NCBI GenBank assembly: GCA_030685015.1 | Contig: JAUXWS010000087.1 | Coordinates: forward strand, 24,822-88,821 | Reading direction: 5' to 3' | Source of the DNA: a bacterium | GTDB lineage: Bacteria > CAIWAD01 | Length of the DNA: 64,000 nt | Shown: positions 1 through 64,000 of the stretch, one piece after another | Layout of the letters: the number at the start of each line of letters is the position of its first letter | How positions within the stretch are numbered: the first letter of the stretch is position 1 | The notes under the pieces: model-generated | Told to the model about the DNA's origin: nothing | Databases searched by the model: none | Seen by the model: only the letters and a program-made list of their open reading frames with translations | Position numbers and translations under genes: made by a program

Positions 1-1038
1 GACATTGCGTTCGGTCATGTTCGAGGTGCGCATCTTGCGGCGGTGGCTGGAGGGCAGTTCGTAGACCGTGAATCCCTCCGGGATGTTGGCTTCCAGCCAG
101 TCCGCGAGCTTGGGGGCCGATGGCCGGTAGCGGGCGACCAGGCGGTCCAGTTGCTGCTGGGCGTCCTCCCGGGAGCTGCTGCTCCACACACTGCGCAGGT
201 CCTCGCCCAGGATGGCTTTCTGGCTCCGGCGCGGGCAGTGGTCCTGGGCGTTCCGGGACAGGTGCGCCTGACAGCGCTGCCAGCGGACACTGGGCAGGAC
301 CTTCTGGCGTGCCGCCTTCAGGCCGCTGTGGTCGTCGCTGACGATGTACTCGACGCCGTGCATGCCCCGCGCGCACAGGCTTTCCAGGAAGCCCCGCCAG
401 TGGACCTCGGCTTCGGAAAGGGCCACGCTCAAACCCATGACACGTCGGGTGCCGTCCTCCGTGACGCCGACTGCGGACAGCAGGGCGCAATCCACATAGG
501 CCCCGCCCATGCGGACCTTCTCGTAGCGTGCGTCCAGTTGCAGGTAGCGGACACGCCCCAGCCGGCGCTCACGCCAGGCCGCGAGTTCCTCGTCCAGCAG
601 CTTTGCGGCCCGGCTGACCTGGGTGGAGCTGACGGACATGCCCAGGCACTTCTCGAAGACCGCTGTCACCTTGCGTGTGGAGATGCCTCTGAAGTACATC
701 TCCCCCATGCAGGTCAGCAGGGCGCGCTCGCTGAGCAGCCCCTTCTCCAGGGCGGAAGGGTAGAAGGACTCCCCGCTGCCGTCGGTCATCACCGCCTGAG
801 GCACTGACACGGCCAAGGGGCCAAGCAGGGTGCGGACGGTCTTGGGTTTGTAGCCATTGGCCACGCCGCGGCGCTGGTCGCTGCGCTCATACAACCTGGC
901 CTGCAGATGGTTCTCCCGCTCGAACTGCATCGCAAGGTTCAGCAGCTGGGTCATCGTCTGGGCCATTTCCGCTGTGCCATGGGTCGAAACCAGATCCATT
1001 AGCAGGCCGAGTGTGGTAGTTTCGTCGTTGCGGGTCAT
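1..1038 (-). mobile_element. IS256-family (mutator-type) transposase gene, N-terminal ~346 codons; ORF runs off the left window edge
   Basis: Reverse-strand translation from the ATG at 1036-1038 gives MTRNDETTTLGLLMDLVST...YEKVRMGGAYVDCALL...YIVSDDHSGLKAARQKVLPSVRWQRCQAHLSRNA...RTSNMTERN, which matches conserved IS256 transposase blocks. It is absent from the ORF table because no stop codon lies inside the window. Confidence 0.8.
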
Positions 1039-1103
1039 GCGTCCTCCTGGTGTTTGTTGTGATTCACCAAGAATGGACAATTGGCCCGCGCTTTACTCCC
1101 GGG

Positions 1104-1157
1104 CCGTCTGGCGCGGGAGGGCTTTGTACAAATTTACGCTCCTCCCGCGCCAGACGG
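1104..1157. repeat. 17-bp perfect inverted repeat (stem-loop) just outside the IS256 transposase start
   Basis: ccgtctggcgcgggagg (1104-1120) and cctcccgcgccagacgg (1141-1157) flank an 18-nt loop containing ttgtacaa. No T-run follows on either strand. It may be an IS terminal or subterminal structure. Confidence 0.5.
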
Positions 1158-1210
1158 CGGGGCAGGAAAGTCCAGAAACGAAGTTACACCACCTGCGAAA
1201 GGCCTTGAAC

Positions 1211-1945
1211 ATGCAATACAGTTATGACCATTTGATACACGCCCTGGTCCACCAGGTGCAGTCGGTGAAGCGCTACATCCGTATGGACGATGGGATCGTT
1301 TTGGGCGCCCTCCCCGCGGACCGGGCCATCCTACGCTTCGACGTGGAGCGTGACTTGCCACACCATGTGGCCGTTGCACGGCACCTTGCCAAATTGGGCA
1401 TTCCAGCCAGCATGTACGTCCACACGCGACGGAACTGCTTCATGCCGGACCATTTGCGGGCCATTGCCGACCAAGGCCACGAGATCGGTTACCACCATGA
1501 GTGCTTGGATCGTTGCAGTGGCGACTTCCGCCAGGCCCGCGACCTATTCCTGCGCGAAGTGGAGCTGTTCGCCAAGGCCGGCTTTCCATTGCGCACGGTT
1601 TGCGCGCATGGCGAGGCGGGTCTACCCCGTCGCGGTTACCGCTCCAATGGTGATTTGCTCTTAAAATTTCCAGGGTTGCTGAAGGAAGCGGGCGTCGTAG
1701 CTGAGGTTTACGAATGGCGCGACCACCAACAGCTGTTGTATGCATCAGACACCTTTCGCAGTTATAATCACTTCTTCCCCACACTGGAAATGGTTGGGAC
1801 TCAGTCGCTCCCCATCATGATCCTAGTACATGTCCATCGATGGCGCAGCAACCCGTTCCGCATCGGTCTGGAGGCTGCGAGGGATGTGTACCAGAATGCG
1901 GCCAACCGCTTACTCAAGCGTCGCAGGTATCAGCTGGCCTACTGA
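1211..1945 (+). CDS. polysaccharide deacetylase (NodB/CE4-like) family protein
   Basis: ATG at 1211 (MQYSYDHLIHALV...). Motifs HTRRNCFMPDHLRAIADQGHEIGYHHE and TVCAHGE resemble carbohydrate esterase family 4. The upstream extension in the ORF table (857..) is high-GC read-through. Confidence 0.55.
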   Translation: MQYSYDHLIHALVHQVQSVKRYIRMDDGIVLGALPADRAILRFDVERDLPHHVAVARHLAKLGIPASMYVHTRRNCFMPDHLRAIADQGHEIGYHHECLDRCSGDFRQARDLFLREVELFAKAGFPLRTVCAHGEAGLPRRGYRSNGDLLLKFPGLLKEAGVVAEVYEWRDHQQLLYASDTFRSYNHFFPTLEMVGTQSLPIMILVHVHRWRSNPFRIGLEAARDVYQNAANRLLKRRRYQLAY

Positions 1946-3254
1946 TTAGATTTCGTGCGTCCGATGGTGGGGGCGTCTCTGCGCCTTTGTCGTCCTGGTC
2001 ATCCCGCTGCCGGCCGTGATAGATCATGGCGAACACCACTAACCGCAGCACGGCTTCCGCCACATTGCCGATGCAGATGGAATAAGCGGCACCGATCAAA
2101 CCCCATTTGGGGACCAGGCTGAACATCAGGACGATAATTAACAGCAGAACGCTGAAGTTGATTGTTGGAATCCAGGCCACTTTGGCGAATTTAGTGATCA
2201 GCGGCCGGACGAATGCGATCACGAAGTTCGCGGGTATCATCCAGATCAAAATGGGAAACAGGCCCACCGCACGATTGCCAAAGCCGGGGAACAGCAGACG
2301 CAACATCAACGGCGAGAGGAAATAGAAAAACAGCATGCCTCCCGCCCCAAGCGCAACCATCATACCAAGGATTAGTCGATAAGTGTTTCGTGAGATCTCC
2401 TTGACCGAGTTGTACTTTGAGATCATGCTTAAAAGAAGAGCGCCACTGTTGGATACCGGCGTGACAAACAGGTAGACGATTCCGGTGGCGGCGAACAAGT
2501 CGGCCACCGCTTCATTATCCCAAAAGATTCGCAAAACTATTCTGTTCAAATGTGGTCCGGCCTGCACTAACATGCCAGCCAAGGTCATGTGGAACCAAAC
2601 GCCCTTCAGCACGGTTGCCAGCTCCGCCTGCGGGGTGACGTGTGGTTCCCTGAATCGGCGTTGGGCGAGGAAGTACAAGAGATAGTTGCTCAGCATCATT
2701 CCCGCAGCCAAACCAACCACACCGCCAATGGCACAACCCACGACTCCCATAAACGCCGTCGCCAGCGAAGCGGCAAGATACCATAAGGATCGCGACTTGA
2801 ATTGACGTCTGAACCTAAGTGGGGTCATAACCAGCATTATTTGATTTTCCGCATATAACGACATTCCGAGAAAAATAACACATAAGTATGTTTTAACATC
2901 AAAAAATCGCTCGTAGTACATTATGGAAGAAATAAACAATAATGCAACGACAACCGCTATAATTAACTTACAGCTCAATCCCAGGGCCGTTCTCACCAAT
3001 TTACGCTGTTGATCCTCGCCATAACGTGACATATTCCTCAACAGCCCCACCGCAAGTCCATTAGCAGGATTGACACCTATGATCAGCACGGCACTTAGCG
3101 CGGTTGCAAAGAGACCGAACTCCCCTTTGCCGACTAGGTGTGCGGCGATGGGAAACAAGAGCAGCCGAGAGACACCTGTCACCGCTCCTTGTTCGACGAA
3201 ATTCCAAAAAAGGTTTGGAACCTGCCGTGTAAGTTGTTCGATATAGTGGCGCAT
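1914..3254 (-). CDS. Wzx-like oligosaccharide flippase (MOP/polysaccharide biosynthesis protein family)
   Basis: 446 aa, about 12 predicted TM helices, typical Wzx/RfbX architecture. AT-rich relative to the window. Confidence 0.7.
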   Translation of the reverse strand: MRHYIEQLTRQVPNLFWNFVEQGAVTGVSRLLLFPIAAHLVGKGEFGLFATALSAVLIIGVNPANGLAVGLLRNMSRYGEDQQRKLVRTALGLSCKLIIAVVVALLFISSIMYYERFFDVKTYLCVIFLGMSLYAENQIMLVMTPLRFRRQFKSRSLWYLAASLATAFMGVVGCAIGGVVGLAAGMMLSNYLLYFLAQRRFREPHVTPQAELATVLKGVWFHMTLAGMLVQAGPHLNRIVLRIFWDNEAVADLFAATGIVYLFVTPVSNSGALLLSMISKYNSVKEISRNTYRLILGMMVALGAGGMLFFYFLSPLMLRLLFPGFGNRAVGLFPILIWMIPANFVIAFVRPLITKFAKVAWIPTINFSVLLLIIVLMFSLVPKWGLIGAAYSICIGNVAEAVLRLVVFAMIYHGRQRDDQDDKGAETPPPSDARNLISRPADTCDA

Positions 3255-3301
3255 GCTTCAATCAGTCCAAATAAAGCTGATTGTTCGAGTCCTGCTTACT
3301 C

Positions 3302-4456
3302 TTACCCTGCCAATGATTGTTGGAGGAACGCCGTGGACGCGGCACGTTCCCGCGACAAGACCATATCGGTTTGAGCGAAATCAACATGCGGCACGATTTG
3401 CCTCAATTCATCCTGTTCATATAGAATGCGATGGGATAAGCCAATATTGCACAGAAAACTTGTCATGCGGCTATTGACTGCACCTCCCTTCCTGAGTATG
3501 GTATAGAATGGCTTGCGGAAATTGACAGCAAAGGCCGTGCCGTGGAATGAGGAGCTGATAATGAAGGCAGCACCCTGAAACAGGCCCAGGAACTCAGCCG
3601 GCCCGTTGCCGAAAGCGTAACTCACGCCGAATTCGAGACCCTCGCGGATGTGGCCGCGCGGAATGCGGATGATCCGCGCACCAAGGCTCTTGGCCACCCG
3701 CACGGCGACATCGTAGATGTACTTGGAGTAAACCCGGCTATAAATCACGACATATCGTCCTTCTGCGTACGGGCGAGCCACCTCCCGCCAACCATCAGGC
3801 GTGATGAGCAAGGTGGGGTCCAACACCACCTGGGCTTGGCGTCCGGTCAAGTCCCGGACGATTGCGACGCCCTCATTCTCACGCACGGAAATGTTCTGGA
3901 TGTTGGCCAGCCACCGTCGGTAATCCTCCCTCATGTCCTCGGGAAGCATGGTGATACCGAAGCTGGCCGCGTATGAAAACCGCTTCGATGCAGGCGGGGC
4001 GAAAGTGAGAAAGTATGGCTCTGGCGAAGTGATCCGAGTTTGCGGATTCCAGACTTGATCACTGCCGGTGACAAAGGTATCGTAATCAAGATCGATAGAA
4101 TAAAGATCGTCAACACAAGCGAACTTCTGCTGTGAGACAACTAAATGTTGTTCTTTAAATTTTTGAAAACCACGACGCGTCAGTCGCTCATTTTTGTACC
4201 CAAATAAGCGTTCCATTTTTTTATAGAGATAATTGTTGAGCTTTGTTTGGCTGCTGTGCATCCGGTGCGCGGCCTTTCGTGCGCTATATCTGACCGGTTG
4301 TCGCGCTTGGGGATCGTCCGGCGACAGCACATCTAGGATTTCGCAGGTATAACCCAGTGAAGAGATTTTTCGCTGCAACGCATATGCTTGCAATTCCGCA
4401 CCGAAATTCAATCGGTTAAAGAAGGTCAAGGTCGCGACTTTTCCTTTCGGCATCAT
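3302..4456 (-). CDS. polysaccharide pyruvyl transferase family protein
   Basis: N-terminus KVATLTFFNRLNFGAELQAYALQ is typical of the CsaB/WcaK-type pyruvyl transferase fold. 384 aa. Confidence 0.65.
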   Translation of the reverse strand: MMPKGKVATLTFFNRLNFGAELQAYALQRKISSLGYTCEILDVLSPDDPQARQPVRYSARKAAHRMHSSQTKLNNYLYKKMERLFGYKNERLTRRGFQKFKEQHLVVSQQKFACVDDLYSIDLDYDTFVTGSDQVWNPQTRITSPEPYFLTFAPPASKRFSYAASFGITMLPEDMREDYRRWLANIQNISVRENEGVAIVRDLTGRQAQVVLDPTLLITPDGWREVARPYAEGRYVVIYSRVYSKYIYDVAVRVAKSLGARIIRIPRGHIREGLEFGVSYAFGNGPAEFLGLFQGAAFIISSSFHGTAFAVNFRKPFYTILRKGGAVNSRMTSFLCNIGLSHRILYEQDELRQIVPHVDFAQTDMVLSRERAASTAFLQQSLAG

Positions 4457-4479
4457 TGTTTCCCCTGTTTGATCGTGAA

Positions 4480-5514
4480 CTAATCTGCCCTTCCTGCATT
4501 GGCGACTGGCATGATTAAAAAAGGAAGATAGTTTATTGTGCCCAACTGAGTTTCAACACGATGATCTATCATCCTTCCGGCAATCACGTCATCTTGTGTT
4601 GTTCCCCAGTAGTTCTCAGTGACATCAACAGTACCTGACACAACCTTTACAAAGTTCGCCTCGTTACTAATGTTGTTTTGCCTGATATTATTTCTACCAT
4701 ATAGCGCGCTATGAAAGTAAATAACATACCGTTCTTGTCCTGCGAAGTCGCAATATGTGATGTTTAGATCATTTCTTTGACGCTCATAGATATGGTAAAA
4801 ATTGGCGTAAAAATCTATATAAGTGGCATGCAAAAAATCCTCGCCATGACAATATAGGCCAACATTTGAGCAATGCGATATTTCTCCATTATCAATGATC
4901 ATTCCTGATCGAATATTATAAATTCCTATCTCACAGTTACTAATTGTGAATCTTGTCATAATCAATGAATCAACATTATTAGAGCAATACAGTCCATATT
5001 GGCTATTCATGATGGTCAAATCTTCAATTTCCGCCCTCGCCACGTTGTCGCAATAGATACTATAAATTTCGTTTTCATCCATGGTTAACCTGCTTAACAT
5101 CACCCGTTGAGCCGCACGGATCTCTAGGCCTATTTGTCCACCCTCGATGTCCACATTATCCAGCGCCAGCGTCCCTTCAGCATGCTCGTACTTTAAACTA
5201 TACCATGGCCCTGCACCCAAGCGCTTCACAACCAAGTGGGCATCGTCCTCCAAGAGTATCATAGGAGGCAACTTGCAAGTAGCCCCCTCAGCCAAGCGGA
5301 ATTCCACCTCGCCGCGGATCACCAATCCAGCGTCGTTCCCTTCATACAAAAACGCCAAATCACCTTCGATGGTTACGCGCTCGTTGGGGCCAAAGCTCGC
5401 CGCTGTGGTCTGATCGCCCAAGACGGTCACATTCCTCCACGTGGTTCCCTCATCCTTGTGACAGGCCATCGCAAGAAGCAGCAATGACAAGGGCATGATA
5501 TGACTGGCTCTCAT
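4480..5514 (-). CDS. right-handed parallel beta-helix repeat lipoprotein (pectate-lyase-like fold)
   Basis: Lipoprotein-type signal (LLLLAMAC) is followed by repeated N/D/G/I/Y-rich beta-helix turns (NVDIEGG, CDNVARAEIEDLTIMNSQYGLYCSNN...). AT-rich gene. Confidence 0.55.
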   Translation of the reverse strand: MRASHIMPLSLLLLAMACHKDEGTTWRNVTVLGDQTTAASFGPNERVTIEGDLAFLYEGNDAGLVIRGEVEFRLAEGATCKLPPMILLEDDAHLVVKRLGAGPWYSLKYEHAEGTLALDNVDIEGGQIGLEIRAAQRVMLSRLTMDENEIYSIYCDNVARAEIEDLTIMNSQYGLYCSNNVDSLIMTRFTISNCEIGIYNIRSGMIIDNGEISHCSNVGLYCHGEDFLHATYIDFYANFYHIYERQRNDLNITYCDFAGQERYVIYFHSALYGRNNIRQNNISNEANFVKVVSGTVDVTENYWGTTQDDVIAGRMIDHRVETQLGTINYLPFLIMPVANAGRAD

Positions 5515-6719
5515 AATCGGCTCCCGTGATTCATCTCGTCGCGCATTGTATTCTGCATTTGCGAGGCGCGCAAGACTCGGTTATAAAGCTGAAGTAGATT
5601 GAGCACCTGTCGATTCAGGTTGTAGGTCTCCAGCACTGTTTGGCGCCCCCGAGTGCCCATCGCCTGTCGACGTGATGGGTCGTCCAGCAATGTGATGATA
5701 GCCTGGGCGATGTCCCCTGGGCGGGAAGTGTCCACTACAAGGCCAGCTTGCGTATCGTTCAGGATCTTCACCAGCTCCGGAAAGTCCTGCGCTAGTACCG
5801 CCACCCCACAGAACATGTACTCGAAGATGCGGTTAGGGATGGTCACACGGTTGTTCACATTGTCTTCGTAAAAGACACAGCCAATGTGGGCGTTCATGAG
5901 GCGCATGAAATTATCCTTCCAGGGCAGCATGCCCTCCAAACATAGGTTCTGCTCCACACTAAGGTGGCGGGCCAGCTCCCGCAGCACCTGGTCGTATCCG
6001 GCTGGTTCATAACGGCCCACGAACGCGAACACCGTGTCCGGGTGTTTGGCCAATACCTCCGGCATAGCCTGGATGGTCTGGCGGCAGTGCCGATCATCCG
6101 AATGCGTGCCCGAAGTGTAGACAGTGGGCGGCAAGGGCTTGACCTCTGGAACCTCTACATCCACCAACCGCTTGATGTCCGGCACGTTCTGGACCAGAAC
6201 GCCATCTCGCCGCACGCCATCGGACATGGCCAGGATGCTGTCCGAAACGGCCACCACCCCCGCGAACTGGGCTATACACCAGCACTCTATGGCCGTGTAC
6301 ATGCCTCCGGCCAAGCGTGCCATCCATCCCGGCAAGCCCCACATGTGGAAGCGGACCACATGGTTTTCATGTTTGTCATAGATCACGGGTCGTCCCTGCC
6401 ACGCCAGAAGCACCATCCACGGTAACAAATCGGGGTCGTGGAAATGGTACACGTCAGCCTTCACGCGGCGGGCCAGACGCAGTGCATCCCAGCAACTGAG
6501 GATTCGGCGACGCAGGCCCCGCCGCTCGGGAATCGGCAGGATCTCCACGCCATTCAAGGTCTCGGCCTTGTCATGGGTAATGATAAGGGTTACGCGGTGG
6601 CCTATGCGCACCAAGGCCCGGCAGGTGCGCTCGTAGATCCGCGCATCGTACATGGGGTGCATGCTTGTGATCTGACAGATATGCAGGAGCGGGGTCACAG
6701 GGGAACGTTGTCCATTCAT
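5511..6719 (-). CDS. glycosyltransferase family 4 (GT1 superfamily)
   Basis: 402 aa. N-terminus ICQITSMHPMYDARIYERTCRAL...GHRVTLI. The C-terminal retaining-GT motif lies in the EX7E region. Confidence 0.75.
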   Translation of the reverse strand: MNGQRSPVTPLLHICQITSMHPMYDARIYERTCRALVRIGHRVTLIITHDKAETLNGVEILPIPERRGLRRRILSCWDALRLARRVKADVYHFHDPDLLPWMVLLAWQGRPVIYDKHENHVVRFHMWGLPGWMARLAGGMYTAIECWCIAQFAGVVAVSDSILAMSDGVRRDGVLVQNVPDIKRLVDVEVPEVKPLPPTVYTSGTHSDDRHCRQTIQAMPEVLAKHPDTVFAFVGRYEPAGYDQVLRELARHLSVEQNLCLEGMLPWKDNFMRLMNAHIGCVFYEDNVNNRVTIPNRIFEYMFCGVAVLAQDFPELVKILNDTQAGLVVDTSRPGDIAQAIITLLDDPSRRQAMGTRGRQTVLETYNLNRQVLNLLQLYNRVLRASQMQNTMRDEMNHGSRL

Positions 6720-7585
6720 GGCAGCATGGGTCCAAACACTTGGTGTATAGTCGAGCAGCGCGCCTCCGCGAGCAGCTTCCCCAGTTTACCTTCCGTCTGT
6801 TCCCGGTTGCGAAGCTGAGATCTGAAGACCCTCCGGATGGCGTGCTCCTCTGCACGGGATAGGTCGATGGGCATGCACCAAAAGGAGAACTGGCTGTCAA
6901 GTTCGTAAGGATGCAGGTAGATCACCGCCGGCCGCTGTTCGCGTTCCAAGCGGGCCAAGGCCCAGCGGCTGTATGCATAGGGAAGATGGCGGAAGTACCC
7001 GCCCCCCAAGGCCGGCAGGCGCAAGGGCCCCAACTGCACGACCGACAAGGGAATCTCTAACAGCTCCCCGCCGGACCCGACGGTCACTCGGTGGGCGCCC
7101 GGGGAAGCCTCTGGCACGCCATAGCGCGTTCCCCTGAAGGGGTATATAGAGCTGGAATAGCGAAACCCCGCCTGTGAGATCGCATCATAGGCCCACCACG
7201 TGGCCTTAGTAATGCTCATGGCCACGGCCCGGTAGCCCAGGACCTCCTGTCCGCTCAGATCCTGCAACAAGGCGCGTGCCCGGCGCAGGCTCTCGCCATA
7301 GACCGTGCGCTCCTGTTCAAAGACGCGGTGGTGGTGCCAGCCGTGGACGCCCAACTCGTGACCCTGCTCATGAATGCGCTTGACGAGGTTGGGAAAGGCC
7401 TCCGCCACTTCGCCAAGGACGAAGCACGTGCAGTGCACGCCCCTTTCCTCGAGTAGGCCCAGCATACGCTCCGTCAGGCGAACCACATCTTGGTGCGGGG
7501 GTACAATACGTCCACAAACGTGCAGCAGGCAACCAGACGAAAAGTCCTCCACATCCACCGACACAGCATGCAGCATTTGCGTCAT
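6716..7585 (-). CDS. polysaccharide deacetylase family protein (resembles the PEP-CTERM/EPS-locus subfamily)
   Basis: Start MTQMLHAVSVDVEDF (ATG 7585) overlaps the upstream stop by 4 nt. HELGVHGWHHHRVFE and ELLEIPLSV motifs. Confidence 0.7.
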   Translation of the reverse strand: MTQMLHAVSVDVEDFSSGCLLHVCGRIVPPHQDVVRLTERMLGLLEERGVHCTCFVLGEVAEAFPNLVKRIHEQGHELGVHGWHHHRVFEQERTVYGESLRRARALLQDLSGQEVLGYRAVAMSITKATWWAYDAISQAGFRYSSSIYPFRGTRYGVPEASPGAHRVTVGSGGELLEIPLSVVQLGPLRLPALGGGYFRHLPYAYSRWALARLEREQRPAVIYLHPYELDSQFSFWCMPIDLSRAEEHAIRRVFRSQLRNREQTEGKLGKLLAEARCSTIHQVFGPMLP

Positions 7586-8640
7586 AGAGTGTCCCAATCT
7601 GCAATGCTCTGGAACCAATGCTTCCGCTCCCTCAACTGCGCGAGGTCCTCTTCGCCCAGGCCTGGAGCCGGTCGATAAACGGTGTAGAAACGTTTAGGTG
7701 CGAGGCCTGGCGCTAGGACCCGCATGCCCAGGCGGCGCAACTGGGCCTGCTGGCTCTGGCTGGCTACCACCGCCATCACAAGGTCTGCGCCCAGGTCATG
7801 CAGCGCTGTCAGGAGATCTACACCGCAGGCGATGAGGGCGTCGTCATCCATGCCGAGCCAGTCGACCAAGTACCCCACCTGCAAGCCCTCGCGCATCTCC
7901 AAGGCGCCCACCGCCCAGGCGAGCCCCCTGCCCTGCAGATCGGTGGCCAAACGCACCAAATATGGCGGACGTCCCGGCGTGGCGTAGCGCCAGTGGAGCC
8001 ATACCTCATCTCGCTGCTGTACCAAGCCGGGCCAATGGGCTTGGTGGGCTATCGCCACTTCCGCCAAGCGGGGATCATCCGGCTCGGCCTGTTCAACTCT
8101 TGTCCCTTGCACTGACGGCAAGCGTCCAATCACGAAACGCAGTGACCATGCACATGTGGAAGCTAACCAACGGGGCGCACGCCGTCGCAGCATCGACTCC
8201 GGCCGCCGGCTCCATACATGCAGGCGGCGTTCCCCAGGCTCTAAATAGCCAGCTTTGATAAAGCCGCGGCGACTGCGATCATTGGGCATGGTCCACACCA
8301 AAGCCGCCCCCCGCCGCCACGCCTCCTCCTCGCAAGCCTGCACCAAGGCCGAGAAGATGCCCCGACGACGGTAGTCGGGGTGTACCATCACACCCGTCAG
8401 GACGCCTGCAGTGACGGCCCGTCCCCCCAGTAGATGGGTCGTCAGCTCCATTGGCTGCATGCCTACGAGGTGGTCACCATCCACGGCCACTGACATTCCC
8501 TGCGCTCCGTCGCCCAAACCGAAGTGCCAATGGTCGAAGGCCGCCTGGGTCACCCCCGCCGTGCCATAGCAGGCAACGACCAGGGCGGCGACACCTGCCC
8601 GGTCGGCATGGGGGTCGACGGCACGAATCCGCCATGTCAT
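7582..8640 (-). CDS. GNAT-family N-acetyltransferase (two-domain, 352 aa)
   Basis: VMVHPDYRRRGIFSALVQACEEEAWRRGAALVWTMPND is a canonical GNAT acetyl-CoA-binding motif. Confidence 0.6.
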   Translation of the reverse strand: MTWRIRAVDPHADRAGVAALVVACYGTAGVTQAAFDHWHFGLGDGAQGMSVAVDGDHLVGMQPMELTTHLLGGRAVTAGVLTGVMVHPDYRRRGIFSALVQACEEEAWRRGAALVWTMPNDRSRRGFIKAGYLEPGERRLHVWSRRPESMLRRRAPRWLASTCAWSLRFVIGRLPSVQGTRVEQAEPDDPRLAEVAIAHQAHWPGLVQQRDEVWLHWRYATPGRPPYLVRLATDLQGRGLAWAVGALEMREGLQVGYLVDWLGMDDDALIACGVDLLTALHDLGADLVMAVVASQSQQAQLRRLGMRVLAPGLAPKRFYTVYRPAPGLGEEDLAQLRERKHWFQSIADWDTL

Positions 8641-8703
8641 GGGGTCCCTCCGCGGCCGGCCAACACATGGCCCTCTATTGTGCGCCGGCCGGTAGCGTGG
8701 ATC

Positions 8704-10581
8704 TCAGCCCTGTACATTGCCCACGGCGTCCAATTGTACTGCCCTCCTCGACGGGCAGGTCACCAGCCAGGTGGCCTTCTGGCCATCCTCGAACACGACG
8801 TCCACGGGAATGCTGGCGTGCTCCAGGGGAGCCGTGCTTTCCACGCGCAGGCCCTCGGCTGCAAAGGCAATCTTCACGCTGGCACGGTCGCTTAGCACGT
8901 CCCGCCAGTAGACACCCAAACCGTACACCGTGTTGATCCAGAAATCACCCGAAAATGCGTGCAGGACGTGGCGCAGGATGGCCTCGGTGAGCCGTGGTCC
9001 CACCCACCCCGTGAACTGCCGCATGTGCTGGTGGCACATGAAGATTACGGGGATGGCCTTGCGCATGGCGCGGTGAATCCAGAACAGGTTCATCCAATAA
9101 TGGAAGATGTGCTCGGGATCGCCGGGATAACGTTTGGTTAGCTCCACAGCCTGTCGAGCGCCCGGCGCCCAATGCGGGGGCGGCTGCAGCAGGACATTAT
9201 GCTTGGTCCGCACGTCGGAATCGGACAGCACTTCGCAGCCCGCCGCTTCCATGGCCTTGGGTGTGAAAGCATCGTTGGTGCGGTCGGGCATGGCCCAAGA
9301 TTTCGGCGTGAACCCGAAATGCAATTCGCTCATGCGCCGCATCTCCAGTGCGTTGTCGCGCTGCTCCGCCAGCGAACCTTCATTGTCGCTCAGCCACCGG
9401 TAACGGCCAGCACCCATGCGGGCGTCCAGCTTCCATCCGTTCTCCTCCGCCGTCGCTGTGTCCGTACCGTAATGCAGGTGGCCGTGGTTGCCTAGCTCGA
9501 TTAGATAGGGCAGGGAACTGTCGAAGGGATAGCTGGCGCGGTGCCGCAGCTCCACGTGTTCATTCATCCACGAGATGAAGCGCGGGATCTGGTCCGCGCC
9601 ACGGTCGATGCCGTAGTACGCGGCCCAGCGGGTCGCCTCCTCTTCATCCAGCGACAGCCGGGACGAGAGGTACATGGTTTGCGGCATGCGGTAGCGTGAC
9701 GCTATGTCAAAGGTCAGGGTCAGCCCCTCGATGGACTGACACGTAGAGGTGTCGTAAATATCCATGTCGCCACGCCAGGCGAAGGCTGATGTGCAGGCTC
9801 CGGGCCAGCGGGTAACAGCAGCCGATGTAATCCGGGGTGCCCGTGCGAGGACGGCCTCGACAGCCAAGTTGGCGCGCCAAGTGCTCTCGCCCCATTCGCA
9901 GGTCAAGTCGATGTGTGAGCTGGCAGCGGCGGCCACCGCCTCGAAGTCAAGATCCACGCGATGGATCTGGCCGGTCTTTAGCACTCCCAGCTGTCGTTCA
10001 GCTTCCCCCAACAACTTCACGCCATCCCCCGTGGCCACCCGCAAGCGCTGGGCGGTCTGCGTAGGAGTAATGGTGTGGTTGCCCACGACGACCTGCACGC
10101 GCCAGCGGCGGCCCACCGCCATTGTGCCCATGGAATACGAGGGGCGCCGCTGAGTGAAGGGACCTATAATAGTAAAGGTCAACTGCGGATGCATTGAAGG
10201 GGCGGGATAGGCACGGGCCAACCCGCGGCTGCAAGCAGCATTCGTCGGTTCGGGGCCGATTGTGTCCCGGGTGTTCCAGACTTCGTTCATGAACCGCCGT
10301 TCTTGGCGGGTTAACTGAAGCGACCATACTAGCAGAACAACTGATAAGGCCAAGACGAACACTACATCTAATCCTCCCCACCATAGGGCCAAGAGGCCGA
10401 CCATAACCGCCGCAGTCTCGAAGCGGTGCCGGGGAACACCCAGCTTTTTGGGTCCCACCTCGCCCACGATGTTGGCAATGTAGAACAGCCAGCCCAACCT
10501 ACCAGGAGCCAGCCAAACGAGGCGCTGCACCACATGGAAGGCCACCAATGCGATGCCCAAAAGCAGTTGAATCATCCTCAC
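8704..10581 (-). CDS. membrane-anchored polysaccharide deacetylase-like protein (3 N-terminal TM helices plus large extracytoplasmic domain)
   Basis: GTG start overlaps the TGA of the upstream gene (GTGA). Motifs AWRGDMDIYD and LGNHGHLHYG resemble NodB/deacetylase active-site regions. Confidence 0.5.
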   Translation of the reverse strand: MRMIQLLLGIALVAFHVVQRLVWLAPGRLGWLFYIANIVGEVGPKKLGVPRHRFETAAVMVGLLALWWGGLDVVFVLALSVVLLVWSLQLTRQERRFMNEVWNTRDTIGPEPTNAACSRGLARAYPAPSMHPQLTFTIIGPFTQRRPSYSMGTMAVGRRWRVQVVVGNHTITPTQTAQRLRVATGDGVKLLGEAERQLGVLKTGQIHRVDLDFEAVAAAASSHIDLTCEWGESTWRANLAVEAVLARAPRITSAAVTRWPGACTSAFAWRGDMDIYDTSTCQSIEGLTLTFDIASRYRMPQTMYLSSRLSLDEEEATRWAAYYGIDRGADQIPRFISWMNEHVELRHRASYPFDSSLPYLIELGNHGHLHYGTDTATAEENGWKLDARMGAGRYRWLSDNEGSLAEQRDNALEMRRMSELHFGFTPKSWAMPDRTNDAFTPKAMEAAGCEVLSDSDVRTKHNVLLQPPPHWAPGARQAVELTKRYPGDPEHIFHYWMNLFWIHRAMRKAIPVIFMCHQHMRQFTGWVGPRLTEAILRHVLHAFSGDFWINTVYGLGVYWRDVLSDRASVKIAFAAEGLRVESTAPLEHASIPVDVVFEDGQKATWLVTCPSRRAVQLDAVGNVQG

Positions 10582-11828
10582 GCGAAAGGTTCCCAGCTAA
10601 GTAGTTCGTAGGCTTGGCCCCTGGCCACAGCTTCGATGACGCGGACATAGCGGCCTAGGATGTCAGGTAGCAGGAGATGCTCTTGCACGAATCGTCGCCC
10701 GTTGCCTCCCATGGTATCGCGGACAGTGGGGTCCGCCGCCAAGTCCAGGATCGCAGCGGCGAGGCCCTTGGCGTCAAAGGCCGGCACTACGCGACCGGCT
10801 TGGTGGGCGGCTATGATTTCCGCCTGTTGTCCGCCCATGGCCGCGACAATGGGCTTGCCGGACCCCATGTAGTCCATCAGCTTGTTTTCGAAGTAAATGT
10901 GGATTAGCGGACTCTCGAAGAGCGACATAAGGCAGATATCGGCCGCCGCGATCAACCCGGGTATCCTACCTTTTGGCACAGGATCGTGGAAGTACACGTG
11001 TTGCAGCCCCAGCTCACGAGCCAGGGCTATGGCCCTCGGCTTGGTCTGTCCGTATCCGACAAAGTCGAAGCGGATGCCCCTGTCTGCCGGCACATAGGCA
11101 GCAGCCCGCACTAAGGTGTCCACGGCCGTTACTTCTGTGTGGGTACCAGTAAACAGGCATACAATCGAGCTGTCCCAACCTAAGGCGCGCCGCTGCTCTT
11201 TGCGCTCGCCTTCCTCAACCTTGAACAAGTCTGGGTCGAAGCCGTTGGGAAACACGTCCACACGTCGCGGATCTAACCCCTTGCGCAGCAGCTCGACCTT
11301 GATGCCCGGTGTAATAGAAACGATGCGGTCCGCGCTGTTGTACAAGGAGTTGGCTAATGCATGGAGAGGCCTAGCCTGCCATGAACGGATGGCCCCCTTG
11401 ACCTCAAGGGCGTCGGGCCAAAGATCCCTTACCTCCAGCAGCCAAGGTACCCCGTACTTGCGGGCCACTCGCCGGCCGGCCCAGGCGGCAAACAGGGGTT
11501 GCACGGAAGCCAGCACAATATCCGGGCGAGGCAACGTCGCCGCCACTTGGAGAGCGGGTCTGACATAGCCGAGATAGTTCTTCAAACGGGCGGCTAGGCT
11601 CCTACGCAAGCCAGAATGTTCCTTCACGCGATGGACAAAAACGCCTCCTCCGCTGATGGTGGAGATAGCCTCCTCCGGCTCCGCCTGCTCACTGTAGACG
11701 TTGAGGTCGCTGGCCACCACATGCACGTCATGCCCCGCATCAGCCAAGGCGACCGACAGTTTGCGGGGTTGCATGCTGCCTGGCGCTGCCGGGCCAGTAT
11801 AGTATTGCTTATACACGTGGATGATCAC
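10578..11828 (-). CDS. glycosyltransferase family 4
   Basis: Probable GTG start giving VIIHVYKQYYTGPAAPG...LADAGHDVHVV. The longer ORF start at 12116 would overlap the upstream aminotransferase by about 290 nt. Contains an EX7E-type C-terminal domain. Confidence 0.7.
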   Translation of the reverse strand: MIIHVYKQYYTGPAAPGSMQPRKLSVALADAGHDVHVVASDLNVYSEQAEPEEAISTISGGGVFVHRVKEHSGLRRSLAARLKNYLGYVRPALQVAATLPRPDIVLASVQPLFAAWAGRRVARKYGVPWLLEVRDLWPDALEVKGAIRSWQARPLHALANSLYNSADRIVSITPGIKVELLRKGLDPRRVDVFPNGFDPDLFKVEEGERKEQRRALGWDSSIVCLFTGTHTEVTAVDTLVRAAAYVPADRGIRFDFVGYGQTKPRAIALARELGLQHVYFHDPVPKGRIPGLIAAADICLMSLFESPLIHIYFENKLMDYMGSGKPIVAAMGGQQAEIIAAHQAGRVVPAFDAKGLAAAILDLAADPTVRDTMGGNGRRFVQEHLLLPDILGRYVRVIEAVARGQAYELLSWEPFA

Positions 11829-12958
11829 CTGCGGCACTCCCCGAAGGTGCGGATGCGATCGATCACCCGATGAATGTCGGAGTCCGTCAAGGCACTTCCC
11901 GAGGGCAGGCAAAGGCCGCCTGCGAAGAGCTGCTCGGCCACGGTGCTGCCGAAGCAGCGACTGCCGCGGAAGACAGGCTGCAAATGCATGGGCTTCCACA
12001 CGGGCCGGGTCTCGATATCGTCCGTCTCCAAGTGCAGGCGCAAGGTCTCTGGATCCACACCAAACTTGTCGACGTCGATCTGGATCACGGTGAGCCAGCG
12101 GTTGTGACCAGCCCACGGAGCCTCGGGCATGAAAGTAATGCCCGGCACATTATCCAAGCCTAGGCGATAGGCTTCGAAGATCCGCCGCCGTGCGGCCACA
12201 CGCACGGGCAGCACACGCAATTGCGCCAAGCCGATGGAGGCCAACACGTTGCTCATGCGGTAATTGTAACCCCACTCCTTGTGCTCATAGTATGGCTTGG
12301 GCTCACGTGCTTGCTGCGATAAGTTACGGGCGCGGTCTATTAGGTCCCTATTCGCCGAACAGAGCATACCGCCGCCCGAGCTGGTGATGATCTTGTTGCC
12401 GTTGAAGGAGAAGATGGCGGCGTCCGCGTCCAGTCCCACAGGCCGTCCTTTGTATGTGGTCCCCACCGCCTCTGCGCAATCTTGTAACACGGGGATGCCA
12501 CGCTCGCGGCAAAGGGCCAGTATGGGGTCCATATCTGCAGGATGGCCGTACAAGTCCGTGGGAACTACGGCAGACACGCGACGCCCTTCCCGTTCACAGG
12601 TTGCTAGAGCCTCCGCAAGGACGTGTGAATCCATGCACCAGCTCTCTCGATCCGCGTCCACGAAGGCCAGCTCGGCCCCTTGGTACAAGGCAGAGGCGAT
12701 GCTGCCGATGAATGTAAGCGTGCTGGCTAGCACTGTGGTTCCCGGCCCCACCCCAACAAGGCGCATGGCTAGATGCATAGCGGCCGTGCCACTGCATAAA
12801 GCCAGTGCATTCCCATGATCAAGTAGTTCACAGAATTCAAGTTCGAAGGCGTCGACCATGGGCCCCAGGGGTGCAATGTAATTCGATTCAAAGGCCTGTT
12901 GAACCAGAGCCAGTTCGGTGCCATGCATATGAGGTGGCGAGAGAAATAGTCTAGCCAT
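11825..12958 (-). CDS. DegT/DnrJ/EryC1/StrS (PglE-like) PLP-dependent sugar aminotransferase
   Basis: 377 aa. FSFNGNKIITSSGGGML carries the PLP lysine. Motif EWGYNYRMSNVLASIGLAQL. Confidence 0.85.
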   Translation of the reverse strand: MARLFLSPPHMHGTELALVQQAFESNYIAPLGPMVDAFELEFCELLDHGNALALCSGTAAMHLAMRLVGVGPGTTVLASTLTFIGSIASALYQGAELAFVDADRESWCMDSHVLAEALATCEREGRRVSAVVPTDLYGHPADMDPILALCRERGIPVLQDCAEAVGTTYKGRPVGLDADAAIFSFNGNKIITSSGGGMLCSANRDLIDRARNLSQQAREPKPYYEHKEWGYNYRMSNVLASIGLAQLRVLPVRVAARRRIFEAYRLGLDNVPGITFMPEAPWAGHNRWLTVIQIDVDKFGVDPETLRLHLETDDIETRPVWKPMHLQPVFRGSRCFGSTVAEQLFAGGLCLPSGSALTDSDIHRVIDRIRTFGECRR

Positions 12959-12961
12959 GGT

Positions 12962-15304
12962 TCACCTTTTCACGTTATAACGATACTTGGGGAAGAAACT
13001 CTCAGGCACATCATCAATTCCGTGCACGATCTGGTTGCGCTCGCAAAGGGTTTCGTAGGCGGCCCCATCCACAACAATCCGTTGCGTGCTATACGGATAT
13101 ATCACTTGTGAGAAGCCAAGTTTGAATTGAAAAAGCTCGTCATCACGGCCACCCAATCCTCCTCCCAAGTTAAGCCATTCGGCACCAGATTCCGCATAAT
13201 ACTCAAAAGCTTTGTAAAACATGAGTTTCGATGGCGCCCAGTTGAGATGGTCATCCGTGGTGCCGCCAAGGTGATATTGGACAATACCGCCAGTTCGCAC
13301 GAATAGACCACCGGCGACGACCTTTCCCGCTGGGTTCAGAACCGATATCAAAGCGACATTCGGGCTCAGAACACGACGAAAATCATCGAAATATGCCCCA
13401 CTGAAGAAGTAATAGCGAGCCGCATTGACTCGGGTCATTGTCTGCGCGTATAGTTTTTGAAATACAGTATAATCTTCCCAGTGGTTAATTCGGACTTCGA
13501 AACCAGCCTTCTGGAGTTTTCGGATTGCACGTTTGTGGCTGTTCCGCATGCCCTGCTCAAAAGTGGCCAGATCTTGCCGAAGATTGATCATTACAGTGTT
13601 GCCATGCTTGAAGATCTCCCCCATGGCGCTGGCTGTCTCTGAGAAACAGCCCAGCAACGGGTGGTTGCGGAGAAATAGTGATACAATGTTATTCTGATAG
13701 CAGTAATGTTTTAGAGCCTTCATCAACTCATTCACTTGTGATTCGAAAACAGCATAGACTAGTGGTCCAGGATAGCCATATGGACTATATGCATCCCAAA
13801 GTCTATTTTCGGTAAGAGTCGTTGGTACGAGCCGCAGCAGAAGTGGAACGAACAATTCAGTTTCCCCCAATGTGATGTGCAGTGCAAGTGAACGAACTTC
13901 TTCTTCGCGTGCGCATAGCTTAAGATAGCCCGGCAGGTGATAGAAGTCATGGGGCAATCTTCCCAACACACGTTCCAGCTCCGCAGGTTGATCCAACAAA
14001 TCCCGAATCCTGCTTCGAATTCTTAAGGCGGGCACCCCGACTCGAGTTTCATATCCTTCACTGTCAACGATCTGCACGCTACCCGCTCCGAGTATTGTCC
14101 AGGGACGGATCCGCAGCTGAGGCAATACGCAGCATCCAACTCCTGCGAAAACACCCTCCTCAATATTGGCACCACCGCCCAAATGGACCCCAGGACACAA
14201 GTGGACATGATTCTTAATCAGGCAGTCATGGTCGACACTGCAGGAAGTGTTGAGAATCACGTTGCAACCGATAGATGCTCCAGTATTGACCACAACTCCG
14301 GCTGCAATGAAGGTGCCCATTCCTATTGGAACATCATCGGCAATGACCGCCGAAGGATGGATTACTGCTCGAACTTGCACTCCAGATTTAACCAACCAAT
14401 GAAACACTGTCATCCTTAATTGGTTGCTGCCAAAACCAATGATAACACAGTCGCAGCCACCTGCGCCAAACATAGTTGAAGCGATCGGGCCATACACTGG
14501 CCGGCCAAGGCAAGTCTGGCCATGTAACTGAACATCGTCATCTAGAAATCCGACCAGTTGCAGTTCTCCACCCGACTTCTCGGTGCACAGCACGGCATCC
14601 CCGATCACCCGGCCATGCCCGCCAGCCCCTAGCACCATAATCCTAGTCTTGGGCGAATGACCAATAAACTCGGGCATGGTGGCGTACCTTGGATGGCTGA
14701 TGCCCTCCCTTCTCACCACAAGAGAAACGGTCTTCCAAAGAATCCAAAAGTCAAGCATCAGGGAGTGGCGCTCAACGTACTCCACATCGTGCTCGAAACG
14801 CTCCTCCCAACTCAAGGAGTTGCGGCCTCGGATCTGCGCCAAACCCGTAATCCCGGGCTTCACCTCATGGCGACGGGCTTGGCGCGGGGAATAGCGTGGA
14901 ATGTACTCGACCATCAAGGGGCGCGGACCCACCAAGCTCATCTTACCACGCATCACCAACAGCAATTCAGGCAGCTCGTCAAGCGATGTGGAGCGCAGCC
15001 ACGCGCCAAACGGAGGAATGCGCTCCTCATCTGGCAGCAGGCGGCCCTGTGCGTCACGGGCGTCCGTCATGCTGCGGAACTTGACCAGTTCGAACAAAAG
15101 CCCATGCAGCCCCGGCCGTGTTTGCCTGAATAGAACCGGACGCCCTAGTTTAAATGCGATGGCCAGGGCCAATCCCATGAACATCGGCGCGAGCAACACA
15201 AGGGCGACCGCCGAGGCGCCGATATCAAACAAGCGTTTACCTGCCCGCCGGTATAGCCCTTGGCGCTCTAACCGCGCGGACGCCCAGCCGGAATCTGGAA
15301 TCAC
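12962..15304 (-). CDS. tri-domain fusion: bacterial sugar phosphotransferase (PglC/WbaP C-terminal type), NeuD/PglD-like hexapeptide N-acetyltransferase, and FemAB-related acyltransferase domain
   Basis: Domain 1 is KRLFDIGASAVALVLLAPMF...SLVGPRPL...PGITGLAQI. Domain 2 is MVLGAGGHGRVI...hexapeptide repeats. Domain 3 is ...AARYYFFSGAYFDD...VQYHLGGTTDDHLNWAPSKLMFYKAFEYYAESGAEWLNLGGG. The likely start is a GTG overlapping the upstream TGA (GTGA at 15301-15304). The long N-terminal extension in the ORF table overlaps the upstream gene. Confidence 0.7.
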   Translation of the reverse strand: MIPDSGWASARLERQGLYRRAGKRLFDIGASAVALVLLAPMFMGLALAIAFKLGRPVLFRQTRPGLHGLLFELVKFRSMTDARDAQGRLLPDEERIPPFGAWLRSTSLDELPELLLVMRGKMSLVGPRPLMVEYIPRYSPRQARRHEVKPGITGLAQIRGRNSLSWEERFEHDVEYVERHSLMLDFWILWKTVSLVVRREGISHPRYATMPEFIGHSPKTRIMVLGAGGHGRVIGDAVLCTEKSGGELQLVGFLDDDVQLHGQTCLGRPVYGPIASTMFGAGGCDCVIIGFGSNQLRMTVFHWLVKSGVQVRAVIHPSAVIADDVPIGMGTFIAAGVVVNTGASIGCNVILNTSCSVDHDCLIKNHVHLCPGVHLGGGANIEEGVFAGVGCCVLPQLRIRPWTILGAGSVQIVDSEGYETRVGVPALRIRSRIRDLLDQPAELERVLGRLPHDFYHLPGYLKLCAREEEVRSLALHITLGETELFVPLLLRLVPTTLTENRLWDAYSPYGYPGPLVYAVFESQVNELMKALKHYCYQNNIVSLFLRNHPLLGCFSETASAMGEIFKHGNTVMINLRQDLATFEQGMRNSHKRAIRKLQKAGFEVRINHWEDYTVFQKLYAQTMTRVNAARYYFFSGAYFDDFRRVLSPNVALISVLNPAGKVVAGGLFVRTGGIVQYHLGGTTDDHLNWAPSKLMFYKAFEYYAESGAEWLNLGGGLGGRDDELFQFKLGFSQVIYPYSTQRIVVDGAAYETLCERNQIVHGIDDVPESFFPKYRYNVKR

Positions 15305-16506
15305 CTCATGAACTCCATCAAGACGCCCACCACTTCCCGCTGCTGGTCTTCCCGCAGTTCCGGGTAGATGGGAATGGCCAGGGACTGGTTGGCGGCGCAT
15401 TCGCTGACGGTAAAGTCGCCCGGGCCGTGACCCAGGTTGGCGAAGCAGTCCTGCAGGTGGAAGGGCACGGGGTAGTAGACCTCGTTGCCGATGCCGCGCG
15501 AGTTCAGGAAGGCGCGCAGCTCGTCGCGGCGGTCCACGCGCAGGACGAACTGGTTGTAGATGTGGCGGTCGCCCGGCCGCGCCCAAGGCAGGATCACGCC
15601 CCTGCGCCCCGCCATGTCAAGGGTCGCCGGGTCCAGGCCGGCCGGATCCACCACCAACCCGGCTTCCGCCAGCAGGCGCCGGTAGCGCTCGGCGTTGGCC
15701 TGGCGGGCCGCCGTCCACTCGTCCAGCTTGCCCAGCTTGACTGTGAGCACGGCCGCCTGGATGGCGTCCAGGCGGAAGTTGCCGCCGATGACGCGATGGT
15801 AGTACTTGGGCTTGCCCCCGTGGACGCGGAGAATCTCCAGGCGGGCGGCCCGCTCCTCGTTCTGGGTGACCACCATGCCGCCGTCCCCCACCCCGCCCAG
15901 GTTCTTGGAGGGGAAGAAGCTGAAGCAGCCGTACTGGCCCAGGCCGCCCACGCGCCGGCCCTGATACTCCGTGCCGATGGCCTGGGCGCCATCCTCGATG
16001 ACCGTCACGCCATGCCGGGCGGCGATCTCCACGATGGGGGCCAAGTCCGCACTCTGCCCGTACAGGTGGACGGGAATGATCGCCTTGGTGCGCGGCGTGA
16101 TGGCCGCCTCCAGGCGCGCCGGATCCAGGTTGAAGCTGCGCGGCTCGATCTCGACGAAGACCGGCGTGGCGCCCAGGCGGACCGGACAGCCGGCCGTGGC
16201 GAAAAAGGAGTAGGGCGGCGTGATCACCTCGTCCCCGGGGCCGACCCCCTCGGCCATGAGGGCGATGAGCAGGGCGTCCGTGCCGCTGGAGACGCCGCAG
16301 GCATGGGCGGCGCCCACATAGGCTCCCACCGCCTCTTCCAGCTCCTTCACCTTGGGCCCCAGGATGAAGTGTTGGGACTCCAGCACCTCCAGCACCGCCC
16401 GGTTGATCTCCTCGCGCTGGGTGGCGTACTGCGCCTTCAGGTCGAGCAGGGGAACACCCATCCTCAGCTTCCTTTCCTGTGCTCCTGGTCCAATGGTTTC
16501 GCTCAA
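15301..16506 (-). CDS. DegT-family aminotransferase (WbpE-like UDP-2-acetamido-3-oxo-glucuronate aminotransferase candidate)
   Basis: 401 aa. LLDLKAQY...GGMVVTQNEERAARLEILRVHG...GGNFRLDAIQAAVL. The real start may be the internal MGVPLLDL. Confidence 0.8.
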   Translation of the reverse strand: MSETIGPGAQERKLRMGVPLLDLKAQYATQREEINRAVLEVLESQHFILGPKVKELEEAVGAYVGAAHACGVSSGTDALLIALMAEGVGPGDEVITPPYSFFATAGCPVRLGATPVFVEIEPRSFNLDPARLEAAITPRTKAIIPVHLYGQSADLAPIVEIAARHGVTVIEDGAQAIGTEYQGRRVGGLGQYGCFSFFPSKNLGGVGDGGMVVTQNEERAARLEILRVHGGKPKYYHRVIGGNFRLDAIQAAVLTVKLGKLDEWTAARQANAERYRRLLAEAGLVVDPAGLDPATLDMAGRRGVILPWARPGDRHIYNQFVLRVDRRDELRAFLNSRGIGNEVYYPVPFHLQDCFANLGHGPGDFTVSECAANQSLAIPIYPELREDQQREVVGVLMEFMR

Positions 16507-17195
16507 GCTGTCAGCCGCCCGCCGTGGACGATCTCGTCGTAGAAGCGGCCGCCGTTGCGCAGCTCGTCGGGCAGCGGCGCCTCCTCGTCGAAATCCAGGC
16601 AGCGCAAGACGCCCGCCTCCACTTCGCGGTAACGCAGGCCGCTTTCCGGACAGGAGTAGACCCCCTCGGCGTCGGGCTGGCCCAGCGGCAGGCCGTGGCG
16701 GCTCACCCAGCCGATGCGGCGGGCGGGCACGCCCACCATCAGGGCGTAGTCGGGCACGCTCTTGGCCACCACGGCGCCGGAGCCGATGAAGCAGTAGCGC
16801 CCCAGTTCGATGCCGCAGACGATGGTGGCGTTGGCGCCCACGCTGGCGCCGCGACGGATGATGGTCGTCTCGTAGAGGCTGTGGCGGTTGATCTCGCTGC
16901 GCGGGTTGGTGACGTTGGTGAGCACGCAGGAGGGGCCCAGGAAGACATGGTCCTCGAGAATCACTCCCGAATAGATGCTGACGTTGTTCTGCACCTTGAC
17001 GCCGTCACCGATGACCACCCCGCCGTCCACGTTGACGTTCTGGCCGAAGACGCAGCGCCGGCCGATCCTCGCCCCCGTCATCACATGGCTGAAGTGCCAG
17101 ATCTTGGTTCCCTCGCCGATCTCGCAGGGTTCGTCCACCACGGCGGTGGGATGCGCGTAGTAAAGCTTTTCCGCCACACTCCTCTCCTTCATCAT
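16503..17195 (-). CDS. hexapeptide-repeat N-acetyltransferase (WbpD-like)
   Basis: Start MMKERSVAEKLYYAHPTAVVD. Left-handed beta-helix repeats (IGDGVKVQNNVSIYSGVILEDHVFLGPSCVLTN). Confidence 0.75.
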   Translation of the reverse strand: MMKERSVAEKLYYAHPTAVVDEPCEIGEGTKIWHFSHVMTGARIGRRCVFGQNVNVDGGVVIGDGVKVQNNVSIYSGVILEDHVFLGPSCVLTNVTNPRSEINRHSLYETTIIRRGASVGANATIVCGIELGRYCFIGSGAVVAKSVPDYALMVGVPARRIGWVSRHGLPLGQPDAEGVYSCPESGLRYREVEAGVLRCLDFDEEAPLPDELRNGGRFYDEIVHGGRLTA

Positions 17196-17259
17196 CTCAA
17201 TTGCGCCGCGGAGCCGTGGATTGTAATGAAAGGTCGAACATAAAGCTTCGCCACACGCC

Positions 17260-18366
17260 TCAGACACCTGCAGTCGCTATGATGCGTCCAGCCATGCGTT
17301 CCACTTTCTCCCCCAGGACCCGGGCCGTGGTCCATTTTCCCCCAAAGACAGATAGCAGGCGGCCTTCCTGCTCCAGCACGTACTCGCGGGTCGTCCGCCC
17401 CGGATTGGCGCTGCCGACATCCACCAGGGGGCGCAGTCCGGCGAAGCGCTCCCTGATCTCCGTGGCGCGCGCCGCCTGAATGAAGGCCGAGGCATGCACG
17501 CCCAGCAGGTAGTTTTCCTCCTCGCCCGAGCAGGCGATGGGCTCGGCCAACCCCTGCCGCACCTCGGTCGTGCCCAGCAGGGTGCCTCCCCGCCAGGGCA
17601 GGGCAAAGCAGATGCGCTCCTCACCCGGAACCTGGAGAAAGAAGCCGTCCGCCAGCGGACGATCCAAGACGAGGTGGCTGCCCCGCACCAGGTCCAGGCC
17701 ATGCCGGGCCGGCACGCCGGAACGGTCCAGCAGGTCCCGGCACCAGGGTCCGGCGGCGTTGACGATCAGGTCGGCCTGCCGCTCCTTGCCCGCCAGGAAG
17801 CTGCCGTCGACCGCCAGCCGCTCCACCGGCACCCCCTCATGGATGGTGGCCCCGGCGGCGCGGGCCTGATCGGCGGCCCAAAGGCCCAGGCCCTGATCAT
17901 CCATCTGCACATCGTAGAACAGGAAGCCCCCCTGCAGGCCCTCCGGCCTCAAATCCGGGGCACGCCGGACCAGGGCGGCGCGGGACAGCCAGGCATGCCG
18001 TCCGAGGGTGCGCCGTCCGGCCATCAGGTCATAGAGCAGCAAACCCAGGCGCAGGAGGAGGCGGCTGCGCGACACGCCCCGGTAGATGGGCAGGATGAGG
18101 CCGAGCGGCCGGGCCAGGTGCGGCGCCTGGGCCAGCCACCAGCTGCGCTCGCGCAGGCTTTCCCGCACCAGCCCGAACTCGCCCTGCTCCAGGTAGCGCA
18201 GTCCGCCGTGGATGAGCTTGGTGGAGGCGCTGCTCGTCTCCCCCATCAGGCGGCCGCGCTCGAAGAGCTCCACCTCGTGACCGGCCCGGGCCAGCGCCCA
18301 GGCGCTCATCACTCCGTTGATGCCGCCTCCCACCACCGCGATGCGCGCCCTGCGCTCCTGTGTCAT
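17260..18366 (-). CDS. FAD-dependent oxidoreductase (GlpD / 2-hydroxyglutarate oxidase-like DAO superfamily)
   Basis: N-terminal Rossmann IAVVGGGINGVMSAWALARAGHEVELFER and LIHGGLRYLEQ motifs. 368 aa. Confidence 0.65.
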   Translation of the reverse strand: MTQERRARIAVVGGGINGVMSAWALARAGHEVELFERGRLMGETSSASTKLIHGGLRYLEQGEFGLVRESLRERSWWLAQAPHLARPLGLILPIYRGVSRSRLLLRLGLLLYDLMAGRRTLGRHAWLSRAALVRRAPDLRPEGLQGGFLFYDVQMDDQGLGLWAADQARAAGATIHEGVPVERLAVDGSFLAGKERQADLIVNAAGPWCRDLLDRSGVPARHGLDLVRGSHLVLDRPLADGFFLQVPGEERICFALPWRGGTLLGTTEVRQGLAEPIACSGEEENYLLGVHASAFIQAARATEIRERFAGLRPLVDVGSANPGRTTREYVLEQEGRLLSVFGGKWTTARVLGEKVERMAGRIIATAGV

Positions 18367-18371
18367 GGCGA

Positions 18372-19457
18372 TCAGTACTCCAGGGGCAGGGAGACTTTCA
18401 CACCGTCCCGCGCGGAGCGGTAGGCGGCAACCAGCAGCTCAAGCGAGCGCAGGCCTTCGCGCCCGTCCGTCTCGGGCTCCGCCTCGCCGCGCAGGGTCCG
18501 GATCACATTGTCGTAATAGAGCGGGTGCCCGAAGCCGTACACGGAGGTGGTCTGGTAGCTTGCATCCTTGATGGTGGCGTCCTCGGGGCGCTGGTCGGCA
18601 AACTCCCAGTGCTGGATCTCGTTGACGGCCATGCCCCCCACCCGCACCGTGCCATGCTCGCCCAGGATGGTGATCGACCCCTCCATGTTCCTGGGATAGG
18701 ACAGCATGGTCACATTGAGGGTGCCCAGGGCGCCGCTGCGCCACTTGATCGACATCACGCCGCTGTCCTCCACCTCGATGCGGCGGGCCAGGGTGGCCGT
18801 GTAGGCGAAGACGCTCTCCACTGGTCCGATCAACCAGTCCACGAGGTCGACATAATGGCTGGCCTGGTTCATGAAAGCGCCGCCGTCGAACTCCCAGGTG
18901 CCGCGCCAGGCCGCCTGGTCGTAGTATTCCTGGGGGCGCGACCAGAAGACGTTGATGTTGACCATGTAGATGCGGCCGAACCTCCCCTGGCGCACGGCCT
19001 GCTTGAGCAACTGCAGCGTGGCGTTGCGGCGGTTCTGCTTGACGATGAAAAGGCGCCGCGCCATCTCATCACAAACCTGCACCATGCGCTTGCCCTCGGC
19101 CCAGGAGGTGGCCATGGGTTTCTCGCTCATGACGTGGCGTCCGGCCCGCGCCGCCTGAATGGCCTGGCTGGGATGAAGGCCGCTGGGAGTGCACAACACT
19201 ACCACGTCGGCGGGGCCGGCCTTGAGCAGCTCCGTCAGTCCGGCATAGCCGGCCGCCCCCGTTCTCTCCACCGCGCGCGCCAAGGCGGCGGGGTCCGTGT
19301 CGCAGACGGCTGCGATCTCGGCATGAGCGTCATGCTTCTCGATGGCACCAAAGTGGTTGGCGGCGATGCGGCCACACCCCACCACGGCGAAACGTATGTG
19401 CCGATGGGTGATGATTGCGGGGCTGCGCTCCATGTAGCTTCCTTCCATTCCTCTCAT
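18372..19457 (-). CDS. Gfo/Idh/MocA-family NAD-dependent oxidoreductase (WbpB-like UDP-GlcNAcA 3-dehydrogenase candidate)
   Basis: RFAVVGCGRIAANHF...VVVLCTPSGLHP...SEKPMA are classic family motifs. First gene of the long reverse operon. Confidence 0.75.
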   Translation of the reverse strand: MRGMEGSYMERSPAIITHRHIRFAVVGCGRIAANHFGAIEKHDAHAEIAAVCDTDPAALARAVERTGAAGYAGLTELLKAGPADVVVLCTPSGLHPSQAIQAARAGRHVMSEKPMATSWAEGKRMVQVCDEMARRLFIVKQNRRNATLQLLKQAVRQGRFGRIYMVNINVFWSRPQEYYDQAAWRGTWEFDGGAFMNQASHYVDLVDWLIGPVESVFAYTATLARRIEVEDSGVMSIKWRSGALGTLNVTMLSYPRNMEGSITILGEHGTVRVGGMAVNEIQHWEFADQRPEDATIKDASYQTTSVYGFGHPLYYDNVIRTLRGEAEPETDGREGLRSLELLVAAYRSARDGVKVSLPLEY

Positions 19458-19651
19458 TGGTTCAGCAAATTACGTTGTTTTGTCAATGGTGCCGCCGCGA
19501 CCAGCGCCGGCGACGAACTCGAAGGCCCCGGTCGTATCGGCAGCGCGTCGCGGACAATCCAGCCCGGGCAGGCCATCAAGGCACCTTGGTGGCATGACGA
19601 TAGCATTTGACGATTGGGCCATTGTGTCTGGGACAAGATGGAAAGGACCTC

Positions 19652-20614
19652 ATGACGCGCATCCTGGTCACCGGCGCCGCCGGCTTCATCGGGTTTCATC
19701 TCAGCCTTTCCCTGTTGGAGGACGGCCACGAGGTGCTGGGTCTGGACAACCTGAACAGCTACTACGACCCCGCCCTCAAGGAGGCCCGTCTCGCCCGGCT
19801 GCAAGCGCGGAGCGGCTTCCGCTTCACCCGGACGGATCTGGCCGACCGCCCCGCCATGGAGGGCGTCTTCCGCGACTTCCGGCCGCAGCGGGTGGTCAAC
19901 CTGGCCGCCCAGGCCGGCGTCCGCCATAGCCTGACCCATCCTTACGACTACGTGGAAGCCAACCTTGTCGGCTTCCTCAATGTCCTGGAAGGGTGTCGGC
20001 ACACCCCGGAGGTGGAGGGTCTCGTCTACGCCTCCAGTTCGTCGGTGTACGGCGGTAACACCAAGGTCCCCTTCTCCGTCGAGGATCGGGTGGATCAGCC
20101 CGTCTCCCTCTACGCGGCCACCAAAAAGGCCAATGAGTTGATGGCTCATTGCTACAGCCATCTTTACGACATCAACACCACCGGCTTGCGCTTCTTCACG
20201 GTCTACGGCCCGTGGGGACGGCCGGACATGGCCTATTACTCCTTCACCAAGGCCATCCTGGCGGGGGAATCCATCCGCGTCTTCAACCATGGCCGGCTCA
20301 AACGGGACTTCACCTACATTGACGACGTGGTGGCGGGCATTCGGGCCGCGCTGGCACGCAACGGGCACTGCGAGCTGTATAATCTGGGCAATAATCGACC
20401 GGTGGAGCTGCTGGATTTCATCCGCGTCATCGAGGAGAGCCTGGGAAGAAAGGCTGTCCTGCAGATGGAGCCCATGCAACCCGGCGACGTGTTGGAAACC
20501 TGGGCCGATATCGACAGCAGCCGCCGCGACCTGGGTTACGAACCCCTCACACGGCTGGAGGACGGGATTCCACGCTTCACCGCCTGGTACGAAGACTTCC
20601 ACGGCGTGGCCTGA
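19652..20614 (+). CDS. NAD-dependent epimerase/dehydratase (UDP-glucuronate 4-epimerase-like), paralog 1
   Basis: MTRILVTGAAGFIGFHL...YASSSSVYG...YAATKKANELMAHCYSHLY. The reverse ORF 19454-20623 is an antisense artefact. Confidence 0.85.
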   Translation: MTRILVTGAAGFIGFHLSLSLLEDGHEVLGLDNLNSYYDPALKEARLARLQARSGFRFTRTDLADRPAMEGVFRDFRPQRVVNLAAQAGVRHSLTHPYDYVEANLVGFLNVLEGCRHTPEVEGLVYASSSSVYGGNTKVPFSVEDRVDQPVSLYAATKKANELMAHCYSHLYDINTTGLRFFTVYGPWGRPDMAYYSFTKAILAGESIRVFNHGRLKRDFTYIDDVVAGIRAALARNGHCELYNLGNNRPVELLDFIRVIEESLGRKAVLQMEPMQPGDVLETWADIDSSRRDLGYEPLTRLEDGIPRFTAWYEDFHGVA

Positions 20615-20637
20615 TCCGCGCACAAATCCGGACTCCC

Positions 20638-21600
20638 ATGCGCATCCTGGTCACCGGCGCCGCCGGGTTCATCGGCTACCACCTGAGCAAGTCCCTGCTG
20701 TGGGACGGCCACAAGGTGACGGGGCTGGATATCGTCAACGACTACTACGACCCGCGTCTCAAGGAGGACCGCCTGGCCCGGTTGGCGGAGTATCCGGCCT
20801 TCCAGTTGGAGCGCCGGGACGTTGCGGACCGGGCCGCCCTGGAACGGGTCTTCCAGACGCACCAGCCGGAGCGTGTGGTGCACCTGGCGGCCCAAGCGGG
20901 CGTGCGACACAGCATCAGCCATCCTCATGTCTATGGTGCAAGCAACCTGACCGGCTTCCTCAACATCCTCGAGGCCTGCCGCCACACGCCCGGCGTGGAG
21001 GGCCTCGTCTACGCCTCCAGCTCCTCGGTCTACGGTGGCAACACCAAGATTCCCTTCTCCGTGGAAGATCGGGTGGATCAACCCATCTCCCTTTACGCCG
21101 CCACCAAGAAGGCCAATGAGCTGATGGCCCACTGCTACAGTCACCTTTACGGCCTGCATGTCACAGGCCTGCGCTTCTTCACGGTTTATGGTCCCTGGGG
21201 CAGGCCGGACATGGCCCTCTTCCTCTTCACCAAGGCCATCCTGGCAGGCGAGCCCATCCGCGTCTTCAACAAGGGTGAGATGGCGCGGGACTTCACCTAC
21301 ATCGACGACATCGTGGCCGGCATCCGCGCCGCCATCGAGCGCAACCACCGCTGCGAGATCTTCAACCTGGGCAACCACAAGAGCGAGCGGCTGACCGATT
21401 TCATCGCCCTCATCGAGCGCCACTTGGGCCGGACGGCGGAGCGCATCCTGGAACCCATGCAACCGGGCGACGTGCCGGCCAGTTTCGCCGACATCGACCA
21501 TTCCCGGGAAGGGTTGGGCTACGAGCCCACCACCGACATTGATGTGGGCATCAAGCGCTTCCTCGATTGGTATCTGGACTATTACAAGGAGACCTGTTGA
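20638..21600 (+). CDS. NAD-dependent epimerase/dehydratase (UDP-glucuronate 4-epimerase-like), paralog 2 (tandem duplicate)
   Basis: About 60% amino-acid identity to the preceding gene, with long near-identical nucleotide runs. Confidence 0.85.
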   Translation: MRILVTGAAGFIGYHLSKSLLWDGHKVTGLDIVNDYYDPRLKEDRLARLAEYPAFQLERRDVADRAALERVFQTHQPERVVHLAAQAGVRHSISHPHVYGASNLTGFLNILEACRHTPGVEGLVYASSSSVYGGNTKIPFSVEDRVDQPISLYAATKKANELMAHCYSHLYGLHVTGLRFFTVYGPWGRPDMALFLFTKAILAGEPIRVFNKGEMARDFTYIDDIVAGIRAAIERNHRCEIFNLGNHKSERLTDFIALIERHLGRTAERILEPMQPGDVPASFADIDHSREGLGYEPTTDIDVGIKRFLDWYLDYYKETC

Positions 21601-21602
21601 AC

Positions 21603-22691
21603 ATGCGCGTTGTCGCCGTGGTGGGGGCCCGCCCCAACTTCATGAAGGTGGCCCCCCTCGCCCGGGCCTTCGCGGACAGCTCCGTGGACTTCAAGATCGT
21701 CCACACGGGCCAGCACTACGACCAGGCCATGAGCCAGAGCTTTTTCGACGAGCTGGAGATTCCCCGCCCCGACCTCAACCTGGAGGTGGGCAGCGCCAGC
21801 CATGCCGTGCAGACGGCGGAGATCATGAAGCGCTTCGAGCCCGCCTGCCTGGACCTGCGCCCGGACTGGGCGCTGGTGGTGGGGGACGTCAACTCCACGG
21901 CCGCCTGCAGCCTGGTGGCGAGCAAGCTGGGCATCCGCGTCTGCCATGTGGAGGCCGGCCTGCGCAGCCGCGACCGCGCCATGCCCGAGGAGATCAACCG
22001 GCTGGTCACGGACGTGATCAGCGACCTGCTGCTCACCACCTGCCATGAGGCGGACCGCAATCTGCTGGCCGAGGGCATTCCCGCCGGGAAGATCCACATG
22101 GTGGGCAACACCATGATCGACACGCTGGCTCTCATGCTGCCCAAGGCCGCCCGCCGCGGCACGCCGGCGCGCTTCAACCTGCGGCCTGGCGCCTACGGCG
22201 TGGTGACCCTCCATCGTCCCAGCAACGTGGACAACCCGGAAATCCTGGCCGACCTGCTGGGCACCCTGGAGATCGTGCAGCGCGAGCTGCCCCTCATCTT
22301 CGCCATCCATCCCCGCACCCGAAAGAACATCACTGCCTTCGGCCTGGAGGATCGCCTGGCCAGCATGCCGGGCTTGCAGCTCTGCGACCCGCTCTCTTAT
22401 CTGGACTTTTTGGACCTCTACCGCCAGTCCCGCCTGGTGCTGACCGACTCGGGCGGCATCCAGGAGGAGACCAGCTGGTTGAGGATCCCCTGCATCACCA
22501 TGCGGGAGAACACGGAGCGCGGCGTGACGGTGGACCTGGGCACCAACTACCTGACCGGCACGCGGCGGGACAAGGTGCTGGAAGCTTACACCGCCGTGAT
22601 GGAAGGCCGCGGCAAGCCGGGTGGAGAGATTCCCCTTTGGGACGGCCGGGCGGCGGAGCGGATCCGCACTCTCTTCGAATCCCTGGCCTGA
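21603..22691 (+). CDS. wecB: UDP-N-acetylglucosamine 2-epimerase (non-hydrolysing; WecB/WbpI-like)
   Basis: MRVVAVVGARPNFMKVAPL...HVEAGLRS...QEETSWLRIPCITMRENTERG. Starts 3 nt after the previous stop. Confidence 0.85.
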   Translation: MRVVAVVGARPNFMKVAPLARAFADSSVDFKIVHTGQHYDQAMSQSFFDELEIPRPDLNLEVGSASHAVQTAEIMKRFEPACLDLRPDWALVVGDVNSTAACSLVASKLGIRVCHVEAGLRSRDRAMPEEINRLVTDVISDLLLTTCHEADRNLLAEGIPAGKIHMVGNTMIDTLALMLPKAARRGTPARFNLRPGAYGVVTLHRPSNVDNPEILADLLGTLEIVQRELPLIFAIHPRTRKNITAFGLEDRLASMPGLQLCDPLSYLDFLDLYRQSRLVLTDSGGIQEETSWLRIPCITMRENTERGVTVDLGTNYLTGTRRDKVLEAYTAVMEGRGKPGGEIPLWDGRAAERIRTLFESLA

Positions 22692-22754
22692 AGGCATTTC
22701 CTACCTTGCGCCCCCGCGCGGGACGGCCCCGCGCGCGGAGCACCCTGGGATGGA

Positions 22755-23456
22755 TTGCCCATGTTCACTGGAATCTCCCACGCCGTGGAGCGCGCCATCC
22801 GCACCGGCCTGCACATGGCGCTGGACACCTGGCTTTTCGGCTACAACCGCGTCACCTACCACCGCCGGGAGCGCCTGCGGGAGGACCAACAGCAGATCAT
22901 CGTCTCCAACCACACCAGCCACTACGACGCCGCCGTGCTGCTCTCGGCCTTCCCTTTCCACTGCATGCACCGCGTGCATCCGGTGGCGGCCAAGGACTAC
23001 TTCTTCTCCAACCGCCTGAAGGGCCTTTTCTTCCGCCTCTTCATGAACGTGCTGCCCATCGAACGCTCGGCCAAGCTGCACGAGGCCTTCGTCCCCACTG
23101 AGGAGGCCCTCGCCCGCGGGCACAGCATCATCATTTTTCCGGAGGGGACGCGCAGCGTGGACGGGGAGATCAAGTCCTTCAAGGTGGGCGTGGGCTACCT
23201 GTCAGCCAAGTACGGCCTGCCCGTCCTGCCCGTCTACATCGACGGCGCCCACAAGGCCTTCGGCAAGGGCCACAACGTGCCCAAGGCCTTCAAGGTGAGC
23301 GTCGTCTACGGCAAGCCCCTGCGCTACGAGGGCGACCCCGCCGACCGGGAGGGCTGGGCGACCTTCGCCGAGCGCCTGCGCGGGGAGATCCAACGCCTGC
23401 AGCGTTCCTTCCAGCGGGCCCGGGACAACTTCAACCTCTTCCCGCCCCAGGCCTGA
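22755..23456 (+). CDS. 1-acyl-sn-glycerol-3-phosphate (lysophospholipid) acyltransferase, PlsC family
   Basis: HX4D motif (VSNHTSHYD) and FPEGTRS motif. Confidence 0.75.
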   Translation: MPMFTGISHAVERAIRTGLHMALDTWLFGYNRVTYHRRERLREDQQQIIVSNHTSHYDAAVLLSAFPFHCMHRVHPVAAKDYFFSNRLKGLFFRLFMNVLPIERSAKLHEAFVPTEEALARGHSIIIFPEGTRSVDGEIKSFKVGVGYLSAKYGLPVLPVYIDGAHKAFGKGHNVPKAFKVSVVYGKPLRYEGDPADREGWATFAERLRGEIQRLQRSFQRARDNFNLFPPQA

Positions 23457-23513
23457 ACCATCCACGGATCACGCCGCCTTGGATGGAAGCCCCCGCCTCC
23501 CGCCCGACCCCTC

Positions 23514-24374
23514 CTACTCCTCCCCGATGGGCTGGAAGCGGAACTCCCCCAGCACGCGCTCCAGGCGCCCCTCGAAGCGCTCCAGCCCGTGGTACTGGCG
23601 CAGGCTCCGCCAGACGGGCAGGCGCAGGCGGGGCTGCTCCAGATCCAGCTCCCAGGGGTGGACGTAGAGATGGAAGCTGCGTCCGCCGCGGTTCCAGTCC
23701 CGCATGTGGGACAAGTTCCAGGCCATGGGCAGGGCGCGCAGCCAGAAGCCGCCTCCCCAGGCCAGCGGTTGCCCCAGGATGCGACGGCCGGCCAGCGGAT
23801 ACTCGCGGATGGATCCGGAGGGAATCGTCACCTGATGGGGGCGGCCCTCCACCAGGTCGCGGCGGCGCTCCGCCGGGACGCCGGCCAGCAGGCGCGGGGA
23901 GAGGCGCGCCGCCATCAGGCTGCTCGACCAGGCGAAGCCGGCCGAGCGCAGCGCTTCATAATGGCTTTCGAGGGGCGGCAGGCTGAAATCCGGCGCCCGG
24001 TATCCAGGTCCTCCGCCCCAGGCCGCCTCCCAGGGCCGCAGCAAGGCCAGGCTCTCCGCCAGGTCCCGCTGGAAGTCGCCCAGGTCCTGCCGGAAGACGC
24101 GGCGGTGGCCCAGCCCGTGGGATGCAATGCGGTGTCCCGCCGCGGCGATCTCGTCGATGAGGGCGGGATGCTGGCGCGCCACCTCGCCCAGGACGAAGAA
24201 GGTGGCCTGGGTCTGGAACTGGTGGAAGAGCCGCAGGAGGCGCCGGGTGCCATAGACCACGCGCTGGCCCAACTGCTCCTTGAGCGGCCGGTCTTCCAGC
24301 CGCCGCAGCCGGGCTTGCAGATTGGCCGCGTGGTGGGCGCTCTCCAGGTCGACGCTGAGGAAATGGAACCGCAT
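23514..24374 (-). CDS. polysaccharide deacetylase family protein
   Basis: HFLSVDLES...TFFVLGEVARQHPALIDEIAAAGHRIASHGLGHRR is a NodB homology domain. Confidence 0.75.
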   Translation of the reverse strand: MRFHFLSVDLESAHHAANLQARLRRLEDRPLKEQLGQRVVYGTRRLLRLFHQFQTQATFFVLGEVARQHPALIDEIAAAGHRIASHGLGHRRVFRQDLGDFQRDLAESLALLRPWEAAWGGGPGYRAPDFSLPPLESHYEALRSAGFAWSSSLMAARLSPRLLAGVPAERRRDLVEGRPHQVTIPSGSIREYPLAGRRILGQPLAWGGGFWLRALPMAWNLSHMRDWNRGGRSFHLYVHPWELDLEQPRLRLPVWRSLRQYHGLERFEGRLERVLGEFRFQPIGEE

Positions 24375-24424
24375 AATGCTCCAAATGGTACCCTGACCCG
24401 TTCCTCCGTCGAAGATCCGCCGGG

Positions 24425-24632
24425 CCTGTCATTCTGCAGAACTGTCATCCTGAGGACTTGTCATCCCAGCGAAAGCTGGGATCCCATCCTTTTTTGACCA
24501 GCGCCACGCGTGGCACTTGGTGGCCCGCTATCCCGGCACCGGCGCCGTGAGGCGACGGGATGGGTGGTATGGATGATCCTCCCGCGGGATCCCAGCTTCC
24601 GCTGGGATGACATCAAATCTGAGATGACGGAC
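24425..24632. repeat. MITE-like module of nested inverted repeats in the 5' region of ychF
   Basis: A 26-bp near-perfect inverted repeat: gtcatcccagcgaaagctgggatccc (24461-24486) versus gggatcccagcttccgctgggatgac (24588-24613). Each copy is itself a hairpin (cccagc-GAAA-gctggg). Three direct TGTCATYC copies lie on the left (24428, 24444, 24460) and two GATGACA copies on the right. Confidence 0.6.
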
Positions 24633-24688
24633 CCTCCCCCTATATTGCATTTGCTCCTTTGGCATCGGCAAGCTCGCGGAAGGAATCC

Positions 24689-25774
24689 ATGGAAATCGGC
24701 ATCATCGGCCTGCCCCAGGCGGGCAAGACCACATTGTTCAACGCACTCACCGGCCTGGGGGTGGATCTGGGCTACGCCGGCGGCCGCAAGAGCGCCAACC
24801 GCGGCGTAGCCCGCGTCCCGGACGAGCGGCTGGAGCAGCTCTCCCGGCTTTTCAAGCCGCGCAGCACGGTCCACGCCACGGTCAACTACGTGGATCTGGG
24901 CGGCCTCTCCGGCGAGGGACGGCGCTCCAGCGGCTTTCCCGCCGACGTCCTGCAGGCGCTCAAACCCTGCGAGGCGCTTCTGCTGGTCCTCCGCGCGTTC
25001 GACGACCCGGCCCGCCCCCACCCCGACGGTCCGGCCGACCCGCAGCGGGACTTCCGCACCGCCCGCGACGAGTTCATCCTCTCCGACCTGGCCATCTGCG
25101 AGGGCCGCATCGAGCGGCTGGAGAAACAGATGATGAAGGTGAAGGAGAAGGATCAGGCCTTCGAGCTGGAGACGCTCAAGCTCTGCCACGCCGCGCTGGA
25201 GGAGGAGCGGCCCCTGCGCACCCTGGAGCTGGACGAGGCGCGCCGCCGGGTGCTGCGCTCCTACGCCTTCCTCAGCCTCAAGCCGCTCCTGGTCGTGCTC
25301 AACGTGCAGGACAACGCGGTGCGCGACGAGTCCCGGCTGGAGGCCCTGCGCCAGGCCAAGGCGGGCGGTGGTCAGCGTTTCCTCCAGGTGAGCGCCCGCA
25401 TCGAGATGGAGCTGGCGCAGCTGGACGAGGCGGAGGCCGGCGAGTTCCTGGCCGAGTACGGCATCCAGGAGCCGGCCCTTCATCGGGTGTTGCGGGAAAG
25501 CTTCGCCCTGCTCGACCTCGAGACCTTCTTCACCGTGGGCGAGGACGAGTGCCGGGCCTGGACCCTGCGCCGCGGCAGCACCGCCCCCATGGCCGCCGGG
25601 GTCATCCACAGCGACATCCAGAAAGGGTTCATCCGCGCCGAAGTGGTCCCCTCCGCCGAACTCCTGCGCCTGGGCAGCATGGCCGCCTGCAAGGAGAAGG
25701 GCAGCCTGCGCCTGGAAGGCCGCGAGTACCTGGTGCAGGAGGGGGAGGTTGTCCATTTCCGCTTCAATGTCTGA
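24689..25774 (+). CDS. ychF: redox-regulated ribosome-binding ATPase YchF (Obg family)
   Basis: MEIGIIGLPQAGKTTLFNALT Walker A motif and C-terminal TGS domain (GSTAPMAAGVIHSDIQKGFIRAEVV). Confidence 0.9.
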   Translation: MEIGIIGLPQAGKTTLFNALTGLGVDLGYAGGRKSANRGVARVPDERLEQLSRLFKPRSTVHATVNYVDLGGLSGEGRRSSGFPADVLQALKPCEALLLVLRAFDDPARPHPDGPADPQRDFRTARDEFILSDLAICEGRIERLEKQMMKVKEKDQAFELETLKLCHAALEEERPLRTLELDEARRRVLRSYAFLSLKPLLVVLNVQDNAVRDESRLEALRQAKAGGGQRFLQVSARIEMELAQLDEAEAGEFLAEYGIQEPALHRVLRESFALLDLETFFTVGEDECRAWTLRRGSTAPMAAGVIHSDIQKGFIRAEVVPSAELLRLGSMAACKEKGSLRLEGREYLVQEGEVVHFRFNV

Positions 25775-27539
25775 CCAGGCCGTGTTCCCATCCTCCTTCC
25801 GCGAGCACTGGCGCTGGCTGCGCCCCGCGGGCGAGCCGCCCGCGGACGGCCTCCTGCGGGCCTGGCCCGATCTGGGTCCCGCCGGTCGCTCGGCGCTGCT
25901 GTCGCTGCTGGCCGAGGCGCGCCGCCGCCTGGAGGAGCAGGCCGTCCCGGAAGCCGCTCCGATGGAGGCCGGCCGCCTGGCGCTGGCCCGACGCCTGCTG
26001 GACCGGGAGGAGGCCGCCCTGGCCCACCCGCCCGCTCGCGGCGAGGTGGTGGCGTTGGTCGCGGACACCCTGGAGTCGGATCTGGAGGCGGATCCCGCCC
26101 GGTGTCTGGAGCGGCTGCGGCGGCTGGACGAGCTGTCCCGGCCCCTCTTCGGCCCCGAGGCTCCCCCTTTGGGCGGGGACGGCGAGGAGGGACGCGCCGC
26201 CGCCCAGCGCCTGCGCGCCCTGGCCGCTCACCTGGGCCATCGTCTGCCCCGCCTGTCGGGCGGCGAAGCGGATCCCGCCCTGGGCCCCCTCGAAGAGCTG
26301 GCCCGCCGGGTGGAGGAGCTTCCCCCGACCCCCCCGCCCGCCGGTCCAGACAGGTGGGCGGAGATCGGGACCGAGGGTGGCTGGGAGCTGGCTCCCCTGT
26401 TGCAGCGGATCGAGGAGGAGCTGGGCCGCGTCCGCCGCGAGGCGGCGCGCCGCGCCCTCCTCCTCCGGCAACGCTTCCTGGGTTCGGCCGAGGCCCCCGG
26501 CGGCGACCTCCCCTGGATCCTGGCCCAGCTGGCCCTGGATCCGCCCCGCGCCGAGCACTGGCGCTGGCTGCACCAGCGGCTGGTCGGCGAGCTGGCCCGC
26601 CACCTGGACCGCCTGGGCCTTGCCGCGGGCCGCCTGGCTGTGCGGCTCTCGCCCGGCCTGTCGCCCGACCAGCCGGATCCCGCCTGTGACGGGTCGGGCG
26701 CGGCCCTCGGCCTGGCCGACCTCTCCCTGCTGGCGCCGGAGGAGCTGGAATCATTCCTGGAATCATGCGGCCACGCCCTCCTGCCGCTCCTTGTCGCCCG
26801 GGAAGGATTGCCCGGTCGCGCCTGGCGCTTGGCCGCAGCCCGGGAGGAAGGTGGTGACCCGGCGCGCGATGTGGTGGCCGTCCTTCTGCGCCCGGCGGAC
26901 CTGGAAGCCTGGGCCCGCTGGGCCGGGGACTGGGCCCTCCAGGCCGGCTGGCAGGCGGGCGACCTGCGTGTGCGCCTCTGCCAGGCCCGCCGCGAGGAGC
27001 TGGACTGGCTGCTGGCGCGCGCCGACCTGGAGCGCCGGCTGGGCAGTCGCGGCGAGGAGGAAATCCGCGAGCGCCTCTGCCGCGAGGCCGCCTTGTCCGC
27101 GCGGGCGGGCGAGGCCGCCTGGCGGCGCCTGGTCAGGGAGCCGGGCAGCCAGGCCGCCGCCGCCCTGCGTCTGCTCCATTTCCGCGAGGCGGGCCGCCGC
27201 TGGCGCCGTGCGCATCGGGAGGCCGCCTCGGCCGACTGGTTCCATCTGTTGGCAGCCTGCGCCCCCTTCCCGCTCGCCTGGCTGCGTCAGCATCTGCACC
27301 AGCTCCCGCCGCCGGGCCTGGCCTGGCGGCCACAGCCGCCCGCTCTCGTCAAGCCCGTCACGCCGCGGGGGGAGGGCCTGCTCAGCGAGATGGAGGAGCG
27401 GCTGGCCGCGCTGGGCCGCATCCGGCGCGAGGACCTGGAGGCCGGCCGCGAGTTCGACGGCGCCCCCGCCGGGCCGCCCACAGCCGATCCCCCGGGGCGA
27501 GATGGGTCGGAGGAAGAGGTCGATGCGTCAGCTGAGTGA
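25767..27539 (+). CDS. hypothetical protein, 590 aa, Arg/Leu/Ala/Glu-rich, no recognisable domain
   Basis: ATG overlaps the ychF stop (ATGTCTGA) and the 3' end overlaps the ABC exporter start by 17 nt. Very high GC3 codon usage in this frame is consistent with real coding. EHWRWL motif occurs twice. Confidence 0.55.
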   Translation: MSDQAVFPSSFREHWRWLRPAGEPPADGLLRAWPDLGPAGRSALLSLLAEARRRLEEQAVPEAAPMEAGRLALARRLLDREEAALAHPPARGEVVALVADTLESDLEADPARCLERLRRLDELSRPLFGPEAPPLGGDGEEGRAAAQRLRALAAHLGHRLPRLSGGEADPALGPLEELARRVEELPPTPPPAGPDRWAEIGTEGGWELAPLLQRIEEELGRVRREAARRALLLRQRFLGSAEAPGGDLPWILAQLALDPPRAEHWRWLHQRLVGELARHLDRLGLAAGRLAVRLSPGLSPDQPDPACDGSGAALGLADLSLLAPEELESFLESCGHALLPLLVAREGLPGRAWRLAAAREEGGDPARDVVAVLLRPADLEAWARWAGDWALQAGWQAGDLRVRLCQARREELDWLLARADLERRLGSRGEEEIRERLCREAALSARAGEAAWRRLVREPGSQAAAALRLLHFREAGRRWRRAHREAASADWFHLLAACAPFPLAWLRQHLHQLPPPGLAWRPQPPALVKPVTPRGEGLLSEMEERLAALGRIRREDLEAGREFDGAPAGPPTADPPGRDGSEEEVDASAE

Positions 27540-29259
27540 GATCTTCCGCCTGCTGGTCCGCTACCGTTCCCGCCTGCTGGTGGGCGCCTTCTTCGTGCTG
27601 GTCACCAACACCATCCTCATCTTCGGCCCGCGCGTGCTGGGCCTGGCCGTGGACGACCTGCGCGACGGCCTGGTGCGCCACTCCCTGGGCTGGTACCTGG
27701 GCTGGCTGCTGGCCATCAGCCTGGGCCAGGGCTTGGCCCGCTTCGCCATGCGCCGCATCCTCATCGGCACTTCGCGGCGGGTGGAGCGCGACCTGCGCGC
27801 CACCTACCTGGAGCGGTTGCTCGAGCTGCCGCGGAGCTTCTACGCCCGGCGCTACACGGGCGACATCATGAGCCGCGCCACCCAGGACATCGAGAACGTG
27901 CGCATGGCGGCCGGACCGGCCCTCATGTACTCGCTGGACACGATCCTGCTCAGCGCCTACGCCCTCACCATGATGCTGCTCATCCACCCCGCCCTCACCG
28001 GCATCGTGCTGGCCCTGCTGCCCGTCATCAGCGGCCTGGTCTGGTGGCTCTCCCACCGCATCCACCTGGCCACAATGGATGCCCAGCGCTGCTTCGGGCG
28101 CGTCTCCACCGTCGTGCAGGAGGCCCTCTCCGGCATCCGCGTCATCCAGGCCTACGTCCGCGAGGAGCATCAGGCCCGCCGCTTCGACGACCAGCTGGTG
28201 GAGTACCGTCGCCTGCAGATGCGGCTGGTGGGCCTCCAAAGCGCCTTCCGGCCGCTGCTCGGCCTGCTCTTCGCCCTGGGACAGGGCCTGGTTCTGTGGC
28301 AGGGCGGACGCCTCATCGTCGAGGGTGCCCTCACCCTGGGCGACTACGTGGCCTTCTCCACCTACCTGACCCTGCTGTCCTGGCCGATGGTGGCCACCGG
28401 CTGGAGTCTCAGCCTGCTGCAGCGCGGCAGCGCCGGCATGCGACGGCTCAACGAGGTGCTGGGCGCCTCCGTCGAGCTGGCCTGGGGCGGCGCCCGGCCC
28501 CGCCTGCAAGCTCGCCTGAGCGTGCAGGGACTGGGCTTCCGCTACCCGGACGCGGAGGCGGACGCCCTCCAGGACCTCAGCTTCGACCTGGAGCCGGGTC
28601 AGGCCATGGGCATCGTGGGCCTGACCGGCTGCGGCAAATCCACCCTGCTGCGCCTGCTGGCGAGGCAGGCCGATCCCGACCGCGGTCGCATCCTGCTGGA
28701 CGGCCATGACATCCGCAGCCTCGATCCCGGTCTGCTGCGCTCCATGATGACGGTCGTGCCCCAGGACGCCTTCCTCTTCAGCGCCACCCTGGCCGGCAAC
28801 GTGGCCTATGGGCGGCCCGACGCCCCCCGCGCCGAGCTGGAGCGCGCCGCGGCGGACAGCCGCCTCGAGCAGGACCTGCCCCAGTTGCCAGCCGGTTGGG
28901 AGACCCTGGTGGGCGAGCGGGGCGTGACCCTCTCCGGCGGACAGAAGCAGCGGGCCACCATCGCCCGCGCCCTGGTGCCCGAGGCCCCCATCCTCTTGCT
29001 GGACGATGCCCTCTCCGCCATCGACACGCGCACCGAGGAGGCCCTTGTCCACCGCCTGCGCGACGTGATGGCCCGGCGCACCGTGCTCATCGCCTCCCAC
29101 CGGCTCTCCATCATGCGGGAGGTGGACGTCATCATCGTGCTCGACCAGGGCCGCATGGTCGAGCGCGGCACCCATGACGAGCTGGTGAAGCGGGGCGGCC
29201 TCTACGCCGAGCTGTGGCGCCGCCAGGAGCTGCGCAGCGCCCTCGAGGAGGCGGCATGA
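27523..29259 (+). CDS. ABC transporter permease/ATP-binding protein (type I exporter half-transporter, subunit 1)
   Basis: Six-TM domain followed by Walker A (GLTGCGKST), signature (LSGGQKQRATIARAL) and Walker B (ILLLDDALSAID) motifs. Confidence 0.85.
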   Translation: MRQLSEIFRLLVRYRSRLLVGAFFVLVTNTILIFGPRVLGLAVDDLRDGLVRHSLGWYLGWLLAISLGQGLARFAMRRILIGTSRRVERDLRATYLERLLELPRSFYARRYTGDIMSRATQDIENVRMAAGPALMYSLDTILLSAYALTMMLLIHPALTGIVLALLPVISGLVWWLSHRIHLATMDAQRCFGRVSTVVQEALSGIRVIQAYVREEHQARRFDDQLVEYRRLQMRLVGLQSAFRPLLGLLFALGQGLVLWQGGRLIVEGALTLGDYVAFSTYLTLLSWPMVATGWSLSLLQRGSAGMRRLNEVLGASVELAWGGARPRLQARLSVQGLGFRYPDAEADALQDLSFDLEPGQAMGIVGLTGCGKSTLLRLLARQADPDRGRILLDGHDIRSLDPGLLRSMMTVVPQDAFLFSATLAGNVAYGRPDAPRAELERAAADSRLEQDLPQLPAGWETLVGERGVTLSGGQKQRATIARALVPEAPILLLDDALSAIDTRTEEALVHRLRDVMARRTVLIASHRLSIMREVDVIIVLDQGRMVERGTHDELVKRGGLYAELWRRQELRSALEEAA

Positions 29260-31076
29260 ACGGGATGGGCATGGGCGGGGGCATGCGCCATGGCCGCGCC
29301 TCCGACAGCGAGCGCGGACTGGACGGCCGCCTCCTGCGCCGTCTCACCGCCTACCTGCGGCCGCACTGGCGGGGAGCCCTCCTCGCCCTGCTCATGATCC
29401 TGGGCGCCGCCGCCCTGGAGACGGCCGTGCCCCTGGTGACGCGCCACGCCATCGACGTGCATGTGGCGGGGCGCGACCTGGCCGGGCTCTTCCGATCCCT
29501 CCTGGCCTTCCTGGGACTCTCCCTGGGCGCCTTCCTGCTGCGCTACGCCCAGCAGCTGACCACGGGCTGGATCGGCCAGAGCATCGTCCTCAAGCTGCGC
29601 GGCCGGGTCTTCGCCCGCGTCCTGCGCCTGCCCCTGGCCTGGTTCGACCGCCACCCCGTCGGTCAGGTGATGAGCCGCATCACCAACGACGTGGAATCCT
29701 TGAACGAGCTGTTCACGGGCGGCCTCATCCTCATCTTCCAGGACATCCTGCTGCTGGTCGCCATCGCCGCCGCCCTCCTCTGGATGGACTGGCGCCTGGC
29801 TTTGGTCCTCTTCGCCGTGGTGCCCTTCATCTTCCTGGCCAGCTTCCAGTTCAAACGGTTGACCCGGGCCGCCTTCCGCCGCGTGCGGGCCCTGGTGGGC
29901 GAAGTGACGGGCTTCCTGCAGGAGACGATCACGGGCATGGCCGTGGTCCAGCTCTTCCGGCGGGAGCGCGGCACCCGGGAGCGCTTCGCCCGCATGAACG
30001 ACGAGCTGATGCGGGAGAATGTCCGCACCATCTTCTACTTCGCCGTCTTCTTCCCGCTGATGGAGCTGCTGGGCAGCGTGGCGACGGCGGCCATCATCTG
30101 GGCGGCGGCGGGACGCCTGCTGGAGGGCAGCCTGAGTTTCGGCGCCCTGGTCGCCTTCCTGGCCTACGCCGATCGCTTCTTCCGCCCCATCCGCGACCTG
30201 GCCGAGAAGTACAACATCCTGCAGAGCGCCATGGCCGCCTCCGAGCGTGTCTTCGAACTGCTGGACGAGCCGGCCGCCCTGGCTGGTGGCCTGGTGGGCG
30301 CGCCCGGCGGTCCGCCCGCTCCGCCACGGCGGGGAGAGGTGGTGTTCGAGGGGGTCTGTTTCGCCTATGAAGGGGAGAACTGGGTGCTGCAGGACCTCTC
30401 CTTCCGCATTGAAGCCGGCACCAGCACGGCCCTGGTGGGCTGGACGGGCGCCGGCAAGAGCAGCGTGGCCGGCCTGCTGCTGCGCTACTACGAGTTCCAG
30501 CGCGGACGAATCCTGGTGGACGGCGTGGACATCCGCCAGTGGGATGCGGCCGCCCTGCGCGGGCGCATGGCCATCGTCCTCCAGGATGTCTTCCTCTTCT
30601 CCGGGACGGTGGCCGACAACATCCGCCTGGGGCGCGAGCTGCCGGTGGGGGCGGTGGAGGCGGCGGCGCGGCGCACCGGCCTGGACCGCCTGGCCGGACA
30701 GCGCGCCCTGGGCTATGAGGAGCCGGTGGGGGAACGGGGTCAGCTGCTCAGCGGCGGCCAGCGCCAGCTGGTCAGCTTCTCGCGGGCCCTGGCCGGGGAT
30801 CCGGCCATCCTGGTGCTGGACGAGGCGACCAGCAGCGTGGACTCCTTGTCGGAAGAGCTGATCCAGCAGGCCATCGCCCAAATGATGAGCGGACGCAGCT
30901 CTCTGGTCATCGCCCATCGCCTGTCCACCATCCGCGCCGCCGACCAGATCCTGGTCCTGCACCAGGGCCGGCTGGTGGAGCGGGGCCGCCACGACGAGCT
31001 GCTGGCGGCGCAGGGCTTCTACCATCGCCTCTGGCAGCTGGAGCAGCCGGTGGGGGAGGCGGACCGTGCAGCTTGA
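29256..31076 (+). CDS. ABC transporter permease/ATP-binding protein (type I exporter half-transporter, subunit 2)
   Basis: ATGA overlap with subunit 1. Walker A (GWTGAGKSS), signature (LSGGQRQLVSFSRAL) and Walker B (ILVLDEATSSVD) motifs. Confidence 0.85.
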   Translation: MNGMGMGGGMRHGRASDSERGLDGRLLRRLTAYLRPHWRGALLALLMILGAAALETAVPLVTRHAIDVHVAGRDLAGLFRSLLAFLGLSLGAFLLRYAQQLTTGWIGQSIVLKLRGRVFARVLRLPLAWFDRHPVGQVMSRITNDVESLNELFTGGLILIFQDILLLVAIAAALLWMDWRLALVLFAVVPFIFLASFQFKRLTRAAFRRVRALVGEVTGFLQETITGMAVVQLFRRERGTRERFARMNDELMRENVRTIFYFAVFFPLMELLGSVATAAIIWAAAGRLLEGSLSFGALVAFLAYADRFFRPIRDLAEKYNILQSAMAASERVFELLDEPAALAGGLVGAPGGPPAPPRRGEVVFEGVCFAYEGENWVLQDLSFRIEAGTSTALVGWTGAGKSSVAGLLLRYYEFQRGRILVDGVDIRQWDAAALRGRMAIVLQDVFLFSGTVADNIRLGRELPVGAVEAAARRTGLDRLAGQRALGYEEPVGERGQLLSGGQRQLVSFSRALAGDPAILVLDEATSSVDSLSEELIQQAIAQMMSGRSSLVIAHRLSTIRAADQILVLHQGRLVERGRHDELLAAQGFYHRLWQLEQPVGEADRAA

Positions 31077-31083
31077 GCCGATC

Positions 31084-32106
31084 ATGCTGCTGGCGGACGG
31101 GGTGACCGCCTCCTTCTGGGTCCTGCTCATGGCCGGCCTGCTGGGGGGGCTCACGGCCGGCCTCTTCGGCGTGGGCGGCGGCGTCATCGTCACGCCCCTG
31201 CTCATCTCCCTGGGCGTGCCGCCCCGCATCGCCGCCGGCAGCATGAACGTGGCCATCATCGCCAATGCGGCCGACTCGCTGGTGCACGACCTGCCGCGGC
31301 GCCGGGTCGACTGGCGGCTGGGTCTGTTCATGGGGGCGGCCGCCGTGGCGGGCGGGCAAGCGGGGACATTTTGGCTGGGCCGCCTGGGCAAGCCGGAATT
31401 GGTGGACCTCATGATCCGCGCCGGCTTCCTTGTCCTGCTGGCCTACATGGCCTATCACCTGCTGCGCAAGAAGCTGTCCCGCGGGGACACCGCCCGCCGC
31501 TGGCTCTTCCACATGCCCCTGCGCTACCAGAGTCCCTGGGAGGAGGCGCCGGTCAGCGCCCTGGGTCCCGTCCTGGCCTCGCTGGGGGGCGGCCTGGTGG
31601 CATCCTTGCTGGGAGTGGGCGGCGGCATCTTCTACGTGCCGGTCCTCCTGGCCCTCTTCCACCGCCCCCTGCAGGAGCTGGTCCCCGTCAGCCAGATCGC
31701 CGTCCTGCTGGGCACCTTGTCCGTCAGCACGGGCCATGTGCTGCACACGGGCTTCATCGATCCGCGCCTCTCCCTCATCCTGATCACGGCGGGCAGCGTG
31801 GGCACGGTGGTGGGCACGCGGCTCAAGTCGCACCTGGAGAGCCGGCTGTTGGAGCGCCTGCTCGCCCTGGTGCTCCTGGCCGCCGCGCTGCGCCTCGCCC
31901 TGCCCCTGATCGGGTTGGAGGCATCCCCCGCGCGGGCCGCGACGACCCTGGGGCGGGACTGGCTGCGGCCCTTCGCCGACTGGTGCGCCCGCGATCCGCT
32001 TCACCTTTGGCTGGGCACGGTGGGCGTGGCCCTGGGCATGGCACCGCTTCTCTCCTGGCTGCAGCATGCCCTCCTGGACCGCTTGCGCCGACGGAGCGCC
32101 ACCTGA
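31084..32106 (+). CDS. TauE/SafE (TSUP, DUF81) family anion-exporter permease
   Basis: Duplicated 4-TM halves each carrying a GVGGG motif (LFGVGGGVIVTPLL and LLGVGGGIFYVPVL). Confidence 0.75.
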   Translation: MLLADGVTASFWVLLMAGLLGGLTAGLFGVGGGVIVTPLLISLGVPPRIAAGSMNVAIIANAADSLVHDLPRRRVDWRLGLFMGAAAVAGGQAGTFWLGRLGKPELVDLMIRAGFLVLLAYMAYHLLRKKLSRGDTARRWLFHMPLRYQSPWEEAPVSALGPVLASLGGGLVASLLGVGGGIFYVPVLLALFHRPLQELVPVSQIAVLLGTLSVSTGHVLHTGFIDPRLSLILITAGSVGTVVGTRLKSHLESRLLERLLALVLLAAALRLALPLIGLEASPARAATTLGRDWLRPFADWCARDPLHLWLGTVGVALGMAPLLSWLQHALLDRLRRRSAT

Positions 32107-32132
32107 TGATCATCAGCAGCCCACGGGGACAA

Positions 32133-32338
32133 CCCCCGGGCAACCCCCGGGCAACACCAGGGCAACACCAGGGCAACACCAGGGCGGCACCAGGGCAACA
32201 CCAGGGCAACACCAGGGCAACACCAAGGCGACACCAGGGCAACACCAGGGCAACACCAGGGCGACACCAGGGCAACACCAGGGCAACACCAGGGCAACAC
32301 CAGGGCGACACCAGGGCGACACCAGGGGGCCAATTCGC
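32133..32338. repeat. 11-bp tandem repeat array, about 18 copies (consensus CACCAGGGCAA)
   Basis: Two cccccgggcaa units are followed by caccagggcaa units with occasional A-to-G or G-to-A variants. The array fills the whole gap between the TauE stop (32104-32106) and the reverse-strand stop at 32340-32342. It has no stop codon in any of the six frames. Confidence 0.95.
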
Positions 32339-32339
32339 C

Positions 32340-32624
32340 TCAGTAGCAGGCGTCGCGTCCAGTGCTGATGCTGAAAGCCGCCCGGTCTCGACCCTGGCGG
32401 TAATCCACCACCGCCTCCTCCACCCACTCCCGCTCCTGGGAATCCATCAGCACGAGGATCCCATTGACGTGAAGCTGTTTATCACTCTCCTGCGGCTCGT
32501 CCAGAGCCAGCCCCAGGCGGGGCCCGCCTCACCCGTGGCCGGCGATGGTGACACGCAAGCCCGCGCCGGGGTGTTCGGCCAGGATGGCCTGCAGGCGCTC
32601 CCGCGCCTTGTCGGTGATCTGCAC
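32340..32624 (-). CDS. IscA/HesB-like iron-sulfur cluster insertion protein with an in-frame TGA (candidate selenocysteine) at the conserved Cys position
   Basis: Reverse-strand translation from GTG 32624 gives (M)QITDKARERLQAILAEHPGAGLRVTIAGHG-TGA-GGPRLGLALDEPQESDKQLHVNGILVLMDSQEREWVEEAVVDYRQGRDRAAFSISTGRDACY*. It aligns to E. coli IscA [23 protein letters not shown] with the TGA (32529-32531) opposite Cys35. The hairpin GCCCC-gcct-GGGGC begins 6 nt after the TGA. Confidence 0.55.
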
Positions 32625-32688
32625 ATGGCCTCCCAGGATTCGCACAATCTGCTTCCACCCGCACAACCATGAGGGCGGGGCTGCCAGC

Positions 32689-32717
32689 TTGACGCCGCCA
32701 GACCGGCCACATAATAT
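32689..32717 (+). promoter_or_regulatory. near-consensus sigma70-type promoter (TTGACG, 17-bp spacer, TAATAT) overlapped by a 23-bp perfect palindrome
   Basis: The -35 element is 32689-32694 and the -10 element is 32712-32717. The palindrome AATATTTCATG-C-CATGAAATATT (32713-32735) covers the -10 and the predicted transcription start site. Confidence 0.5.
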
Positions 32718-32977
32718 TTCATGCCATGAAATATTTCAACAAGACCTTGGATTGTCACAAGTTCGACATGCTGACACATTGTTAGTTATGACGTATTCTG
32801 GCAGATTTGCGGGCGCCCTGTCGTATGTCAATACAAGCGGAACGGGCGGTTCAGCCTGGCTTTCCTTTGTCAATCAGGGTGCTGCGGTTTTTGCCGCTTC
32901 GGTGGCTTCGCGCGGACCATCCCGGGGCTTCGCCGGCGGATGCTCGCGGAAGGGACTCAACCATGTCAGGAGGATCC

Positions 32978-33796
32978 ATGTCGACCCGCATCTGGCTCTT
33001 GCTTGTCTGTCCGGCCCTGGCCTTCGGCTATGCCAGCGGTCCGCCCAACGGCCTCACGGGCGCGCCCGGCGAAGGCACCTGCATCCAATGTCATGACAGT
33101 TTCGGTTTGAACAGCGGCAGCGGCCTGCTCACCATCAGCGGTCCGGACGAGTATGAGCCGGGCCAGACCTATCCCATCACGGTCACGCTGGCCCACGCCG
33201 GCCAGTCCCGCTGGGGCTTCCAGATGACCCCCCTGGACTTGGGAGCGCTCCTGGTCACGGACTTCGTCAACACCCAGGGCAGCAGCACGGGCGGCAACAG
33301 CTACGTGAAGCACACCACGACCGGAACCCAGGCCGGCACGGCGGACGGCCCGGTGAGCTGGACCTGCGACTGGATCGCCCCGGCCACCGACGTGGGACCG
33401 GTCACCTTCTACGCCGCCGGCAACGCGGCCAACGGCAACTTCAGCAACAGTGGCGACTACATCTACACGGCCTCCTTCACGACGGAGTTCCCCACGGGCA
33501 TGGCGCCCGTCCTTGTCCGTGGCTTCGCCCTGCTGGACGCCTATCCCAACCCCTTCAATCCCGGCACCACCCTGCGCTATCGCCTCGATGTCCCCGGCGA
33601 AGCGCGGCTGGAGGTCTACGATCTGGCTGGCCGTCTGGTGGACCGGCTGGCCCAGGGCTGGCATGGCGTGGGCGAGTACACGGCGCGCTGGGCCGGATTG
33701 GCGCAGGGCGGCCGACCCGCCGCCGCCGGCGTCTATCTGGCCCGCCTGGAGTTGAACGGCGCGGCCGAGGTGAAGCGCCTCCTGCTGGTGAAGTGA
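32978..33796 (+). CDS. secreted protein with single CxxCH motif and C-terminal T9SS-type (Por secretion tail) sorting domain
   Basis: Signal peptide MSTRIWLLLVCPALAFGYA. CIQCH lies 25 aa after the predicted cleavage site. The C-terminus YPNPFNPGTTLRYRLDVPGEARLEVYDLAGRLV...GVYLARLELNGAAEVKRLLLVK matches the T9SS C-terminal domain consensus. The alternative ATG at 32963 is possible. Confidence 0.65.
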   Translation: MSTRIWLLLVCPALAFGYASGPPNGLTGAPGEGTCIQCHDSFGLNSGSGLLTISGPDEYEPGQTYPITVTLAHAGQSRWGFQMTPLDLGALLVTDFVNTQGSSTGGNSYVKHTTTGTQAGTADGPVSWTCDWIAPATDVGPVTFYAAGNAANGNFSNSGDYIYTASFTTEFPTGMAPVLVRGFALLDAYPNPFNPGTTLRYRLDVPGEARLEVYDLAGRLVDRLAQGWHGVGEYTARWAGLAQGGRPAAAGVYLARLELNGAAEVKRLLLVK

Positions 33797-33816
33797 GCCT
33801 CCGATTCAGTCCATGC

Positions 33817-33843
33817 AAAAGGGGAAGCACGGCCTCCCCTTTT
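33817..33843. terminator. bidirectional rho-independent terminator between convergent genes
   Basis: aaaagggga-agcacggcc-tcccctttt is a GC-rich stem flanked by A-runs and T-runs on both strands. Confidence 0.7.
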
Positions 33844-33866
33844 CGTGGCTTGTCGTGCTTGGCGGA

Positions 33867-34859
33867 TCAGCGATACTCGCGCAGGGCCTTCATGTAATTG
33901 GCCCGCTCGAAGGCGGCGGGATCCACCACCTTGCCCAGGCTCATGCTGCCCTTCATCTGGCGCAGGGACTCGTATTCGTGTTCCTCCATCCAGTGGCGGA
34001 TGGTCTCCAGCAGGCCGCGGGCGTGCTCGGGACCGTGGATGAGCAGGCTGGCGCAGAGCTGGCAGGCGTCGGCCCCGGCCATGGTCGCCTTGATCACGTC
34101 GCGCCCGGTGTGGACGCCCGTGGAGAGGGCGAGGCTGGCCCGCGTCACCACGGAGCGCAGGATGGCGGTCCAGCGCAGGGGCAGGCGCAGGCTGCCCGAG
34201 TTGCTGAGCCGGACCTCGGGCACCACCTCCAGGTTCTCGATGTCCATGTCCGGTTGGTAGAAGCGGTTGAAGAGGACGAGGGCGTCGGCCCCGGCCTGCT
34301 CCAGCTTGCGCGCCATGTTGGGCAGGCTGCTGAAGAAGGGGGAGAGCTTGACGGCGACGGGCACGCCGACCACCTTGCGCACCTGGGCGAGGTCGTCCAG
34401 GTAGAGCTGCTCCACGGCGGCGCCATCCAGATCGGGATGGGTTGGGATGGTGTAGATGTTGAGTTCGATGCCGTCGGCGCCGGCCTGCTCCATCTTGTGG
34501 GCCATGTCCATCCAGCCGCCCGGCGTCACGCCGTTGAGGCTGGCGATGACCGGGATGGAGAGGGCCTGCTTGAGGCGGCGGATCTGCTCCAGATAGCCAT
34601 CGGGGCCGGACTGGTAGTGACCCAGATCGGGGAAGTAGCCCATCGCCTCGGCGAAGCTCTCGCTGCCTTGCTCGAGATGGTGGAAAAGCTCCAGCTCGGC
34701 GTGGCGGATCTCCTCCTCGAAGAGGGAATACATGACGATGGCGGCGACGCCCGCCTCCTCCAGCCGCTTGACCGTGTCCAGTTCGCGGGAAAGGGGCGAG
34801 GCCGAGGCGATCAGCGGATTGGGCAACTGAAGCCCCATGTAACTGGTGGAAAGATCCAT
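33867..34859 (-). CDS. dihydroorotate dehydrogenase-like (PyrD/PreA-type TIM-barrel flavoprotein) family protein
   Basis: Start MDLSTSYMGLQLPNPLIASASPLS. Motifs IELNIYTIPTHPD and VKLSPFF. The ORF-table extension to 34934 is probably not translated. Confidence 0.65.
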   Translation of the reverse strand: MDLSTSYMGLQLPNPLIASASPLSRELDTVKRLEEAGVAAIVMYSLFEEEIRHAELELFHHLEQGSESFAEAMGYFPDLGHYQSGPDGYLEQIRRLKQALSIPVIASLNGVTPGGWMDMAHKMEQAGADGIELNIYTIPTHPDLDGAAVEQLYLDDLAQVRKVVGVPVAVKLSPFFSSLPNMARKLEQAGADALVLFNRFYQPDMDIENLEVVPEVRLSNSGSLRLPLRWTAILRSVVTRASLALSTGVHTGRDVIKATMAGADACQLCASLLIHGPEHARGLLETIRHWMEEHEYESLRQMKGSMSLGKVVDPAAFERANYMKALREYR

Positions 34860-35024
34860 CGAGATCTCCTCAAAGGCTCGTTTCAAGGTTTCTGTCTGAA
34901 CTGTTAAGGTACTGACAAGACGAAGGTGGTGCAAGGCGCGGCCGGACCTCGCTCACGCACACCGCCAGGTCCGCATCCCGGCCGGGCCGGCGGAAGCAAC
35001 AGCCGGGCCAACGTGGAGCCAGCC

Positions 35025-35426
35025 ATGGACCAGCCCCGACCCTTTGCCCTGCGCCTGCTTAGCCCCCTGCCCATGGCCGAGGTGGAGGCGCGCTGTCGCA
35101 GCCTGTTGGCGGACGAGGGTTTCGGCGTGCTCACCGAGATCGATATGGCCGCCACGCTCAAGGCCAAGCTGGGGGTCGATGAGGCGCCCTGCCTCATCCT
35201 GGGCGCCTGCAACCCGACCTTCGCCCACGAGGCCATGGGGCGCGAACCGGCTGTCGGGGTGCTGCTGCCCTGCAACGTGGTCATCCGCGATCTGGGCAGC
35301 CATCGTGAAGTGTGGGCCATGGACCCCGCCTTCATGGGAACCGTGGCGCCCACCCTGGCCGACCTTGGCCAGGCGGTCGGCGAGCGCATCCGCCGCGTGC
35401 TGGAGCGATTGGAAGCGGGGGCCTGA
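35025..35426 (+). CDS. DUF302 domain protein
   Basis: MDQPRPFALRLLSPLPMAEVEARCRSLLADEGFGVLTEIDMAATLKAKLGVDEAPCLILGACNP is characteristic of DUF302. The upstream part of ORF 34926 is discounted. Confidence 0.55.
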   Translation: MDQPRPFALRLLSPLPMAEVEARCRSLLADEGFGVLTEIDMAATLKAKLGVDEAPCLILGACNPTFAHEAMGREPAVGVLLPCNVVIRDLGSHREVWAMDPAFMGTVAPTLADLGQAVGERIRRVLERLEAGA

Positions 35427-35472
35427 CCAAGCCTGACCTGTTGCCAGCCTGTCGCGGCAAGAGGCGACGGTC

Positions 35473-35874
35473 TCAATCCGCCACCAGATCCGTGTAGATG
35501 CTCTCCGTCTCGTGGAGTCGCAGACGCACCACGCGGCAGCCCAGCTCCTCATCCACCAGCTGCAGCCGGATCCAGCGCAGCAGGTTCTCCGTGGAAGGCT
35601 GCCGGGTGGAGAACCAGTCGATGTCGGTGTCGATGCGGGCATGGTCCAGCACCCGGATGACCCGTTCCCGAACCACCGTCTTGATCCGCCCCAGATCCGC
35701 CACGAAACCCGTCCGCTCATCCAGCTCGCCGGTGAGAGACACGATCAGGCGGTAATTGTGGCCATGGAGGCGGACATCCTCCCCGAAGGCGGCGACGTTT
35801 TCCTCCTCGCTCAGGACAGGATTCCAGTAGCGGTGGGCGGCACAAAAATGGAAGACTTTATGCAAGATGATCAT
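35473..35874 (-). CDS. queD: 6-carboxytetrahydropterin / 6-pyruvoyl-tetrahydropterin synthase family protein (QueD/PTPS)
   Basis: MIILHKVFHFCAAHRYWNPVLSEEENVAAFGEDVRLHGHNYRL carries the Cys-His-His zinc site and catalytic motif of PTPS/QueD. Alternative start at 35922. Confidence 0.7.
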   Translation of the reverse strand: MIILHKVFHFCAAHRYWNPVLSEEENVAAFGEDVRLHGHNYRLIVSLTGELDERTGFVADLGRIKTVVRERVIRVLDHARIDTDIDWFSTRQPSTENLLRWIRLQLVDEELGCRVVRLRLHETESIYTDLVAD

Positions 35875-36182
35875 GGGGATCCGCCTGACAATGTTGGATC
35901 TTGCTGCCCGCAAAGTTATCATTCCAAACTTTCTTCGCGCGCCTGTGAGCCGGGAGGCCCCGCCTCGCGCCGGGCCGTGGATTCCCGACCAGCAGTCTGT
36001 CGGGCTTGGACCTTCAATGGGATTTGCGCCCAGATCGAGGCCGGTCCTTCGGAGATTTCGCAGCGCATACTGGTGGTATGTGCAAGAAATCTGTGAAAAA
36101 TCCGGGCCGATTGGGGCGATGAAGACCGCGCAGCGGCCAAGTCCGACTGGCTGCCAAGGCAGCTGCAACAAGGAGGCGATTC

Positions 36183-37268
36183 GTGCTGACAAGTTACGAC
36201 CCGCTCAAGGGGAAGATCCTGCAGATGCTGGATGAGTCCGGCCGGCTGGTCAAGGGCAAGCATCAGCCTCTGCTGGAGGGCGAGGCCCTGGTCGCCGCCT
36301 ACCGCCACATGCTGCGGGCCCGGGTTGCCGACGAGAAAGCCCTCCAGTTCCAGCGCCAGAAGCGCATCCACACCCTGCCCGTCAACAAGGGGCAGGAGGC
36401 GGCGGCGGTGGGCAGCGCCCTCGCCCTCGCCGCGGACGACTGGATGGTGCAGTCCTACCGGGAGCTGGGCGCCCTGCTGGTGAAGGGGGCCACCATCCGC
36501 AACCACCTGCTCTATTTCAAGGGGAGCGAATGGGGCGCCGTCCACCCCGGCCATCCCCGCATCCTGCCGCTGTCCGTGCCCATCGGCTCGCAGATCACGC
36601 ACGCCGCCGGCATCGGCCACGCCATCCGCTACCAGGGTGGGCGGGAGGTGGTGATCGTCTACTTCGGGGACGGCGGCACCTCCCAGGGGGATTTTCACGA
36701 AGGCCTCAACTGGGCCGCCCTCTTCGGCTGCCCCGTCATCTTTTTCTGCAACAACAACCAGTACGCCATTTCCCTCAATCGCCGGCGGCAGACCCTCACC
36801 CCCACCCTGGCCCAGAAGGCCGTGGCCTACGGCATGCCAGGCCTGCAGGTGGACGGCAACGACCTGCTCGCCGTCCATGCCGCCACCGCCGCTGCCGCCG
36901 ACCACGCCCGCACGGGCAAGGGGCCCGTCCTGATCGAGGCCCTCACCTACCGGATGGGTCCCCACACCACGGCCGACGATCCCAGCCTCTACCGCAGCCG
37001 CGAGGAGGAGCTGCAATGGGAGGCCCGCGACCCGCTCGTCCGGGTGCGCCGCCTGCTCGAGAGCCGGGGCCAGTGGGATGATGCCCGCGAGGAGGCCTGC
37101 CGGCAGGAGGCCGTGGCCGAGACCGACGCCGCCATGCGGGAGGTGGACGAGTTGCACGAAACGCCCGTGGACGAGGTCTTCGCCTTTCAATACGCCGATC
37201 GACCGGCCGAGCTGGTGCGCCAGCAGGCGGCCTTTGAAGCCTACCTGAGCTGGAAGGAGGCCCGCTGA
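36183..37268 (+). CDS. 2-oxoacid (pyruvate or branched-chain) dehydrogenase E1 component alpha subunit, TPP-dependent
   Basis: GTG start preceded by AAGGAGG. TPP-binding region YFGDGGTSQGDFHEGLNWAALFGCPVIFFCNNNQYAIS. Confidence 0.85.
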   Translation: MLTSYDPLKGKILQMLDESGRLVKGKHQPLLEGEALVAAYRHMLRARVADEKALQFQRQKRIHTLPVNKGQEAAAVGSALALAADDWMVQSYRELGALLVKGATIRNHLLYFKGSEWGAVHPGHPRILPLSVPIGSQITHAAGIGHAIRYQGGREVVIVYFGDGGTSQGDFHEGLNWAALFGCPVIFFCNNNQYAISLNRRRQTLTPTLAQKAVAYGMPGLQVDGNDLLAVHAATAAAADHARTGKGPVLIEALTYRMGPHTTADDPSLYRSREEELQWEARDPLVRVRRLLESRGQWDDAREEACRQEAVAETDAAMREVDELHETPVDEVFAFQYADRPAELVRQQAAFEAYLSWKEAR

Positions 37269-38251
37269 TGCCCGCCATGAACCTGGTCCAGGCCATCCAA
37301 TCGGCCCTGGATTTCAAGCTGCAGGACGACGGGCGGGTGCTGGTCTTCGGCGAGGACGCCGGGCACGAGGGCGGCGTCTTCCGCGTGACCCAAGGATTGC
37401 AAGCCAAGTACGGCGAGCGTCGCGTCTTCGACACGCCGCTGGCCGAGTCCGTCATCATGGGCGCCGGGCTGGGCATGGCCGTGGCCGGGCTGCGGCCGGT
37501 GATGGAGATCCAGTTCTGCGGGTTCATCTACCCCGCCATGAACCAGCTGGTGACCCATGTGGCCCGCATGCGCAACCGCAGCCGCGGCGTTTTCACAGCG
37601 CCCCTCACCATCCGCCTGCCCTACGGCGGAGGCATCCAGGCCCTCGAGCTGCACAGCGAGAGCATGGAGGCCATGATGGCCCACATCCCCGGGCTCAAGG
37701 TGGTCATCCCCTCCACCCCCTACGACGCCAAGGGCCTGCTCATCAGCGCCATCGAGTGCGAGGATCCCGTCCTCTTCATGGAGCCGAAAAAGGTCTACCG
37801 GGCCTTCCGGCAGGAGGTGCCGGAGGAGCCCTACCGCATTCCCCTGGGCAAGGCCAGCCTGGTGCAGGCCGGGGAGCGCGTCACGCTTGTCGCCTACGGG
37901 GCCATGATGCGCGTGGCGCGCCAGGCGGTGGAGCTGGCGGCGAAGGAGGGCCTTTCGGTGGAGTTGATCGACCTGCGCTCCATCTACCCGCTGGACACCG
38001 AAACCGTGCTCGAATCGGTGCGCAAGACCGGCCGCCTGGCCATCCTGCATGAGGGCCCCATGTCCTTCGGCGTGGCGGCGGAACTGGTCGCCCGCGTCAA
38101 CGAGGAGGCCCTGCTCTGGCTGGAGGCGCCGCCCCGCCGCATCTGCGGGTTCGACACGATCATGCCGCTGCCCATGGGCGAGCACCATTACATGCCGACG
38201 CCGGAGCGGGTCCTATACGAGCTGATCCAGCTCCACAGCTTTCCGGAGTGA
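37268..38251 (+). CDS. 2-oxoacid dehydrogenase E1 component beta subunit
   Basis: Transketolase-like pyrimidine-binding and C-terminal domains (FGEDAGHEGGVFRVTQGL...IPSTPYDAKGLL). Confidence 0.9.
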   Translation: MPAMNLVQAIQSALDFKLQDDGRVLVFGEDAGHEGGVFRVTQGLQAKYGERRVFDTPLAESVIMGAGLGMAVAGLRPVMEIQFCGFIYPAMNQLVTHVARMRNRSRGVFTAPLTIRLPYGGGIQALELHSESMEAMMAHIPGLKVVIPSTPYDAKGLLISAIECEDPVLFMEPKKVYRAFRQEVPEEPYRIPLGKASLVQAGERVTLVAYGAMMRVARQAVELAAKEGLSVELIDLRSIYPLDTETVLESVRKTGRLAILHEGPMSFGVAAELVARVNEEALLWLEAPPRRICGFDTIMPLPMGEHHYMPTPERVLYELIQLHSFPE

Positions 38252-39546
38252 CCATGGCCTACGTGTTCCATTTCCCCGACCTGGGCGAGGGCCTGACCGA
38301 GGGCAAGCTGCTGCAGTGGTACGTGCAGGAGGGCGCCCAGGTGAAGGAGGGCGACCTCATCGCCAAGGTGGAGACGGACAAGGTGGTGGCGGACATCCCG
38401 GTGCCACGCTCCGGCCGGGTGAGGAAATTGCACGGCCGGCCCGAGGAGATCCTGCTCGTGGGCAATCCGCTCATCGAGCTGGACACGGAAGGCCAGGCCT
38501 CGCCCCTGGCGGCGAAACCCTCCACCGCTGATTCCGCGGCCGGGGAAGCGGGACCGGGCGTGGTGGGCAACATCGAAGTGGCCACCGGTCCCGAGGTGAT
38601 GCCCGCCACGGGTGAGGGATTGGCTCCCGCCCCCACGTCCGGAGCAGCCCCCGGGCGCCGCGCGCAGGCCACACCCGTGGCGCGCCGCATGGCCATGGAC
38701 CTCCGGGTGGATCTCAACCAGGTGACGGGCAGCGGTCCCCAGGGCCGCGTGATGAAGGCCGACATCCAGCGCGCGTCCCAGGCTCCCGCCGTCCAGCCGG
38801 CGGACGCCCCGACCGCGCCGACGCCCCCCCTGGCGACGGAAACCCGCGGCGGCACGCGGGTGGAGCCGCTCAGCCAGTTGCGCAAGACGGTGGCGGCGCG
38901 CATGGTGCGGTCCAAGTTCAGCGCGCCCCACGCCACCACCTGCGAGGAGGTGGAGGTGGGCGCCCTGGTCGAGCTGCGCGACTCGCAGCGCCCCCGCTAC
39001 CAGGCAATGGGCCTGCGCCTCTCCTACATGCCCTTCATCTGCCGGGCCGTGGCGCTGGCCCTGCGCCGCCACCCCAAGCTCAACAGCCGCCTGGACATGG
39101 AGGCGGGAACCGTCACCTGGCACGACTTCGTGCACCTGGGCCTGGCCGTGGACACGCCCGACGGCCTGATCGTGCCGGTCATCCGGGACGCCGACACGCT
39201 CTCCATCCGCGAGCTGGCCATGCGCATCGCCGACCTGGCGGAGCGGGCGCGCACCCGGCAGATCCGCCTGGACGAGCTGCGGGGCGGCACCTTCACCATC
39301 ACCAACTACGGCGCCATCGCCGGCATCCACGGCGCCCCCATCATCAACACGCCGGAGTCGGCCATCCTGGGCGTCGGCCGACTGCGGGAGGTCCCGGTGG
39401 TGAAGGCGGGGGCCGTCCTGCCCGGCCATGTGCTGCCCTTGTCGCTGGCCGTGGACCACCGCATCATCGACGGCGGCGACGCGGCGCGCTTCCTGCGCGA
39501 GGTGATGGACCTGCTGGCCGATCCCATCGCCATGCTGATGGACTGA
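38248..39546 (+). CDS. dihydrolipoamide acyltransferase (E2) component
   Basis: N-terminal lipoyl domain (KVETDKVVADIP), Ala/Pro linker, and C-terminal catalytic domain with DHRIIDGGDAARF. Confidence 0.9.
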   Translation: MTMAYVFHFPDLGEGLTEGKLLQWYVQEGAQVKEGDLIAKVETDKVVADIPVPRSGRVRKLHGRPEEILLVGNPLIELDTEGQASPLAAKPSTADSAAGEAGPGVVGNIEVATGPEVMPATGEGLAPAPTSGAAPGRRAQATPVARRMAMDLRVDLNQVTGSGPQGRVMKADIQRASQAPAVQPADAPTAPTPPLATETRGGTRVEPLSQLRKTVAARMVRSKFSAPHATTCEEVEVGALVELRDSQRPRYQAMGLRLSYMPFICRAVALALRRHPKLNSRLDMEAGTVTWHDFVHLGLAVDTPDGLIVPVIRDADTLSIRELAMRIADLAERARTRQIRLDELRGGTFTITNYGAIAGIHGAPIINTPESAILGVGRLREVPVVKAGAVLPGHVLPLSLAVDHRIIDGGDAARFLREVMDLLADPIAMLMD

Positions 39547-39631
39547 ACCGGCGGGAGGCGGCTTTGTCGTCCGCCTGCGACCGCGACGAGGCCGGGCAAC
39601 TGGAAATGGACCAAATGAGAGCGGGTGGGAC

Positions 39632-40987
39632 ATGGCAGCCTTCGATTGCGTGATTGTCGGCGGCGGGCCGGGCGGTTATGTCGCCGCCATCCGCGCCGCC
39701 CAGTTGGGTCTCAAGACCGCGCTGGTCGAGCGCGCCCGGATGGGCGGCCAGTGCCTGAACTGGGGCTGCATCCCATCCAAGGCGTTGATGGAGAGCGCCA
39801 AGCTCTTCGATCGGATCGGCCGGGCCGGGTCCTTTGGCATCGACGGGATCGATCCGGCGGCGCTGCGCTTCAACTGGAGGAAGGCCTCGGCGCGCAAGGA
39901 CAAGATCGTCCTCAAACTGGTGCGCGGCGTCGAGTTCCTCATGAAGAAGAGCACGGTCGACGTGGTGCAGGGCGAGGCCGTCATCGAGGACGCGGGCCGC
40001 GTGCGGGTGGACGATCGTTTGCTGGAGACCCGGCACATCCTGCTGGCCACGGGCGCCGTGCCCGACGACAGGGCACTGGCCAGCCTGCCGGCGTCCCTGG
40101 TGGCCACCGTGCCCGCCTTCTTCGCGCGCCAGGACCTGCCGGACGAGATCCTGGTGTGGGGGGCCAACGGCGCCGCCTGCGAGATCGCCCTCATGCTGCG
40201 GCTTTCCGGCCATGCGGTGCGCCTGGCGGCGCCCGACCAGCACCTGCTCGGCTTTCTGGACCACGATCTGCGGGACTACGTCCACAAGCGCATGGTGAAG
40301 CTGGGCATTCCCCTCCACCTGGGTGTGGCGGCTCCCCATTCACCCGAGGCTGGCCAGCTTTCCATCGAGGGGGAGACCTTCCCGTGCGGCTTGGTGGTGA
40401 ACAGCGCCGACCGCCTCCCCGTGGTGCCCCGGTTGGGATCGCTCCACCCCGCCCGGGATGGGCGGGGCTTCCTTGTCGTGGACGGGCACGGGCGCACCAA
40501 CGTGCCCGGCCTTTACGCCGCCGGCGACGTGACCGGCCTGCTCTGGGCCCAGGCAGCCAGCGCCCAGGGAACGGCGGCGGTCAGCCACATGGCGGGCCGA
40601 GAACAGCCGGTGGACGTGGCCCGCATCCCGGTCAACCTCTACCTGGATCCCGAGATCGCCGCCGTGGGCATGACGGAGGAGCAGTTGAAGGAGCTGAATC
40701 TGCCCTACCGCAAAGGAGAATTCAGCCTCTCCGTCAACGGCAAGGCCCTGGCCGAGGGCAACACCGAGGGCTTTGTCAAGGTGCTCGCCACCGAGCCCTA
40801 CGGCGAGGTGGTGGGCGTGCACGTGGTGGCGGCCAGCGCCACCGACCTGATCAGCGAGGCGGTGGCCCACATGAAGCTGGAGGCGACGCTGGAGGACGTG
40901 GCCGGCGCCATCCATGCCCACCCCACCCTGAGCGAGGCCTTCTGGGAGGCCAGCGTCGACGCCCTGGAGCGCCCCCTGCACAAGTGA
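39632..40987 (+). CDS. lpdA: dihydrolipoyl dehydrogenase (E3)
   Basis: FDCVIVGGGPGGYVAA...GGQCLNWGCIPSKAL redox-active disulfide. C-terminal HAHPTLSEA dimerisation motif. Confidence 0.9.
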   Translation: MAAFDCVIVGGGPGGYVAAIRAAQLGLKTALVERARMGGQCLNWGCIPSKALMESAKLFDRIGRAGSFGIDGIDPAALRFNWRKASARKDKIVLKLVRGVEFLMKKSTVDVVQGEAVIEDAGRVRVDDRLLETRHILLATGAVPDDRALASLPASLVATVPAFFARQDLPDEILVWGANGAACEIALMLRLSGHAVRLAAPDQHLLGFLDHDLRDYVHKRMVKLGIPLHLGVAAPHSPEAGQLSIEGETFPCGLVVNSADRLPVVPRLGSLHPARDGRGFLVVDGHGRTNVPGLYAAGDVTGLLWAQAASAQGTAAVSHMAGREQPVDVARIPVNLYLDPEIAAVGMTEEQLKELNLPYRKGEFSLSVNGKALAEGNTEGFVKVLATEPYGEVVGVHVVAASATDLISEAVAHMKLEATLEDVAGAIHAHPTLSEAFWEASVDALERPLHK

Positions 40988-41155
40988 TGGTCGGGCCGGC
41001 CGGTCCGGCCAGCCCGTCGCGATGAATCCCGCCCGGCGCGGCGGCGCTCAACCGTCCGTCCCTGCCGTCCCGCTCTGCAGGCGAACGGAGCAGGCCGCGT
41101 TCCATGCCCCTGTCCCGCCCATGCTCTACATTGATTGTGTCACTCCCACCAGCCA

Positions 41156-42187
41156 ATGGCGAGGTTCATGATGGAATTCAAGGAAATCAACCTCGAAGCA
41201 GATTGGGGCGAATGGATGGACCGCCTGCGCCAGCGGGCCGGCCACCTGCTGGGCATCGTCCTGCTGCTCGTGCTGGCGCTCAGTTCCTGGTTCACGGTGG
41301 GCCCCGAGGAAGTCGGCGTCGTGCTGCGCTTCGGCGCCTACACGAGAAAGGTGGATCCCGGCCTTCATCTCAAGTTCCCCTTCGGCATCGAGCAGGTGAC
41401 GAAGGTGCCTGTCGAGCGGCAGTTGAAGGAGGAGTTCGGCTTCCGCACGGCCAAGGCCGGCGTCAACACACAGTATGCCAAGGGGGATTTCTCGGGTGAA
41501 TCCCTCATGATGACGGGCGACCTCAACCTGGCCGATGTGGAGTGGATCATCCAGTACCGGGTGGCCGATCCCTTCAAGTACCTCTTCCGCGTGCGGGGAC
41601 CGCGCGAGACCCTGCGCGACATGACCGAGGCCGTCATGCGGCGGGTGGTGGGCGACCGCAGCGTCAACGAGGTGCTGACGGTGGGACGCCAGGAGGTCTG
41701 CCTGGCCGTCGAGGAGGAGCTGCAGCTGCTCTGCGTGCAGTACGAGACGGGCATCAAGATCGAACAGGTCGTGCTGCAGGACGTCAACCCGCCCGATCGC
41801 GTCAAGCCCGCCTTCAACGAGGTGAATGAAGCCCAGCAGGAACGCGAGAAGCTGATCAACGAGGCCCGCAGCGAGTACAACCGCATCATACCGAGGGCCC
41901 GCGGCGAGGCGGAGCAGACCCTGCAGCAGGCCGAGGGCTATGCCATGGACCGCGTCAACCGCTCCCGCGGCGAGGCGACCCGCTTCAATTCCCTCTTCAC
42001 CGAATACCAGCGCGCGCCCGAGGTGACACGGACCCGCATCTACCTGGAGACGATGCGCGACGTGCTGGCCAAAAGCGGGCGCAAAGTGGTGCTGGACGAG
42101 GCGGCCAAGGGCCTGCTACCACTCATGCTCTTTGATGGACAGGCCGCCCCTGCGGCCACAGGGGCCGGCACGGGAGGTGCACGATGA
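41156..42187 (+). CDS. hflK: FtsH protease modulator HflK (SPFH/band-7 domain)
   Basis: Single N-terminal TM helix followed by an SPFH domain. The ATGA-type overlap with downstream hflC. Exact start (41135, 41156 or 41168) is uncertain. Confidence 0.85.
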   Translation: MARFMMEFKEINLEADWGEWMDRLRQRAGHLLGIVLLLVLALSSWFTVGPEEVGVVLRFGAYTRKVDPGLHLKFPFGIEQVTKVPVERQLKEEFGFRTAKAGVNTQYAKGDFSGESLMMTGDLNLADVEWIIQYRVADPFKYLFRVRGPRETLRDMTEAVMRRVVGDRSVNEVLTVGRQEVCLAVEEELQLLCVQYETGIKIEQVVLQDVNPPDRVKPAFNEVNEAQQEREKLINEARSEYNRIIPRARGEAEQTLQQAEGYAMDRVNRSRGEATRFNSLFTEYQRAPEVTRTRIYLETMRDVLAKSGRKVVLDEAAKGLLPLMLFDGQAAPAATGAGTGGAR

Positions 42188-43122
42188 AACTGGGCGTCAA
42201 GATCGGCATCGCCGCGGCAGGGCTCTTCCTGATCCTGTCGGCGATCTATCAGGTCAACGAGACGGAGCAGGTCATCATCACGCAATTCGGCCGTCCAGTG
42301 GGCGGCGCCGTGACCAAGGCCGGCCTCCATCTCAAGGTGCCGCTCATCCAGGAGGTGCATCGCTTCGACAAGCGCTTCATGGCCTGGGACGGGGATCCCA
42401 ACCAGGTGCCGACCCGGGACAAACGGTTCATCTGGATTGACACCTACGCCCGCTGGCGCATCGTCGACCCGCTGCTCTTCTACCAGCGGCTGCGGGATGA
42501 GCGCGGCGCCCACAGCCGCCTGGACGATATCCTGGACGGCGAGGCGCGCACGGCCGTGGCCCGTCACGACCTGGTGGAACTGGTGCGCACCACCAATCGC
42601 ACCCTGATCAGCGCGGAGGACGTGGATTCCCTGGCCGGGGAAGGGGCCGGCCCCATCAACACCGGGCGGCAAGTGATCAGTGCCGAGATCCTGGCCAATG
42701 CCCAGGCGCGGGTCAAGGACCTGGGCATCGAGGTGCTGGACATCCGCTTCAAGCGCATCGGCTATGTGGAGGAAGTGCGCCAGAAGGTCTACGAGCGCAT
42801 GATCAGCGAGCGGCGCCGCATCGCCGACCAGTACCGTTCCGAAGGCCAGGGCGAGGCCAGCCGCATCAACGGCGAGCGGGAGCGCGAGCTGAAGACGATC
42901 AGCTCCGAGGCTTACCGCAAGGCCGAGGAGGTGCGGGGCAAAGCCGACGCCGAGGCCACGCGCATTTATGCCGGAGCCTACAACCAGAACCAGCAGACCC
43001 GGGATTTCTACACCTTCATGCGCACGATGGAGAGCTACCAGGAAAGCTTCAACGGAGAGACGGCGCTCATTCTCTCCACTTCGAGCGAGTTCTACCGTTT
43101 CCTGTCGAGGGGGGGCCGCTGA
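42184..43122 (+). CDS. hflC: FtsH protease modulator HflC (SPFH/band-7 domain)
   Basis: MKLGVKIGIAAAGLFLILSAIYQVNETEQVIITQFGRP... is a canonical HflC N-terminus. Confidence 0.85.
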   Translation: MKLGVKIGIAAAGLFLILSAIYQVNETEQVIITQFGRPVGGAVTKAGLHLKVPLIQEVHRFDKRFMAWDGDPNQVPTRDKRFIWIDTYARWRIVDPLLFYQRLRDERGAHSRLDDILDGEARTAVARHDLVELVRTTNRTLISAEDVDSLAGEGAGPINTGRQVISAEILANAQARVKDLGIEVLDIRFKRIGYVEEVRQKVYERMISERRRIADQYRSEGQGEASRINGERERELKTISSEAYRKAEEVRGKADAEATRIYAGAYNQNQQTRDFYTFMRTMESYQESFNGETALILSTSSEFYRFLSRGGR

Positions 43123-43125
43123 CCG

Positions 43126-44040
43126 GTGGCCTTGGGTGCGATCCAGGCCCATGTGGGCCGCTGTGCCTTCCACCGCCTGCTCGATTCCGGCAATGGATAC
43201 CGGCTCGAGCAGTTCGGGGAGGTGTCGGTGGCGCGACCAGACCCCCATGCCCTTTGGTCGCCGCGCCTGCCGCGCGCGGATTGGGAAGCGGCGACGGCTT
43301 GGTTCCACCGCGAGCAGCGCTTCGGCACCAGCCACTGGGAGCGCCGCGCTCCCCTTCCCCAGCCCTGGCTGGTCCGCCATGGCGACCTCGCCTTCGAACT
43401 GGCCCTGACCCCTTTCAAACACACGGGCATCTTTCCCGAGCATGAGCCGAGCTGGTCTTGGCTGCAGGAAGGCCTGCGCGCCTGGCGGGAGCGCCATCCC
43501 GGCCGCGCCCCCCGCGTCCTCAACCTCTTCGCCTACACGGGCGCCGCCAGCCTGGCGGCGGCCGCCGCCGGGGCCGAGGTCTGCCACGTGGACGCCGCGC
43601 GGGAGGTGGTGGCCTGGGCACGGCGCAACCAGGCCCATTCCGGCCTGGGCGAGGCGGCCCTGCGCTGGATCACCGACGACGCGGGTGATTTCCTGCGCCG
43701 CGAGCTGAAGCGCGGCCGCCGCTATGACGGCATCCTGCTGGACCCGCCCGCCTACGGCCGGGACCCCAAAGGCCAGGTCTTCCGCTTCGAGACGCATGTG
43801 GGTCCGTTGTTGGCCGACTGCCGCCGCCTGCTGGGAGACGAGGCGGACTTCCTCCTGGTCCATGCCTACTCCCTGGGCTACTCGGCCACTGTCATCGGAC
43901 AGTTGCTGGCCGCCCACCTGCCGGAGGACGGAATCGAGCTGGGCGAGCTGCGCCTGGATGAGGAGGCCCGTCCGGGGCTGCCCTCCCGCCAGCTGCCCTG
44001 CAGCGTCTTCGCCCGCTGGTCGGCGCGGAGCGGGCGGTGA
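43126..44040 (+). CDS. class I SAM-dependent methyltransferase (RlmI/YccW-like)
   Basis: VLNLFAYTGAASLAAAAAGAEVCHVD SAM-binding motif and ILLDPPAYG motif. Confidence 0.6.
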   Translation: MALGAIQAHVGRCAFHRLLDSGNGYRLEQFGEVSVARPDPHALWSPRLPRADWEAATAWFHREQRFGTSHWERRAPLPQPWLVRHGDLAFELALTPFKHTGIFPEHEPSWSWLQEGLRAWRERHPGRAPRVLNLFAYTGAASLAAAAAGAEVCHVDAAREVVAWARRNQAHSGLGEAALRWITDDAGDFLRRELKRGRRYDGILLDPPAYGRDPKGQVFRFETHVGPLLADCRRLLGDEADFLLVHAYSLGYSATVIGQLLAAHLPEDGIELGELRLDEEARPGLPSRQLPCSVFARWSARSGR

Positions 44041-44780
44041 GTGGACTCGTCCGCCCAGTTCCCGAGCTGGACGGCGACCAGCCGGTGGGCGTCTGGCCAG
44101 GCAGCCCGCCCCGGGTCCTGTGGAGCGACGCCCGGCTCCTGATCCTGGTCAAGCCTTTCAACATGCCGGTGATGGAGGATGAGAGCGGCGACCTGGATCT
44201 TCTCTCCTGGGGTCGGGCCTGGGTGGAAAGGATTTACCACAAGCCGGGCCGCGCCTGGCTGGGCCTGATCCACCGCCTGGACCGCCCCGCCGCCGGACTT
44301 GTCCTGTTGGCGCGCACCTCGCAGGCCGCCGCCCGGCTTAGCGCCCAGTTCCGCCGCCGCACCGTGGGCAAGGTCTACCGGGCCTGGCTGCATGGGACCC
44401 TCGACCGCGCCGAAGGCCGCCTTGAGCACCGGCTGGCCAAGGAGCGAGACCGCAATTTCGTGCGCCTGGCCGACGCCGGGGATGCCGCGGGGCGGGAGGC
44501 CCGCCTGGCTTATCGCCTGCTGGAGCGCCGCCTCCTGCCCGGCCACGGCCCGGCCACTGAAGTGGAGATCCGCCTTGAGACTGGCCGCCCCCACCAGATC
44601 CGTGTCCAGTTCGCCGCCCTGGGGCACCCCCTCGTCGGGGACCTCAAGTATGGCGCCGCGTCGCCGCTGCCGGAGGGGCAGCTGGCCCTCTTCGCGGCCG
44701 GGCTGGCGGCGGCCCATCCGGCCGGTGGACGGCGCATGAGCTGGACGGCGCCCCTGCCGGCAAAGTGGGGCTCTTGGTAG
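44037..44780 (+). CDS. RluA-family pseudouridine synthase
   Basis: Catalytic HRLD motif (LGLIHRLDRPAAGLVLLART) and C-terminal GRPHQIRVQFAALGHPLVGDLKYG motif. GTG start overlaps the upstream stop. Confidence 0.8.
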   Translation: MSGLVRPVPELDGDQPVGVWPGSPPRVLWSDARLLILVKPFNMPVMEDESGDLDLLSWGRAWVERIYHKPGRAWLGLIHRLDRPAAGLVLLARTSQAAARLSAQFRRRTVGKVYRAWLHGTLDRAEGRLEHRLAKERDRNFVRLADAGDAAGREARLAYRLLERRLLPGHGPATEVEIRLETGRPHQIRVQFAALGHPLVGDLKYGAASPLPEGQLALFAAGLAAAHPAGGRRMSWTAPLPAKWGSW

Positions 44781-45298
44781 GCGGACGCGGCCCTGCCACC
44801 GGAGTGGCGGCTCTCCGCACCCGGCTGGAGACATGCCGGCGCCTGATCGTCCTCTGCGCCCCCGGCCTTTTCCCCGCCACCGGTCTCCCGAGCCCCGGCG
44901 CGACTATCGTCCTTGAGATGTCCCGCTTCTTCGAGGACGTCCTCCTGGTGGACGAGGAGAGCGGGGCGGCGGCCTGGCATGGTCGGCAAGGACTGCTACA
45001 AGGAGATGCGGGCAGCCTGGCCAAACGCTTCCTGACCCTGGGGGCGGATCTCTGCCTGGTGGCGGGCGCCCCCTGCCGGACCCCGGAAGTGGCGGCCGTG
45101 GTGGTGGCGGCCTGGCGGGCCGGCGTGCGGATCGTCGAGCTGGGTCCGGCACCCTCGGAGCTGGCCCCGCTGGCCGGGGAGCGGGTGGACGGGTCCACGG
45201 AGGAGCTGCTGGAGGACCTGTGGGATCGCTTTCTCGGGGATGGGGCGGATCATGCCTTGAACAAAGGGGTGGATCGACTGGGACGGCACACCCCATAG
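44765..45298 (+). CDS. hypothetical protein (no recognisable domain)
   Basis: GTG start overlaps the rluA-like gene by 16 nt. An alternative ATG lies at 44918. The coding call rests only on the high-GC3 frame. Confidence 0.3.
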   Translation: MGLLVGGRGPATGVAALRTRLETCRRLIVLCAPGLFPATGLPSPGATIVLEMSRFFEDVLLVDEESGAAAWHGRQGLLQGDAGSLAKRFLTLGADLCLVAGAPCRTPEVAAVVVAAWRAGVRIVELGPAPSELAPLAGERVDGSTEELLEDLWDRFLGDGADHALNKGVDRLGRHTP

Positions 45299-45539
45299 GG
45301 TCGGGCGTCCGCCCCTGCCCTGTCACCAGGACGACACATCCGGTCGGGGGTGGGTCCTGCAGGTTGCCCCAGCGTCCAGTCGATCAACGGTGGCGGACTG
45401 AATCCTGCGAAAAACACCCCACGGACCGGGAACCTGACCTGGAGCTTTTCCGTTTGGCGGCTCGCTCCCCATGACGCCCTTCGAAGGGCGGGTGGGGGGA
45501 GGTGGGAGGGCGCAAAAAAAAACTGTCTGGATGAGCGCC

Positions 45540-46424
45540 TCAGGGACTCGCCCCGGTCCCACCACGCGCCGCTTCGCTTCCACCACCCGGTGGCATAAGC
45601 CCGTAGCGCCGATCCGCCACGGCATCCAGCCCTGCGCGCTCCTGCCGCACCGCCGCCAGGTCCAGGTCCACCACCGCCCCCTCGCGATCATAGAGCGGTT
45701 CCAGGAACACATGCCCGTCCCCCATGCCATAGGCCGCGCTGCCGCCGTCGAAGGCGGTGTTGCCGCTGCGCCCCAGCCGGTTGGCTCCCGCCACCGTGAT
45801 GCCATTCTCCATGGCCCGGGCGCGCAGCAAGTGATGGAAGGCCAGGTGCCGTGCCCGCGGCCACTGGGCGGGGAGCAGCACCAGTTCGGCGCCGCGGGCG
45901 GCCAGGTCGCGGAAGAGCTCGGGGAAGCGCAGGTCGTAGCAAATGGCGAGACCCACCCGCAACCGCTTCCCGTCCATGACCAAATCGGCGACGCAAGGGG
46001 TGTCGCCCGCCCGCACCCACGCCGGCTCGCCCATGGGACCGAAGAGGTGCAGCTTGTCGTAGCGGGCCAGGATGCGGCCATCCTGGATGAGCCAGGTGCG
46101 ATTGGCCAGGGCCGGTGTTCGAGCGTCCCTCAATCGAAGGGGCAGTGACCCGGGGCACAGCAGCAGGCCCGGCCGCCGCGCGCTCCAGGCCAGGAGGGGG
46201 GACAAGGCCCCTTCGTCCTCCAGGGTCCCCCGGGCGAGGCGTCCGCCGTCGAAAGTCGCGTTCCAGAACTCGGGCAGCAGGATGACCCGGGCGCCCTGGT
46301 CCGCCAGGTCCTCCAGCCGGTCGGGCAGCCGGGCGAGCGGGGGGGCCTGCTCCGGATCCAGCTGGAGCACTCCCAGCCGCACGCTGGCAGCCGGTCCGTC
46401 CGGTCTTCCACTGGAATCAGCCAC
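45540..46424 (-). CDS. carbon-nitrogen hydrolase (nitrilase superfamily) family protein
   Basis: LGVLQLDPE...ARVILLPEFWN (Glu), YDKLHLF (Lys) and GLAICYDLRFPE (Cys) form the catalytic triad context. The real start is uncertain (ORF extends to 46469). Confidence 0.7.
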   Translation of the reverse strand: MADSSGRPDGPAASVRLGVLQLDPEQAPPLARLPDRLEDLADQGARVILLPEFWNATFDGGRLARGTLEDEGALSPLLAWSARRPGLLLCPGSLPLRLRDARTPALANRTWLIQDGRILARYDKLHLFGPMGEPAWVRAGDTPCVADLVMDGKRLRVGLAICYDLRFPELFRDLAARGAELVLLPAQWPRARHLAFHHLLRARAMENGITVAGANRLGRSGNTAFDGGSAAYGMGDGHVFLEPLYDREGAVVDLDLAAVRQERAGLDAVADRRYGLMPPGGGSEAARGGTGASP

Positions 46425-46478
46425 CCGAATCCTCCTCTTTGCCGTTTCCAGGATGCCCAACACCTCCACCCGACCTGG

Positions 46479-47840
46479 TCACACCACCCGCCGCATCCAG
46501 TCACCGCGCCGGTAGGCGCGCTGCAGGATCAAGGCGTAGGCCGTGAGATAGATCGCCAGCGCGGCGAAGCCTTCCAGGATGCCACCCTTGAAGCCGTAGA
46601 TGATGACAGCCGAGACGGGCAGGAAGACCAGCCAGTTGAGACCCACGTCCACGCGCATGACAAAGGCGGTCATCCCCGCGCCCTCCAGGCAGCCCGCCGT
46701 TGTCATGCCCAGGGCGTCCAGGGCCTGGAAGAGCCCCAGCAGCCGCAGGGGCCAGCGGGCGGCTTCATGCACGGCCGGATCGCTGGTGAAGAGCGACATG
46801 AGCGGGTCGGGCGCCAGGATGAACACAAGGCCCAGTCCGCTCATGAGCAGCATGCCCAGCTTCTGGGCCTCCCAGCCCGCCCGCTTCGCCTCCTCGGGCC
46901 GGCCCGCCCCCATCAACTGCCCGATCAGGGTGCTGGCCGCGATGCCGATGCCGAAACCCGGCATGAAGGAAAAGGACAGGATGGTGAAGACCACATTGGT
47001 GGCCGCCACCTCCACCATCCCCACGTGTCGCATCATGGCAATGAAGAAGGTGAAGCCCGCCAGCACGAGGAAGGCCTGGGCGGCGGCCGGCGCGGCCAGG
47101 CGCAGCAGGTGGGCGGGACCCTCCGCGGCATGGGCGGCGCGCCGCAGGACCATGCGCCAGTGGAATCCCCAGCGGTCCCGCAAACCGGTGCGGTAGGCCT
47201 GCCACAGGAAGAGGCCGCAGCCGGCGGTGGTGGCCAGCAGGGAGGCCAATCCCGCTCCCGGCGCCCCAAGGGCGGGGGCGCCCAGCCGGCCGAAGATGAA
47301 GATCCAGTTCAACGGGATGTTGAGCAGGTTGATGGCGATGGCCACGCGCATGTGCTGCTTCGTGTCGCCCACGCCGTTGTAGAAACCCCGCAACGCGGAG
47401 ATGACGACGAAGGGCACCAGGCCGCTGATCCGCCACAGCGAGTAGTGAAGGCAGGGCTGGTAGAGCGGATCTTCCGGCCCCTGCAGCACCAGACCGTAGT
47501 AGACAGGGTAGATGAGGAAGAGCAGGCCGGTCAGCGCCAGGGCCAGCGGCAGTCCCGCCTGGAGGGCCGAGGCGAGGGCCCGCCCCGCCGCCTGGTGGTC
47601 CTCCTGGCCCGTGCGGCGGGCCGTGAGGATCTGGGTTCCCGTGGCAAGATGCCCCACGGCTCCCATCACCATCCACACGGCGAGGCCGGCCAGCCCGGTG
47701 GCGCCGAGGGCCACCACGCCCAGGCGGCCCACCATCATCGTGTCGACCATGCCCACCACGGTCTGGCTGAGCTGGGAGATGACGACAGGGACGGCCAGGC
47801 GGATCACCTGGCGGGAGAGCGTGGGGTGCAGCAGGCTCAT
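46479..47840 (-). CDS. MATE-family efflux transporter
   Basis: Start MSLLHPTLSRQVIRLAVPVVISQLSQTVVGMVDTMMVGRLG. 12 TM helices. The N-terminal 118 codons of the ORF-table entry overlap the upstream gene and are discounted. Confidence 0.8.
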   Translation of the reverse strand: MSLLHPTLSRQVIRLAVPVVISQLSQTVVGMVDTMMVGRLGVVALGATGLAGLAVWMVMGAVGHLATGTQILTARRTGQEDHQAAGRALASALQAGLPLALALTGLLFLIYPVYYGLVLQGPEDPLYQPCLHYSLWRISGLVPFVVISALRGFYNGVGDTKQHMRVAIAINLLNIPLNWIFIFGRLGAPALGAPGAGLASLLATTAGCGLFLWQAYRTGLRDRWGFHWRMVLRRAAHAAEGPAHLLRLAAPAAAQAFLVLAGFTFFIAMMRHVGMVEVAATNVVFTILSFSFMPGFGIGIAASTLIGQLMGAGRPEEAKRAGWEAQKLGMLLMSGLGLVFILAPDPLMSLFTSDPAVHEAARWPLRLLGLFQALDALGMTTAGCLEGAGMTAFVMRVDVGLNWLVFLPVSAVIIYGFKGGILEGFAALAIYLTAYALILQRAYRRGDWMRRVV

Positions 47841-49200
47841 CGGGCCGAGAGGTCCATCTCCTGCCCGGGCAGCGCCTCCTCGACGACCAGGCCGGGATCC
47901 TGCTCCAGGGCGGCCCAGCCCAGGCGGCGGGCGGAATCCTTGCGCCCGGGCAGCATCACCAGGTGGGAAGGGGCCACGCGCCGCAGCATGTCCAGCAGTT
48001 CGGGCAGGCTGGAATGCGAGGAGAAGAGGTAGCTCTCGATGCGGCAATGGCGCGGCAGGGCCACGCCGGCGAAGTCCAGCTGCTCGCCGGGGGCGGACTG
48101 CAACACCTGCTTGGCGAAGCTGCCGCCCGCGGCATGTCCCACGAAGAAGATGGCGTGCAGCGGCAAGGGCAGCAGCTGGCGGGCCAGGCGCCAAGAGGCG
48201 CTGTGCGGCTGCATCATGCCGGAGGGCACCAGGAAGATGCGCGAGCCGGACAGGTCCACCTCATCCTCGTCCAGATCGAGGATGTCCACCATCGTCTCCA
48301 CGAACTGGAAGTCCGGCAGCAAGCGGCGGTCGTGGGCGGCGAACTGGTCGTAGAGCTGGGCGATCTCCCAGGCCCGGCGGCCCAGGTAGACGGGCAAGGG
48401 GGGGATGCGGCCCTTGCGTTTCAGGCTGTGCAGGATGTAGAGCAGTTCCTGGGCCCGGCCCATGTTGAAGACGGGCATGAGCAGGGAACCGCCCACGCCG
48501 GCCACCTCGCGGATGCCGGCGGCCAGCCGTTCGATCTCGTCCCGCCGGGAGAGGGTGGCGTGCTGCTTGCTCCAGGCCACCGTGCTCTCGCTGACCACCA
48601 CATCGGCGCCGGGCGGGTAGATCGCGCCCTGGATGACGCTTTGCGGCCGCCCGCAGATGTCCGCCGTATAGTAAAGGGATCGACCCTCCACTTCAATCAG
48701 CCAGCTGACGCTGCCCAGGATGTGCCCGGCATCCAGGGGCGTGAGGAAGAGGCCGGGATCGGCCGCCACGGGATTGATGCGCACGCCCTTTTCCACGAAG
48801 CGCAGGCGGTGGTCCAGGTCCTGCACGTCGGCTGGTCCGTAGAGCGGCTCCTCCGCGCTGTCGCCCGCCTCGCAGGCCTGGGCCCACAGGGTGGCGTGCC
48901 GGCACAGCTGGAGGCGGGTCAGGCGCCAGGTGGCCTCCGTGCACAGGATGACGGCCTCGGGCCAGCGGGCGGCCAGCACGGGCAGGGCGGCCATGTGGTC
49001 CACGTGGGCATGGCTGATCAGGATGGCGTGGACGGGGTAGTAGTCCTGGTGGCGGTCCAGCAGACTGAGGTCGGGCAGGGCGGCACGTCCCTCGATGATG
49101 GGATCCAGGCCGGCATCCAGCAACAGACCGGCCTGCCCCGCGCTCAAGTGGCGGCAATGGGCGGCATGGTCGCCGGCGGGTCCCAACAGCGTGAAATACA
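47837..49200 (-). CDS. MBL-fold metallo-hydrolase (beta-CASP-like RNA-metabolising family)
   Basis: Start MYFTLLGPAG. HxHxDH motif (ISHAHVDHMAALP) and later conserved Asp/His positions. Confidence 0.7.
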
Positions 49201-49397
49201 TGATGGAATGTAGCAAAGCTGACCATGCAGTCCGGTGAAGGCGCCGGATCGACAGGCCCAATCATGTGCGGGGAGACGGCGCCCCCCATCCCTCACTCAA
49301 GTTGTCCCACAGCTTTGCCGATGAGCACTTCGCCGGTGAGTCATGAAGTCACCGGTCACCCGGTCCTCTGCGGGGGATCGGTTACAACTGCTGCGAC

Positions 49398-49424
49398 GCC
49401 GGGGCTTGGCCCCGGCGTTTTCTC
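49398..49424 (+). terminator. rho-independent terminator-like hairpin with no annotated upstream plus-strand gene (possible sRNA 3' end)
   Basis: gccggggc-ttg-gccccggc followed by gttttctc. Confidence 0.4.
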
Positions 49425-49557
49425 ACATGGGCTGTGAATCAGGTGTGGCCAGACCTTGGGTGCCAGCATCCCGCTGTCCGGTGCTACAGGCATGGGGCAT
49501 CAGGTCGTCACCGGGTTTGTTGTGAATCCTATGGCCTGTGCCAGTCTGCGGACAGGT

Positions 49558-49790
49558 GTCCGACACTTCGTCCGACACCTGGCTAACCTTTGCCCCCCGA
49601 CCGGGGATGGGGGCGGCGCAAGCGCTCACTGACATGGACAGATCTGGCTTGACCAGGCCACTTCCTCCCCGGTCATCCATACATACATCCAGCTTACGAT
49701 CCATTCTCGGGGTGATTGATCGCGGTGATCATGGACTCAGGTCGTGGGATTGTCAAGATGCTGGGACAGGAGTCGGACGAAGTGTCGGAC
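49558..49790. repeat. MITE-like unit bounded by 19-bp perfect terminal inverted repeats
   Basis: gtccgacacttcgtccgac (49558-49576) and gtcggacgaagtgtcggac (49772-49790) lie 195 bp apart in a 650-bp non-coding gap. The left repeat contains a direct duplication of GTCCGACAC. Confidence 0.55.
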
Positions 49791-49845
49791 TCCCTGGTAG
49801 ATTCTGCCCACTTCCTGCAGGCAGGCCGCGGATCATCCCGGGGCA

Positions 49846-50361
49846 TCAGTCCGCCCAGGACGCCGCCATGCGGCGCATGACGCCGCGGTGCTCCGCCTCG
49901 TGCTGCAGCAGGTGCGTCAGGATCCAGTCCGGGGCCGCCGCCCCTTCCAGTCCCAGGACCAGCTCTCCCAGTCCATCCTCCCGCAGGCGGAGGCATTCCG
50001 TCACAAGCCGCGAGCGGGACTCCTCCAACGCCGCGAGCAATTCCGGCAGGGTGGCGGTCCCGGCCCGGGCCAGCCGTCCGTCCGGGTCCAGGACATCCGC
50101 GATGGGCAGCAGCGCCAGTGCCTCGGCGGGAATCTCCCGGCCCAGCAGGTCGCAGTAGAGCCAGTCCAGCTCGATGGCGGCCAAGTGGGCCAGGTGGGCG
50201 GCCAGACTGTTGGGGAACTGGGGCGAGGACCAATGCAGACGCTCGGGCGGCACCGCCGCCACGACGCGCAGGGTCCGTCGCCGGCCCTCCTCCAGTTGGG
50301 CCAGCAGCAGGCTGAGCCTGCCATCGCCCCCCGCCGCCGGCAAGCGAAAGGGATCTCTCAT
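49846..50361 (-). CDS. DinB/YfiT-like (DinB_2) four-helix-bundle metalloenzyme family protein
   Basis: Start MRDPFRLP. The LLQHEAEHRGVMRRM C-terminal His motif is typical of the DinB_2 family. The Arg-rich upstream extension is discounted. Confidence 0.55.
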   Translation of the reverse strand: MRDPFRLPAAGGDGRLSLLLAQLEEGRRRTLRVVAAVPPERLHWSSPQFPNSLAAHLAHLAAIELDWLYCDLLGREIPAEALALLPIADVLDPDGRLARAGTATLPELLAALEESRSRLVTECLRLREDGLGELVLGLEGAAAPDWILTHLLQHEAEHRGVMRRMAASWAD

Positions 50362-50837
50362 CCGGTCCGACCCTTGACGGGGCGGGCGGGCACGCCGGCC
50401 ACCACGGCGCCGTCGGGCACGTCCTTCGTCACCACGCTGCCCGCCCCCACCATCGCGTCCCGGCCGATCGTCACGCCGCAAAGGATGGTGGAACCAGTGC
50501 CGATGGAGGCTCCCGCCAGCACCCTCGTGCGCTCCAGGGTCCAGTCCTCCTCGGTCTGGGGCGAGCCGTCCGCCCGCGTGGCGCGGGGGCGCCGGTCATT
50601 GATGAAGGAGACGTTGTGGCCCACAAAGACGCCGTCGCCGATCTCCACCCCCTCGCAGATGAAGGTGTGGCTGCTGATCTTGCAGTTGCGGCCGATGCGC
50701 GCGCCCTTCTGGATCTCCACGAAAGCGCCCACCTTGCTCCCATCGCCGATCTCGCAGCCGTAGAGGTTGACAAAGCAGAAGATCCTGACCCCCTCGCCCA
50801 GCTTGACGTCCGGCGCGATCCTCGTATAAGCCTCCAT
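50358..50837 (-). CDS. hexapeptide-repeat acyltransferase (WbbJ/maltose O-acetyltransferase-like)
   Basis: Left-handed beta-helix repeats (VGHNVSFINDRRP...IGTGSTILCGVTIGRDAMVGAGSVV). Confidence 0.75.
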   Translation of the reverse strand: MEAYTRIAPDVKLGEGVRIFCFVNLYGCEIGDGSKVGAFVEIQKGARIGRNCKISSHTFICEGVEIGDGVFVGHNVSFINDRRPRATRADGSPQTEEDWTLERTRVLAGASIGTGSTILCGVTIGRDAMVGAGSVVTKDVPDGAVVAGVPARPVKGRTG

Positions 50838-50867
50838 CCGGCCATTCCTTTCTCCAGGTGAACTCCC

Positions 50868-51881
50868 CTACGACAGCTCAGCCAGCTCCACCCGGCGGCC
50901 GCCCTGGCGCAGGCTGTGCTCGGCGGCCTCCAGCATGCGCGTCACGCGCAGGGCGTGGGCCGGGCCGCAGAGGGGTTCGGCGCCCGTGCGGATGCCGGCC
51001 AGGAAGTCACGGGCCATGCCCGCCAGCGCCTCGCCGCCGTCCAGGCGCGGCGCGCGCATGTCCCCCGTGCGATAGCTGACCAGCGTGCGCCAGATCTCCT
51101 CGGGCCGGGTCAGTTCCACGCCGCGGTCGTACACCTTGATCTTCTCGCTGGGCTCCATGTCATCGTACACGACCATGTGGCGGTCGCCGCCGATGAGGAT
51201 GCGCCTCACCTTGACGGGGGCGATCCAATTGACGTGGAAGTGGGCGATGAGCTGGTCCGGATAGAAGACCGTCAGGTAGGCCAGATCCTCGTGCTGGTAG
51301 TAATGGCGGGCGCCGCAGGCCTGCACGGCCTGGGGCTCCACCCCCGTCAGGTGGTCGCAGATGCTGAGGTCGTGGGGCGCCAGGTCCCACACCACGTTGG
51401 TGTCGTGCTGGAAGAGGCCCAGGTTGACGCGCACGCTGTCGAAGTAAAGCAGGCGGCCCAGTTCGCCGCCGTCCACCAGCTCGCGGATCTTGCGCACGGC
51501 CCCGGTGTAGAGGAAGGTGTGGTCCACCATCAGGGTCAAGCCCTTGCCCCGGGCCAGTCCGATCAGTTCGCGGGCCTGGGCGGCGCTTTCCGTGAAGGGC
51601 TTCTCCACCAGCAGGTGGCAGCCCGCCTCCAGGGCCAGCCGTCCCAAGTCGAAATGGGTGGAGAGGGGCGTGGCCAGCGCCACGGCGTCCAGCCCTTGCC
51701 CGAGCATCTGCTCGAAGCCGGCGGCCACCCGTGTTCCGGGAAATCGCCGGGCGGCGGCGGTGCGGCGCCCCTCGTCGAGGTCGGTGATCCAGAGCTCCTC
51801 CACGTCGGGCAGGGCCTGGAAATTGCGCACCAGATTGGGTCCCCAGTAGCCGAGCCCCACCACGCCGAATCTCATGATCAC
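50868..51881 (-). CDS. Gfo/Idh/MocA-family oxidoreductase (second WbpB-like sugar-nucleotide dehydrogenase)
   Basis: MRFGVVGLGYWGPNLVRNF...EKPFTESAAQAREL. Confidence 0.75.
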   Translation of the reverse strand: MIMRFGVVGLGYWGPNLVRNFQALPDVEELWITDLDEGRRTAAARRFPGTRVAAGFEQMLGQGLDAVALATPLSTHFDLGRLALEAGCHLLVEKPFTESAAQARELIGLARGKGLTLMVDHTFLYTGAVRKIRELVDGGELGRLLYFDSVRVNLGLFQHDTNVVWDLAPHDLSICDHLTGVEPQAVQACGARHYYQHEDLAYLTVFYPDQLIAHFHVNWIAPVKVRRILIGGDRHMVVYDDMEPSEKIKVYDRGVELTRPEEIWRTLVSYRTGDMRAPRLDGGEALAGMARDFLAGIRTGAEPLCGPAHALRVTRMLEAAEHSLRQGGRRVELAELS

Positions 51882-51933
51882 CTCGCTGGTCGACCGGACA
51901 GTGTCACTCTTCTTCGCTATCGCTTTCGGTACT

Positions 51934-51966
51934 GATCTCGATATCGATATCGATATCGGTATCGAT
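51934..51966. repeat. hexanucleotide repeat block (ATCGAT/GATATC)n
   Basis: gatctcgatatcgatatcgatatcggtatcgat lies in the divergent promoter region. Confidence 0.9.
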
Positions 51967-52046
51967 TCCGGGTTCGGCCCTCAGACCAATGTCCATGCGC
52001 GAAGCCACTTATAGACTGTGAGTCTGACTGCAAGCCGAGAAACAAT

Positions 52047-52103
52047 CTCGATCACGATATCGATATCGATAGCGATAGCGATAGCGATAGCGATAGCGAT
52101 AAC
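52047..52103. repeat. hexanucleotide repeat block, GATATC x2 then (AGCGAT)x6
   Basis: tcgatcacgatatcgatatcgatagcgatagcgatagcgatagcgatagcgataa lies 115 bp upstream of the DegT-like start. Confidence 0.9.
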
Positions 52104-52217
52104 TGTGGTCAAGGTCGGATGAAGGCCCCGGTTTCTCCAAGCCGCGCCCAATCGCCACCTTTCCGCCTGCCCGAGCGGCCGGGGCGGCCGCCGGGGGACC
52201 ATCAGCACGGAGCTGTC

Positions 52218-53336
52218 ATGCCCGTCCCCTTCCTTGATCTGAAGATCCAATACCAGAGCATCAAACCCGAGATCGACGAAGCCATTGCCGGCATCCTCGC
52301 CCGGACCGAGTTCGTGACGGGTCCCACCGTCCGCGCCTTCGAGGAGGCCTTCGCCGCCGCCCACGGGGTCCGCTTCTGCGCCACCTGCAACAGCGGCACG
52401 GCGGCCCTGCATCTCATGCTGTGGGGGTTGGACATCGGACCCGGCGACGAGGTGCTCACCGCCGCCAACACCTTCATGGCGACGGCGGGCGGGATCAAGC
52501 TGGCCGGCGCCCGGCCCCGCCTGGCCGACGTGCGCGAGGAGGACTTCAACCTGGACCCGGAGCGCGTGGAGGCGGCCCTCACGCCGCGCACCCGCGCCCT
52601 CCTTCCCGTCCACCTCTACGGCCAGTGCGCCGATCTGGCCCCGCTCGCGGAGATCGCCCGCCGCCACGGCCTCCTGCTTCTGGAGGATGCCGCCCAGGCC
52701 CACCTCGCCACCTTCGAGGGCGGGCATGCCGGGCAGCATGGACGCGCCGCCGCATTCAGTTTCTACCCGGGCAAGAACCTGGGAGCCTACGGCGAGGGCG
52801 GCGCCGTGCTCACCAACGACGAGGACCTCTGGCGGCGCATCTGCCGCCTGCGCGACCACGGCATGCCCGAGAAGTACCTGCACACCGAGTGGGGCCACAA
52901 CTACCGGCTGGAGGGCCTGCAGGGGGCCGTCCTCGGCGTCAAGCTGCGCCATCTGGAAGCCTGGACGGAGGCCCGTCTCCAGGTGGCCGCCTGGTACCGG
53001 GAGGAGCTGGCCGGCCTGCCCGGCCTCCTTTGTCCGCAGGAGTTGCCCGGCCGCCGCCATGTCTACCACTTGTTCGTCATCCGCGTGACGCCGGAGTCCG
53101 GCATCAGCCGCGATGCCCTGATGGCCCGTCTGCAGCAGGCGGGAATCGGCTGCGGCCTGCACTATCCGCGCCCCGTCCACCTGCAGCCGGCGGCGGCGGA
53201 ACTGGGCTACCAGGCCGGGGACTTCCCGGTGACGGAGCGCCTCGCTGGCGAGATCCTCAGCTTGCCCATGTACGCGGAGCTGACGCGGGAGCAGGTGGCG
53301 GAGGTGGGTCGAATCCTGCGCTCAGCCCTGTCCTGA
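52218..53336 (+). CDS. DegT/DnrJ/EryC1/StrS PLP-dependent sugar aminotransferase (third copy in window)
   Basis: Start MPVPFLDLKIQYQ. FSFYPGKNLGAYGEGGAVL carries the PLP lysine. The upstream 33 codons in the ORF table are discounted. Confidence 0.85.
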   Translation: MPVPFLDLKIQYQSIKPEIDEAIAGILARTEFVTGPTVRAFEEAFAAAHGVRFCATCNSGTAALHLMLWGLDIGPGDEVLTAANTFMATAGGIKLAGARPRLADVREEDFNLDPERVEAALTPRTRALLPVHLYGQCADLAPLAEIARRHGLLLLEDAAQAHLATFEGGHAGQHGRAAAFSFYPGKNLGAYGEGGAVLTNDEDLWRRICRLRDHGMPEKYLHTEWGHNYRLEGLQGAVLGVKLRHLEAWTEARLQVAAWYREELAGLPGLLCPQELPGRRHVYHLFVIRVTPESGISRDALMARLQQAGIGCGLHYPRPVHLQPAAAELGYQAGDFPVTERLAGEILSLPMYAELTREQVAEVGRILRSALS

Positions 53337-54382
53337 TGGGAGCTCCCATCGTCAGCCGCAACCCGCCGGCCATCTTCCTGGTGGGATGCCTCCCCCCACC
53401 CGTCGGGGGCGTATCGATCCATGTGCAGAGACTGACGGCTCGACTGGAGGCCGAGGGTCATCGTTGGCGCCTGCTGGACGACGGCCGCATTCCACCCCGG
53501 CGCCTGCCCCTGCAGCTGGCCAAGGCCCTGCTTGCCGCCCGGCTGGCGGGATTCCGCCTGGTGCACGTGCATAGCGGCAATTGGCGCGTGCGCTTTCTTT
53601 GCGCCGTGCTGGGCCGCTGGCTCGGTCTGCCCGTCCTGCTGACCATGCACAGTTTCCGGGATCCCGGTAGCGCTCGCACTCGACGCCTGGCCCGGACGGC
53701 CCTCAAGTGGGCTTCGGGGATCGTGGCCGTCAGCGAGGAGGTGCGCAGCCGGTGCCTGGAGCACGGCGCCCCCGCCGCCCGCCTGCGGGTCCAGTACGCC
53801 TACCTGGACCCGCCTCGCGCTGAGACCGCCACCCTTCCGGACGGCGTCGAGGACTTCCTGCGCGGGCATGGACCGATCCTGGCGGCCAGCGCCTTCCGTC
53901 TGCGTATTCTGCAGGGGCAGGATCTCTACGGCCTGGACCTGCTCATCGACCTGATGCACCAGCTGCGCACCTGGCACACCCGGGCCGGCCTGGTCTTCGT
54001 CCTGCCGGAGACGGGCCTGCCGGACTATCTGGAACAATGCCAGGCGAAACTTGCCGACCTCGGTCTGGAGAGGGACCTCCTCATCGTGAGGGAGAGCATC
54101 GACTTCACGGCCCTGCTGCGCCGAAGCGACCTGTTGGTGCGGCCCACCACCACGGATGGCGACAGCATCTCCCTGCGCGAGGCGCTCCACGTCGGGTGCC
54201 GGACCCTCGCCAGCGACGCCGTGCCGCGGCCCGCTGGCGTGGCGACCTTCCGTTCGCGGGACCCTGCCCACCTCCTCCAGCGCTGCCGGGAGGTGCTCGC
54301 CGATCCCGCCCCGCCACCTCGTTCCGGCCAGGACGGATGGGCCGGCCTGGCGCAGGCCTACGCGACGGTCATGGATGGCTGA
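53336..54382 (+). CDS. glycosyltransferase family 4-like
   Basis: TGATG overlap with the upstream gene. Motifs IFLVGCLPPPVGGVSIHVQRL and later EX7E-type region. Confidence 0.65.
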   Translation: MGAPIVSRNPPAIFLVGCLPPPVGGVSIHVQRLTARLEAEGHRWRLLDDGRIPPRRLPLQLAKALLAARLAGFRLVHVHSGNWRVRFLCAVLGRWLGLPVLLTMHSFRDPGSARTRRLARTALKWASGIVAVSEEVRSRCLEHGAPAARLRVQYAYLDPPRAETATLPDGVEDFLRGHGPILAASAFRLRILQGQDLYGLDLLIDLMHQLRTWHTRAGLVFVLPETGLPDYLEQCQAKLADLGLERDLLIVRESIDFTALLRRSDLLVRPTTTDGDSISLREALHVGCRTLASDAVPRPAGVATFRSRDPAHLLQRCREVLADPAPPPRSGQDGWAGLAQAYATVMDG

Positions 54383-55805
54383 GAGTCTGCGCCAGCGAAG
54401 CCTGGCCGGACTGGGCTGGGCCTTCGGGCAGCAGGCGGGCAGCCAGCTCAGCCGTGTCCTCTTCTCCATCCTCCTGGCGCGCGTGCTGGCGCCGGACGAC
54501 TACGGCCTGCTGGGGCTTGGCCTGCTCTGCGTGAACTTTCTGCAGATCCTGGCCACCTTCGGGCTTGGCGACGGCCTGATCCAGGCCGGCCGCCGGGCCT
54601 CGCCCGGGGAGTTGTCCACTCTCTTCCGCCTGCACGCCCTCCTGGCCAGCAGCGCCGCCTTGACCCTCCTGTTGGCCGCGCCGGCCATCGCGGCCTGGTA
54701 CCGGCTGGACGGCCTGTCCGACATCCTGCGCCTCCTGGCCCTGACCTTCCTCTTCTCCATCGGCATCGTGGTGCCGCGCGCGGCCCTGGAGAAGGATCTG
54801 CACTTTGAAATCGTCGCCCGGCGGGCGGTGCCCGCCACGGTGGTGAGCGGGCTGCTGGCCCTGGCGGCGGCCCACGCCGGGTGGGGTGTCTACAGCCTGG
54901 TGGTCCTTTCACTGGCGGAACCGGCCATCCTGGCCCTCAGCCTGCTGCCCTGGATCCCGCGCCACCGGCCGGCTCCGCTGCGGCAGGTGCTTCCTGTGAT
55001 GCGCTACTCGTGGAAGCTGGCCTTGGCCGGGGTGGTGGGTTTCGCCGGCAAGAACATCGACGCGGTGGTGATCGGCCGCTGGATCGGCGCGCGGGATCTG
55101 GGGCTCTACCAATTGGGCTTCCGCCTGACCCGCCTGCCCAGCCAGAACCTGGCCGCCGTGCTGGACCGCGTGCTCTTTCCCGCCTACGCCAGCATCCAGG
55201 ATGATCCGGCCCGCGTGGCGCGGGCCTATGCGCGGGTGCTGCGCGGCATGTCCTGGCTGATGTTCCCGGTCATGACCCTGGTCGCCGCCTCCTTGGAGTG
55301 GGTGGCGCCCCTGCTCTTGACCCACCGCTGGGACGGGGTGGTGCCGGTGATGCAGGTCTTTTGCGCGCTGGCGGTGGTGCAGACCATGGGCCGCAGCATG
55401 AACGCGGTCATTCAAGCCCTGGGCCGCAGCGATGTGGTGCTGGCCTGGGTCTTTCTGGCCGCGCCGCTCAACGTGGCCGCCGTGGCCATCAGCGCCCGCT
55501 GGGGCATCCTGGCGGTGGCGGGGGCCTTGGTGGCGACCCGGCTGGTCATCCAGCTGGGGCAGCAGCACGTCCTCGCCCGTCTGCTCGGAGTGCCCCACGG
55601 CCGCTTGCTGAAAGCGGAGTTTGCCGGCCTGCCCCTAGCCCTGCTGCAGGGGTCCTTCTTTGCGATGGGCGCATGGGCCGGCTGGCACCCGCTGACGTTG
55701 AGCGCACTGGCGGCCGCGGTGGTCCTGATGCCGGCGGGCAGGCTGGTGGCCCGGCGCGGAGTCCGCGGGGCGCTGGCCTGGCTGACCGGGGACTTCAGCT
55801 CGTGA
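54375..55805 (+). CDS. Wzx-like polysaccharide flippase (MOP superfamily), second copy
   Basis: ATGGCTGA 8-nt overlap with the upstream stop. 476 aa with about 12 TM helices. Conserved N-terminal region [22 protein letters not shown]. Confidence 0.75.
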
Positions 55806-56370
55806 GGCGGGTCTTGCCCCGTCGCAGCCGCAGGGCCACCTTGCCGTCCGTCCCCGATCGCGCCCAGGCGGACACCGTCTGGCGGATCGCGCCCTCGTCC
55901 TCCGCTTCCAGCACGCGTCCGGGTTGGGAGTACTCGGCCAGGTAGTCCTCAACGGAGCAGATCACCTTGGCGGGCACTCCGCCCACCACGCTGTCCGGCG
56001 GCACGTCCCGGGTGACCAGCGCCCCCGCCGCCACCACGCTGCCTCGTCCCACGCGCACCCCTGGCATGATCACCGCCCGCGTGCCCACGAACACGTCGTC
56101 CTCGATGACGATGCGTCCCACCACATTGACCAGGTCCGTGCGCCCGGCCCGGTTGAGCATGGCGATGGCCCCGTCGTGGTTCAGCAGCAGGGTCCCCGCC
56201 GTGAGCCAGACGTTCTCACCGATCTCCGTCAGATGGGGCTCGGCGATGCTGGCGTTGAAAACGGGAAGCCAGGCCGGCGCGCGCAGACCCCGGCGGCGGT
56301 AGCGCTCCAGGGGGGTGAAGCGCAGGCGCTCCCAGGCGGCGGAGGCCCGCTTCAACAGGCGTGTCAGCAT
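55795..56370 (-). CDS. hexapeptide-repeat acetyltransferase (WcaF/NodL-like)
   Basis: Hexapeptide repeats [18 protein letters not shown] and [27 protein letters not shown]. Its 3' end overlaps the convergent flippase by 11 nt. Confidence 0.7.
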
Positions 56371-58502
56371 GACTCCTCCTCTCCCACGCCGTCCAGCCAG
56401 TCCTGCAGTTCGATGGCGATGCGGGTGGCGCCCAGGGCCTCCTCCGGTGACATGGCGGGCGGGGCTTCTCCCCGGGCGGCCTGCAGGAAGGCTGTCAGCC
56501 CCGCCGCGTGGCCTTTGTCGGCCTGCTCCCAGCTGCGCGCACCTCCCTTGGCGTCGTGGTGGACCAGGCGGTGGAAGTCCTCGAGGATCCAGCTCGTCGC
56601 GCCGGCATGCACTTCAATGCGTTCCTTCTCCAGGCCGGGGCCGCCTTCGCTCAGGTATTGGATCTGGGCCAGGCTGCCGTCGGGATAGGACAGCGTGAGC
56701 GCGAACTGGTCGACCACACCCGGACTGGCCGCCAGGGCGGGCAGGGCGCGGACCGCGGCCTCCTCCGGCTGTGCGCCGGCCAGGAAGGAGCAGAAATCGA
56801 TGAAGTGGCAGCCCTCGCCGATGAGGCGGCCGCCTCCTTCGCCGCGTTGCTGCACCCAGGAGGCGGGCGGAATGCGGCCGGCATTGATCCGGTAGGTGAT
56901 GAAGAGGGGTCCGCCGCGTGTCAGGATCCCGTCGCGCAGGCGTCGTGCCAATGGAGCGAAGCGCCGGTTGTAGCCCACCTGGAAGACCTGCTGGCCGGGA
57001 GCAAGTGCCCTCTCCAGCGCCTCGACCTCCTGCCGGCGGATGGCGGCGGGTTTCTCCACGAAGACATGCTTGCCGGCCGCCAGCGCTTGCAGGCAGAGCT
57101 CGGCGTGGCTGTCATGGCGCGTGGCGATGAGCACGGCCTGGACCCCCGCGTCGGCCAGCAGGGGGGCAGGGTCCGTTCCCGACCAGGGCACCTTGAATTC
57201 GGCGGCCAGCTTGCCGGCGGTGAAGCCCCCGCGGGCGACCAGACCGCGCAGTTCCACCTGGGACAGGGCGGCCAGCACGGGCAGATGGACGCGGGCACAG
57301 AAGCCCCCCGCCCCGATCACGGCCAGGCCCAGCCTCCCCTCCCGCGCCACCACCATCGGCAGCGGAAGAGGGTCCTCCGCCGCGAGCGCCGGGTATTGCA
57401 ACAGCACGGCCAGGTGTGTCTCCGGTTCGCCCTTGATGCCGTCGAAGGCCTGCACGGCCTGCTCCACGGGGTAGACGCGCGGCTCCAGCAGGTCGGGGCG
57501 CAGGCGTCCGGAGCGCATCAGCTCCAGCACGGCCTGCAGGTTGCGGTTTTCCGTCCACCGGGCATGGGCCGGGGGATAGTCGCGACCGCGCTGCTCGTAA
57601 TCCGGGTCGTAGCGGCCGGGTCCGTAGGAGCAGGCGATGCGCAGTTCCACCTCCTTCTCGTAGAAGGGGCTGCGCGGCACATCCATCCCCACCGCGCCCA
57701 CCACCACCACCCGACCACGCTTGCGCACCAGCTCCATCGCCTGGGCCAGCGGGCGGCTCGAGGACGTTCCTGCCGCAAGCAGCACGAGATCCGCGCCCAG
57801 GCCTCCGCTCAGACGCCGCACGGCCTCCGCCACGCCCGCGTCGTCGGCGGGCAGGGCCAGCTCCGCCCCGCAGCGCAGCGCCGCCTCCAGGCGGCTGGGC
57901 AGCAGGTCCAGCCCCACCACGCGGCAACCGTTGGCCGCCAGCAGTTGCACGGCCAGCAAGCCGATGAGGCCCAGGCCCGTCACCACCACCACCTCGCCCA
58001 GGCGCGGCCCGCCCTGGCGGATTCCCTGCAGCGCGATGCTGGCCACGGTAGTCCAGGCGGCGTCGCGGGTGGGAACCCCCTCGGGCACCGGCGCCACCAG
58101 GAGGCGCGGCACGGCCACCACCTCGGCGTGGGCGGCGATGCCCGATCCGGCGCAGGCGACCCGGTCCCCCGGCCGCAGGTCCTGCACACCCAGGCCGACG
58201 GTCAGCACACGGCCCGCGCTGCTGTATCCCACCGCCTGGGCGATGTTGTCCACGTGGGCGGCCTTGCGCCAGAGGTCGCGCAGGCTGTTGTTGCGCACAG
58301 CCTTGAGTCCCTTGCGCAGCAGGTCCCGACGCACCTGCAGCTGCCCGCGCAGGTCGCCGGGCAGCACCAGGCCGCCGGTCTCCGTGCCCGCGCTGATCAG
58401 GCTGAACTCGTTCAGCACCAGCACCTGCCCGGCATCGACCCGCGGGCGGGGCACCTCGCGCACCACCATGCGCTGCTCCTTGGTCTTGAAGACCTGCTTC
58501 AC
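56364..58502 (-). CDS. bi-domain oxidoreductase: N-terminal zinc-type MDR alcohol dehydrogenase-like domain fused to C-terminal Gfo/Idh/MocA domain
   Basis: Residues 1-340 have an MDR fold ([43 protein letters not shown]). Residues 370-712 carry a Gfo/Idh/MocA motif ([16 protein letters not shown]...EKPAA). Confidence 0.7.
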
Positions 58503-59689
58503 ACGCGTTCCTCCAGGTGGTAAGTGTCACACGACAGGGGCAGGGGCAAAGCGACGAAGCGACCACGGGCCGTGTCCCGCACGCGGTGGACCTGTCCGTC
58601 TCTGCCGCGCAAGGCGGCCAGGCGGGGATTCCGCACTTCCAGCTCCAGACGATCCAGCCGGTCAACGGCAGACCCTTCCAGGCGCAGCGTGCCGGCCATG
58701 AGGTGCAGGCGCACCCGCTCCCTCAATCGCCAGTGGTCGGCGATTTCGCTGGGATGTGCGTGCCAGTGGGATCGATTCGCCAGCCGCCGCAACAGCCAGG
58801 TCACCGCGGATTGGTCGTCCTGCAGGTTGTTGCGCTGGCGGCGACCGTCCTCGCGACTGGGGGCGATGTGCTCCTGGATGGTGAGTGGAAGCCCGGCCTC
58901 CTCCAATTGGAGGCATTGCCGCAGCCAGGTGCGCCGCAGAACTTGTCTCTGCCGCCAGCGCAGGGGCCAGCGCTCCATCTCCTCCCGCAAGTAGGGAGGC
59001 AGCACGTTCCCGGCCAGGGTGGTGGGCAACTCAAGCCACGCCCCGCCGGCCCGCCAGCCGGGTGTCAGCTCGGAGCATTGGGTGTCCGTGTCCTGGATTT
59101 GGGAGCGGTTGAACCGTGGGCACCACCAGCGAAATCCACAGGCGGCCACGGCCTCGTCGGAGTGCTCGTTGCTGGCGTAGCCCGGGTACTTGCCGCCCAC
59201 AGGCGGACGCATGAACACGCGGTCCCAGATCTCCAGCCCGCGGCGCGTCTCCGCCACCGCCTCCTCCACGCTGGAAAAGGTGCGGAACTCCTGATCACGG
59301 GCAGCGCCTTCCCCGCGGAAGTGGTCCTTGCCGTGGTAGCAGCACTCCACCCGGGGGTGGGCCTCCAACCCGCGCAGGAATTCCACCATCTCCGGCCGCT
59401 GGGCGATGGAGTGGAAGCGCGACCCCGCCGGCGGGGACGCGAGGGGCTGGCGATTGACCGGGATGAAGAGGCTGATGCGCAAGTCCGGGAAGGGCTCCAG
59501 CAGGGTGCGCTCCACAAAGCGCCAGGCCGAATCTGGACCACGGCCCAGGTTTCCCCAGTCCCGCTCGCGGCCACGGCAGCCCGGCGCCGGGATCCACACG
59601 TCCGCCAGGTCGTCCACCATCAGGTTGAGGGGCGCGGCGGCCCCGCCGGGCCAGCGGGCCACGCGCAGCGCGGTCAGAGCTTCCATGCG
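58499..59689 (-). CDS. polysaccharide deacetylase-like (putative carbohydrate esterase) protein
   Basis: Start MEALTALRVARWP. Motifs NLMVDDLADVW and CCYHGKDHFRGE are suggestive of a deacetylase/DUF2334-type fold. Assignment is tentative. Confidence 0.4.
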   Translation of the reverse strand, partial: RMEALTALRVARWPGGAAAPLNLMVDDLADVWIPAPGCRGRERDWGNLGRGPDSAWRFVERTLLEPFPDLRISLFIPVNRQPLASPPAGSRFHSIAQRPEMVEFLRGLEAHPRVECCYHGKDHFRGEGAARDQEFRTFSSVEEAVAETRRGLEIWDRVFMRPPVGGKYPGYASNEHSDEAVAACGFRWWCPRFNRSQIQDTDTQCSELTPGWRAGGAWLELPTTLAGNVLPPYLREEMERWPLRWRQRQVLRRTWLRQCLQLEEAGLPLTIQEHIAPSREDGRRQRNNLQDDQSAVTWLLRRLANRSHWHAHPSEIADHWRLRERVRLHLMAGTLRLEGSAVDRLDRLELEVRNPRLAALRGRDGQVHRVRDTARGRFVALPLPLSCDTYHLEERV

Positions 59690-60753
59690 GCCTTCATCCG
59701 TCCCAGGGCCCGCACTCCGTCGCGCAGGGCGTTCACCGGCCCGGGACGACGGTGGCGCAGGCGCCACATGCCGCGCACCTCCGGATTCCACTTGAGCTTG
59801 TAGTCCTCCTCGCCGGCCATGAAATCCAGGCGGGTCACGCCCCGGCGGCACAGATCCTCCACCACATCCCAGAGCATCAGCTTGCCGATGGAGAAGGGAA
59901 AGAAGGCCGGGTCGTAGCTGGTGATCCAGTCGAAGAAGGCACCCCGGTGCAGAAAGCCCAGGCGGTAGGCCACCAGCCCGCCCTCTTCCCGGCAGGTGTA
60001 ACACGCAAAGGCGCCCCGCTCCGTGGCCAAGCGCCCCACCTTCCCGATGAAGGCGCGGCGGGCCGGATCCAGCAACGAACTCTTGTGGCCCTCGGCCTGG
60101 AAGCGCAGACGCGACAGCTCCGTCAGCCCGGCCAGGAGCGTCGTGTCGCAGCAGGTCTCCAGCGTCAGCTCCACCACGTGCCCGACCTCCGCCAGCCGTC
60201 GCTTCTTCTTGGCCACATCGTGGCGCAGGTTTTTGCCCACCGCTCTCTCCAGCGCCTCCCAGCCAGGGGAGAGGTCGAGGAGCGGATTGCCCTCCACCCG
60301 CTGCCGCTCCCAGCCCCGGCCTGCGAGCCGCTCCGCCAGGGGAAAGGAGGCCGTCCCTTCGATGAGGGGCAGGAGCCGGGCTTCATGGACACGCCGGGAC
60401 GCGTCGTCCAACCAGGCCGCCACCTGCTCCATCGCCTCGCCGTCGCCGTCCCGCACCAGCAAGGGCAGGGCGTCGGTGAAGCCGTCGCCCGCGGGGCTGA
60501 GCACCCGGTGCGAGACGGGGGAGCGGGGGTCACGCTCCCGGCGCTCCCACATCGGCAACAAGGCGCGCACGTCGCGATCCCGGCGGAAGGCCAGCACCCG
60601 GACCCCGTCCGAGGCGAAGTGCTCCAGCCAGACCTCCACCCACCACCGGGTGGTCTGGATGTGGGGGTGCACACCGTCCTCCGCCAGACGATCCCAGGCA
60701 TCCGCGCAATCCCCGGCCAAGGGCAGGGGCCACTCCTCACAGATCCAGCTCAT
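59674..60753 (-). CDS. FemAB-related / CelD-like GNAT acyltransferase (EPS-locus associated)
   Basis: Start MSWICEEW. C-terminal YRLGFLHRGAFFDWITSYDPAFFPFSIGKLMLWDVVEDLCRRGVTRLDFMAGEEDYK. The upstream part of the ORF-table entry is an alternative frame of the neighbouring gene. Confidence 0.6.
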   Translation of the reverse strand: MSWICEEWPLPLAGDCADAWDRLAEDGVHPHIQTTRWWVEVWLEHFASDGVRVLAFRRDRDVRALLPMWERRERDPRSPVSHRVLSPAGDGFTDALPLLVRDGDGEAMEQVAAWLDDASRRVHEARLLPLIEGTASFPLAERLAGRGWERQRVEGNPLLDLSPGWEALERAVGKNLRHDVAKKKRRLAEVGHVVELTLETCCDTTLLAGLTELSRLRFQAEGHKSSLLDPARRAFIGKVGRLATERGAFACYTCREEGGLVAYRLGFLHRGAFFDWITSYDPAFFPFSIGKLMLWDVVEDLCRRGVTRLDFMAGEEDYKLKWNPEVRGMWRLRHRRPGPVNALRDGVRALGRMKAAWKL

Positions 60754-61327
60754 GCCACTCCACGGGCCGGCGGCGCACCATGCGCCAGCCCAGCACCTTG
60801 ATGATGGTGATGCGCTCCAGGGCCCGGGCCCCCGCCGCCCGCTGGGCACGCAGCGCGGGCGCGTTGCCCAGGTGGACCAGTCCGTCCAGGGGAGCCAGAC
60901 CCAGCCGCGCCGCCTCCGCCAGCCGGCGCTCCAGCATGCGCCCATGCAAACCGCGGCCCCGGTGCTCCGGTGCGGTCCACGAGTCCAGCAGCACGCCGCC
61001 GCCGGGGCCGGGGTCCAGCCGAAGGCCCGTGTTGGGCTCGTCGTAGGCCCCGCGCCAGATCCAGGTGTCGTAGACCAGGCCGTCGCCGCAGCGGACGCCC
61101 AGCCCGGCCTGGCGAGGGTCGGCCAGCCGCTCGGCCACACGCCGGTTGCGTCGGGCGTAGTCCCGATAGCCGCCACGCAGTTCCTCACCGCGCACCTCGT
61201 GGTAGCCATCCGGCAGCGGCTGCACCGCCGGTGGCGCTCCCTCGTGCCGGATGTATAGCCACAGCTGGCGATCCACCACCCGGCGCGCCGCGTGACACAA
61301 CTTTCCCCAGATGGACTTCAGGGCGCT
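60737..61327 (-). CDS. GNAT-family N-acetyltransferase
   Basis: Start MSALKSIWGKL. VLLDSWTAPEHRGRGLHGRMLERRLAEAARLG is a GNAT motif A. The first 345 codons of ORF 60737-62362 are an alternative frame of the glycosyltransferase gene. Confidence 0.6.
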   Translation of the reverse strand, partial: SALKSIWGKLCHAARRVVDRQLWLYIRHEGAPPAVQPLPDGYHEVRGEELRGGYRDYARRNRRVAERLADPRQAGLGVRCGDGLVYDTWIWRGAYDEPNTGLRLDPGPGGGVLLDSWTAPEHRGRGLHGRMLERRLAEAARLGLAPLDGLVHLGNAPALRAQRAAGARALERITIIKVLGWRMVRRRPVEWHELDL

Positions 61328-62562
61328 CATGGTCTCCCCACCGCCCCTCTCAGCACGCCGTCCAGCGTCGCCAGAATGGCCTCCCGGCGGTAGTCCCGCT
61401 CCAACAGCGCTCGTCCCCGGGATCCCATGGCCGCCCGCTCCTCCGGGGACAAGGTGGCGAAGGCGGTCACCATGGCGCGAATCTCCTCCACGCGACCCGG
61501 ATGGGCGGTCAGTCCCAGCCCCTCGTCCGCCACCACGCGTTGCAACTCCCCGCCGGCGACGGCGAGGATGGGCTTGCCCGCCGCCAGGCAGCTCTGGAAC
61601 TTGGAGGGCACGGTCAGCCGAAAGATGGGCTGGTCGTCCAGACTCACCAGCAGGCCGTCGCTGGCGGCGTAGACCGGCCCCATCTCCGCCGCCGGGATGC
61701 GGCCATGGAAGTCCACGCCGGGCAGTCCCTCCCCCTCCACGCGCCGGCGCAGGTGGGCGGCGTGGGAGCCATCCCCCACCAGATGCAGGCGCAGGCGCGC
61801 CGCCGTGGGTGCCGGCAGGCCGGCCCAGGCGTCCAGCAGGCGGTCCAGGTTCTGGACCTTGCCCAGGTTCCCGGCGAAGACGAGGTGCAGGCGGTCGTCC
61901 CGCGCCCAGGGTCGGGGTTCGGTCCGGGCGGGGGGCTCGTCGGCCCAATTGGGGACGAACTCCGCCTGCCGTCCCGCCGGCAGGAAGGGGGCCAGCGCGT
62001 CGCGGAATCCCGCGCAGGAGACCAGCACGCGGGCGGCGGGTCGGTAGCAGAAGCGAACGAAGGCGTTGAGCAGCGCGGCCCGCGGCGCGCTGCGACGAAA
62101 GCCGTAAGCCCAGACGCTGTCCGGCCACAGGTCCTGCGTCCAGATGACAAAGGGCACGGCGCGCCAACGGGCCAGCAGCACGGCCGGCAAGGCGCTGGTC
62201 AGGGGGCCGGTCTGGAAGGAGAGGACGACATCCGGCCGCGCACCGGCCAGGGCCGCCCGACTGCCGCGCCAGGCAAAAGCCAGGTAGTTGAGCAGCTTGC
62301 GCCGCAGGCTGGCCTCGTAGCCGGTCACGGTGGGCACGCGCGTGACCCGCGCCCCCGCCCAAACCTCGCCGTCCACCCCGCGGTTGCGCCAGCCGTCGAA
62401 GACCCGGCCGTGGGGATAGCTGGGGATCTGGGTGAGCACGCGCACCTGGTGGCCGCGCCCCGCCAGATGCCGCACCAGGTCGTTGACGCGGAACTCCTCC
62501 GGGTGGAAGCGCTCGCTCACGACCAGGATGTGCAGGGGGCTACTGGAGGTCCTGGACTTCAA
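61327..62562 (-). CDS. glycosyltransferase family 4 (WcaI-like)
   Basis: HILVVSERFHPEEFRVNDLVRHLAGRGHQVRVLTQIPSYPHG is a WcaI-type N-terminus. Probable TTG start at 62562; the ATG at 62628 would overlap the upstream gene by 88 nt. Start is uncertain. Confidence 0.7.
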   Translation of the reverse strand: MKSRTSSSPLHILVVSERFHPEEFRVNDLVRHLAGRGHQVRVLTQIPSYPHGRVFDGWRNRGVDGEVWAGARVTRVPTVTGYEASLRRKLLNYLAFAWRGSRAALAGARPDVVLSFQTGPLTSALPAVLLARWRAVPFVIWTQDLWPDSVWAYGFRRSAPRAALLNAFVRFCYRPAARVLVSCAGFRDALAPFLPAGRQAEFVPNWADEPPARTEPRPWARDDRLHLVFAGNLGKVQNLDRLLDAWAGLPAPTAARLRLHLVGDGSHAAHLRRRVEGEGLPGVDFHGRIPAAEMGPVYAASDGLLVSLDDQPIFRLTVPSKFQSCLAAGKPILAVAGGELQRVVADEGLGLTAHPGRVEEIRAMVTAFATLSPEERAAMGSRGRALLERDYRREAILATLDGVLRGAVGRP

Positions 62563-63670
62563 TGCCGTTCCACCGATGCAGGAGGGGCGTGAGGCCGGTG
62601 ATGATGCGCGCCACGCGTTCCGAGACATCGCGCACCTGGTAGGCCTCGGGCACCTGGCGTCCCGGGGCGGCGCCGGCATCCGTCACCAGGCGCAAGGCCC
62701 GCAGCACCACATCCTCCTCCAGGCCGCAGAGCACGATGTTGCCCCCGTCCAGGGCCTCCGGCCGCTCCATGGAATGGCGCAGCGTCACCGCCGGGAAACC
62801 CAGCAGCGCCGCCTCTTCGCTGATGGTTCCGCTGTCGGACAGGACACAGAAGGCCCCCTCCTGCAAACGGACATAGGCCGGAAAGCCGAAGGGCCGGTGG
62901 GTCCGCACGCCTTCCGGCAACGCGCCGCCGCCCAGCTGTTGCAGGCGTTTGGCCGTGCGCGGATGGGTGGAGAGCAGCACAGGGCGCCCGAATTCCCGTG
63001 CGGCGGCCCCCAATGCCGCCAGGGCACCTTCCAGGCCGCGACGGTTGTCCACGTTCTCCTCGCGGTGCAGGCTGGCCAGCAGGTAGCCGCCGGGCGTCAG
63101 GCCCAGTTCGTCCAGCACGGGACTGGCCTCGATCAGCGGACGATAGTGCTCCAGCACCTCGAGCATGGGGCTGCCCGTGAGCAGCACCTGGCGTGGCGGC
63201 AAGCCCTCGGCCAGCAGGTTGCGCCGGGCGTGTTCGGTGTAGACCAGGTTGACGTCGCAGACATGGTCCACCAGCCGGCGGTTCACCTCCTCGGGGACGT
63301 TGAGGTCGAAGGAGCGGTTGCCCGCCTCCATGTGGAAGACGGGAATGCGCAGGCGGCGGGCCAGCACGCAGCACAGGGCGCTGTTGGTGTCCCCCAGGAC
63401 GAGCAGGGCGTCCGGCCGCTCCCGGCGCAGCACCCCCTCGAACTGGATGAAGAGGGTCCCGATCATCCGTCCCAGGCTGGAAGGATCCGTCGCCAGGAAG
63501 TGGTCCGGGCGGCGGAGGGCCAGCTCATCGAAGAAAATCTGGTTCAGTTCATAGTCATGGTTCTGGCCCGTGTGCACCAGCACGTGGTCCAGACAGGCGT
63601 CCAGGCGGACGATGACCCGGGAGAGGCGGATCAACTCGGGCCGCGTGCCCACCACGGTCATCACTTTCAT
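62540..63670 (-). CDS. UDP-N-acetylglucosamine 2-epimerase (non-hydrolysing), second copy
   Basis: MKVMTVVGTRPELIRLSRV...HTGQNHDYELNQIFFDEL...HMEAGNRS. Confidence 0.85.
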   Translation of the reverse strand: MKVMTVVGTRPELIRLSRVIVRLDACLDHVLVHTGQNHDYELNQIFFDELALRRPDHFLATDPSSLGRMIGTLFIQFEGVLRRERPDALLVLGDTNSALCCVLARRLRIPVFHMEAGNRSFDLNVPEEVNRRLVDHVCDVNLVYTEHARRNLLAEGLPPRQVLLTGSPMLEVLEHYRPLIEASPVLDELGLTPGGYLLASLHREENVDNRRGLEGALAALGAAAREFGRPVLLSTHPRTAKRLQQLGGGALPEGVRTHRPFGFPAYVRLQEGAFCVLSDSGTISEEAALLGFPAVTLRHSMERPEALDGGNIVLCGLEEDVVLRALRLVTDAGAAPGRQVPEAYQVRDVSERVARIITGLTPLLHRWNGIEVQDLQ

Positions 63671-64000
63671 CGCAGCAGCTCCCCGCCCTCGGCCAGCGGC
63701 ACCTCGCCGTCCAGGAGCAGTTGGTTGGCCCCCAGGATCTCCACCACCCCGTCCAGGCCGACGGGCGTCGCGCCGCTGCTGTACTCGCCGTCCAGGGCGC
63801 GGGTGAAATCGCCCTCCCGGCGCAGCTCCGGCAGCATGGGCAGGATGGCGTAGTAGGGGCCGCGCCGCACCGTGTGGTGGGACTCCTCCTCGCTCACCAT
63901 GATCTCGTGGACCTTCTCGCCCGGCCGGATGCCCGTCACCCGCACGGGATTGCCGCGGTCCCCGACCAGGGCGCGCGCCAGGTCCTCCATGGTGCAGGAC
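63667..64000 (-). CDS. CapD/PseB-like polysaccharide biosynthesis nucleotide-sugar 4,6-dehydratase, C-terminal part; gene continues beyond the right window edge
   Basis: C-terminal ...VTGIRPGEKVHEIMVSEEE... is typical of CapD/FlaA1. The frame stays open from 63990 to the window end. Confidence 0.6.
   Translation of the reverse strand, partial: SCTMEDLARALVGDRGNPVRVTGIRPGEKVHEIMVSEEESHHTVRRGPYYAILPMLPELRREGDFTRALDGEYSSGATPVGLDGVVEILGANQLLLDGEVPLAEGGELLR

What the first reader, a model, noticed from the sequence alone, without database searches (positions are those of the whole stretch)
32133..32338. 11-bp tandem repeat array (about 18 copies) exactly filling the gap between two convergent stop codons
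The unit CACCAGGGCAA is repeated head-to-tail with a few point variants: the first two units are cccccgggcaa, with later ..gcgg.. and ..gcga.. variants. Because 11 is not a multiple of 3 and the unit has no stop in any frame, all six frames are open across the array. The array starts 27 nt after the TauE stop and ends 2 nt before the IscA-like gene stop. It is immediately preceded by a perfect palindrome, CTGATGATCATCAG. An 11-bp period is close to the DNA helical repeat, so GGG tracts fall on one helix face. This could give intrinsic curvature or a protein array site, and a G3-N8 G-quadruplex on the plus strand is possible. It is not a CRISPR array: there are no spacers and the unit is too short. 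Copy-number instability by slipped-strand mispairing is plausible.
Basis: seen in the sequence. Interest (0 to 1): 0.6.

Follow-up and report, generated by a model that had tools for sequence, protein, structure and literature searches.

The report
Strain-variable 11-bp repeat between convergent genes
This is a real 11-base tandem repeat whose copy number differs (13, 18, 20, 22) between strains of one uncultured bacterium and which close relatives lack, so it is most likely an ordinary, fast-evolving repeat expansion in a dispensable gap between two genes, not a conserved functional element.

Summary
Window 32133-32330 carries 18 head-to-tail copies of CACCAGGGCAA. It lies between the TauE stop (32104-32106) and the stop of a minus-strand HesB/IscA-like selenoprotein gene (32342-32340).

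Contigs of the same species (flanks 97.5-98.9% identical) carry 13, 18, 20 or 22 units with reshuffled unit variants. Five lineages whose TauE is 65-74% identical have no array. In three of them the two stop codons are 0-13 nt apart, and in one the gap holds a hairpin-rich, REP/MITE-like element (a small repeated hairpin element) instead. The array is therefore a young, lineage-specific, hypervariable VNTR (variable-number tandem repeat).

Tests of function gave little:
- G-quadruplex: the G4Hunter score is 0.19, far below threshold.
- RNA hairpin: the minus-strand hairpin is no better than arrays built from shuffled units.
- Curvature: it is predicted, but 6.6% of shuffled-unit arrays match it.
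- Context: no partition, regulator or mobile-element genes lie within about 15 kb.
- Palindrome: the 14-bp palindrome is one of several in the window.

In one strain group a 1-nt deletion makes the TauE reading frame run through the stop-free array.

One thing is unexplained. Near-perfect 11-bp arrays, some with the same ACCAGGG core, recur in uncultured phage contigs.

Verdict: ordinary VNTR, low interest.

The parts
32133..32330 (.). 11-bp tandem array: 18 units, consensus CACCAGGGCAA. Written as a unit string it is PPaaxaaaxaagaaaggx, where a = CACCAGGGCAA, g = CACCAGGGCGA, P = CCCCCGGGCAA and x = other.
   Evidence: TRF 32130-32327, period 11, 18.0 copies, score 319. Register listing; unit strings.
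32122..32132 (.). Degenerate proto-unit CACGGGGACAA at the 5' edge of the array (8 of 11 bases match the consensus).
32331..32339 (.). Non-repeat tail CAATTCGCC between the last unit and the HesB stop codon.
   Evidence: Conserved in alleles A, B and D; reads CAAATCCCC in allele C.
32103..32116 (.). Perfect 14-bp palindrome CTGATGATCATCAG overlapping the TauE stop codon. Probably incidental.
   Evidence: One of 12 perfect 14-bp palindromes in the window. Absent from relatives.
31066..32106 (+). TauE/SafE-family membrane protein gene (346 aa), last gene of an ABC-ABC-TauE cluster. Its stop lies 26 nt upstream of the array.
   Evidence: Pfam PF01925, E 3.9e-40. Synteny.
32340..32666 (-). IscA/HesB-like gene with an in-frame TGA at 32531..32529 (probable selenocysteine). 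Its stop, TGA at 32342..32340, lies 9 nt from the last unit.
   Evidence: Translation. Best NCBIfam hit is NF038090 IscA_HesB_Se, at 58.5 bits against its 85-bit curated cut-off. The TGA is conserved in L037, L028 and L029.

Best explanation
The array is a young, lineage-specific, hypervariable VNTR (variable-number tandem repeat, minisatellite-like). It arose by slipped-strand mispairing or unequal recombination, and it sits in the dispensable gap between the 3' ends of two convergent chromosomal genes: TauE and a HesB-like selenoprotein gene.

The same processes keep changing it. Units are gained and lost, and unit variants are copied around within the array. Copy number and internal order therefore differ between strains whose flanks are about 98% identical.

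It most likely has no selected function. Its effects are incidental:
- It pushes the two stop codons about 230 bp apart.
- It is predicted to be moderately curved, as any repeat with a near-helical period tends to be.
- It has no stop codon in any frame, so an upstream frameshift is converted into a long low-complexity tail on the protein.

Shown: the array exists, it is polymorphic within the species, relatives lack it, and there is no specific structural signal. Inferred: the slippage mechanism and the neutrality.
For: Polymorphism within one species:
- Allele A (window; Logan SRR13727517 ends L001 and L041) has 18 units.
- Allele B has 20 units and is identical in assemblies of 5 JGI samples (L022, L031, L033, L034, L035).
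- Allele C (L037, with the L036 tail) has 22 units.
- Allele D (L044) has 13 units.
- Flanks are 97.5-98.9% identical to the window.

Variant units spread by copying rather than by point mutation:
- Unit positions 2 and 5 are fully coupled: CACCA 47 times, CCCCC 10 times, and no CACCC or CCCCA intermediate.
- The CCCCC unit appears at different internal positions in alleles B and C.
- The 3' suffix 'agaaaggx' is shared by A, B and D, while the 5' and middle parts differ. This kind of polarity is typical of minisatellites.
- Allele D equals allele B minus units 6-12, a deletion between two identical CCCCCGGGCGA units.

Not conserved in relatives:
- Relatives with TauE 65-73% identical keep the same gene order but have 0 nt (L029, L030), 13 nt (L028) or 217 nt of unrelated hairpin-rich DNA (L023-L026) between the two stops.
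- L048 (TauE 74% identical) has other DNA downstream.

Single locus in ordinary chromosomal context:
- The unit occurs nowhere else in the 64 kb.
- Neighbouring genes are housekeeping: ABC exporters, a DHOD-like gene, DUF302, PTPS, a 2-oxoacid dehydrogenase complex and sugar-nucleotide enzymes.

No specific structural signal:
- No Rfam family matches.
- No terminator-like site lies in the spacer.
- G4Hunter scores 0.19.
- The plus-strand RNA is unstructured, z -0.39.
- The minus-strand RNA hairpin (z -4.9) disappears against the proper null: 72.5% of shuffled-unit arrays fold at least as well.
- As single-stranded DNA, neither strand is structured.
- CCNGG and Chi-like words are at expected frequency in the rest of the window.
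Against: - All alleles come from short-read metagenome assemblies, which can collapse or break tandem arrays. The 13-unit allele, seen once, could be an assembly collapse.
- Every conspecific contig that reaches the site keeps an array of at least 13 units with an invariant CC-GGGC core. Retention by selection is therefore not excluded.
- Predicted curvature lies in the upper 7% of shuffled-unit arrays.
- Arrays with the same or a near-identical unit occur in unrelated genomes and phage contigs. ACCAGGG-core arrays were somewhat more frequent in viral contigs than two control cores: 6 independent contigs against 2 and 2.
- No transcriptome or protein-binding data were available.
Confidence: 0.72

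Rival explanations
1. Curved-DNA or protein-array element. The near-helical 11-bp period phases a bend, or a binding site for a cooperatively binding protein. This would resemble ParR on parC, or OmpR/PhoB-type regulators on 11-bp direct repeats. The resulting structural DNA element would lie between the two genes.
For: - The period is 11 bp.
- Predicted curvature is 17.6 deg per turn, above every 198-bp background window (maximum 12.1).
- The CC-GGGC core is invariant in 57-60 of 60 units across alleles.
- Similar ACCAGGG-core 11-bp arrays occur in phage contigs.
Against: - Relatives lack the array.
- It lies at the 3' ends of both genes, not at a promoter.
- No par, RHH, wHTH or response-regulator gene was found among the neighbours annotated between about 15 and 50 kb of the window.
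- 6.6% of shuffled-unit arrays are equally curved.
- The phase drifts about 17 deg per unit.
- An invariant core is also what recent homogenisation by slippage would produce.
Confidence: 0.08
2. RNA-level 3'-end element. On the plus strand, the T-free, C>G, unstructured array would act as a Rho-loading (rut-like) tract that ends TauE-operon transcription before it runs antisense into the HesB gene. On the minus strand, it would form a long G.U hairpin that stabilises the HesB mRNA 3' end, as REP elements do.
For: - The plus-strand RNA is unstructured (z -0.39), with C at 4 per unit against G at 3, and one CC per 11 nt.
- The minus-strand RNA folds at -105.5 kcal/mol, z -4.9 against dinucleotide shuffles.
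- No intrinsic terminator was found in the spacer.
Against: - Relatives manage with 0-13 nt between the two stops, so no such element is needed.
- G content of about 29% is high for a rut site.
- The hairpin energy is typical of shuffled-unit arrays.
- Neither idea could be tested without transcript data.
Confidence: 0.08
3. G-quadruplex-forming repeat. G3 tracts every 11 nt would fold into G4 structures on the plus strand, in DNA or RNA.
For: There are 17 GGG tracts with 8-nt loops, and the relaxed pattern with loops of up to 8 nt matches. G4-forming simple sequence repeats (GGGNATC) near stop codons are known in Xanthomonas and Nostoc (PMC4692102).
Against: - G4Hunter mean is 0.19 and the maximum is 0.88, below the 1.2 threshold.
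- There is no canonical match with loops of up to 7 nt.
- The same strand has more C than G, which favours ordinary pairing.
- It is a single locus, and copy numbers of 13-22 show no preference for four tracts.
Confidence: 0.04
4. Coding repeat. The array would encode an 11-residue repeat (PGQHQGNTRAT) as a C-terminal tail of TauE.
For: In alleles B and D, a 1-nt deletion 11 codons before the stop lets the TauE ORF run through the array. Gene callers report products of 433 and 457 aa.
Against: - Alleles A and C and all relatives end TauE before the array, 8-11 residues after the conserved LLDR/VLDR motif.
- The B and D extensions use different exit frames. D runs 170 aa, antisense through HesB.
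- Copy-number steps of 11 bp are not multiples of 3.
Confidence: 0.03

Closest known systems
Bacterial VNTRs / minisatellites (the loci used for MLVA typing; reviewed in the literature on variable tandem repeats in bacteria, cited here from my own knowledge)
   Same: Head-to-tail units of about 10 bp in an intergenic site, copy number differing between closely related strains, interspersed unit variants, degenerate edge units, and change by slippage or unequal recombination.
   Different: It is found in an uncultured bacterium related to Candidatus Delongbacteria. It fills a gap that is 0-13 nt long in sister lineages. The stop-free 11-bp unit lets a frameshifted upstream ORF run through it.
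GGGNATC G-quadruplex-forming simple sequence repeats of Xanthomonas and Nostoc (Rehm et al. 2015, PMC4692102)
   Same: A G3-containing short tandem repeat with variable unit number (2-26 there), over-represented in non-coding DNA, often within 50 bp of a stop codon.
   Different: Those repeats are 7-nt units with short loops, proven to form G4 in vitro, dispersed genome-wide, and show a preference for four units. Here the unit is 11 nt with 8-nt loops, G4Hunter scores 0.19, and there is one locus with 13-22 units.
parC centromere of plasmid R1 (ten 11-bp iterons bound by ParR) and other type II/III partition sites (from my own knowledge)
   Same: Tandem direct repeats with a period of 10-12 bp, and about 10-20 copies.
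   Different: parC flanks the promoter of an adjacent parMR operon on a plasmid. Here the site is chromosomal, lies at two gene 3' ends, has no partition genes nearby and is not conserved.
11-bp direct-repeat operators of OmpR/PhoB-family regulators (PHO boxes) and of CarH (CarH: PMC9304148; PhoB: PMC4447250; both listed, not read; details from my own knowledge)
   Same: An 11-bp period of direct repeats that places successive protein monomers on roughly one DNA face.
   Different: Those operators have 2-4 repeats (rarely about 10) inside promoters and have different consensus sequences. Here there are 18 repeats downstream of two stop codons.
Near-perfect 11-bp arrays in uncultured phage contigs
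   Same: Same period. In several cases the unit is the same or nearly the same: CAACACCAGGG in L017 and L019, GACCAGGGCAA in L052. All are intergenic.
   Different: The phage arrays are usually perfect, have 4-16 copies and occur several per contig. In L017 they lie upstream of a conserved promoter-like motif. L018 and L020 carry them at syntenic sites. Their function is unknown, and a link to the window's array is not shown.

Membership tests
Bacterial VNTR / minisatellite | Head-to-tail repetition of a unit of about 7-100 bp, without spacers | tested here: met
   TRF period 11, 18.0 copies, 93% matches, 0% indels. Register listing.
Bacterial VNTR / minisatellite | Copy number differs between strains of one species | tested here: met
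   13, 18, 20 and 22 units in contigs whose flanks are 97.5-98.9% identical. Caveat: these are short-read assemblies, and the 13-unit allele was seen only once.
Phase-variable contingency locus (simple sequence repeat switch) | The repeat lies inside an ORF or promoter, so that unit gain or loss switches expression | tested here: not met
   The array lies after the stop codons of both flanking genes in alleles A and C. Promoter-like sites lie elsewhere, at 32689-32799.
G4-forming simple sequence repeats (GGGNATC class, PMC4692102) | At least four G3 tracts with short loops and a predicted or measured G-quadruplex | tested here: not met
   G4Hunter mean 0.19, maximum 0.88. No match with loops of up to 7 nt.
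G4-forming simple sequence repeats (GGGNATC class, PMC4692102) | Many dispersed copies in the genome, with a preference for four units | tested here: not met
   One locus in 64 kb with 13-22 units. The rest of the genome was not available.
Type II partition centromere (parC-like) | Tandem 10-12-bp iterons | tested here: met
   Period 11, 18 copies.
Type II partition centromere (parC-like) | Adjacent genes for a partition NTPase and a centromere-binding adaptor, with the site overlapping their promoter | tested here: not met
   The flanking genes are TauE and HesB-like. Neighbours annotated between about 15 and 50 kb of the window are housekeeping genes.
OmpR/PhoB-type or CarH-type operator | 11-bp direct repeats placed in a promoter region | tested here: not met
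   The period matches, but the position is between two convergent stop codons, and no promoter-like site lies in 32107-32339. The consensus sequences were compared from memory only.
CRISPR array | Repeats of about 23-50 bp separated by unique spacers of similar length | tested here: not met
   11-bp units abut without spacers.
Rho-utilisation (rut) tract | A C-rich, G-poor, unstructured RNA stretch of about 80 nt, followed by Rho-dependent 3' ends | tested here: inconclusive
   The plus-strand RNA is unstructured (z -0.39), with 4 C to 3 G per unit. G is not low, and termination cannot be tested without transcript data.
Known RNA families (Rfam 15) | A match at the gathering score | tested here: not met
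   No match in the window at gathering thresholds. Only chance-level matches (E 0.85-3.9) in 31900-32800.

The most novel reading that the evidence does not exclude
The array could be one bacterial instance of a so far undescribed class: 11-bp-period intergenic arrays sharing an ACCAGGG (CCWGG-containing) core. Such arrays are recurrent in uncultured phages. Examples are several arrays per contig in L017-L020, syntenic arrays in L018 and L020, and arrays upstream of a conserved promoter-like motif in L017. They might serve as phased binding sites or curved DNA for a widespread protein. On this reading, the window's species retains its array because of that activity.
Probability: 0.06. Interest if true: 0.6.

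Novelty: new member of a known kind. Interest (0 to 1): 0.22.

Why it matters
For the bacterium, probably little. The array is a convenient strain marker for this uncultured lineage related to Candidatus Delongbacteria. It is also a practical warning, because short-read assemblies break or may collapse at it.

Two small general points come out of the work:
- The gap between convergent stop codons is a permissive site. One lineage filled it with a VNTR and a sister lineage filled it with a REP/MITE-like hairpin element.
- A repeat without stop codons in any frame turns an upstream frameshift into a long low-complexity protein tail. This inflates gene calls: TauE is reported as 433 or 457 aa instead of 346 aa.

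The recurrence of perfect 11-bp arrays in phage contigs may deserve a separate study.

Tried and rejected
Searches for known elements:
- Rfam, at gathering and at permissive thresholds, found nothing meaningful.
- The tRNA/tmRNA scan found none.
- The intrinsic-terminator scan found none in the spacer.
- The inverted-repeat search around the array found none with seed 9.

Structural hypotheses:
- G4: rejected on the G4Hunter score and on loop length.
- Minus-strand RNA hairpin: it looked significant against dinucleotide shuffles, but not against arrays of shuffled units.
- Hairpin-driven slippage: single-stranded DNA folds are weaker than shuffles on both strands.

Sequence-motif hypotheses:
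- Chi-like (the minus-strand unit CCTGGTG resembles E. coli GCTGGTGG) and restriction/Dcm-site (CCNGG in every unit) ideas were checked. These words occur at expected frequency in the rest of the window, so no support was found.

Collection scans:
- The genome-contig scan gave 13 hits, all of 2-5 copies in unrelated phyla and partly inside genes. The source genome was not found.
- The metagenome-contig scan gave 6 contigs, none from the source species. That collection evidently lacks the samples that hold it.
- Exact look-up of the choice-of-anchor V protein found nothing on record.
- Cluster look-up for organism names returned none.
- Control scans of viral contigs with three shuffled units gave 0, 0 and 0 hits against 1 for the real unit, which is uninformative.

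Phage side lead:
- The L017 promoter-like motif is not in IMG/VR.
- Known phages with the phrog_1924 homologue (Roseobacter phage CRP-406, Synechococcus phage S-CBS3) have no arrays.

Other:
- My first translation of the minus-strand gene used the wrong frame and was corrected.
- Literature searches for 11-bp tandem repeats in bacteria found no description of this element.

Full report
**1. The observation**

Tandem Repeats Finder (TRF) finds one outstanding array in the 64-kb window: 32130-32327, period 11, 18.0 copies, 93% matches, no indels, score 319. The next best array scores 80.

They comprise two CCCCCGGGCAA, eleven CACCAGGGCAA, one ..GCGG, three ..GCGA, one CACCAAGGCGA, and a degenerate last unit CACCAGGGGGC. 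A degenerate proto-unit (CACGGGGACAA, 32122-32132) precedes the array. Nine non-repeat bases (32331-32339) follow it. The exact 11-mer CAACACCAGGG occurs 10 times inside the array and nowhere else in the window.

The flanks are as described:
- TauE is at 31066-32106 (PF01925, E 3.9e-40).
- A minus-strand IscA/HesB-like gene lies at 32666..32340.

All six frames are open simply because the plus strand of the array contains no T. The palindrome CTGATGATCATCAG (32103-32116) is real, but it is one of 12 perfect 14-bp palindromes in the window.

**2. Context**

The window has 66.4% G+C, no tRNA genes and no Rfam matches. It encodes housekeeping functions:
- two ABC exporters upstream of TauE;
- a choice-of-anchor V protein with a T9SS sorting tail;
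- a dihydroorotate-dehydrogenase-like protein, DUF302 and PTPS;
- a 2-oxoacid dehydrogenase complex, SPFH proteins and sugar-nucleotide and exopolysaccharide enzymes.

The 100%-identical DHOD-like protein is recorded at NCBI only as 'MAG ... [bacterium]'. The nearest named relative, at 84% identity, is Candidatus Delongbacteria. Nothing nearby suggests a plasmid, a prophage, a partition system or a regulator that would use the array.

**3. Comparison within the species**

Exact-protein look-ups recovered the same locus from several metagenomes. Written as unit strings (a = CACCAGGGCAA, g = CACCAGGGCGA, P = CCCCCGGGCAA, Q = CCCCCGGGCGA, x = other), the alleles are:

| Allele | Source | Units | Unit string |
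|---|---|---|---|
| A | window; both ends also in Logan SRR13727517 (L001, L041) | 18 | PPaaxaaaxaagaaaggx |
| B | identical in five JGI samples (L022, L031, L033, L034, L035) | 20 | PPgaQgggagaQagaaaggx |
| C | L037, with the tail in L036 | 22 | PQagagxQaaagggggaaQgxx |
| D | L044 | 13 | PPgaQagaaaggx |

Flanks are 97.5-98.9% identical to the window.

Several features point to copying rather than point mutation:
- D equals B minus units 6-12, a deletion between two identical Q units.
- Unit positions 2 and 5 always change together (47 CACCA, 10 CCCCC, no CACCC or CCCCA intermediate). Variant units are therefore copied around rather than created by repeated point mutation.
- The 3' suffix is shared by A, B and D, while the 5' and middle parts differ.

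This is the behaviour of a minisatellite evolving by slippage and unequal exchange.

There is a caveat. All alleles come from short-read assemblies. Three contigs end inside the array, and the single 13-unit contig could be a collapse.

**4. Comparison with relatives**

TauE homologues of 65-73% identity keep the same neighbourhood: ABC, ABC, TauE, then the convergent HesB-like gene, choice-of-anchor/T9SS protein, DHOD-like and DUF302. None has the array. The distance between the two stop codons is:
- 0 nt in L029 and L030;
- 13 nt in L028;
- 217 nt in L023-L026.

In L023-L026 the gap holds unrelated hairpin-rich DNA. That DNA includes the element GATCCCAGCTTTCGCTGGGATGACA, and a copy of the same element lies at window 24450-24485.

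A 74% relative (L048) has yet other DNA downstream of TauE. The closest DHOD relative with a long contig (L047, 87%) has lost the synteny.

The array is therefore a recent, species-level insertion or expansion at a site that is normally almost empty.

**5. Tests of the proposed functions**

*G-quadruplex.* The array's G4Hunter mean is 0.19 and its best 25-nt window scores 0.88. There is no G3N1-7 match; the pattern matches only with 8-nt loops. This is not supported.

*Curvature.* I used Bolshoy-type wedge angles, with parameters recalled from memory.

| Sequence | Predicted curvature (deg per helical turn) |
|---|---|
| Array | 17.6 |
| 198-bp background windows | 5.9 +/- 1.1 (maximum 12.1) |
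| Phased A6 control | 26.9 |
| Arrays of shuffled units | mean 10.1; 6.6% reach the real unit's value |

The twist sum of 376.6 deg per unit makes the phase drift about 17 deg per unit. Curvature is thus plausible, but it is largely a generic consequence of the period.

*RNA structure.*
- The plus-strand transcript is unstructured (z -0.39).
- The minus-strand transcript folds into a long G.U-rich hairpin (-105.5 kcal/mol, z -4.9 against dinucleotide shuffles).
- However, 72.5% of arrays made from shuffled units fold at least as well, so this is not a specific signal.
- As single-stranded DNA, neither strand is structured.

*Other tests.*
- There is no terminator-like site in the spacer.
- CCNGG, present in 17 of 18 units, and Chi-like words are at expected frequency elsewhere in the window.

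**6. The same unit elsewhere**

A scan of one genome per species found 13 matches to two units. All had 2-5 copies, came from unrelated phyla, and some lay inside genes.

The metagenome scan found six contigs, four of which carry several 11-bp arrays each:
- L017 and L019 (low G+C) carry the identical unit CAACACCAGGG.
- L018 has CGACACCAGGG, 16 copies.
- L020 has CAGCACCAGGG, 15 copies, plus a second array of the related unit CGCCAGGGCTA on the other strand.

L018 and L020 are phage contigs. Both carry a phrog_1924 'minor tail protein' gene beside the array. In L017 the arrays sit upstream of a repeated promoter-like motif.

Known phages with distant phrog_1924 homologues have no arrays.

In IMG/VR, four ACCAGGG cores at 11-bp spacing occur in 6 independent contigs, against 2 and 2 for two control cores. 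All hits, controls included, are near-perfect 4-12-copy arrays. Perfect 11-bp arrays of many different units are therefore common in uncultured phages. The mild excess of the ACCAGGG core is unexplained. I found no evidence that links those arrays to the one in the window.

**7. Conclusion**

The best explanation is a young, hypervariable VNTR in a dispensable convergent intergenic gap, without selected function (confidence about 0.7).

The rivals each have little or no support: a curved or protein-binding element, a Rho-loading tract or mRNA 3' hairpin, a G4 and a coding repeat. Most are contradicted by the absence of the array in relatives.

The array is a new member of a well-known kind, and interest is low. 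The most novel reading still open is membership in an undescribed class of ACCAGGG-core 11-bp arrays shared with phages (probability about 0.06).

Noticed in passing
window 32340-32666 (minus strand); TGA at 32531..32529: The 'IscA-like' gene is a HesB-like selenoprotein candidate. An in-frame TGA sits in the motif G-H-G-U-G-G-P-R-L, and it is conserved at the same position in L037, L028 and L029 (TauE 65-71% identical in the latter two lineages). The best NCBIfam hit is NF038090 IscA_HesB_Se, at 58.5 bits against its 85-bit cut-off. Gene callers split it into fragments of 45 and about 57 aa. In the window and in allele B the C-terminus is ...ACY*, whereas allele C and the relatives end in CC*. 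The 62 nt starting at the UGA fold to -25.3 kcal/mol, which is not distinct from shuffles (z -0.78).
   Followed up: partly
L022, L031, L033, L035 and L044 (equivalent to window ~32092): In alleles B and D, a 1-nt deletion (CGACGGAG to CGA-GGGG) 11 codons before the TauE stop makes the ORF run through the stop-free array. TauE is then called as 433 aa (B) or 457 aa (D, antisense into HesB) instead of 346 aa. The deletion is identical in five independent assemblies, so it is probably real.
   Followed up: yes
L017 (1-136, 549-712, 1209-1242), L019 (364-426), L018 (1-152, 1217-1382, 1455-1534), L020 (202-418, 1743-1907): Uncultured phage contigs carry several 11-bp arrays each, with units identical or close to the window's (core CCAGGG). 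L018 and L020 have them beside a phrog_1924 gene. L018 also has four 21-bp iteron-like repeats next to its array. In L017 each array precedes the motif GTCAATATTGAAACCGAGAGA upstream of a small gene. Function is unknown.
   Followed up: partly
L051-L063 (IMG/VR contigs): Near-perfect 11-bp tandem arrays (4-12 copies, 98-100% identity) with many different units turn up readily in viral contigs, including a GC-rich array (CCAGGGCAAGA, 5.2 copies) in a 34% G+C contig (L052). ACCAGGG-core arrays were found in 6 independent contigs, against 2 and 2 for two control cores.
   Followed up: partly
window 51934-51966 and 52055-52101: Two hexamer arrays, (GATATC) 5.5 copies and (GATAGC/CGATAG) 7.8 copies, lie in the intergenic region between the divergent ORFs 50868-51881 (minus) and 52119-53336 (plus). 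They account for 5 of the window's 12 perfect 14-bp palindromes.
   Followed up: no
window 24427-24485; L023 5086-5150: A REP/MITE-like hairpin element (TTGTCATCCCAGCGAAAGCTGGGATC, preceded by CTGTCATTCTG and CTGTCATCCTGAGG half-copies) lies in an intergenic spot of the window. The same hairpin, in the other orientation, fills the TauE-HesB gap of the sister lineage.
   Followed up: partly
window 32689-32799: An AT-rich stretch (47-52% G+C in a 66% genome) lies between the divergently oriented HesB-like and choice-of-anchor V genes. It holds 5 sigma-70-like promoter matches, against 0.1 expected from shuffles.
   Followed up: no
L048 1270-1467: In a relative with TauE 74% identical, the DNA downstream of TauE carries a twice-repeated block of short GTCCGACAC-type repeats (GGTGTCGGACACTTCGTCCGACACCTTGTCCGACACC) instead of the HesB gene.
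   Followed up: no
L001 end (4113), L041 start, L036 end: Short-read assemblies (Logan and one JGI contig) terminate inside the array. The locus therefore fragments assemblies of this species, and copy numbers from such assemblies should be treated as provisional.
   Followed up: yes

Follow-up and report, generated by a model that had tools for sequence, protein, structure and literature searches.

A conserved in-frame TGA codon followed by a SECIS-type hairpin in a HesB/IscA-like gene: a probable bacterial selenoprotein

Genetic organization of the locus

The window (the whole 64-kb stretch of DNA analyzed here, with a GC content of 66%) carries on its minus strand a short reading frame, 32624..32340, whose translation is VQITDKARERLQAILAEHPGAGLRVTIAGHG*GGPRLGLALDEPQESDKQLHVNGILVLMDSQEREWVEEAVVDYRQGRDRAAFSISTGRDACY* (asterisks mark the TGA codons). 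The first-pass annotation had described this region as a 94-codon reverse-strand frame (32340-32624) split by a TGA codon at 32529-32531. Both the frame and the internal TGA (32531-32529, minus strand) were confirmed, but the start codon is GTG (32624-32622) and not ATG. It was placed by alignment with homologues, whose Met starts fall at exactly the same position. Beyond the internal TGA the frame continues as GGPRLGLALDEPQ...GRDACY to a terminal TGA (32342-32340, minus strand). The features of the locus are listed in Table 1.

Table 1. Position of the predicted selenoprotein gene, its internal features and its neighbors in the window
Feature	Position	Strand	Remarks
ABC exporter gene	29214-31076	+	convergent with the selenoprotein gene
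TauE/SafE permease gene	31066-32106	+	convergent with the selenoprotein gene
HesB/IscA-like selenoprotein gene (predicted)	32340..32624	-	94 codons including Sec32; GTG start, TGA stop
Cys93 codon	32346..32348	-	invariant C-terminal cysteine column of the family alignment
SECIS core hairpin GGCUC-UGGAC-GAGCC (predicted)	32494..32508	-	+21..+35 after the UGA; codes for part of Leu-Ala-Leu-Asp-Glu-Pro
Possible accessory helix (+4, +5, +7-9 with +15-17, +19, +20)	32509..32525	-	RNAalifold consensus; status uncertain
UGA probably read as selenocysteine (codon 32)	32529..32531	-	aligned with Cys35 of E. coli IscA; opens the UGGP ("UxGP") motif
Shine-Dalgarno-like GGGAGG	32629..32634	-	4 nt 5' of the GTG; seen in the sequence, putative role
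Sigma-70-like promoter match TTGAAA-17-TATTAT	32711..32739	-	AT-rich intergenic region, about 87 nt 5' of the start
Gene for a secreted-type protein with a FlgD_ig domain	32807-33796		divergent from the selenoprotein gene

The gene stands alone between its neighbors. The candidate promoter, defined by its match to the consensus alone, agrees with it at 10 of 12 positions, and five such sites occur in the region (0.1 expected in shuffled sequences).

Both halves of the frame had been said to show the high GC3 typical of the window, and this holds: the value is 0.94 on the 5' side of the TGA and 0.79 on the 3' side, compared with 0.8-0.95 for the genes of the window. A six-frame scan for in-frame TGA codons with coding-type composition on both sides returned only the codon at 32531-32529 and two ordinary junctions, i.e. 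adjacent genes that happen to share a frame. TGA terminates 33 of the 38 Pfam-supported genes in the window; it is thus an ordinary stop codon in this organism, and a local signal is required for reading past codon 32.

Assignment to the HesB/IscA family

For homology searches (Pfam, NCBIfam and phmmer) the protein was written with cysteine in place of selenocysteine. It matched the Pfam model PF01521 (Fe-S_biosyn) with 33.9 bits (gathering score 26.3). In phmmer alignments with E. coli IscA (PDB 1s98/1r94) the TGA column corresponds to Cys35, and in those with HI1723 (2apn) and Aq_1857 it corresponds to the equivalent cysteine. The original proposal of an IscA/HesB-like protein with TGA at the position of Cys35 is therefore well founded.

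The best NCBIfam model was NF038090 (IscA_HesB_Se), followed by TIGR00049, ErpA and TIGR01911 (HesB_rel_seleno). A match to HMMs of selenoprotein HesB was thus obtained, NF038090 being the top model, but the scores lie below the curated cut-offs of both selenoprotein models: 58.9 bits against 85 for NF038090, and 29.5 bits (over residues 3-63) against 66.35 for TIGR01911. The TIGR00049 score (48.6; cut-off 58.8) is also too low, as are those for the IscA, SufA and ErpA equivalogs. The ligand set of A-type carriers (C ... C-x-C, three cysteines) is incomplete in this protein: UGA occupies the first Cys position and the ...RDACY terminus contains a single Cys.

Compared with the A-type carriers IscA, SufA and ErpA (PF01521, TIGR00049), the protein is homologous over its full length and retains the Asp-aromatic pair (VDY) and a C-terminal Cys. 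It differs in that the first ligand would be Sec instead of Cys, and that the C-G-C/CxC pair is reduced to one cysteine. With the TIGR01911 HesB-like selenoprotein it shares its nature as a small IscA/HesB homologue with Sec in UxGP.

HesB-like selenoproteins reportedly appear in the selenoproteome surveys of Kryukov/Zhang and Gladyshev. That this is a known selenoprotein family, as the first-pass annotation had stated, agrees both with the NCBIfam models NF038090 and TIGR01911 and with the literature. Among the established selenoprotein families of prokaryotes, HesB-like protein is listed with the motif UxGP (PMC13188914), into which the U-G-G-P of the window protein fits. It occurs in many anaerobes, including anaerobic Deltaproteobacteria, Clostridia and methanogens (PMC1794560), and the HesB-like selenoprotein of Methanococcus maripaludis was confirmed by 75Se labelling, although its function is unclear (PMC11097638).

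The relationship with the NF038090 core could be examined directly, in four metagenome loci whose products pass its cut-off (L055, L047, L058 and L062; 101-120 bits). They have the TGA column in common with the window gene, as well as U(G/S/A)GP...GLALDEPQ and an identical GGCUC-UGGAY-GAGCC hairpin. In contrast, scores of only 47-73 bits were obtained for the clade of the window gene (L001, L015-L019) and for the spirochaete and Bacillales clades. The window protein is also shorter (94 aa versus about 101-104 aa in core members) and ends with a single Cys (ACY; CC in its relatives), whereas the core members L055, L047 and L058 end with CGSCSC or CGSSCEC. L062 passes the cut-off, yet terminates in GTCF. 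The window gene is an outlying member of an already described kind (HesB-like/IscA_HesB_Se).

Distribution of the TGA codon among related loci

A TGA codon in the same column was found in 56 other loci (L009, L010, L001-L007, 45 of L015-L062, L063 and L064). The closest of them, L009 (90% nucleotide identity) and L010 (95%), come from other JGI metagenomes and are population variants of this locus; both retain the TGA and the open frame.

A scan of genomes, one per species, produced eight loci. Seven of these, with 33-67% GC, have TGA in the column in question, followed by GGP(R/K/S)xGLALDEPQ and a C-terminal Cys. The carriers are an uncultured bacterium MAG, two Spirochaetaceae MAGs, a Deferribacterales MAG, Thalassorhabdus alkalitolerans, Neobacillus sp. 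PS3-12 and a Bacillales MAG. The locus of the uncultured bacterium (L001; 63% identity) has the same convergent TauE/ABC-exporter neighbors as the window gene. The eighth locus (L008) is an ordinary Cys-containing ErpA-like gene.

A metagenome scan seeded on the peptide GLALDEPQ added 48 loci (L015-L062), 45 with TGA and three with TGC (L045, L046 and L049). The latter are ErpA-like and near-identical to each other, and L045 scores 91.7 bits with TIGR00049. Whether Cys or Sec occupies this column in relatives had been named as a check on the proposal, and the answer is clear: TGA in 56 loci, Cys in the ErpA-like L008, L045, L046 and L049.

The identity of the TGA-containing relatives to the window protein ranges from 30% to 94%, and their frames contain no frameshifts or extra stops. 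Near the C-terminus all carry C, CC or CxC; the window protein (ACY) lacks the second C-terminal Cys present in most of them. Since the TGA is common to distant lineages and the frame downstream is intact, a nonsense mutation cannot explain it. The choice made by the first-pass annotation, a selenoprotein rather than a gene inactivated by such a mutation, is borne out by these 56 loci, in which coding sequence both 5' and 3' of the codon is conserved. Among three close variants, dN/dS on the 3' side of the TGA is 0.56-0.77; these values derive from 12-24 substitutions, so that recent constraint is weakly demonstrated.

Relatives in public protein sets

When U was replaced by C, a word-indexed search against 5.8 billion clusters gave no significant matches; by itself this is uninformative, and it is accounted for by the miscalling of family members. 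An exhaustive phmmer search of 1.84 billion representatives, in which the query consisted of the 62 residues located 3' of the TGA, yielded only 13 hits, 12 of which were retrieved. Nine of the 12 are fragments of 35-70 aa that start right after the TGA (LGLALDEP..., MALDEP..., MD(V/A)QEREW...), including the calls at the window's own locus in L009 and L010. Two more are full-length with "W" in the Sec column, where their DNA has TGA. The nearest true Cys protein shows 39% identity.

The relatives are thus represented only by 3' fragments or code-4 W calls, and the clade is almost invisible to standard annotation. As judged from these sequences, it seems to have no close Cys orthologues.

The two full-length entries (L063 148-438 and L064 444-776) were deposited with Trp in the Sec column because the contigs had been translated under a code in which TGA specifies Trp; the L064 product was also read past its true TGA stop. 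Such artefacts of annotation could lead searches for Cys/Sec pairs astray.

Hairpins downstream of the TGA codon

In an alignment of the DNA around the TGA from 45 distinct sequences with this codon, the block GGCUC-UGGAY-GAGCC at +21..+35 varies at a single position, the pyrimidine at +30. Within the hairpin the codons are fixed: Ala8 is GCT, Leu9 is CTG and Glu11 is GAG in 45 of 45 sequences, and Leu7 is always YTG. By contrast, all four codons occur at Gly6 and Pro12, two residues that are equally invariant but immediately flank the stem (entropy 1.90 and 1.76 bits). In the TGC forms GLALDEPQ is also encoded, but through GCA/GCG and CTC, and the hairpin is thereby broken: its MFE is -3.1 and -5.9 kcal/mol there, compared with -8.4 to -9.9 in every TGA form. 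As these Cys forms came from the same peptide-seeded search and do vary at synonymous sites, the seeding introduced no bias at such sites.

The two loci in which the peptide itself deviates provide a further test. In L063 (GLSLDET) the sequence is CUG UCU CUG GAU GAG ACA, and pair 22-34 has changed from G-C to U-A through the substitution of Ala by Ser together with that of Pro by Thr. In L064 (GLALDEL) it is UUA GCU CUG GAU GAG CUA, pair 21-35 has changed from G-C to A-U, and the stem grows to 7 bp. Both compensatory changes had been predicted from the peptides before the DNA was inspected and were then borne out by it. Taken as comparative sequence evidence, these patterns show that the +21..+35 hairpin is under selection at the nucleotide (RNA) level.

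In the published model of bacterial SECIS elements (PMC13188914), the loop measures 3-9 nt and the stem 4-16 bp, the first two loop positions include a G (mostly with G or U after it), the UGA and the loop are 16-37 nt apart, and the MFE is at most -7.5. The window hairpin has the 5-nt loop UGGAC with G at positions 2 and 3, a 5-bp stem that can be extended by one U.G pair (to 32493-32509), a spacing of 25 nt and an MFE of -8.5, and so agrees with all four published constraints. Like the bSECISearch consensus and the SECIS of E. coli fdhF, it is a stem-loop within the coding sequence right after the UGA, with a small apical loop and G then G near its 5' side. The fdhF element has a bulged U, which the window hairpin appears to lack. 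In its location inside the coding sequence it differs from archaeal SECIS elements, which are usually found in the 3' UTR (PMC13188914).

When stretches of 42-111 nt around or downstream of the UGA were folded, they were no more stable than shuffled sequences (z 0.0 to -0.8); in a context of about 70% GC, the thermodynamics of single sequences is uninformative.

A different hairpin, the GC-rich GCCCC-gccu-GGGGC beginning 6 nt past the TGA, had originally been put forward as the SECIS. This structure (+6..+19) does exist in the window sequence, but relatives do not keep its register, pairs 7-18 and 10-15 being lost in them, and the loop, 10 nt from the UGA, is too close to it. We rejected this structure as the SECIS in favor of the following hairpin at +21..+35, which is conserved.

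The RNAalifold consensus contains a second helix (+4..+20) that overlaps the +6..+19 hairpin in a different register. Most of its pairs are fixed by the Gly/Gly/Pro...Gly/Leu codons, +9/+15 being the one free pair. The latter is CG in 38 sequences, AU in four, UA in one, UG in one and unpaired in one, with five changes on both sides, a number reached by none of 500 shuffles. L063 adds a further A-U at this pair; mismatches in the helix occur in L064 (C.A) and L042. From this pattern the +4..+20 helix is possibly an accessory element, and not the SECIS.

Two origins are conceivable for the three TGC loci L045, L046 and L049 (Cys column, GLALDEPQ, other synonymous codons, hairpin absent): their peptide may be similar to the ancestral one out of which the SECIS evolved, or they may be Sec-to-Cys revertants.

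Decoding of the UGA codon

Two things are established by the comparisons described above, as far as sequence analysis allows: the homology to A-type carriers with a deeply conserved UGA in the ligand-Cys column, and a SECIS-type hairpin under selection. We consider it highly probable that an intact gene for a HesB/IscA-like selenoprotein of 94 residues is present here and that its internal UGA is decoded as Sec by means of the +21..+35 SECIS. In the proposed mechanism, translation would begin at the GTG at 32624. At the UGA (32531-32529) the mRNA hairpin GGCUC-UGGAC-GAGCC, with its apical loop 25 nt from the codon, would recruit SelB with Sec-tRNA(Sec). Selenocysteine would then enter at the position of the first cluster-ligand Cys of A-type Fe-S carriers, and translation would proceed to the TGA at 32342-32340. 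In the 15 nt of the hairpin, which also encode the conserved (L)ALDEP, RNA and protein constraints therefore overlap.

Genes for the decoding machinery were sought nearby. No selA, selB, selD or tRNA-Sec gene was found in the 64-kb window or in the related loci examined; ARAGORN detected no tRNA-Sec in the window or in 54 related loci, and Rfam reported nothing in the window at gathering thresholds. The window contains no tRNA and no other candidate selenoprotein. From the conserved codon and hairpin we infer that SelB and tRNA-Sec decode the UGA in the source organism.

This lack of Sec machinery in the window and in the related loci examined would also be expected if an IscA/HesB-type gene had been killed by a change of TGC or TGT to TGA at the ligand Cys, so that a product of 31 residues, or no product, remained. 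That genes of this genome normally stop at TGA (33 of 38 window genes) and that dN/dS downstream of the TGA is 0.56-0.77 among close variants point in the same direction. We nevertheless regard such a pseudogene as very improbable, given that the TGA column is kept in 56 other loci over distant lineages with the downstream frame intact, that the synonymous sites of the hairpin are frozen only when the codon is TGA, and that L063 and L064 show compensatory changes in the stem. Moreover, 1.84 billion representatives include no close Cys orthologue, the best true Cys form having 39% identity.

It is equally improbable that the UGA is decoded without selenium, either as Trp or Gly through a genome-wide code 4 or 25, or as Cys or Trp through near-cognate suppression stimulated by the hairpin. 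The identity of the residue inserted at codon 32 is itself deduced from sequence, and two relatives in the public protein sets have W in the Sec column. However, these W calls are TGA codons that a gene caller translated under another code. In the window, TGA ends 33 of 38 genes and is found in frame in no other coding region, and the carriers include Bacillales and Spirochaetes, which should use the standard code. In addition, the column corresponds to a ligand cysteine in the alignment, the classic Sec/Cys pairing, and the hairpin fits the model of a SelB-type SECIS.

The least credible explanation, that the 15-nt block is kept for some reason other than a SECIS (the LALDEP peptide or a DNA-level site) and that Sec insertion is directed by the +4..+20 helix, can appeal to the covariation at +9/+15 (five two-sided changes, 0/500 shuffles), but a peptide constraint cannot freeze synonymous sites, which vary in Cys forms with the same peptide, the loop of that helix is 9-10 nt from the UGA and so outside the 16-37 nt range, and its other pairs are set by Gly/Pro/Gly/Leu codons, with mismatches in L042 and L064.

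Decoding of the UGA as Sec through the +21..+35 hairpin implies a selenocysteine-decoding trait for the uncultured high-GC source organism. It also corrects a gap in annotation: gene callers split or drop the gene, because UGA is read as a stop in routine annotation. The predicted SECIS core is sequence-identical across phyla and doubles as the LALDEP codons; the locus offers a clean natural case in which RNA and protein constraints act jointly on a single 15-nt stretch, with the Cys forms as a built-in control. It reveals neither a new mechanism nor a new family.

As a more tentative proposal, which we find plausible without favoring it, the gene would belong to a distinct, uncurated HesB-like branch that scores below both curated models and appears to have no close Cys counterpart. 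This branch would comprise proteins of 92-98 aa ending with C or CC, from the high-GC lineage of the window, Spirochaetaceae, Deferribacterales and Bacillales. A single 15-nt SECIS core would have been kept in it across phyla by doubling as the LALDEP codons, possibly with a second, accessory helix beside the UGA. If this is true, the joint replacement of Ala by Ser and Pro by Thr in the motif was dictated by RNA pairing and not by protein function.

Probable role and gene neighborhood

Sec32 and the C-terminal Cys93 would likely bind an Fe-S cluster or another metal or metalloid, or else form a selenenyl-sulfide redox pair.

When 112 ORFs that flank the gene in its relatives (L001-L007, L015-L062) were surveyed with Pfam, no shared operon and no sel genes emerged, only lineage-specific neighbors. 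TauE was found in three flanking ORFs and ABC-transporter domains in two to three, which match the 346-aa and approx. 604-619-aa ORFs located 3' of the gene in the clade of the window (L001, L016). Iron-transfer P-loop NTPases of the Mrp/NUBPL type (PF10609) were present in nine flanking ORFs; the survey gives counts only, with the loci unassigned, and these are probably the recurrent downstream ORFs of about 290-300 aa in the spirochaete-type loci. Arsenic-resistance genes (ArsA, ArsD and LMWPc) accounted for two to three flanking ORFs each. The Mrp/NUBPL and Ars neighbors hint at an Fe-S or metalloid link, though they are not conserved across the family.

Other features of the window

The convergent gap between the stop codons of the TauE gene (32106) and the selenoprotein gene (32340) is filled by an 11-nt tandem repeat of perfect period, CAACACCAGGG (32130-32327; 18.0 copies). 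The number of copies varies, with 20.6 in L009 (2648-2874) and 20.0 in L010 (4841-5060), and L001, the relative with 63% identity, lacks the repeat. The TauE gene called in L010 runs across the repeat and was thereby extended to 433 aa.

At its start the window contains a gene for a Mutator-family transposase (PF00872, E 6e-74; 1-1092, minus strand), which runs off the end of the sequence. Two large polysaccharide-biosynthesis clusters (1100-24400 and 50800-63700) encode glycosyltransferases, DegT aminotransferases, a pyruvyl transferase, a sugar transferase, flippases and UDP-GlcNAc 2-epimerases. The part from about 1100 to 15300 may be an acquired island, since none of its ORFs passes the high-GC3 filter, which the genes in the rest of the window do pass. 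A 2-oxoacid dehydrogenase complex and band-7 proteins are also encoded.

Finally, the region 25549-29259 contains several long overlapping ORFs on both strands, with an unusually high GC content at codon position 1 (0.86-0.89). One of the ORFs in this part of the window (596 aa; 25749-27539) had no Pfam match. The corresponding region of L010 was called as a second ABC exporter.

What the first reader, a model, noticed from the sequence alone, without database searches (positions are those of the whole stretch)
32978..33796. T9SS-tailed secreted protein carrying a single CxxCH heme-binding motif
A signal peptide is followed by GPPNGLTGAPGEGTCIQCHDSF. The CxxCH motif sits 25 residues after the predicted cleavage site, a position typical of class I c-type cytochromes. 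The last 80 residues match the type IX secretion C-terminal sorting domain. A c-type-heme protein as T9SS cargo would be uncommon. The tail also constrains the host lineage, since T9SS is characteristic of the FCB group and Gemmatimonadota-like lineages. The gene has a 250-nt leader downstream of a strong promoter that overlaps a palindromic operator.
Basis: partly seen in the sequence, partly recalled or inferred. Interest (0 to 1): 0.55.

Follow-up and report, generated by a model that had tools for sequence, protein, structure and literature searches.

The report
Surface-sorted Reeler-like protein with heme motif
This gene encodes a secreted protein from a large, already named but unstudied bacterial family (choice-of-anchor V): an all-beta "Reeler-like" head that always carries a heme-c-type Cys-x-x-Cys-His motif, plus a type IX secretion tail, so it is probably a cell-surface heme protein, but it is not a classical cytochrome c and heme binding is untested.

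Summary
The ORF at 32978-33796 (+) encodes 272 aa: a signal peptide, GPPNGLTGAPGEGTCIQCH, and a C-terminal T9SS type A sorting domain (TIGR04183, 31.4 bits against a cutoff of 23).

- **Identity.** The N-terminal 150 aa are the curated NCBIfam domain NF041895, "choice-of-anchor V" (121.6 bits, cutoff 42). The identical protein is in GenBank under that name.
- **Fold.** The AF2 model (pLDDT 92) is an all-beta sandwich. Its closest solved fold is the F-spondin Reeler domain. It is not a class I cytochrome c, and no cytochrome c profile matches.
- **Motif.** C-Xn-CH is present in 260 of 262 family members (n=2 in 217, n=3 in 16, n=4 in 26, n=5 in 1). The two exceptions are truncated fragments. 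The first Cys sits 17-18 residues from the signal-peptidase site, and the +1 residue is Tyr or Phe in 77%. There is no second invariant His or Met.
- **Reading.** I think a covalent heme c site is likely (about 0.6). Its geometry may resemble cytochrome f (Tyr1 ... CxxCH on a beta domain).
- **Not tested.** The window holds no T9SS or cytochrome-maturation genes, so genome-level support could not be checked.
- **Promoter and palindrome.** The flagged promoter and palindrome more plausibly serve a divergent HesB-like gene with a conserved in-frame TGA (candidate selenoprotein).

The family is large (at least 5,600 clusters at 50% identity), and I found no experimental literature on it.

The parts
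32978..33796 (+). CDS, 272 aa: choice-of-anchor V domain protein with a T9SS type A tail. Identical to GenBank MDP2361535.1.
32968..32974 (+). Shine-Dalgarno sequence AGGAGGA, 3 nt before the ATG
   Evidence: read directly from the sequence
32978..33028 (+). Sec signal peptide (aa 1-17, ...ALAFG|Y)
   Evidence: alignment with homologs; -1/-3 statistics in 254 relatives
33029..33478 (+). Choice-of-anchor V domain (aa 18-167): Gly/Pro-rich N-terminal segment, a helical turn at CxxCH, then a 9-strand Reeler-like beta sandwich
   Evidence: NF041895 121.6 bits; AF2 pLDDT 92, pTM 0.87; Foldseek hit to the F-spondin reeler domain 2zot, E=2.2e-6
33080..33094 (+). CIQCH (aa 35-39), candidate covalent heme c attachment site with His as proximal ligand
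   Evidence: C35, C38 and H39 invariant; C-Xn-CH in 72/72 genomic instances and 260/262 proteins
33479..33541 (+). Linker (aa 168-188) with lower model confidence
   Evidence: pLDDT 73 for residues 171-180
33542..33793 (+). T9SS type A C-terminal sorting domain (aa 189-272), 7-strand Ig-like
   Evidence: TIGR04183 31.4 bits > 23 and FlgD_ig 31.8 > 27; PorU and PorZ CTD hits; strands in the AF2 model
33822..33839 (.). GC-rich hairpin with T-runs on both sides, between this gene and the convergent DHODH-like gene; probably a bidirectional terminator
   Evidence: sequence
32750..32799 (+). About 45-nt block conserved upstream of the family gene(s) in three relatives (GATTGTCnCAAGTTnGACA...TTGTTAGT...TAnTTC); candidate promoter or regulatory site of this gene. 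It includes the CTGACA-17-TATTCT match.
   Evidence: alignment A4
32713..32735 (.). Perfect 11+11 nt palindrome in the shared divergent intergenic region. It lies in the spacer of the best promoter match, on the minus strand (TTGAAA-17-TATTAT, 32739..32711), which points to the HesB-like gene.
   Evidence: imperfect in L082 and absent in L081, which also lacks the HesB-like gene

Best explanation
The gene encodes a monocistronic, Sec-exported, surface-sorted protein built from two modules.

**Module 1 (aa 18-167)** is the choice-of-anchor V domain, a bacterial Reeler-like beta sandwich. Its Gly/Pro-rich N-terminal segment carries an invariant C-Xn-C-H. I infer that in the periplasm one heme is attached covalently to the two cysteines, with His39 as proximal ligand. 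No internal Met or His is conserved, so the distal side is either open or closed by something else. One candidate is the free alpha-amino group of the mature N-terminal Tyr, as in cytochrome f. Another is the invariant Lys111.

**Module 2 (aa 189-272)** is a type A T9SS C-terminal domain. It would take the folded holo-protein through the outer-membrane translocon. It would then be removed, leaving the head attached to the cell surface.

**Function.** The most likely role is a surface-exposed one-electron redox or small-ligand site acting on extracellular substrates, with iron as one candidate.

**Shown here:** the gene, the signal peptide, family membership, the fold, motif invariance, its fixed distance from the cleavage site, and the CTD match.

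**Inferred:** heme attachment (about 0.6), actual T9SS transport (about 0.75), the distal ligand (about 0.25 for the N-terminal amine), and the physiological role (low).
For: **Family and fold.** NF041895 scores 121.6 bits against a cutoff of 42. The AF2 N-domain model has pLDDT 92 and pTM 0.87, with a helical turn exactly at CxxCH. The best solved fold is the F-spondin reeler domain (E=2.2e-6, TM 0.55). A profile search of PDB sequences hits Spondin-1 at E=0.006. Pfam Reeler matches 9 of 71 longer relatives at E<=1e-4; two relatives tested singly scored above its gathering cutoff.

**Motif.**
- C35, C38 and H39 are invariant.
- All 72 domain instances in 80 genome loci from about 10 phyla have C-X2-4-CH.
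- 260 of 262 proteins have it, and the two without are truncated fragments.
- Insertions occur only between the two Cys, never between the second Cys and His. That is the behaviour expected of heme c sites.

**Position.** The domain starts at median residue 23, directly after an AxA-type site. The +1 residue is Tyr or Phe in 77%. The +1 to first-Cys distance is 17 in 218 members and 18 in 31 of 254. Cytochrome f has Tyr1 ... C21ANCH25, with Tyr1-N and His25 as heme ligands (PMC8044140), on a beta-sheet domain (PMC7908018).

**Fusions.** Rare fusions to redox modules exist: cupredoxin PF00127 and PQQ-type GSDH. Fusion to an outer-membrane beta-barrel, DUF5777, occurs in Acidobacteria.

**T9SS.** TIGR04183 is above its cutoff, the CTD is a 7-strand sandwich, and there are PorU and PorZ CTD hits. 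A review states that CTD distribution tracks T9SS core genes with few exceptions (PMC10202324).
Against: - No cytochrome c HMM matches; the only trace is Paired_CXXCH_1 at E=0.19.
- No heme protein appears among the top 50 structural matches.
- The Reeler fold has no known heme precedent. Its function in the Reeler-containing cytochrome b561 proteins (CYBDOMs) is stated to be unknown (PMC10691727).
- No second invariant His or Met exists. H112 is replaced by Q or N in some members.
- Variable Cys spacing would also fit a small disulfide loop or a Cys2His metal site.
- No ccm/ccs or T9SS genes lie in the 64-kb window, and no WWD heme-handling motif was found.
- No redox gene is a conserved neighbour.
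- Most fused modules are Ig-like spacers, dockerins and anchors, an architecture equally typical of adhesins.
- Three of about 254 members carry a roughly 40-residue extension before the domain, which argues against an obligatory free N-terminus.
- Similarity to cytochrome f is not significant (hhalign probability 16.6%).
- Pfam's own Por_Secre_tail model is below threshold.
Confidence: 0.55

Rival explanations
1. This is a non-heme Reeler-like surface binding module. The domain would be an adhesin or ligand-binding head (glycan, mineral or host surface), like eukaryotic Reeler domains. The two cysteines would form a short disulfide loop or, with His39 and an acidic residue, a structural or functional metal site (Zn, Cu or Fe) that staples the N-terminal segment onto the sandwich.
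For: - The fold and weak sequence similarity point to the F-spondin reeler domain and to Pfam Reeler in relatives.
- The invariant residues are rich in Trp, Tyr, Asn, Gln, Asp and Arg (RWGF, W128, W132, N149, D160, Q100), as in sugar-binding sites.
- The head sits at the tip of Ig-repeat stalks, dockerins and anchors.
- Cys spacing varies from 2 to 5.
- No distal heme ligand is conserved, and no cytochrome profile matches.
Against: - An invariant His directly after the second Cys in 260 of 262 members, with insertions tolerated only between the cysteines, is the signature of heme c. It is unexplained by a simple disulfide.
- Thiolate metal sites are uncommon in surface-exposed proteins (general knowledge).
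- Fusions to cupredoxin and PQQ dehydrogenase modules suggest redox partners.
Confidence: 0.3
2. This is a class I (mitochondrial-type) soluble c-type cytochrome with a T9SS tail. It would have an alpha-helical fold, His/Met ligation and an electron-shuttle role.
For: The only support is a CxxCH near the mature N-terminus.
Against: - No Cytochrom_C-type Pfam or NCBIfam hit was found.
- The high-confidence model is all-beta apart from one helical turn.
- No Met is conserved.
- A different curated family matches at 121.6 bits.
Confidence: 0.02
3. The C-terminal domain is not a working T9SS signal in this organism. It would be a FlgD-Ig-like domain with another role (cell-wall or matrix attachment, oligomerisation), and the protein would stay periplasmic or be released some other way.
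For: - Pfam Por_Secre_tail is below threshold, while FlgD_ig is above it.
- No T9SS gene lies in the 64 kb.
- The lineage is an uncultured candidate phylum for which I found no T9SS literature.
- Experimental work on T9SS is confined to Bacteroidota.
Against: - TIGR04183 is above NCBI's trusted cutoff, and partial matches to PorU and T9SS-dependent protease models cover the same region.
- The profile hits the PorU and PorZ CTDs in the PDB.
- The domain sits at the extreme C-terminus and ends in the typical basic residue.
- The same tail is swapped for other anchors (TM helix, dockerin, beta-barrel) in relatives, as expected of a sorting signal.
- CTD presence correlates with T9SS genes in surveyed genomes (PMC10202324).
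Confidence: 0.12

Closest known systems
NCBIfam NF041895, choice-of-anchor V domain (and the related NF041894 MXAN_6652 family)
   Same: This protein is a member. It scores 121.6 bits against a cutoff of 42 over aa 8-167. The domain sits directly after the signal peptide and is followed by an interchangeable sorting or anchoring module. The identical protein is named this way in GenBank.
   Different: Nothing differs. However, the family is only a name. The full-text library held no paper mentioning it or MXAN_6652, and no structure is solved.
Reeler domain (Pfam PF02014; F-spondin reeler domain, PDB 2zot/2zou)
   Same: It is the best solved-structure match (Foldseek E=2.2e-6, TM 0.55). There is also a weak profile hit (E=0.006). 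Pfam Reeler matches 9 of 71 relatives at E<=1e-4; two relatives tested singly scored above its gathering cutoff.
   Different: The window protein itself does not reach the Pfam threshold. The bacterial domain has an extra conserved N-terminal segment with C-Xn-CH that lies outside the aligned Reeler core. Eukaryotic Reeler domains are described as adhesion modules of unknown function (PMC10691727).
Type A CTD cargo of the type IX secretion system (TIGR04183 / PF18962; e.g. RgpB, PorZ, Hbp35)
   Same: It has a Sec signal peptide and an 80-residue, 7-strand Ig-like C-terminal domain above the TIGR04183 cutoff. The same region shows similarity to the PorU and PorZ CTDs.
   Different: The Pfam model is below threshold. 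The organism is not a Bacteroidota member. Known cargo classes listed in the review include a heme-scavenging protein (Hbp35) but no covalent-heme protein (PMC10202324).
Cytochrome f (PetA)
   Same: This is a functional analogy only. Cytochrome f is a c-type heme on a beta-sheet domain. It has an aromatic residue at mature position 1, CxxCH about 20 residues later (Y1...C21ANCH25), and no internal distal ligand because the N-terminal amino group binds the iron (PMC8044140; PMC7908018). Here the arrangement is Y/F at +1, Cys at +18, a fixed spacing, and no conserved distal His or Met.
   Different: No homology is shown: hhalign probability is 16.6%, and cytochrome f is absent from the top 50 fold matches. 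There is no transmembrane anchor, no b6f context and a different sandwich. Three family members have an N-terminal extension.
Class I c-type cytochromes
   Same: Both have a CxxCH near the N-terminus of an exported protein.
   Different: The fold is all-beta rather than helical. No profile matches, and no Met ligand is conserved.

Membership tests
Choice-of-anchor V domain (NCBIfam NF041895) | HMM score above the curated cutoff | tested here: met
   121.6 bits against a cutoff of 42, aa 8-167, profile positions 2-149 of 150
Choice-of-anchor V domain (NCBIfam NF041895) | Domain directly follows the signal peptide and is followed by an interchangeable C-terminal sorting or anchor module | tested here: met
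   The domain starts at median residue 23 in 254 members. Tails in relatives include T9SS CTD, dockerin, TM helix and beta-barrel. Here the tail is a T9SS CTD.
T9SS type A CTD cargo | N-terminal Sec signal peptide | tested here: met
   There is a basic n-region, a hydrophobic core and A-F-G|Y. The -1/-3 rule holds across relatives. No dedicated predictor was available.
T9SS type A CTD cargo | C-terminal domain matches the type A model TIGR04183 (NCBI cutoff) | tested here: met
   31.4 bits against a cutoff of 23, aa 189-269
T9SS type A CTD cargo | C-terminal domain matches Pfam PF18962 above its gathering score | tested here: not met
   15.3 bits against 27, with only aa 189-221 aligned. FlgD_ig PF13860 scores 31.8 against 27 instead.
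T9SS type A CTD cargo | Seven-strand Ig-like fold of the CTD | tested here: met
   The AF2 model has 7 strands between aa 183 and 270 at pLDDT above 90. There are PorU and PorZ CTD sequence hits and a PorU fold hit.
T9SS type A CTD cargo | T9SS core genes (sprA/sov, porV, porU, gldK-N) in the same genome | not testable with these tools
   None is among about 45 genes scanned in the window. The rest of the MAG could not be fetched.
c-type cytochrome (any class) | CXXCH (or CXnCH) attachment motif, conserved | tested here: met
   C35, C38 and H39 are invariant. The motif is present in 260 of 262 members and the 2 exceptions are truncated.
c-type cytochrome (any class) | Covalently bound heme | not testable with these tools
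   This needs heme staining, hemochrome spectra or mass spectrometry.
c-type cytochrome (any class) | Cytochrome c maturation system (Ccm or CcsBA) in the genome | not testable with these tools
   None is in the window, and no WWD-motif protein was found.
c-type cytochrome (any class) | Identifiable distal ligand or heme pocket | tested here: inconclusive
   No second invariant His or Met exists. Candidates are the N-terminal amine and K111 or Y109.
Class I cytochrome c | Match to cytochrome c profiles, a helical fold and a Met distal ligand | tested here: not met
   No Pfam or NCBIfam cytochrome c hit was found. The model is all-beta. No Met is conserved.
Reeler domain (PF02014) | Pfam HMM above its gathering score | tested here: inconclusive
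   The window protein has no hit at E<=1. Nine of 71 longer relatives hit at up to 1.2e-7. L018 scores 25.9 and L004 scores 25.1, against a cutoff of 21.
Reeler domain (PF02014) | Reeler beta-sandwich fold | tested here: met
   2zot_C is the top Foldseek hit: E=2.2e-6, TM 0.48/0.55.
Cytochrome f | Sequence or fold homology to PetA | tested here: not met
   hhalign probability is 16.6%. Cytochrome f is not among the top 50 Foldseek hits.

The most novel reading that the evidence does not exclude
The choice-of-anchor V domain would be an unrecognised, very widespread class of all-beta c-type cytochrome built on the Reeler fold. Its single heme would be held by C-Xn-CH and closed by the mature N-terminus, convergent with cytochrome f. 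Bacteria from many uncultured phyla would display it on their surface through interchangeable anchors (here T9SS) for extracellular redox chemistry such as iron reduction or oxidation. This would also give a first functional hint for the Reeler domains of eukaryotic ferric-reductase-type proteins.
Probability: 0.25. Interest if true: 0.75.

Novelty: new member of a known kind. Interest (0 to 1): 0.45.

Why it matters
If the invariant C-Xn-CH really binds heme, thousands of surface-anchored proteins in uncultured phyla (Zixibacteria, Poribacteria, Ignavibacteria, Krumholzibacteria, Acidobacteria, Planctomycetota and others) would be mono-heme redox proteins. Standard cytochrome searches miss them because they have no cytochrome c fold. 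That would change estimates of extracellular electron-transfer capacity in metagenomes. It would also add covalent-heme proteins to the known T9SS cargo classes and give a testable function to the Reeler fold. If it does not bind heme, this is an ordinary member of a named adhesin-like family.

Tried and rejected
- **Conserved neighbours.** I clustered 1,074 ORFs from 80 genome loci. The only recurrent neighbours came from closely related Poribacteria genomes, so nothing was usable.
- **Window-wide scans.** The window holds no second T9SS-tailed protein, no WWD heme-handling motif, no second family paralog, no rRNA or tRNA and no Rfam family.
- **Leader.** There is no Rfam hit at E<=1 apart from a chance snoRNA match, and the folding z-score is -0.27. 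I rejected a riboswitch or attenuator reading.
- **SECIS.** A hairpin after the TGA of the HesB-like ORF folds no better than shuffled sequence.
- **N-terminal peptide against PDB.** The 48-residue N-terminal peptide gave no PDB hit.
- **Cytochrome f homology.** It is not significant, so I kept it only as an analogy.
- **Literature.** Searches for 'choice-of-anchor V', MXAN_6652, T9SS plus multiheme, and T9SS plus c-type cytochrome found nothing relevant. A search for reeler plus heme plus bacteria returned only tick and insect papers.
- **Source genome.** It was not among the 80 genome loci returned, so T9SS and ccm genes could not be looked up.
- **Lipoprotein reading of Cys11.** I rejected it. 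The preceding residues are L-L-V, not a lipobox, and homologs lack this Cys.
Full report
**1. What is in the sequence**

- It has a strong Shine-Dalgarno sequence (AGGAGGA, 32968-32974).
- It has coding-type codon bias (GC3 0.84).
- A GC-rich hairpin at 33822-33839 separates it from the convergent DHODH-like gene.

The 272-aa product starts with a signal peptide, MSTRIWLLLVCPALAFG|YAS. It contains the quoted GPPNGLTGAPGEGTCIQCHDSF. Cleavage after G17 puts the first Cys at mature residue 18, not 25.

The neighbours look functionally unrelated:
- YchF, two ABC exporters and TauE upstream;
- a DHODH-like gene, DUF302, PTPS and a 2-oxoacid dehydrogenase operon downstream;
- polysaccharide-synthesis clusters at both ends of the window.

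No T9SS, ccm or ccs gene is in the window, and no other protein there carries the same tail.

**2. Identity**

NCBIfam gives an unambiguous answer. Residues 8-167 are the choice-of-anchor V domain (NF041895, 121.6 bits, cutoff 42). Residues 189-269 are a T9SS type A sorting domain (TIGR04183, 31.4 bits, cutoff 23).

Pfam sees the tail mainly as FlgD_ig (31.8, cutoff 27), with Por_Secre_tail below threshold (15.3). It sees no cytochrome c family.

The identical protein is already in GenBank as MDP2361535.1, 'MAG: choice-of-anchor V domain-containing protein [bacterium]', on a 166-kb contig.

The family is large. A profile of the N-domain finds 8,541 clusters at 50% identity with E<=1e-3 and 5,601 with E<=1e-10. 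In one-genome-per-species data at least 425 loci encode it. They span Zixibacteria, Poribacteria, Ignavibacteria, Krumholzibacteriia, Blastocatellia, Planctomycetota, Gemmatimonadota, Marinimicrobia and Calditrichaeota.

I found no paper on the family and no solved structure.

**3. Fold**

AlphaFold2 with a 65-sequence alignment gives pLDDT 92.6 for the whole protein. The N-domain alone gives pLDDT 92.0 and pTM 0.87.

The model consists of:
- an ordered Gly/Pro-rich N-terminal coil;
- one helical turn exactly at C-I-Q-C-H;
- a nine-strand beta sandwich;
- a short linker;
- a seven-strand Ig-like C-terminal domain.

The best solved-structure match to the N-domain is the human F-spondin reeler domain (2zot and 2zou, E=2.2e-6, TM 0.55). 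A sequence profile also touches Spondin-1 (E=0.006). Pfam's Reeler model matches 9 of 71 longer relatives (E<=1e-4); two relatives tested singly scored above its gathering cutoff.

The domain is therefore a bacterial Reeler-like sandwich with an added N-terminal segment. It is not a class I cytochrome c.

**4. The CxxCH**

Invariant residues in the alignment are P30, C35, C38, H39, R78-W79-G80-F81, Q100, K111, W128, W132, N149 and D160.

- All 72 domain instances in the 80 genome loci have C-Xn-CH (n=2 in 55, n=3 in 5, n=4 in 12).
- Of 262 proteins (the nearest 120 plus the top 150 cluster representatives, some of which overlap), 260 have it (n=2 in 217, n=3 in 16, n=4 in 26, n=5 in 1). The two without are N-terminally truncated fragments.
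- Insertions occur only between the cysteines. The Cys-His dipeptide is never separated. From general knowledge of heme c sites, including rare CX3CH and CX4CH sites, this is the expected pattern. It is not explained by a plain disulfide loop.

No other His or Met is invariant. H112 becomes Q or N in several members.

**5. A positional regularity**

The domain is essentially always the first thing after the signal peptide.
- Profile position 1 sits at median residue 23 (5-95%: 17-36).
- The residue before it is A, G or S in 93%.
- The +1 residue is Tyr or Phe in 77%.
- The distance from +1 to the first Cys is 17 (218 cases) or 18 (31 cases) out of 254.

Conservation that begins at the cleavage site, together with the missing distal ligand, recalls cytochrome f. 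Its mature chain is Y1...C21-A-N-C24-H25. Its heme is ligated by His25 and the N-terminal Tyr1 (PMC8044140). It sits on a beta-sheet domain (PMC7908018).

This is an analogy, not homology. hhalign gives 16.6% probability, and cytochrome f is not among the top 50 fold hits. Three members carry a roughly 40-residue extension before the domain, so a free N-terminus cannot be universal.

**6. Context from domain fusions**

In relatives the same head is followed by many different modules:
- T9SS tails (159 of 262 by an HMM built from the family's own tails);
- dockerins;
- TM helices;
- Ig, PKD, TIG and FixG_C repeats;
- a DUF5777 outer-membrane beta-barrel (Acidobacteria);
- occasionally a cupredoxin or a PQQ-type glucose/sorbosone dehydrogenase.

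The head is therefore displayed at the distal end of surface structures. The redox fusions favour an electron-transfer role but are rare. The general architecture fits an adhesin equally well.

**7. T9SS and lineage**

A review states that CTD-bearing proteins track T9SS core genes with few exceptions. It lists no covalent-heme cargo, only the heme scavenger Hbp35 (PMC10202324).

The window's YchF is 84% identical to a cluster containing a protein labelled Candidatus Delongbacteria. NCBI lists that candidate phylum outside the FCB group. Beyond about 24 relatives, identity drops to about 50%.

I could not retrieve the rest of the genome.

**8. Upstream region**

The palindrome at 32713-32735 is real and perfect. 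The intergenic region is shared with a divergent small gene at 32340-32624 (minus strand).

That gene is IscA/HesB-like. When its internal TGA is read as Cys, it scores:
- Pfam Fe-S_biosyn: 33.9 bits, above its cutoff of 26.3;
- NF038090 IscA_HesB_Se: 58.9 bits, below its cutoff of 85;
- TIGR01911 HesB_rel_seleno: 29.5 bits, below its cutoff of 66.35.

The TGA sits in AG[HYF]G*GGPRLGLALDEP and is conserved, with the frame maintained after it, in relatives L082, L083 and L068. This makes it a candidate selenoprotein of a known kind.

The best promoter match (TTGAAA-17-TATTAT, 10/12) lies on the minus strand, with the palindrome in its spacer. The palindrome is imperfect in L082. It is absent in L081, which also lacks the HesB-like gene.

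A different block, 32750-32799, is conserved upstream of the family gene in all three relatives compared. It is my candidate for this gene's own promoter region.

Relatives carry a second paralog (242-246 aa, no T9SS tail) between that block and the T9SS-tailed gene. The window lacks it, which probably explains the long untranslated stretch. The leader has no Rfam match and no unusual structure.

**9. Verdict**

- The gene is a new member of a known, curated but uncharacterised family.
- Heme c binding is likely but unproven (about 0.6).
- The class I comparison is wrong.
- T9SS sorting is probable (about 0.75).
- The promoter and operator more plausibly belong to the divergent neighbour.

The more interesting question is at family level: whether choice-of-anchor V domains are a hidden class of beta-sandwich surface cytochromes.

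Noticed in passing
window 32340-32624 (minus strand); TGA at 32529-32531; also L082/L083 8787-9053 and L068 9493-9759: A small IscA/HesB-like ORF lies divergent from the target and carries an in-frame TGA at the position of the conserved cluster-binding Cys (AGHG*GGPRLGLALDEP). The TGA and the downstream reading frame are conserved in three relatives, where gene callers called an antisense ORF instead. It is a candidate HesB-like selenoprotein (NF038090 IscA_HesB_Se 58.9 bits and TIGR01911 29.5 bits, both below their cutoffs). No SECIS-like hairpin folded better than shuffled sequence.
   Followed up: partly
window 32130-32327: A tandem repeat of an 11-nt unit (CAACACCAGGG), 18 copies with 93% matches, lies between the convergent ends of the TauE gene and the HesB-like ORF. 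It produces long spurious ORFs in several frames. Its function is unknown.
   Followed up: no
L081 9238-9966; L082/L083 9232-9972: Close relatives carry a second choice-of-anchor V paralog (242-246 aa) with a short fn3-like tail instead of a T9SS domain. It sits 28-35 nt upstream of the T9SS-tailed gene, so the two likely form an operon. The window has lost it or never had it (tblastn negative).
   Followed up: yes
L072, L073, L060 (Acidobacteria MAGs): In these loci the same N-terminal C-x-x-CH Reeler-like head is fused to a DUF5777 'membrane bound beta barrel' domain. From memory, this architecture resembles fused cytochrome-porins such as Cyc2.
   Followed up: partly
L007 (GN15/Zixibacteria MAG) and P0108: The family head is fused to a PQQ-type glucose/sorbosone dehydrogenase plus dockerin (L007) and to a plastocyanin/azurin-type copper domain (P0108, plus one further member). 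These are the only redox-partner fusions seen.
   Followed up: partly
window 2000-5500 and 13000-15000: G+C drops to 41-55% inside the left polysaccharide-synthesis cluster (Wzx-like flippase, pyruvyl transferase, beta-helix protein, sugar transferase), against about 66-72% elsewhere. This suggests horizontally acquired surface-polysaccharide genes.
   Followed up: no
window 8704-10581 (-), 58499-60004 (-), 49888-50763 (+), 44765-45298 (+): These ORFs have coding-type codon bias but no Pfam match at E<=1e-4.
   Followed up: no
L081 8830-9030: Two copies of a roughly 120-nt direct repeat, each with an internal inverted repeat (GGAGTCGGAC...GTCCGACTCC), occupy the position where the window and L082 have the HesB-like gene.
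   Followed up: no
P0318, P0321, P0335: Three family members have about 40 extra residues, Cys- and acid-rich and not a signal-peptidase site, immediately before the otherwise N-terminal domain. They may be propeptides or lipoprotein-type tethers. They bear on the N-terminal-ligand idea.
   Followed up: no
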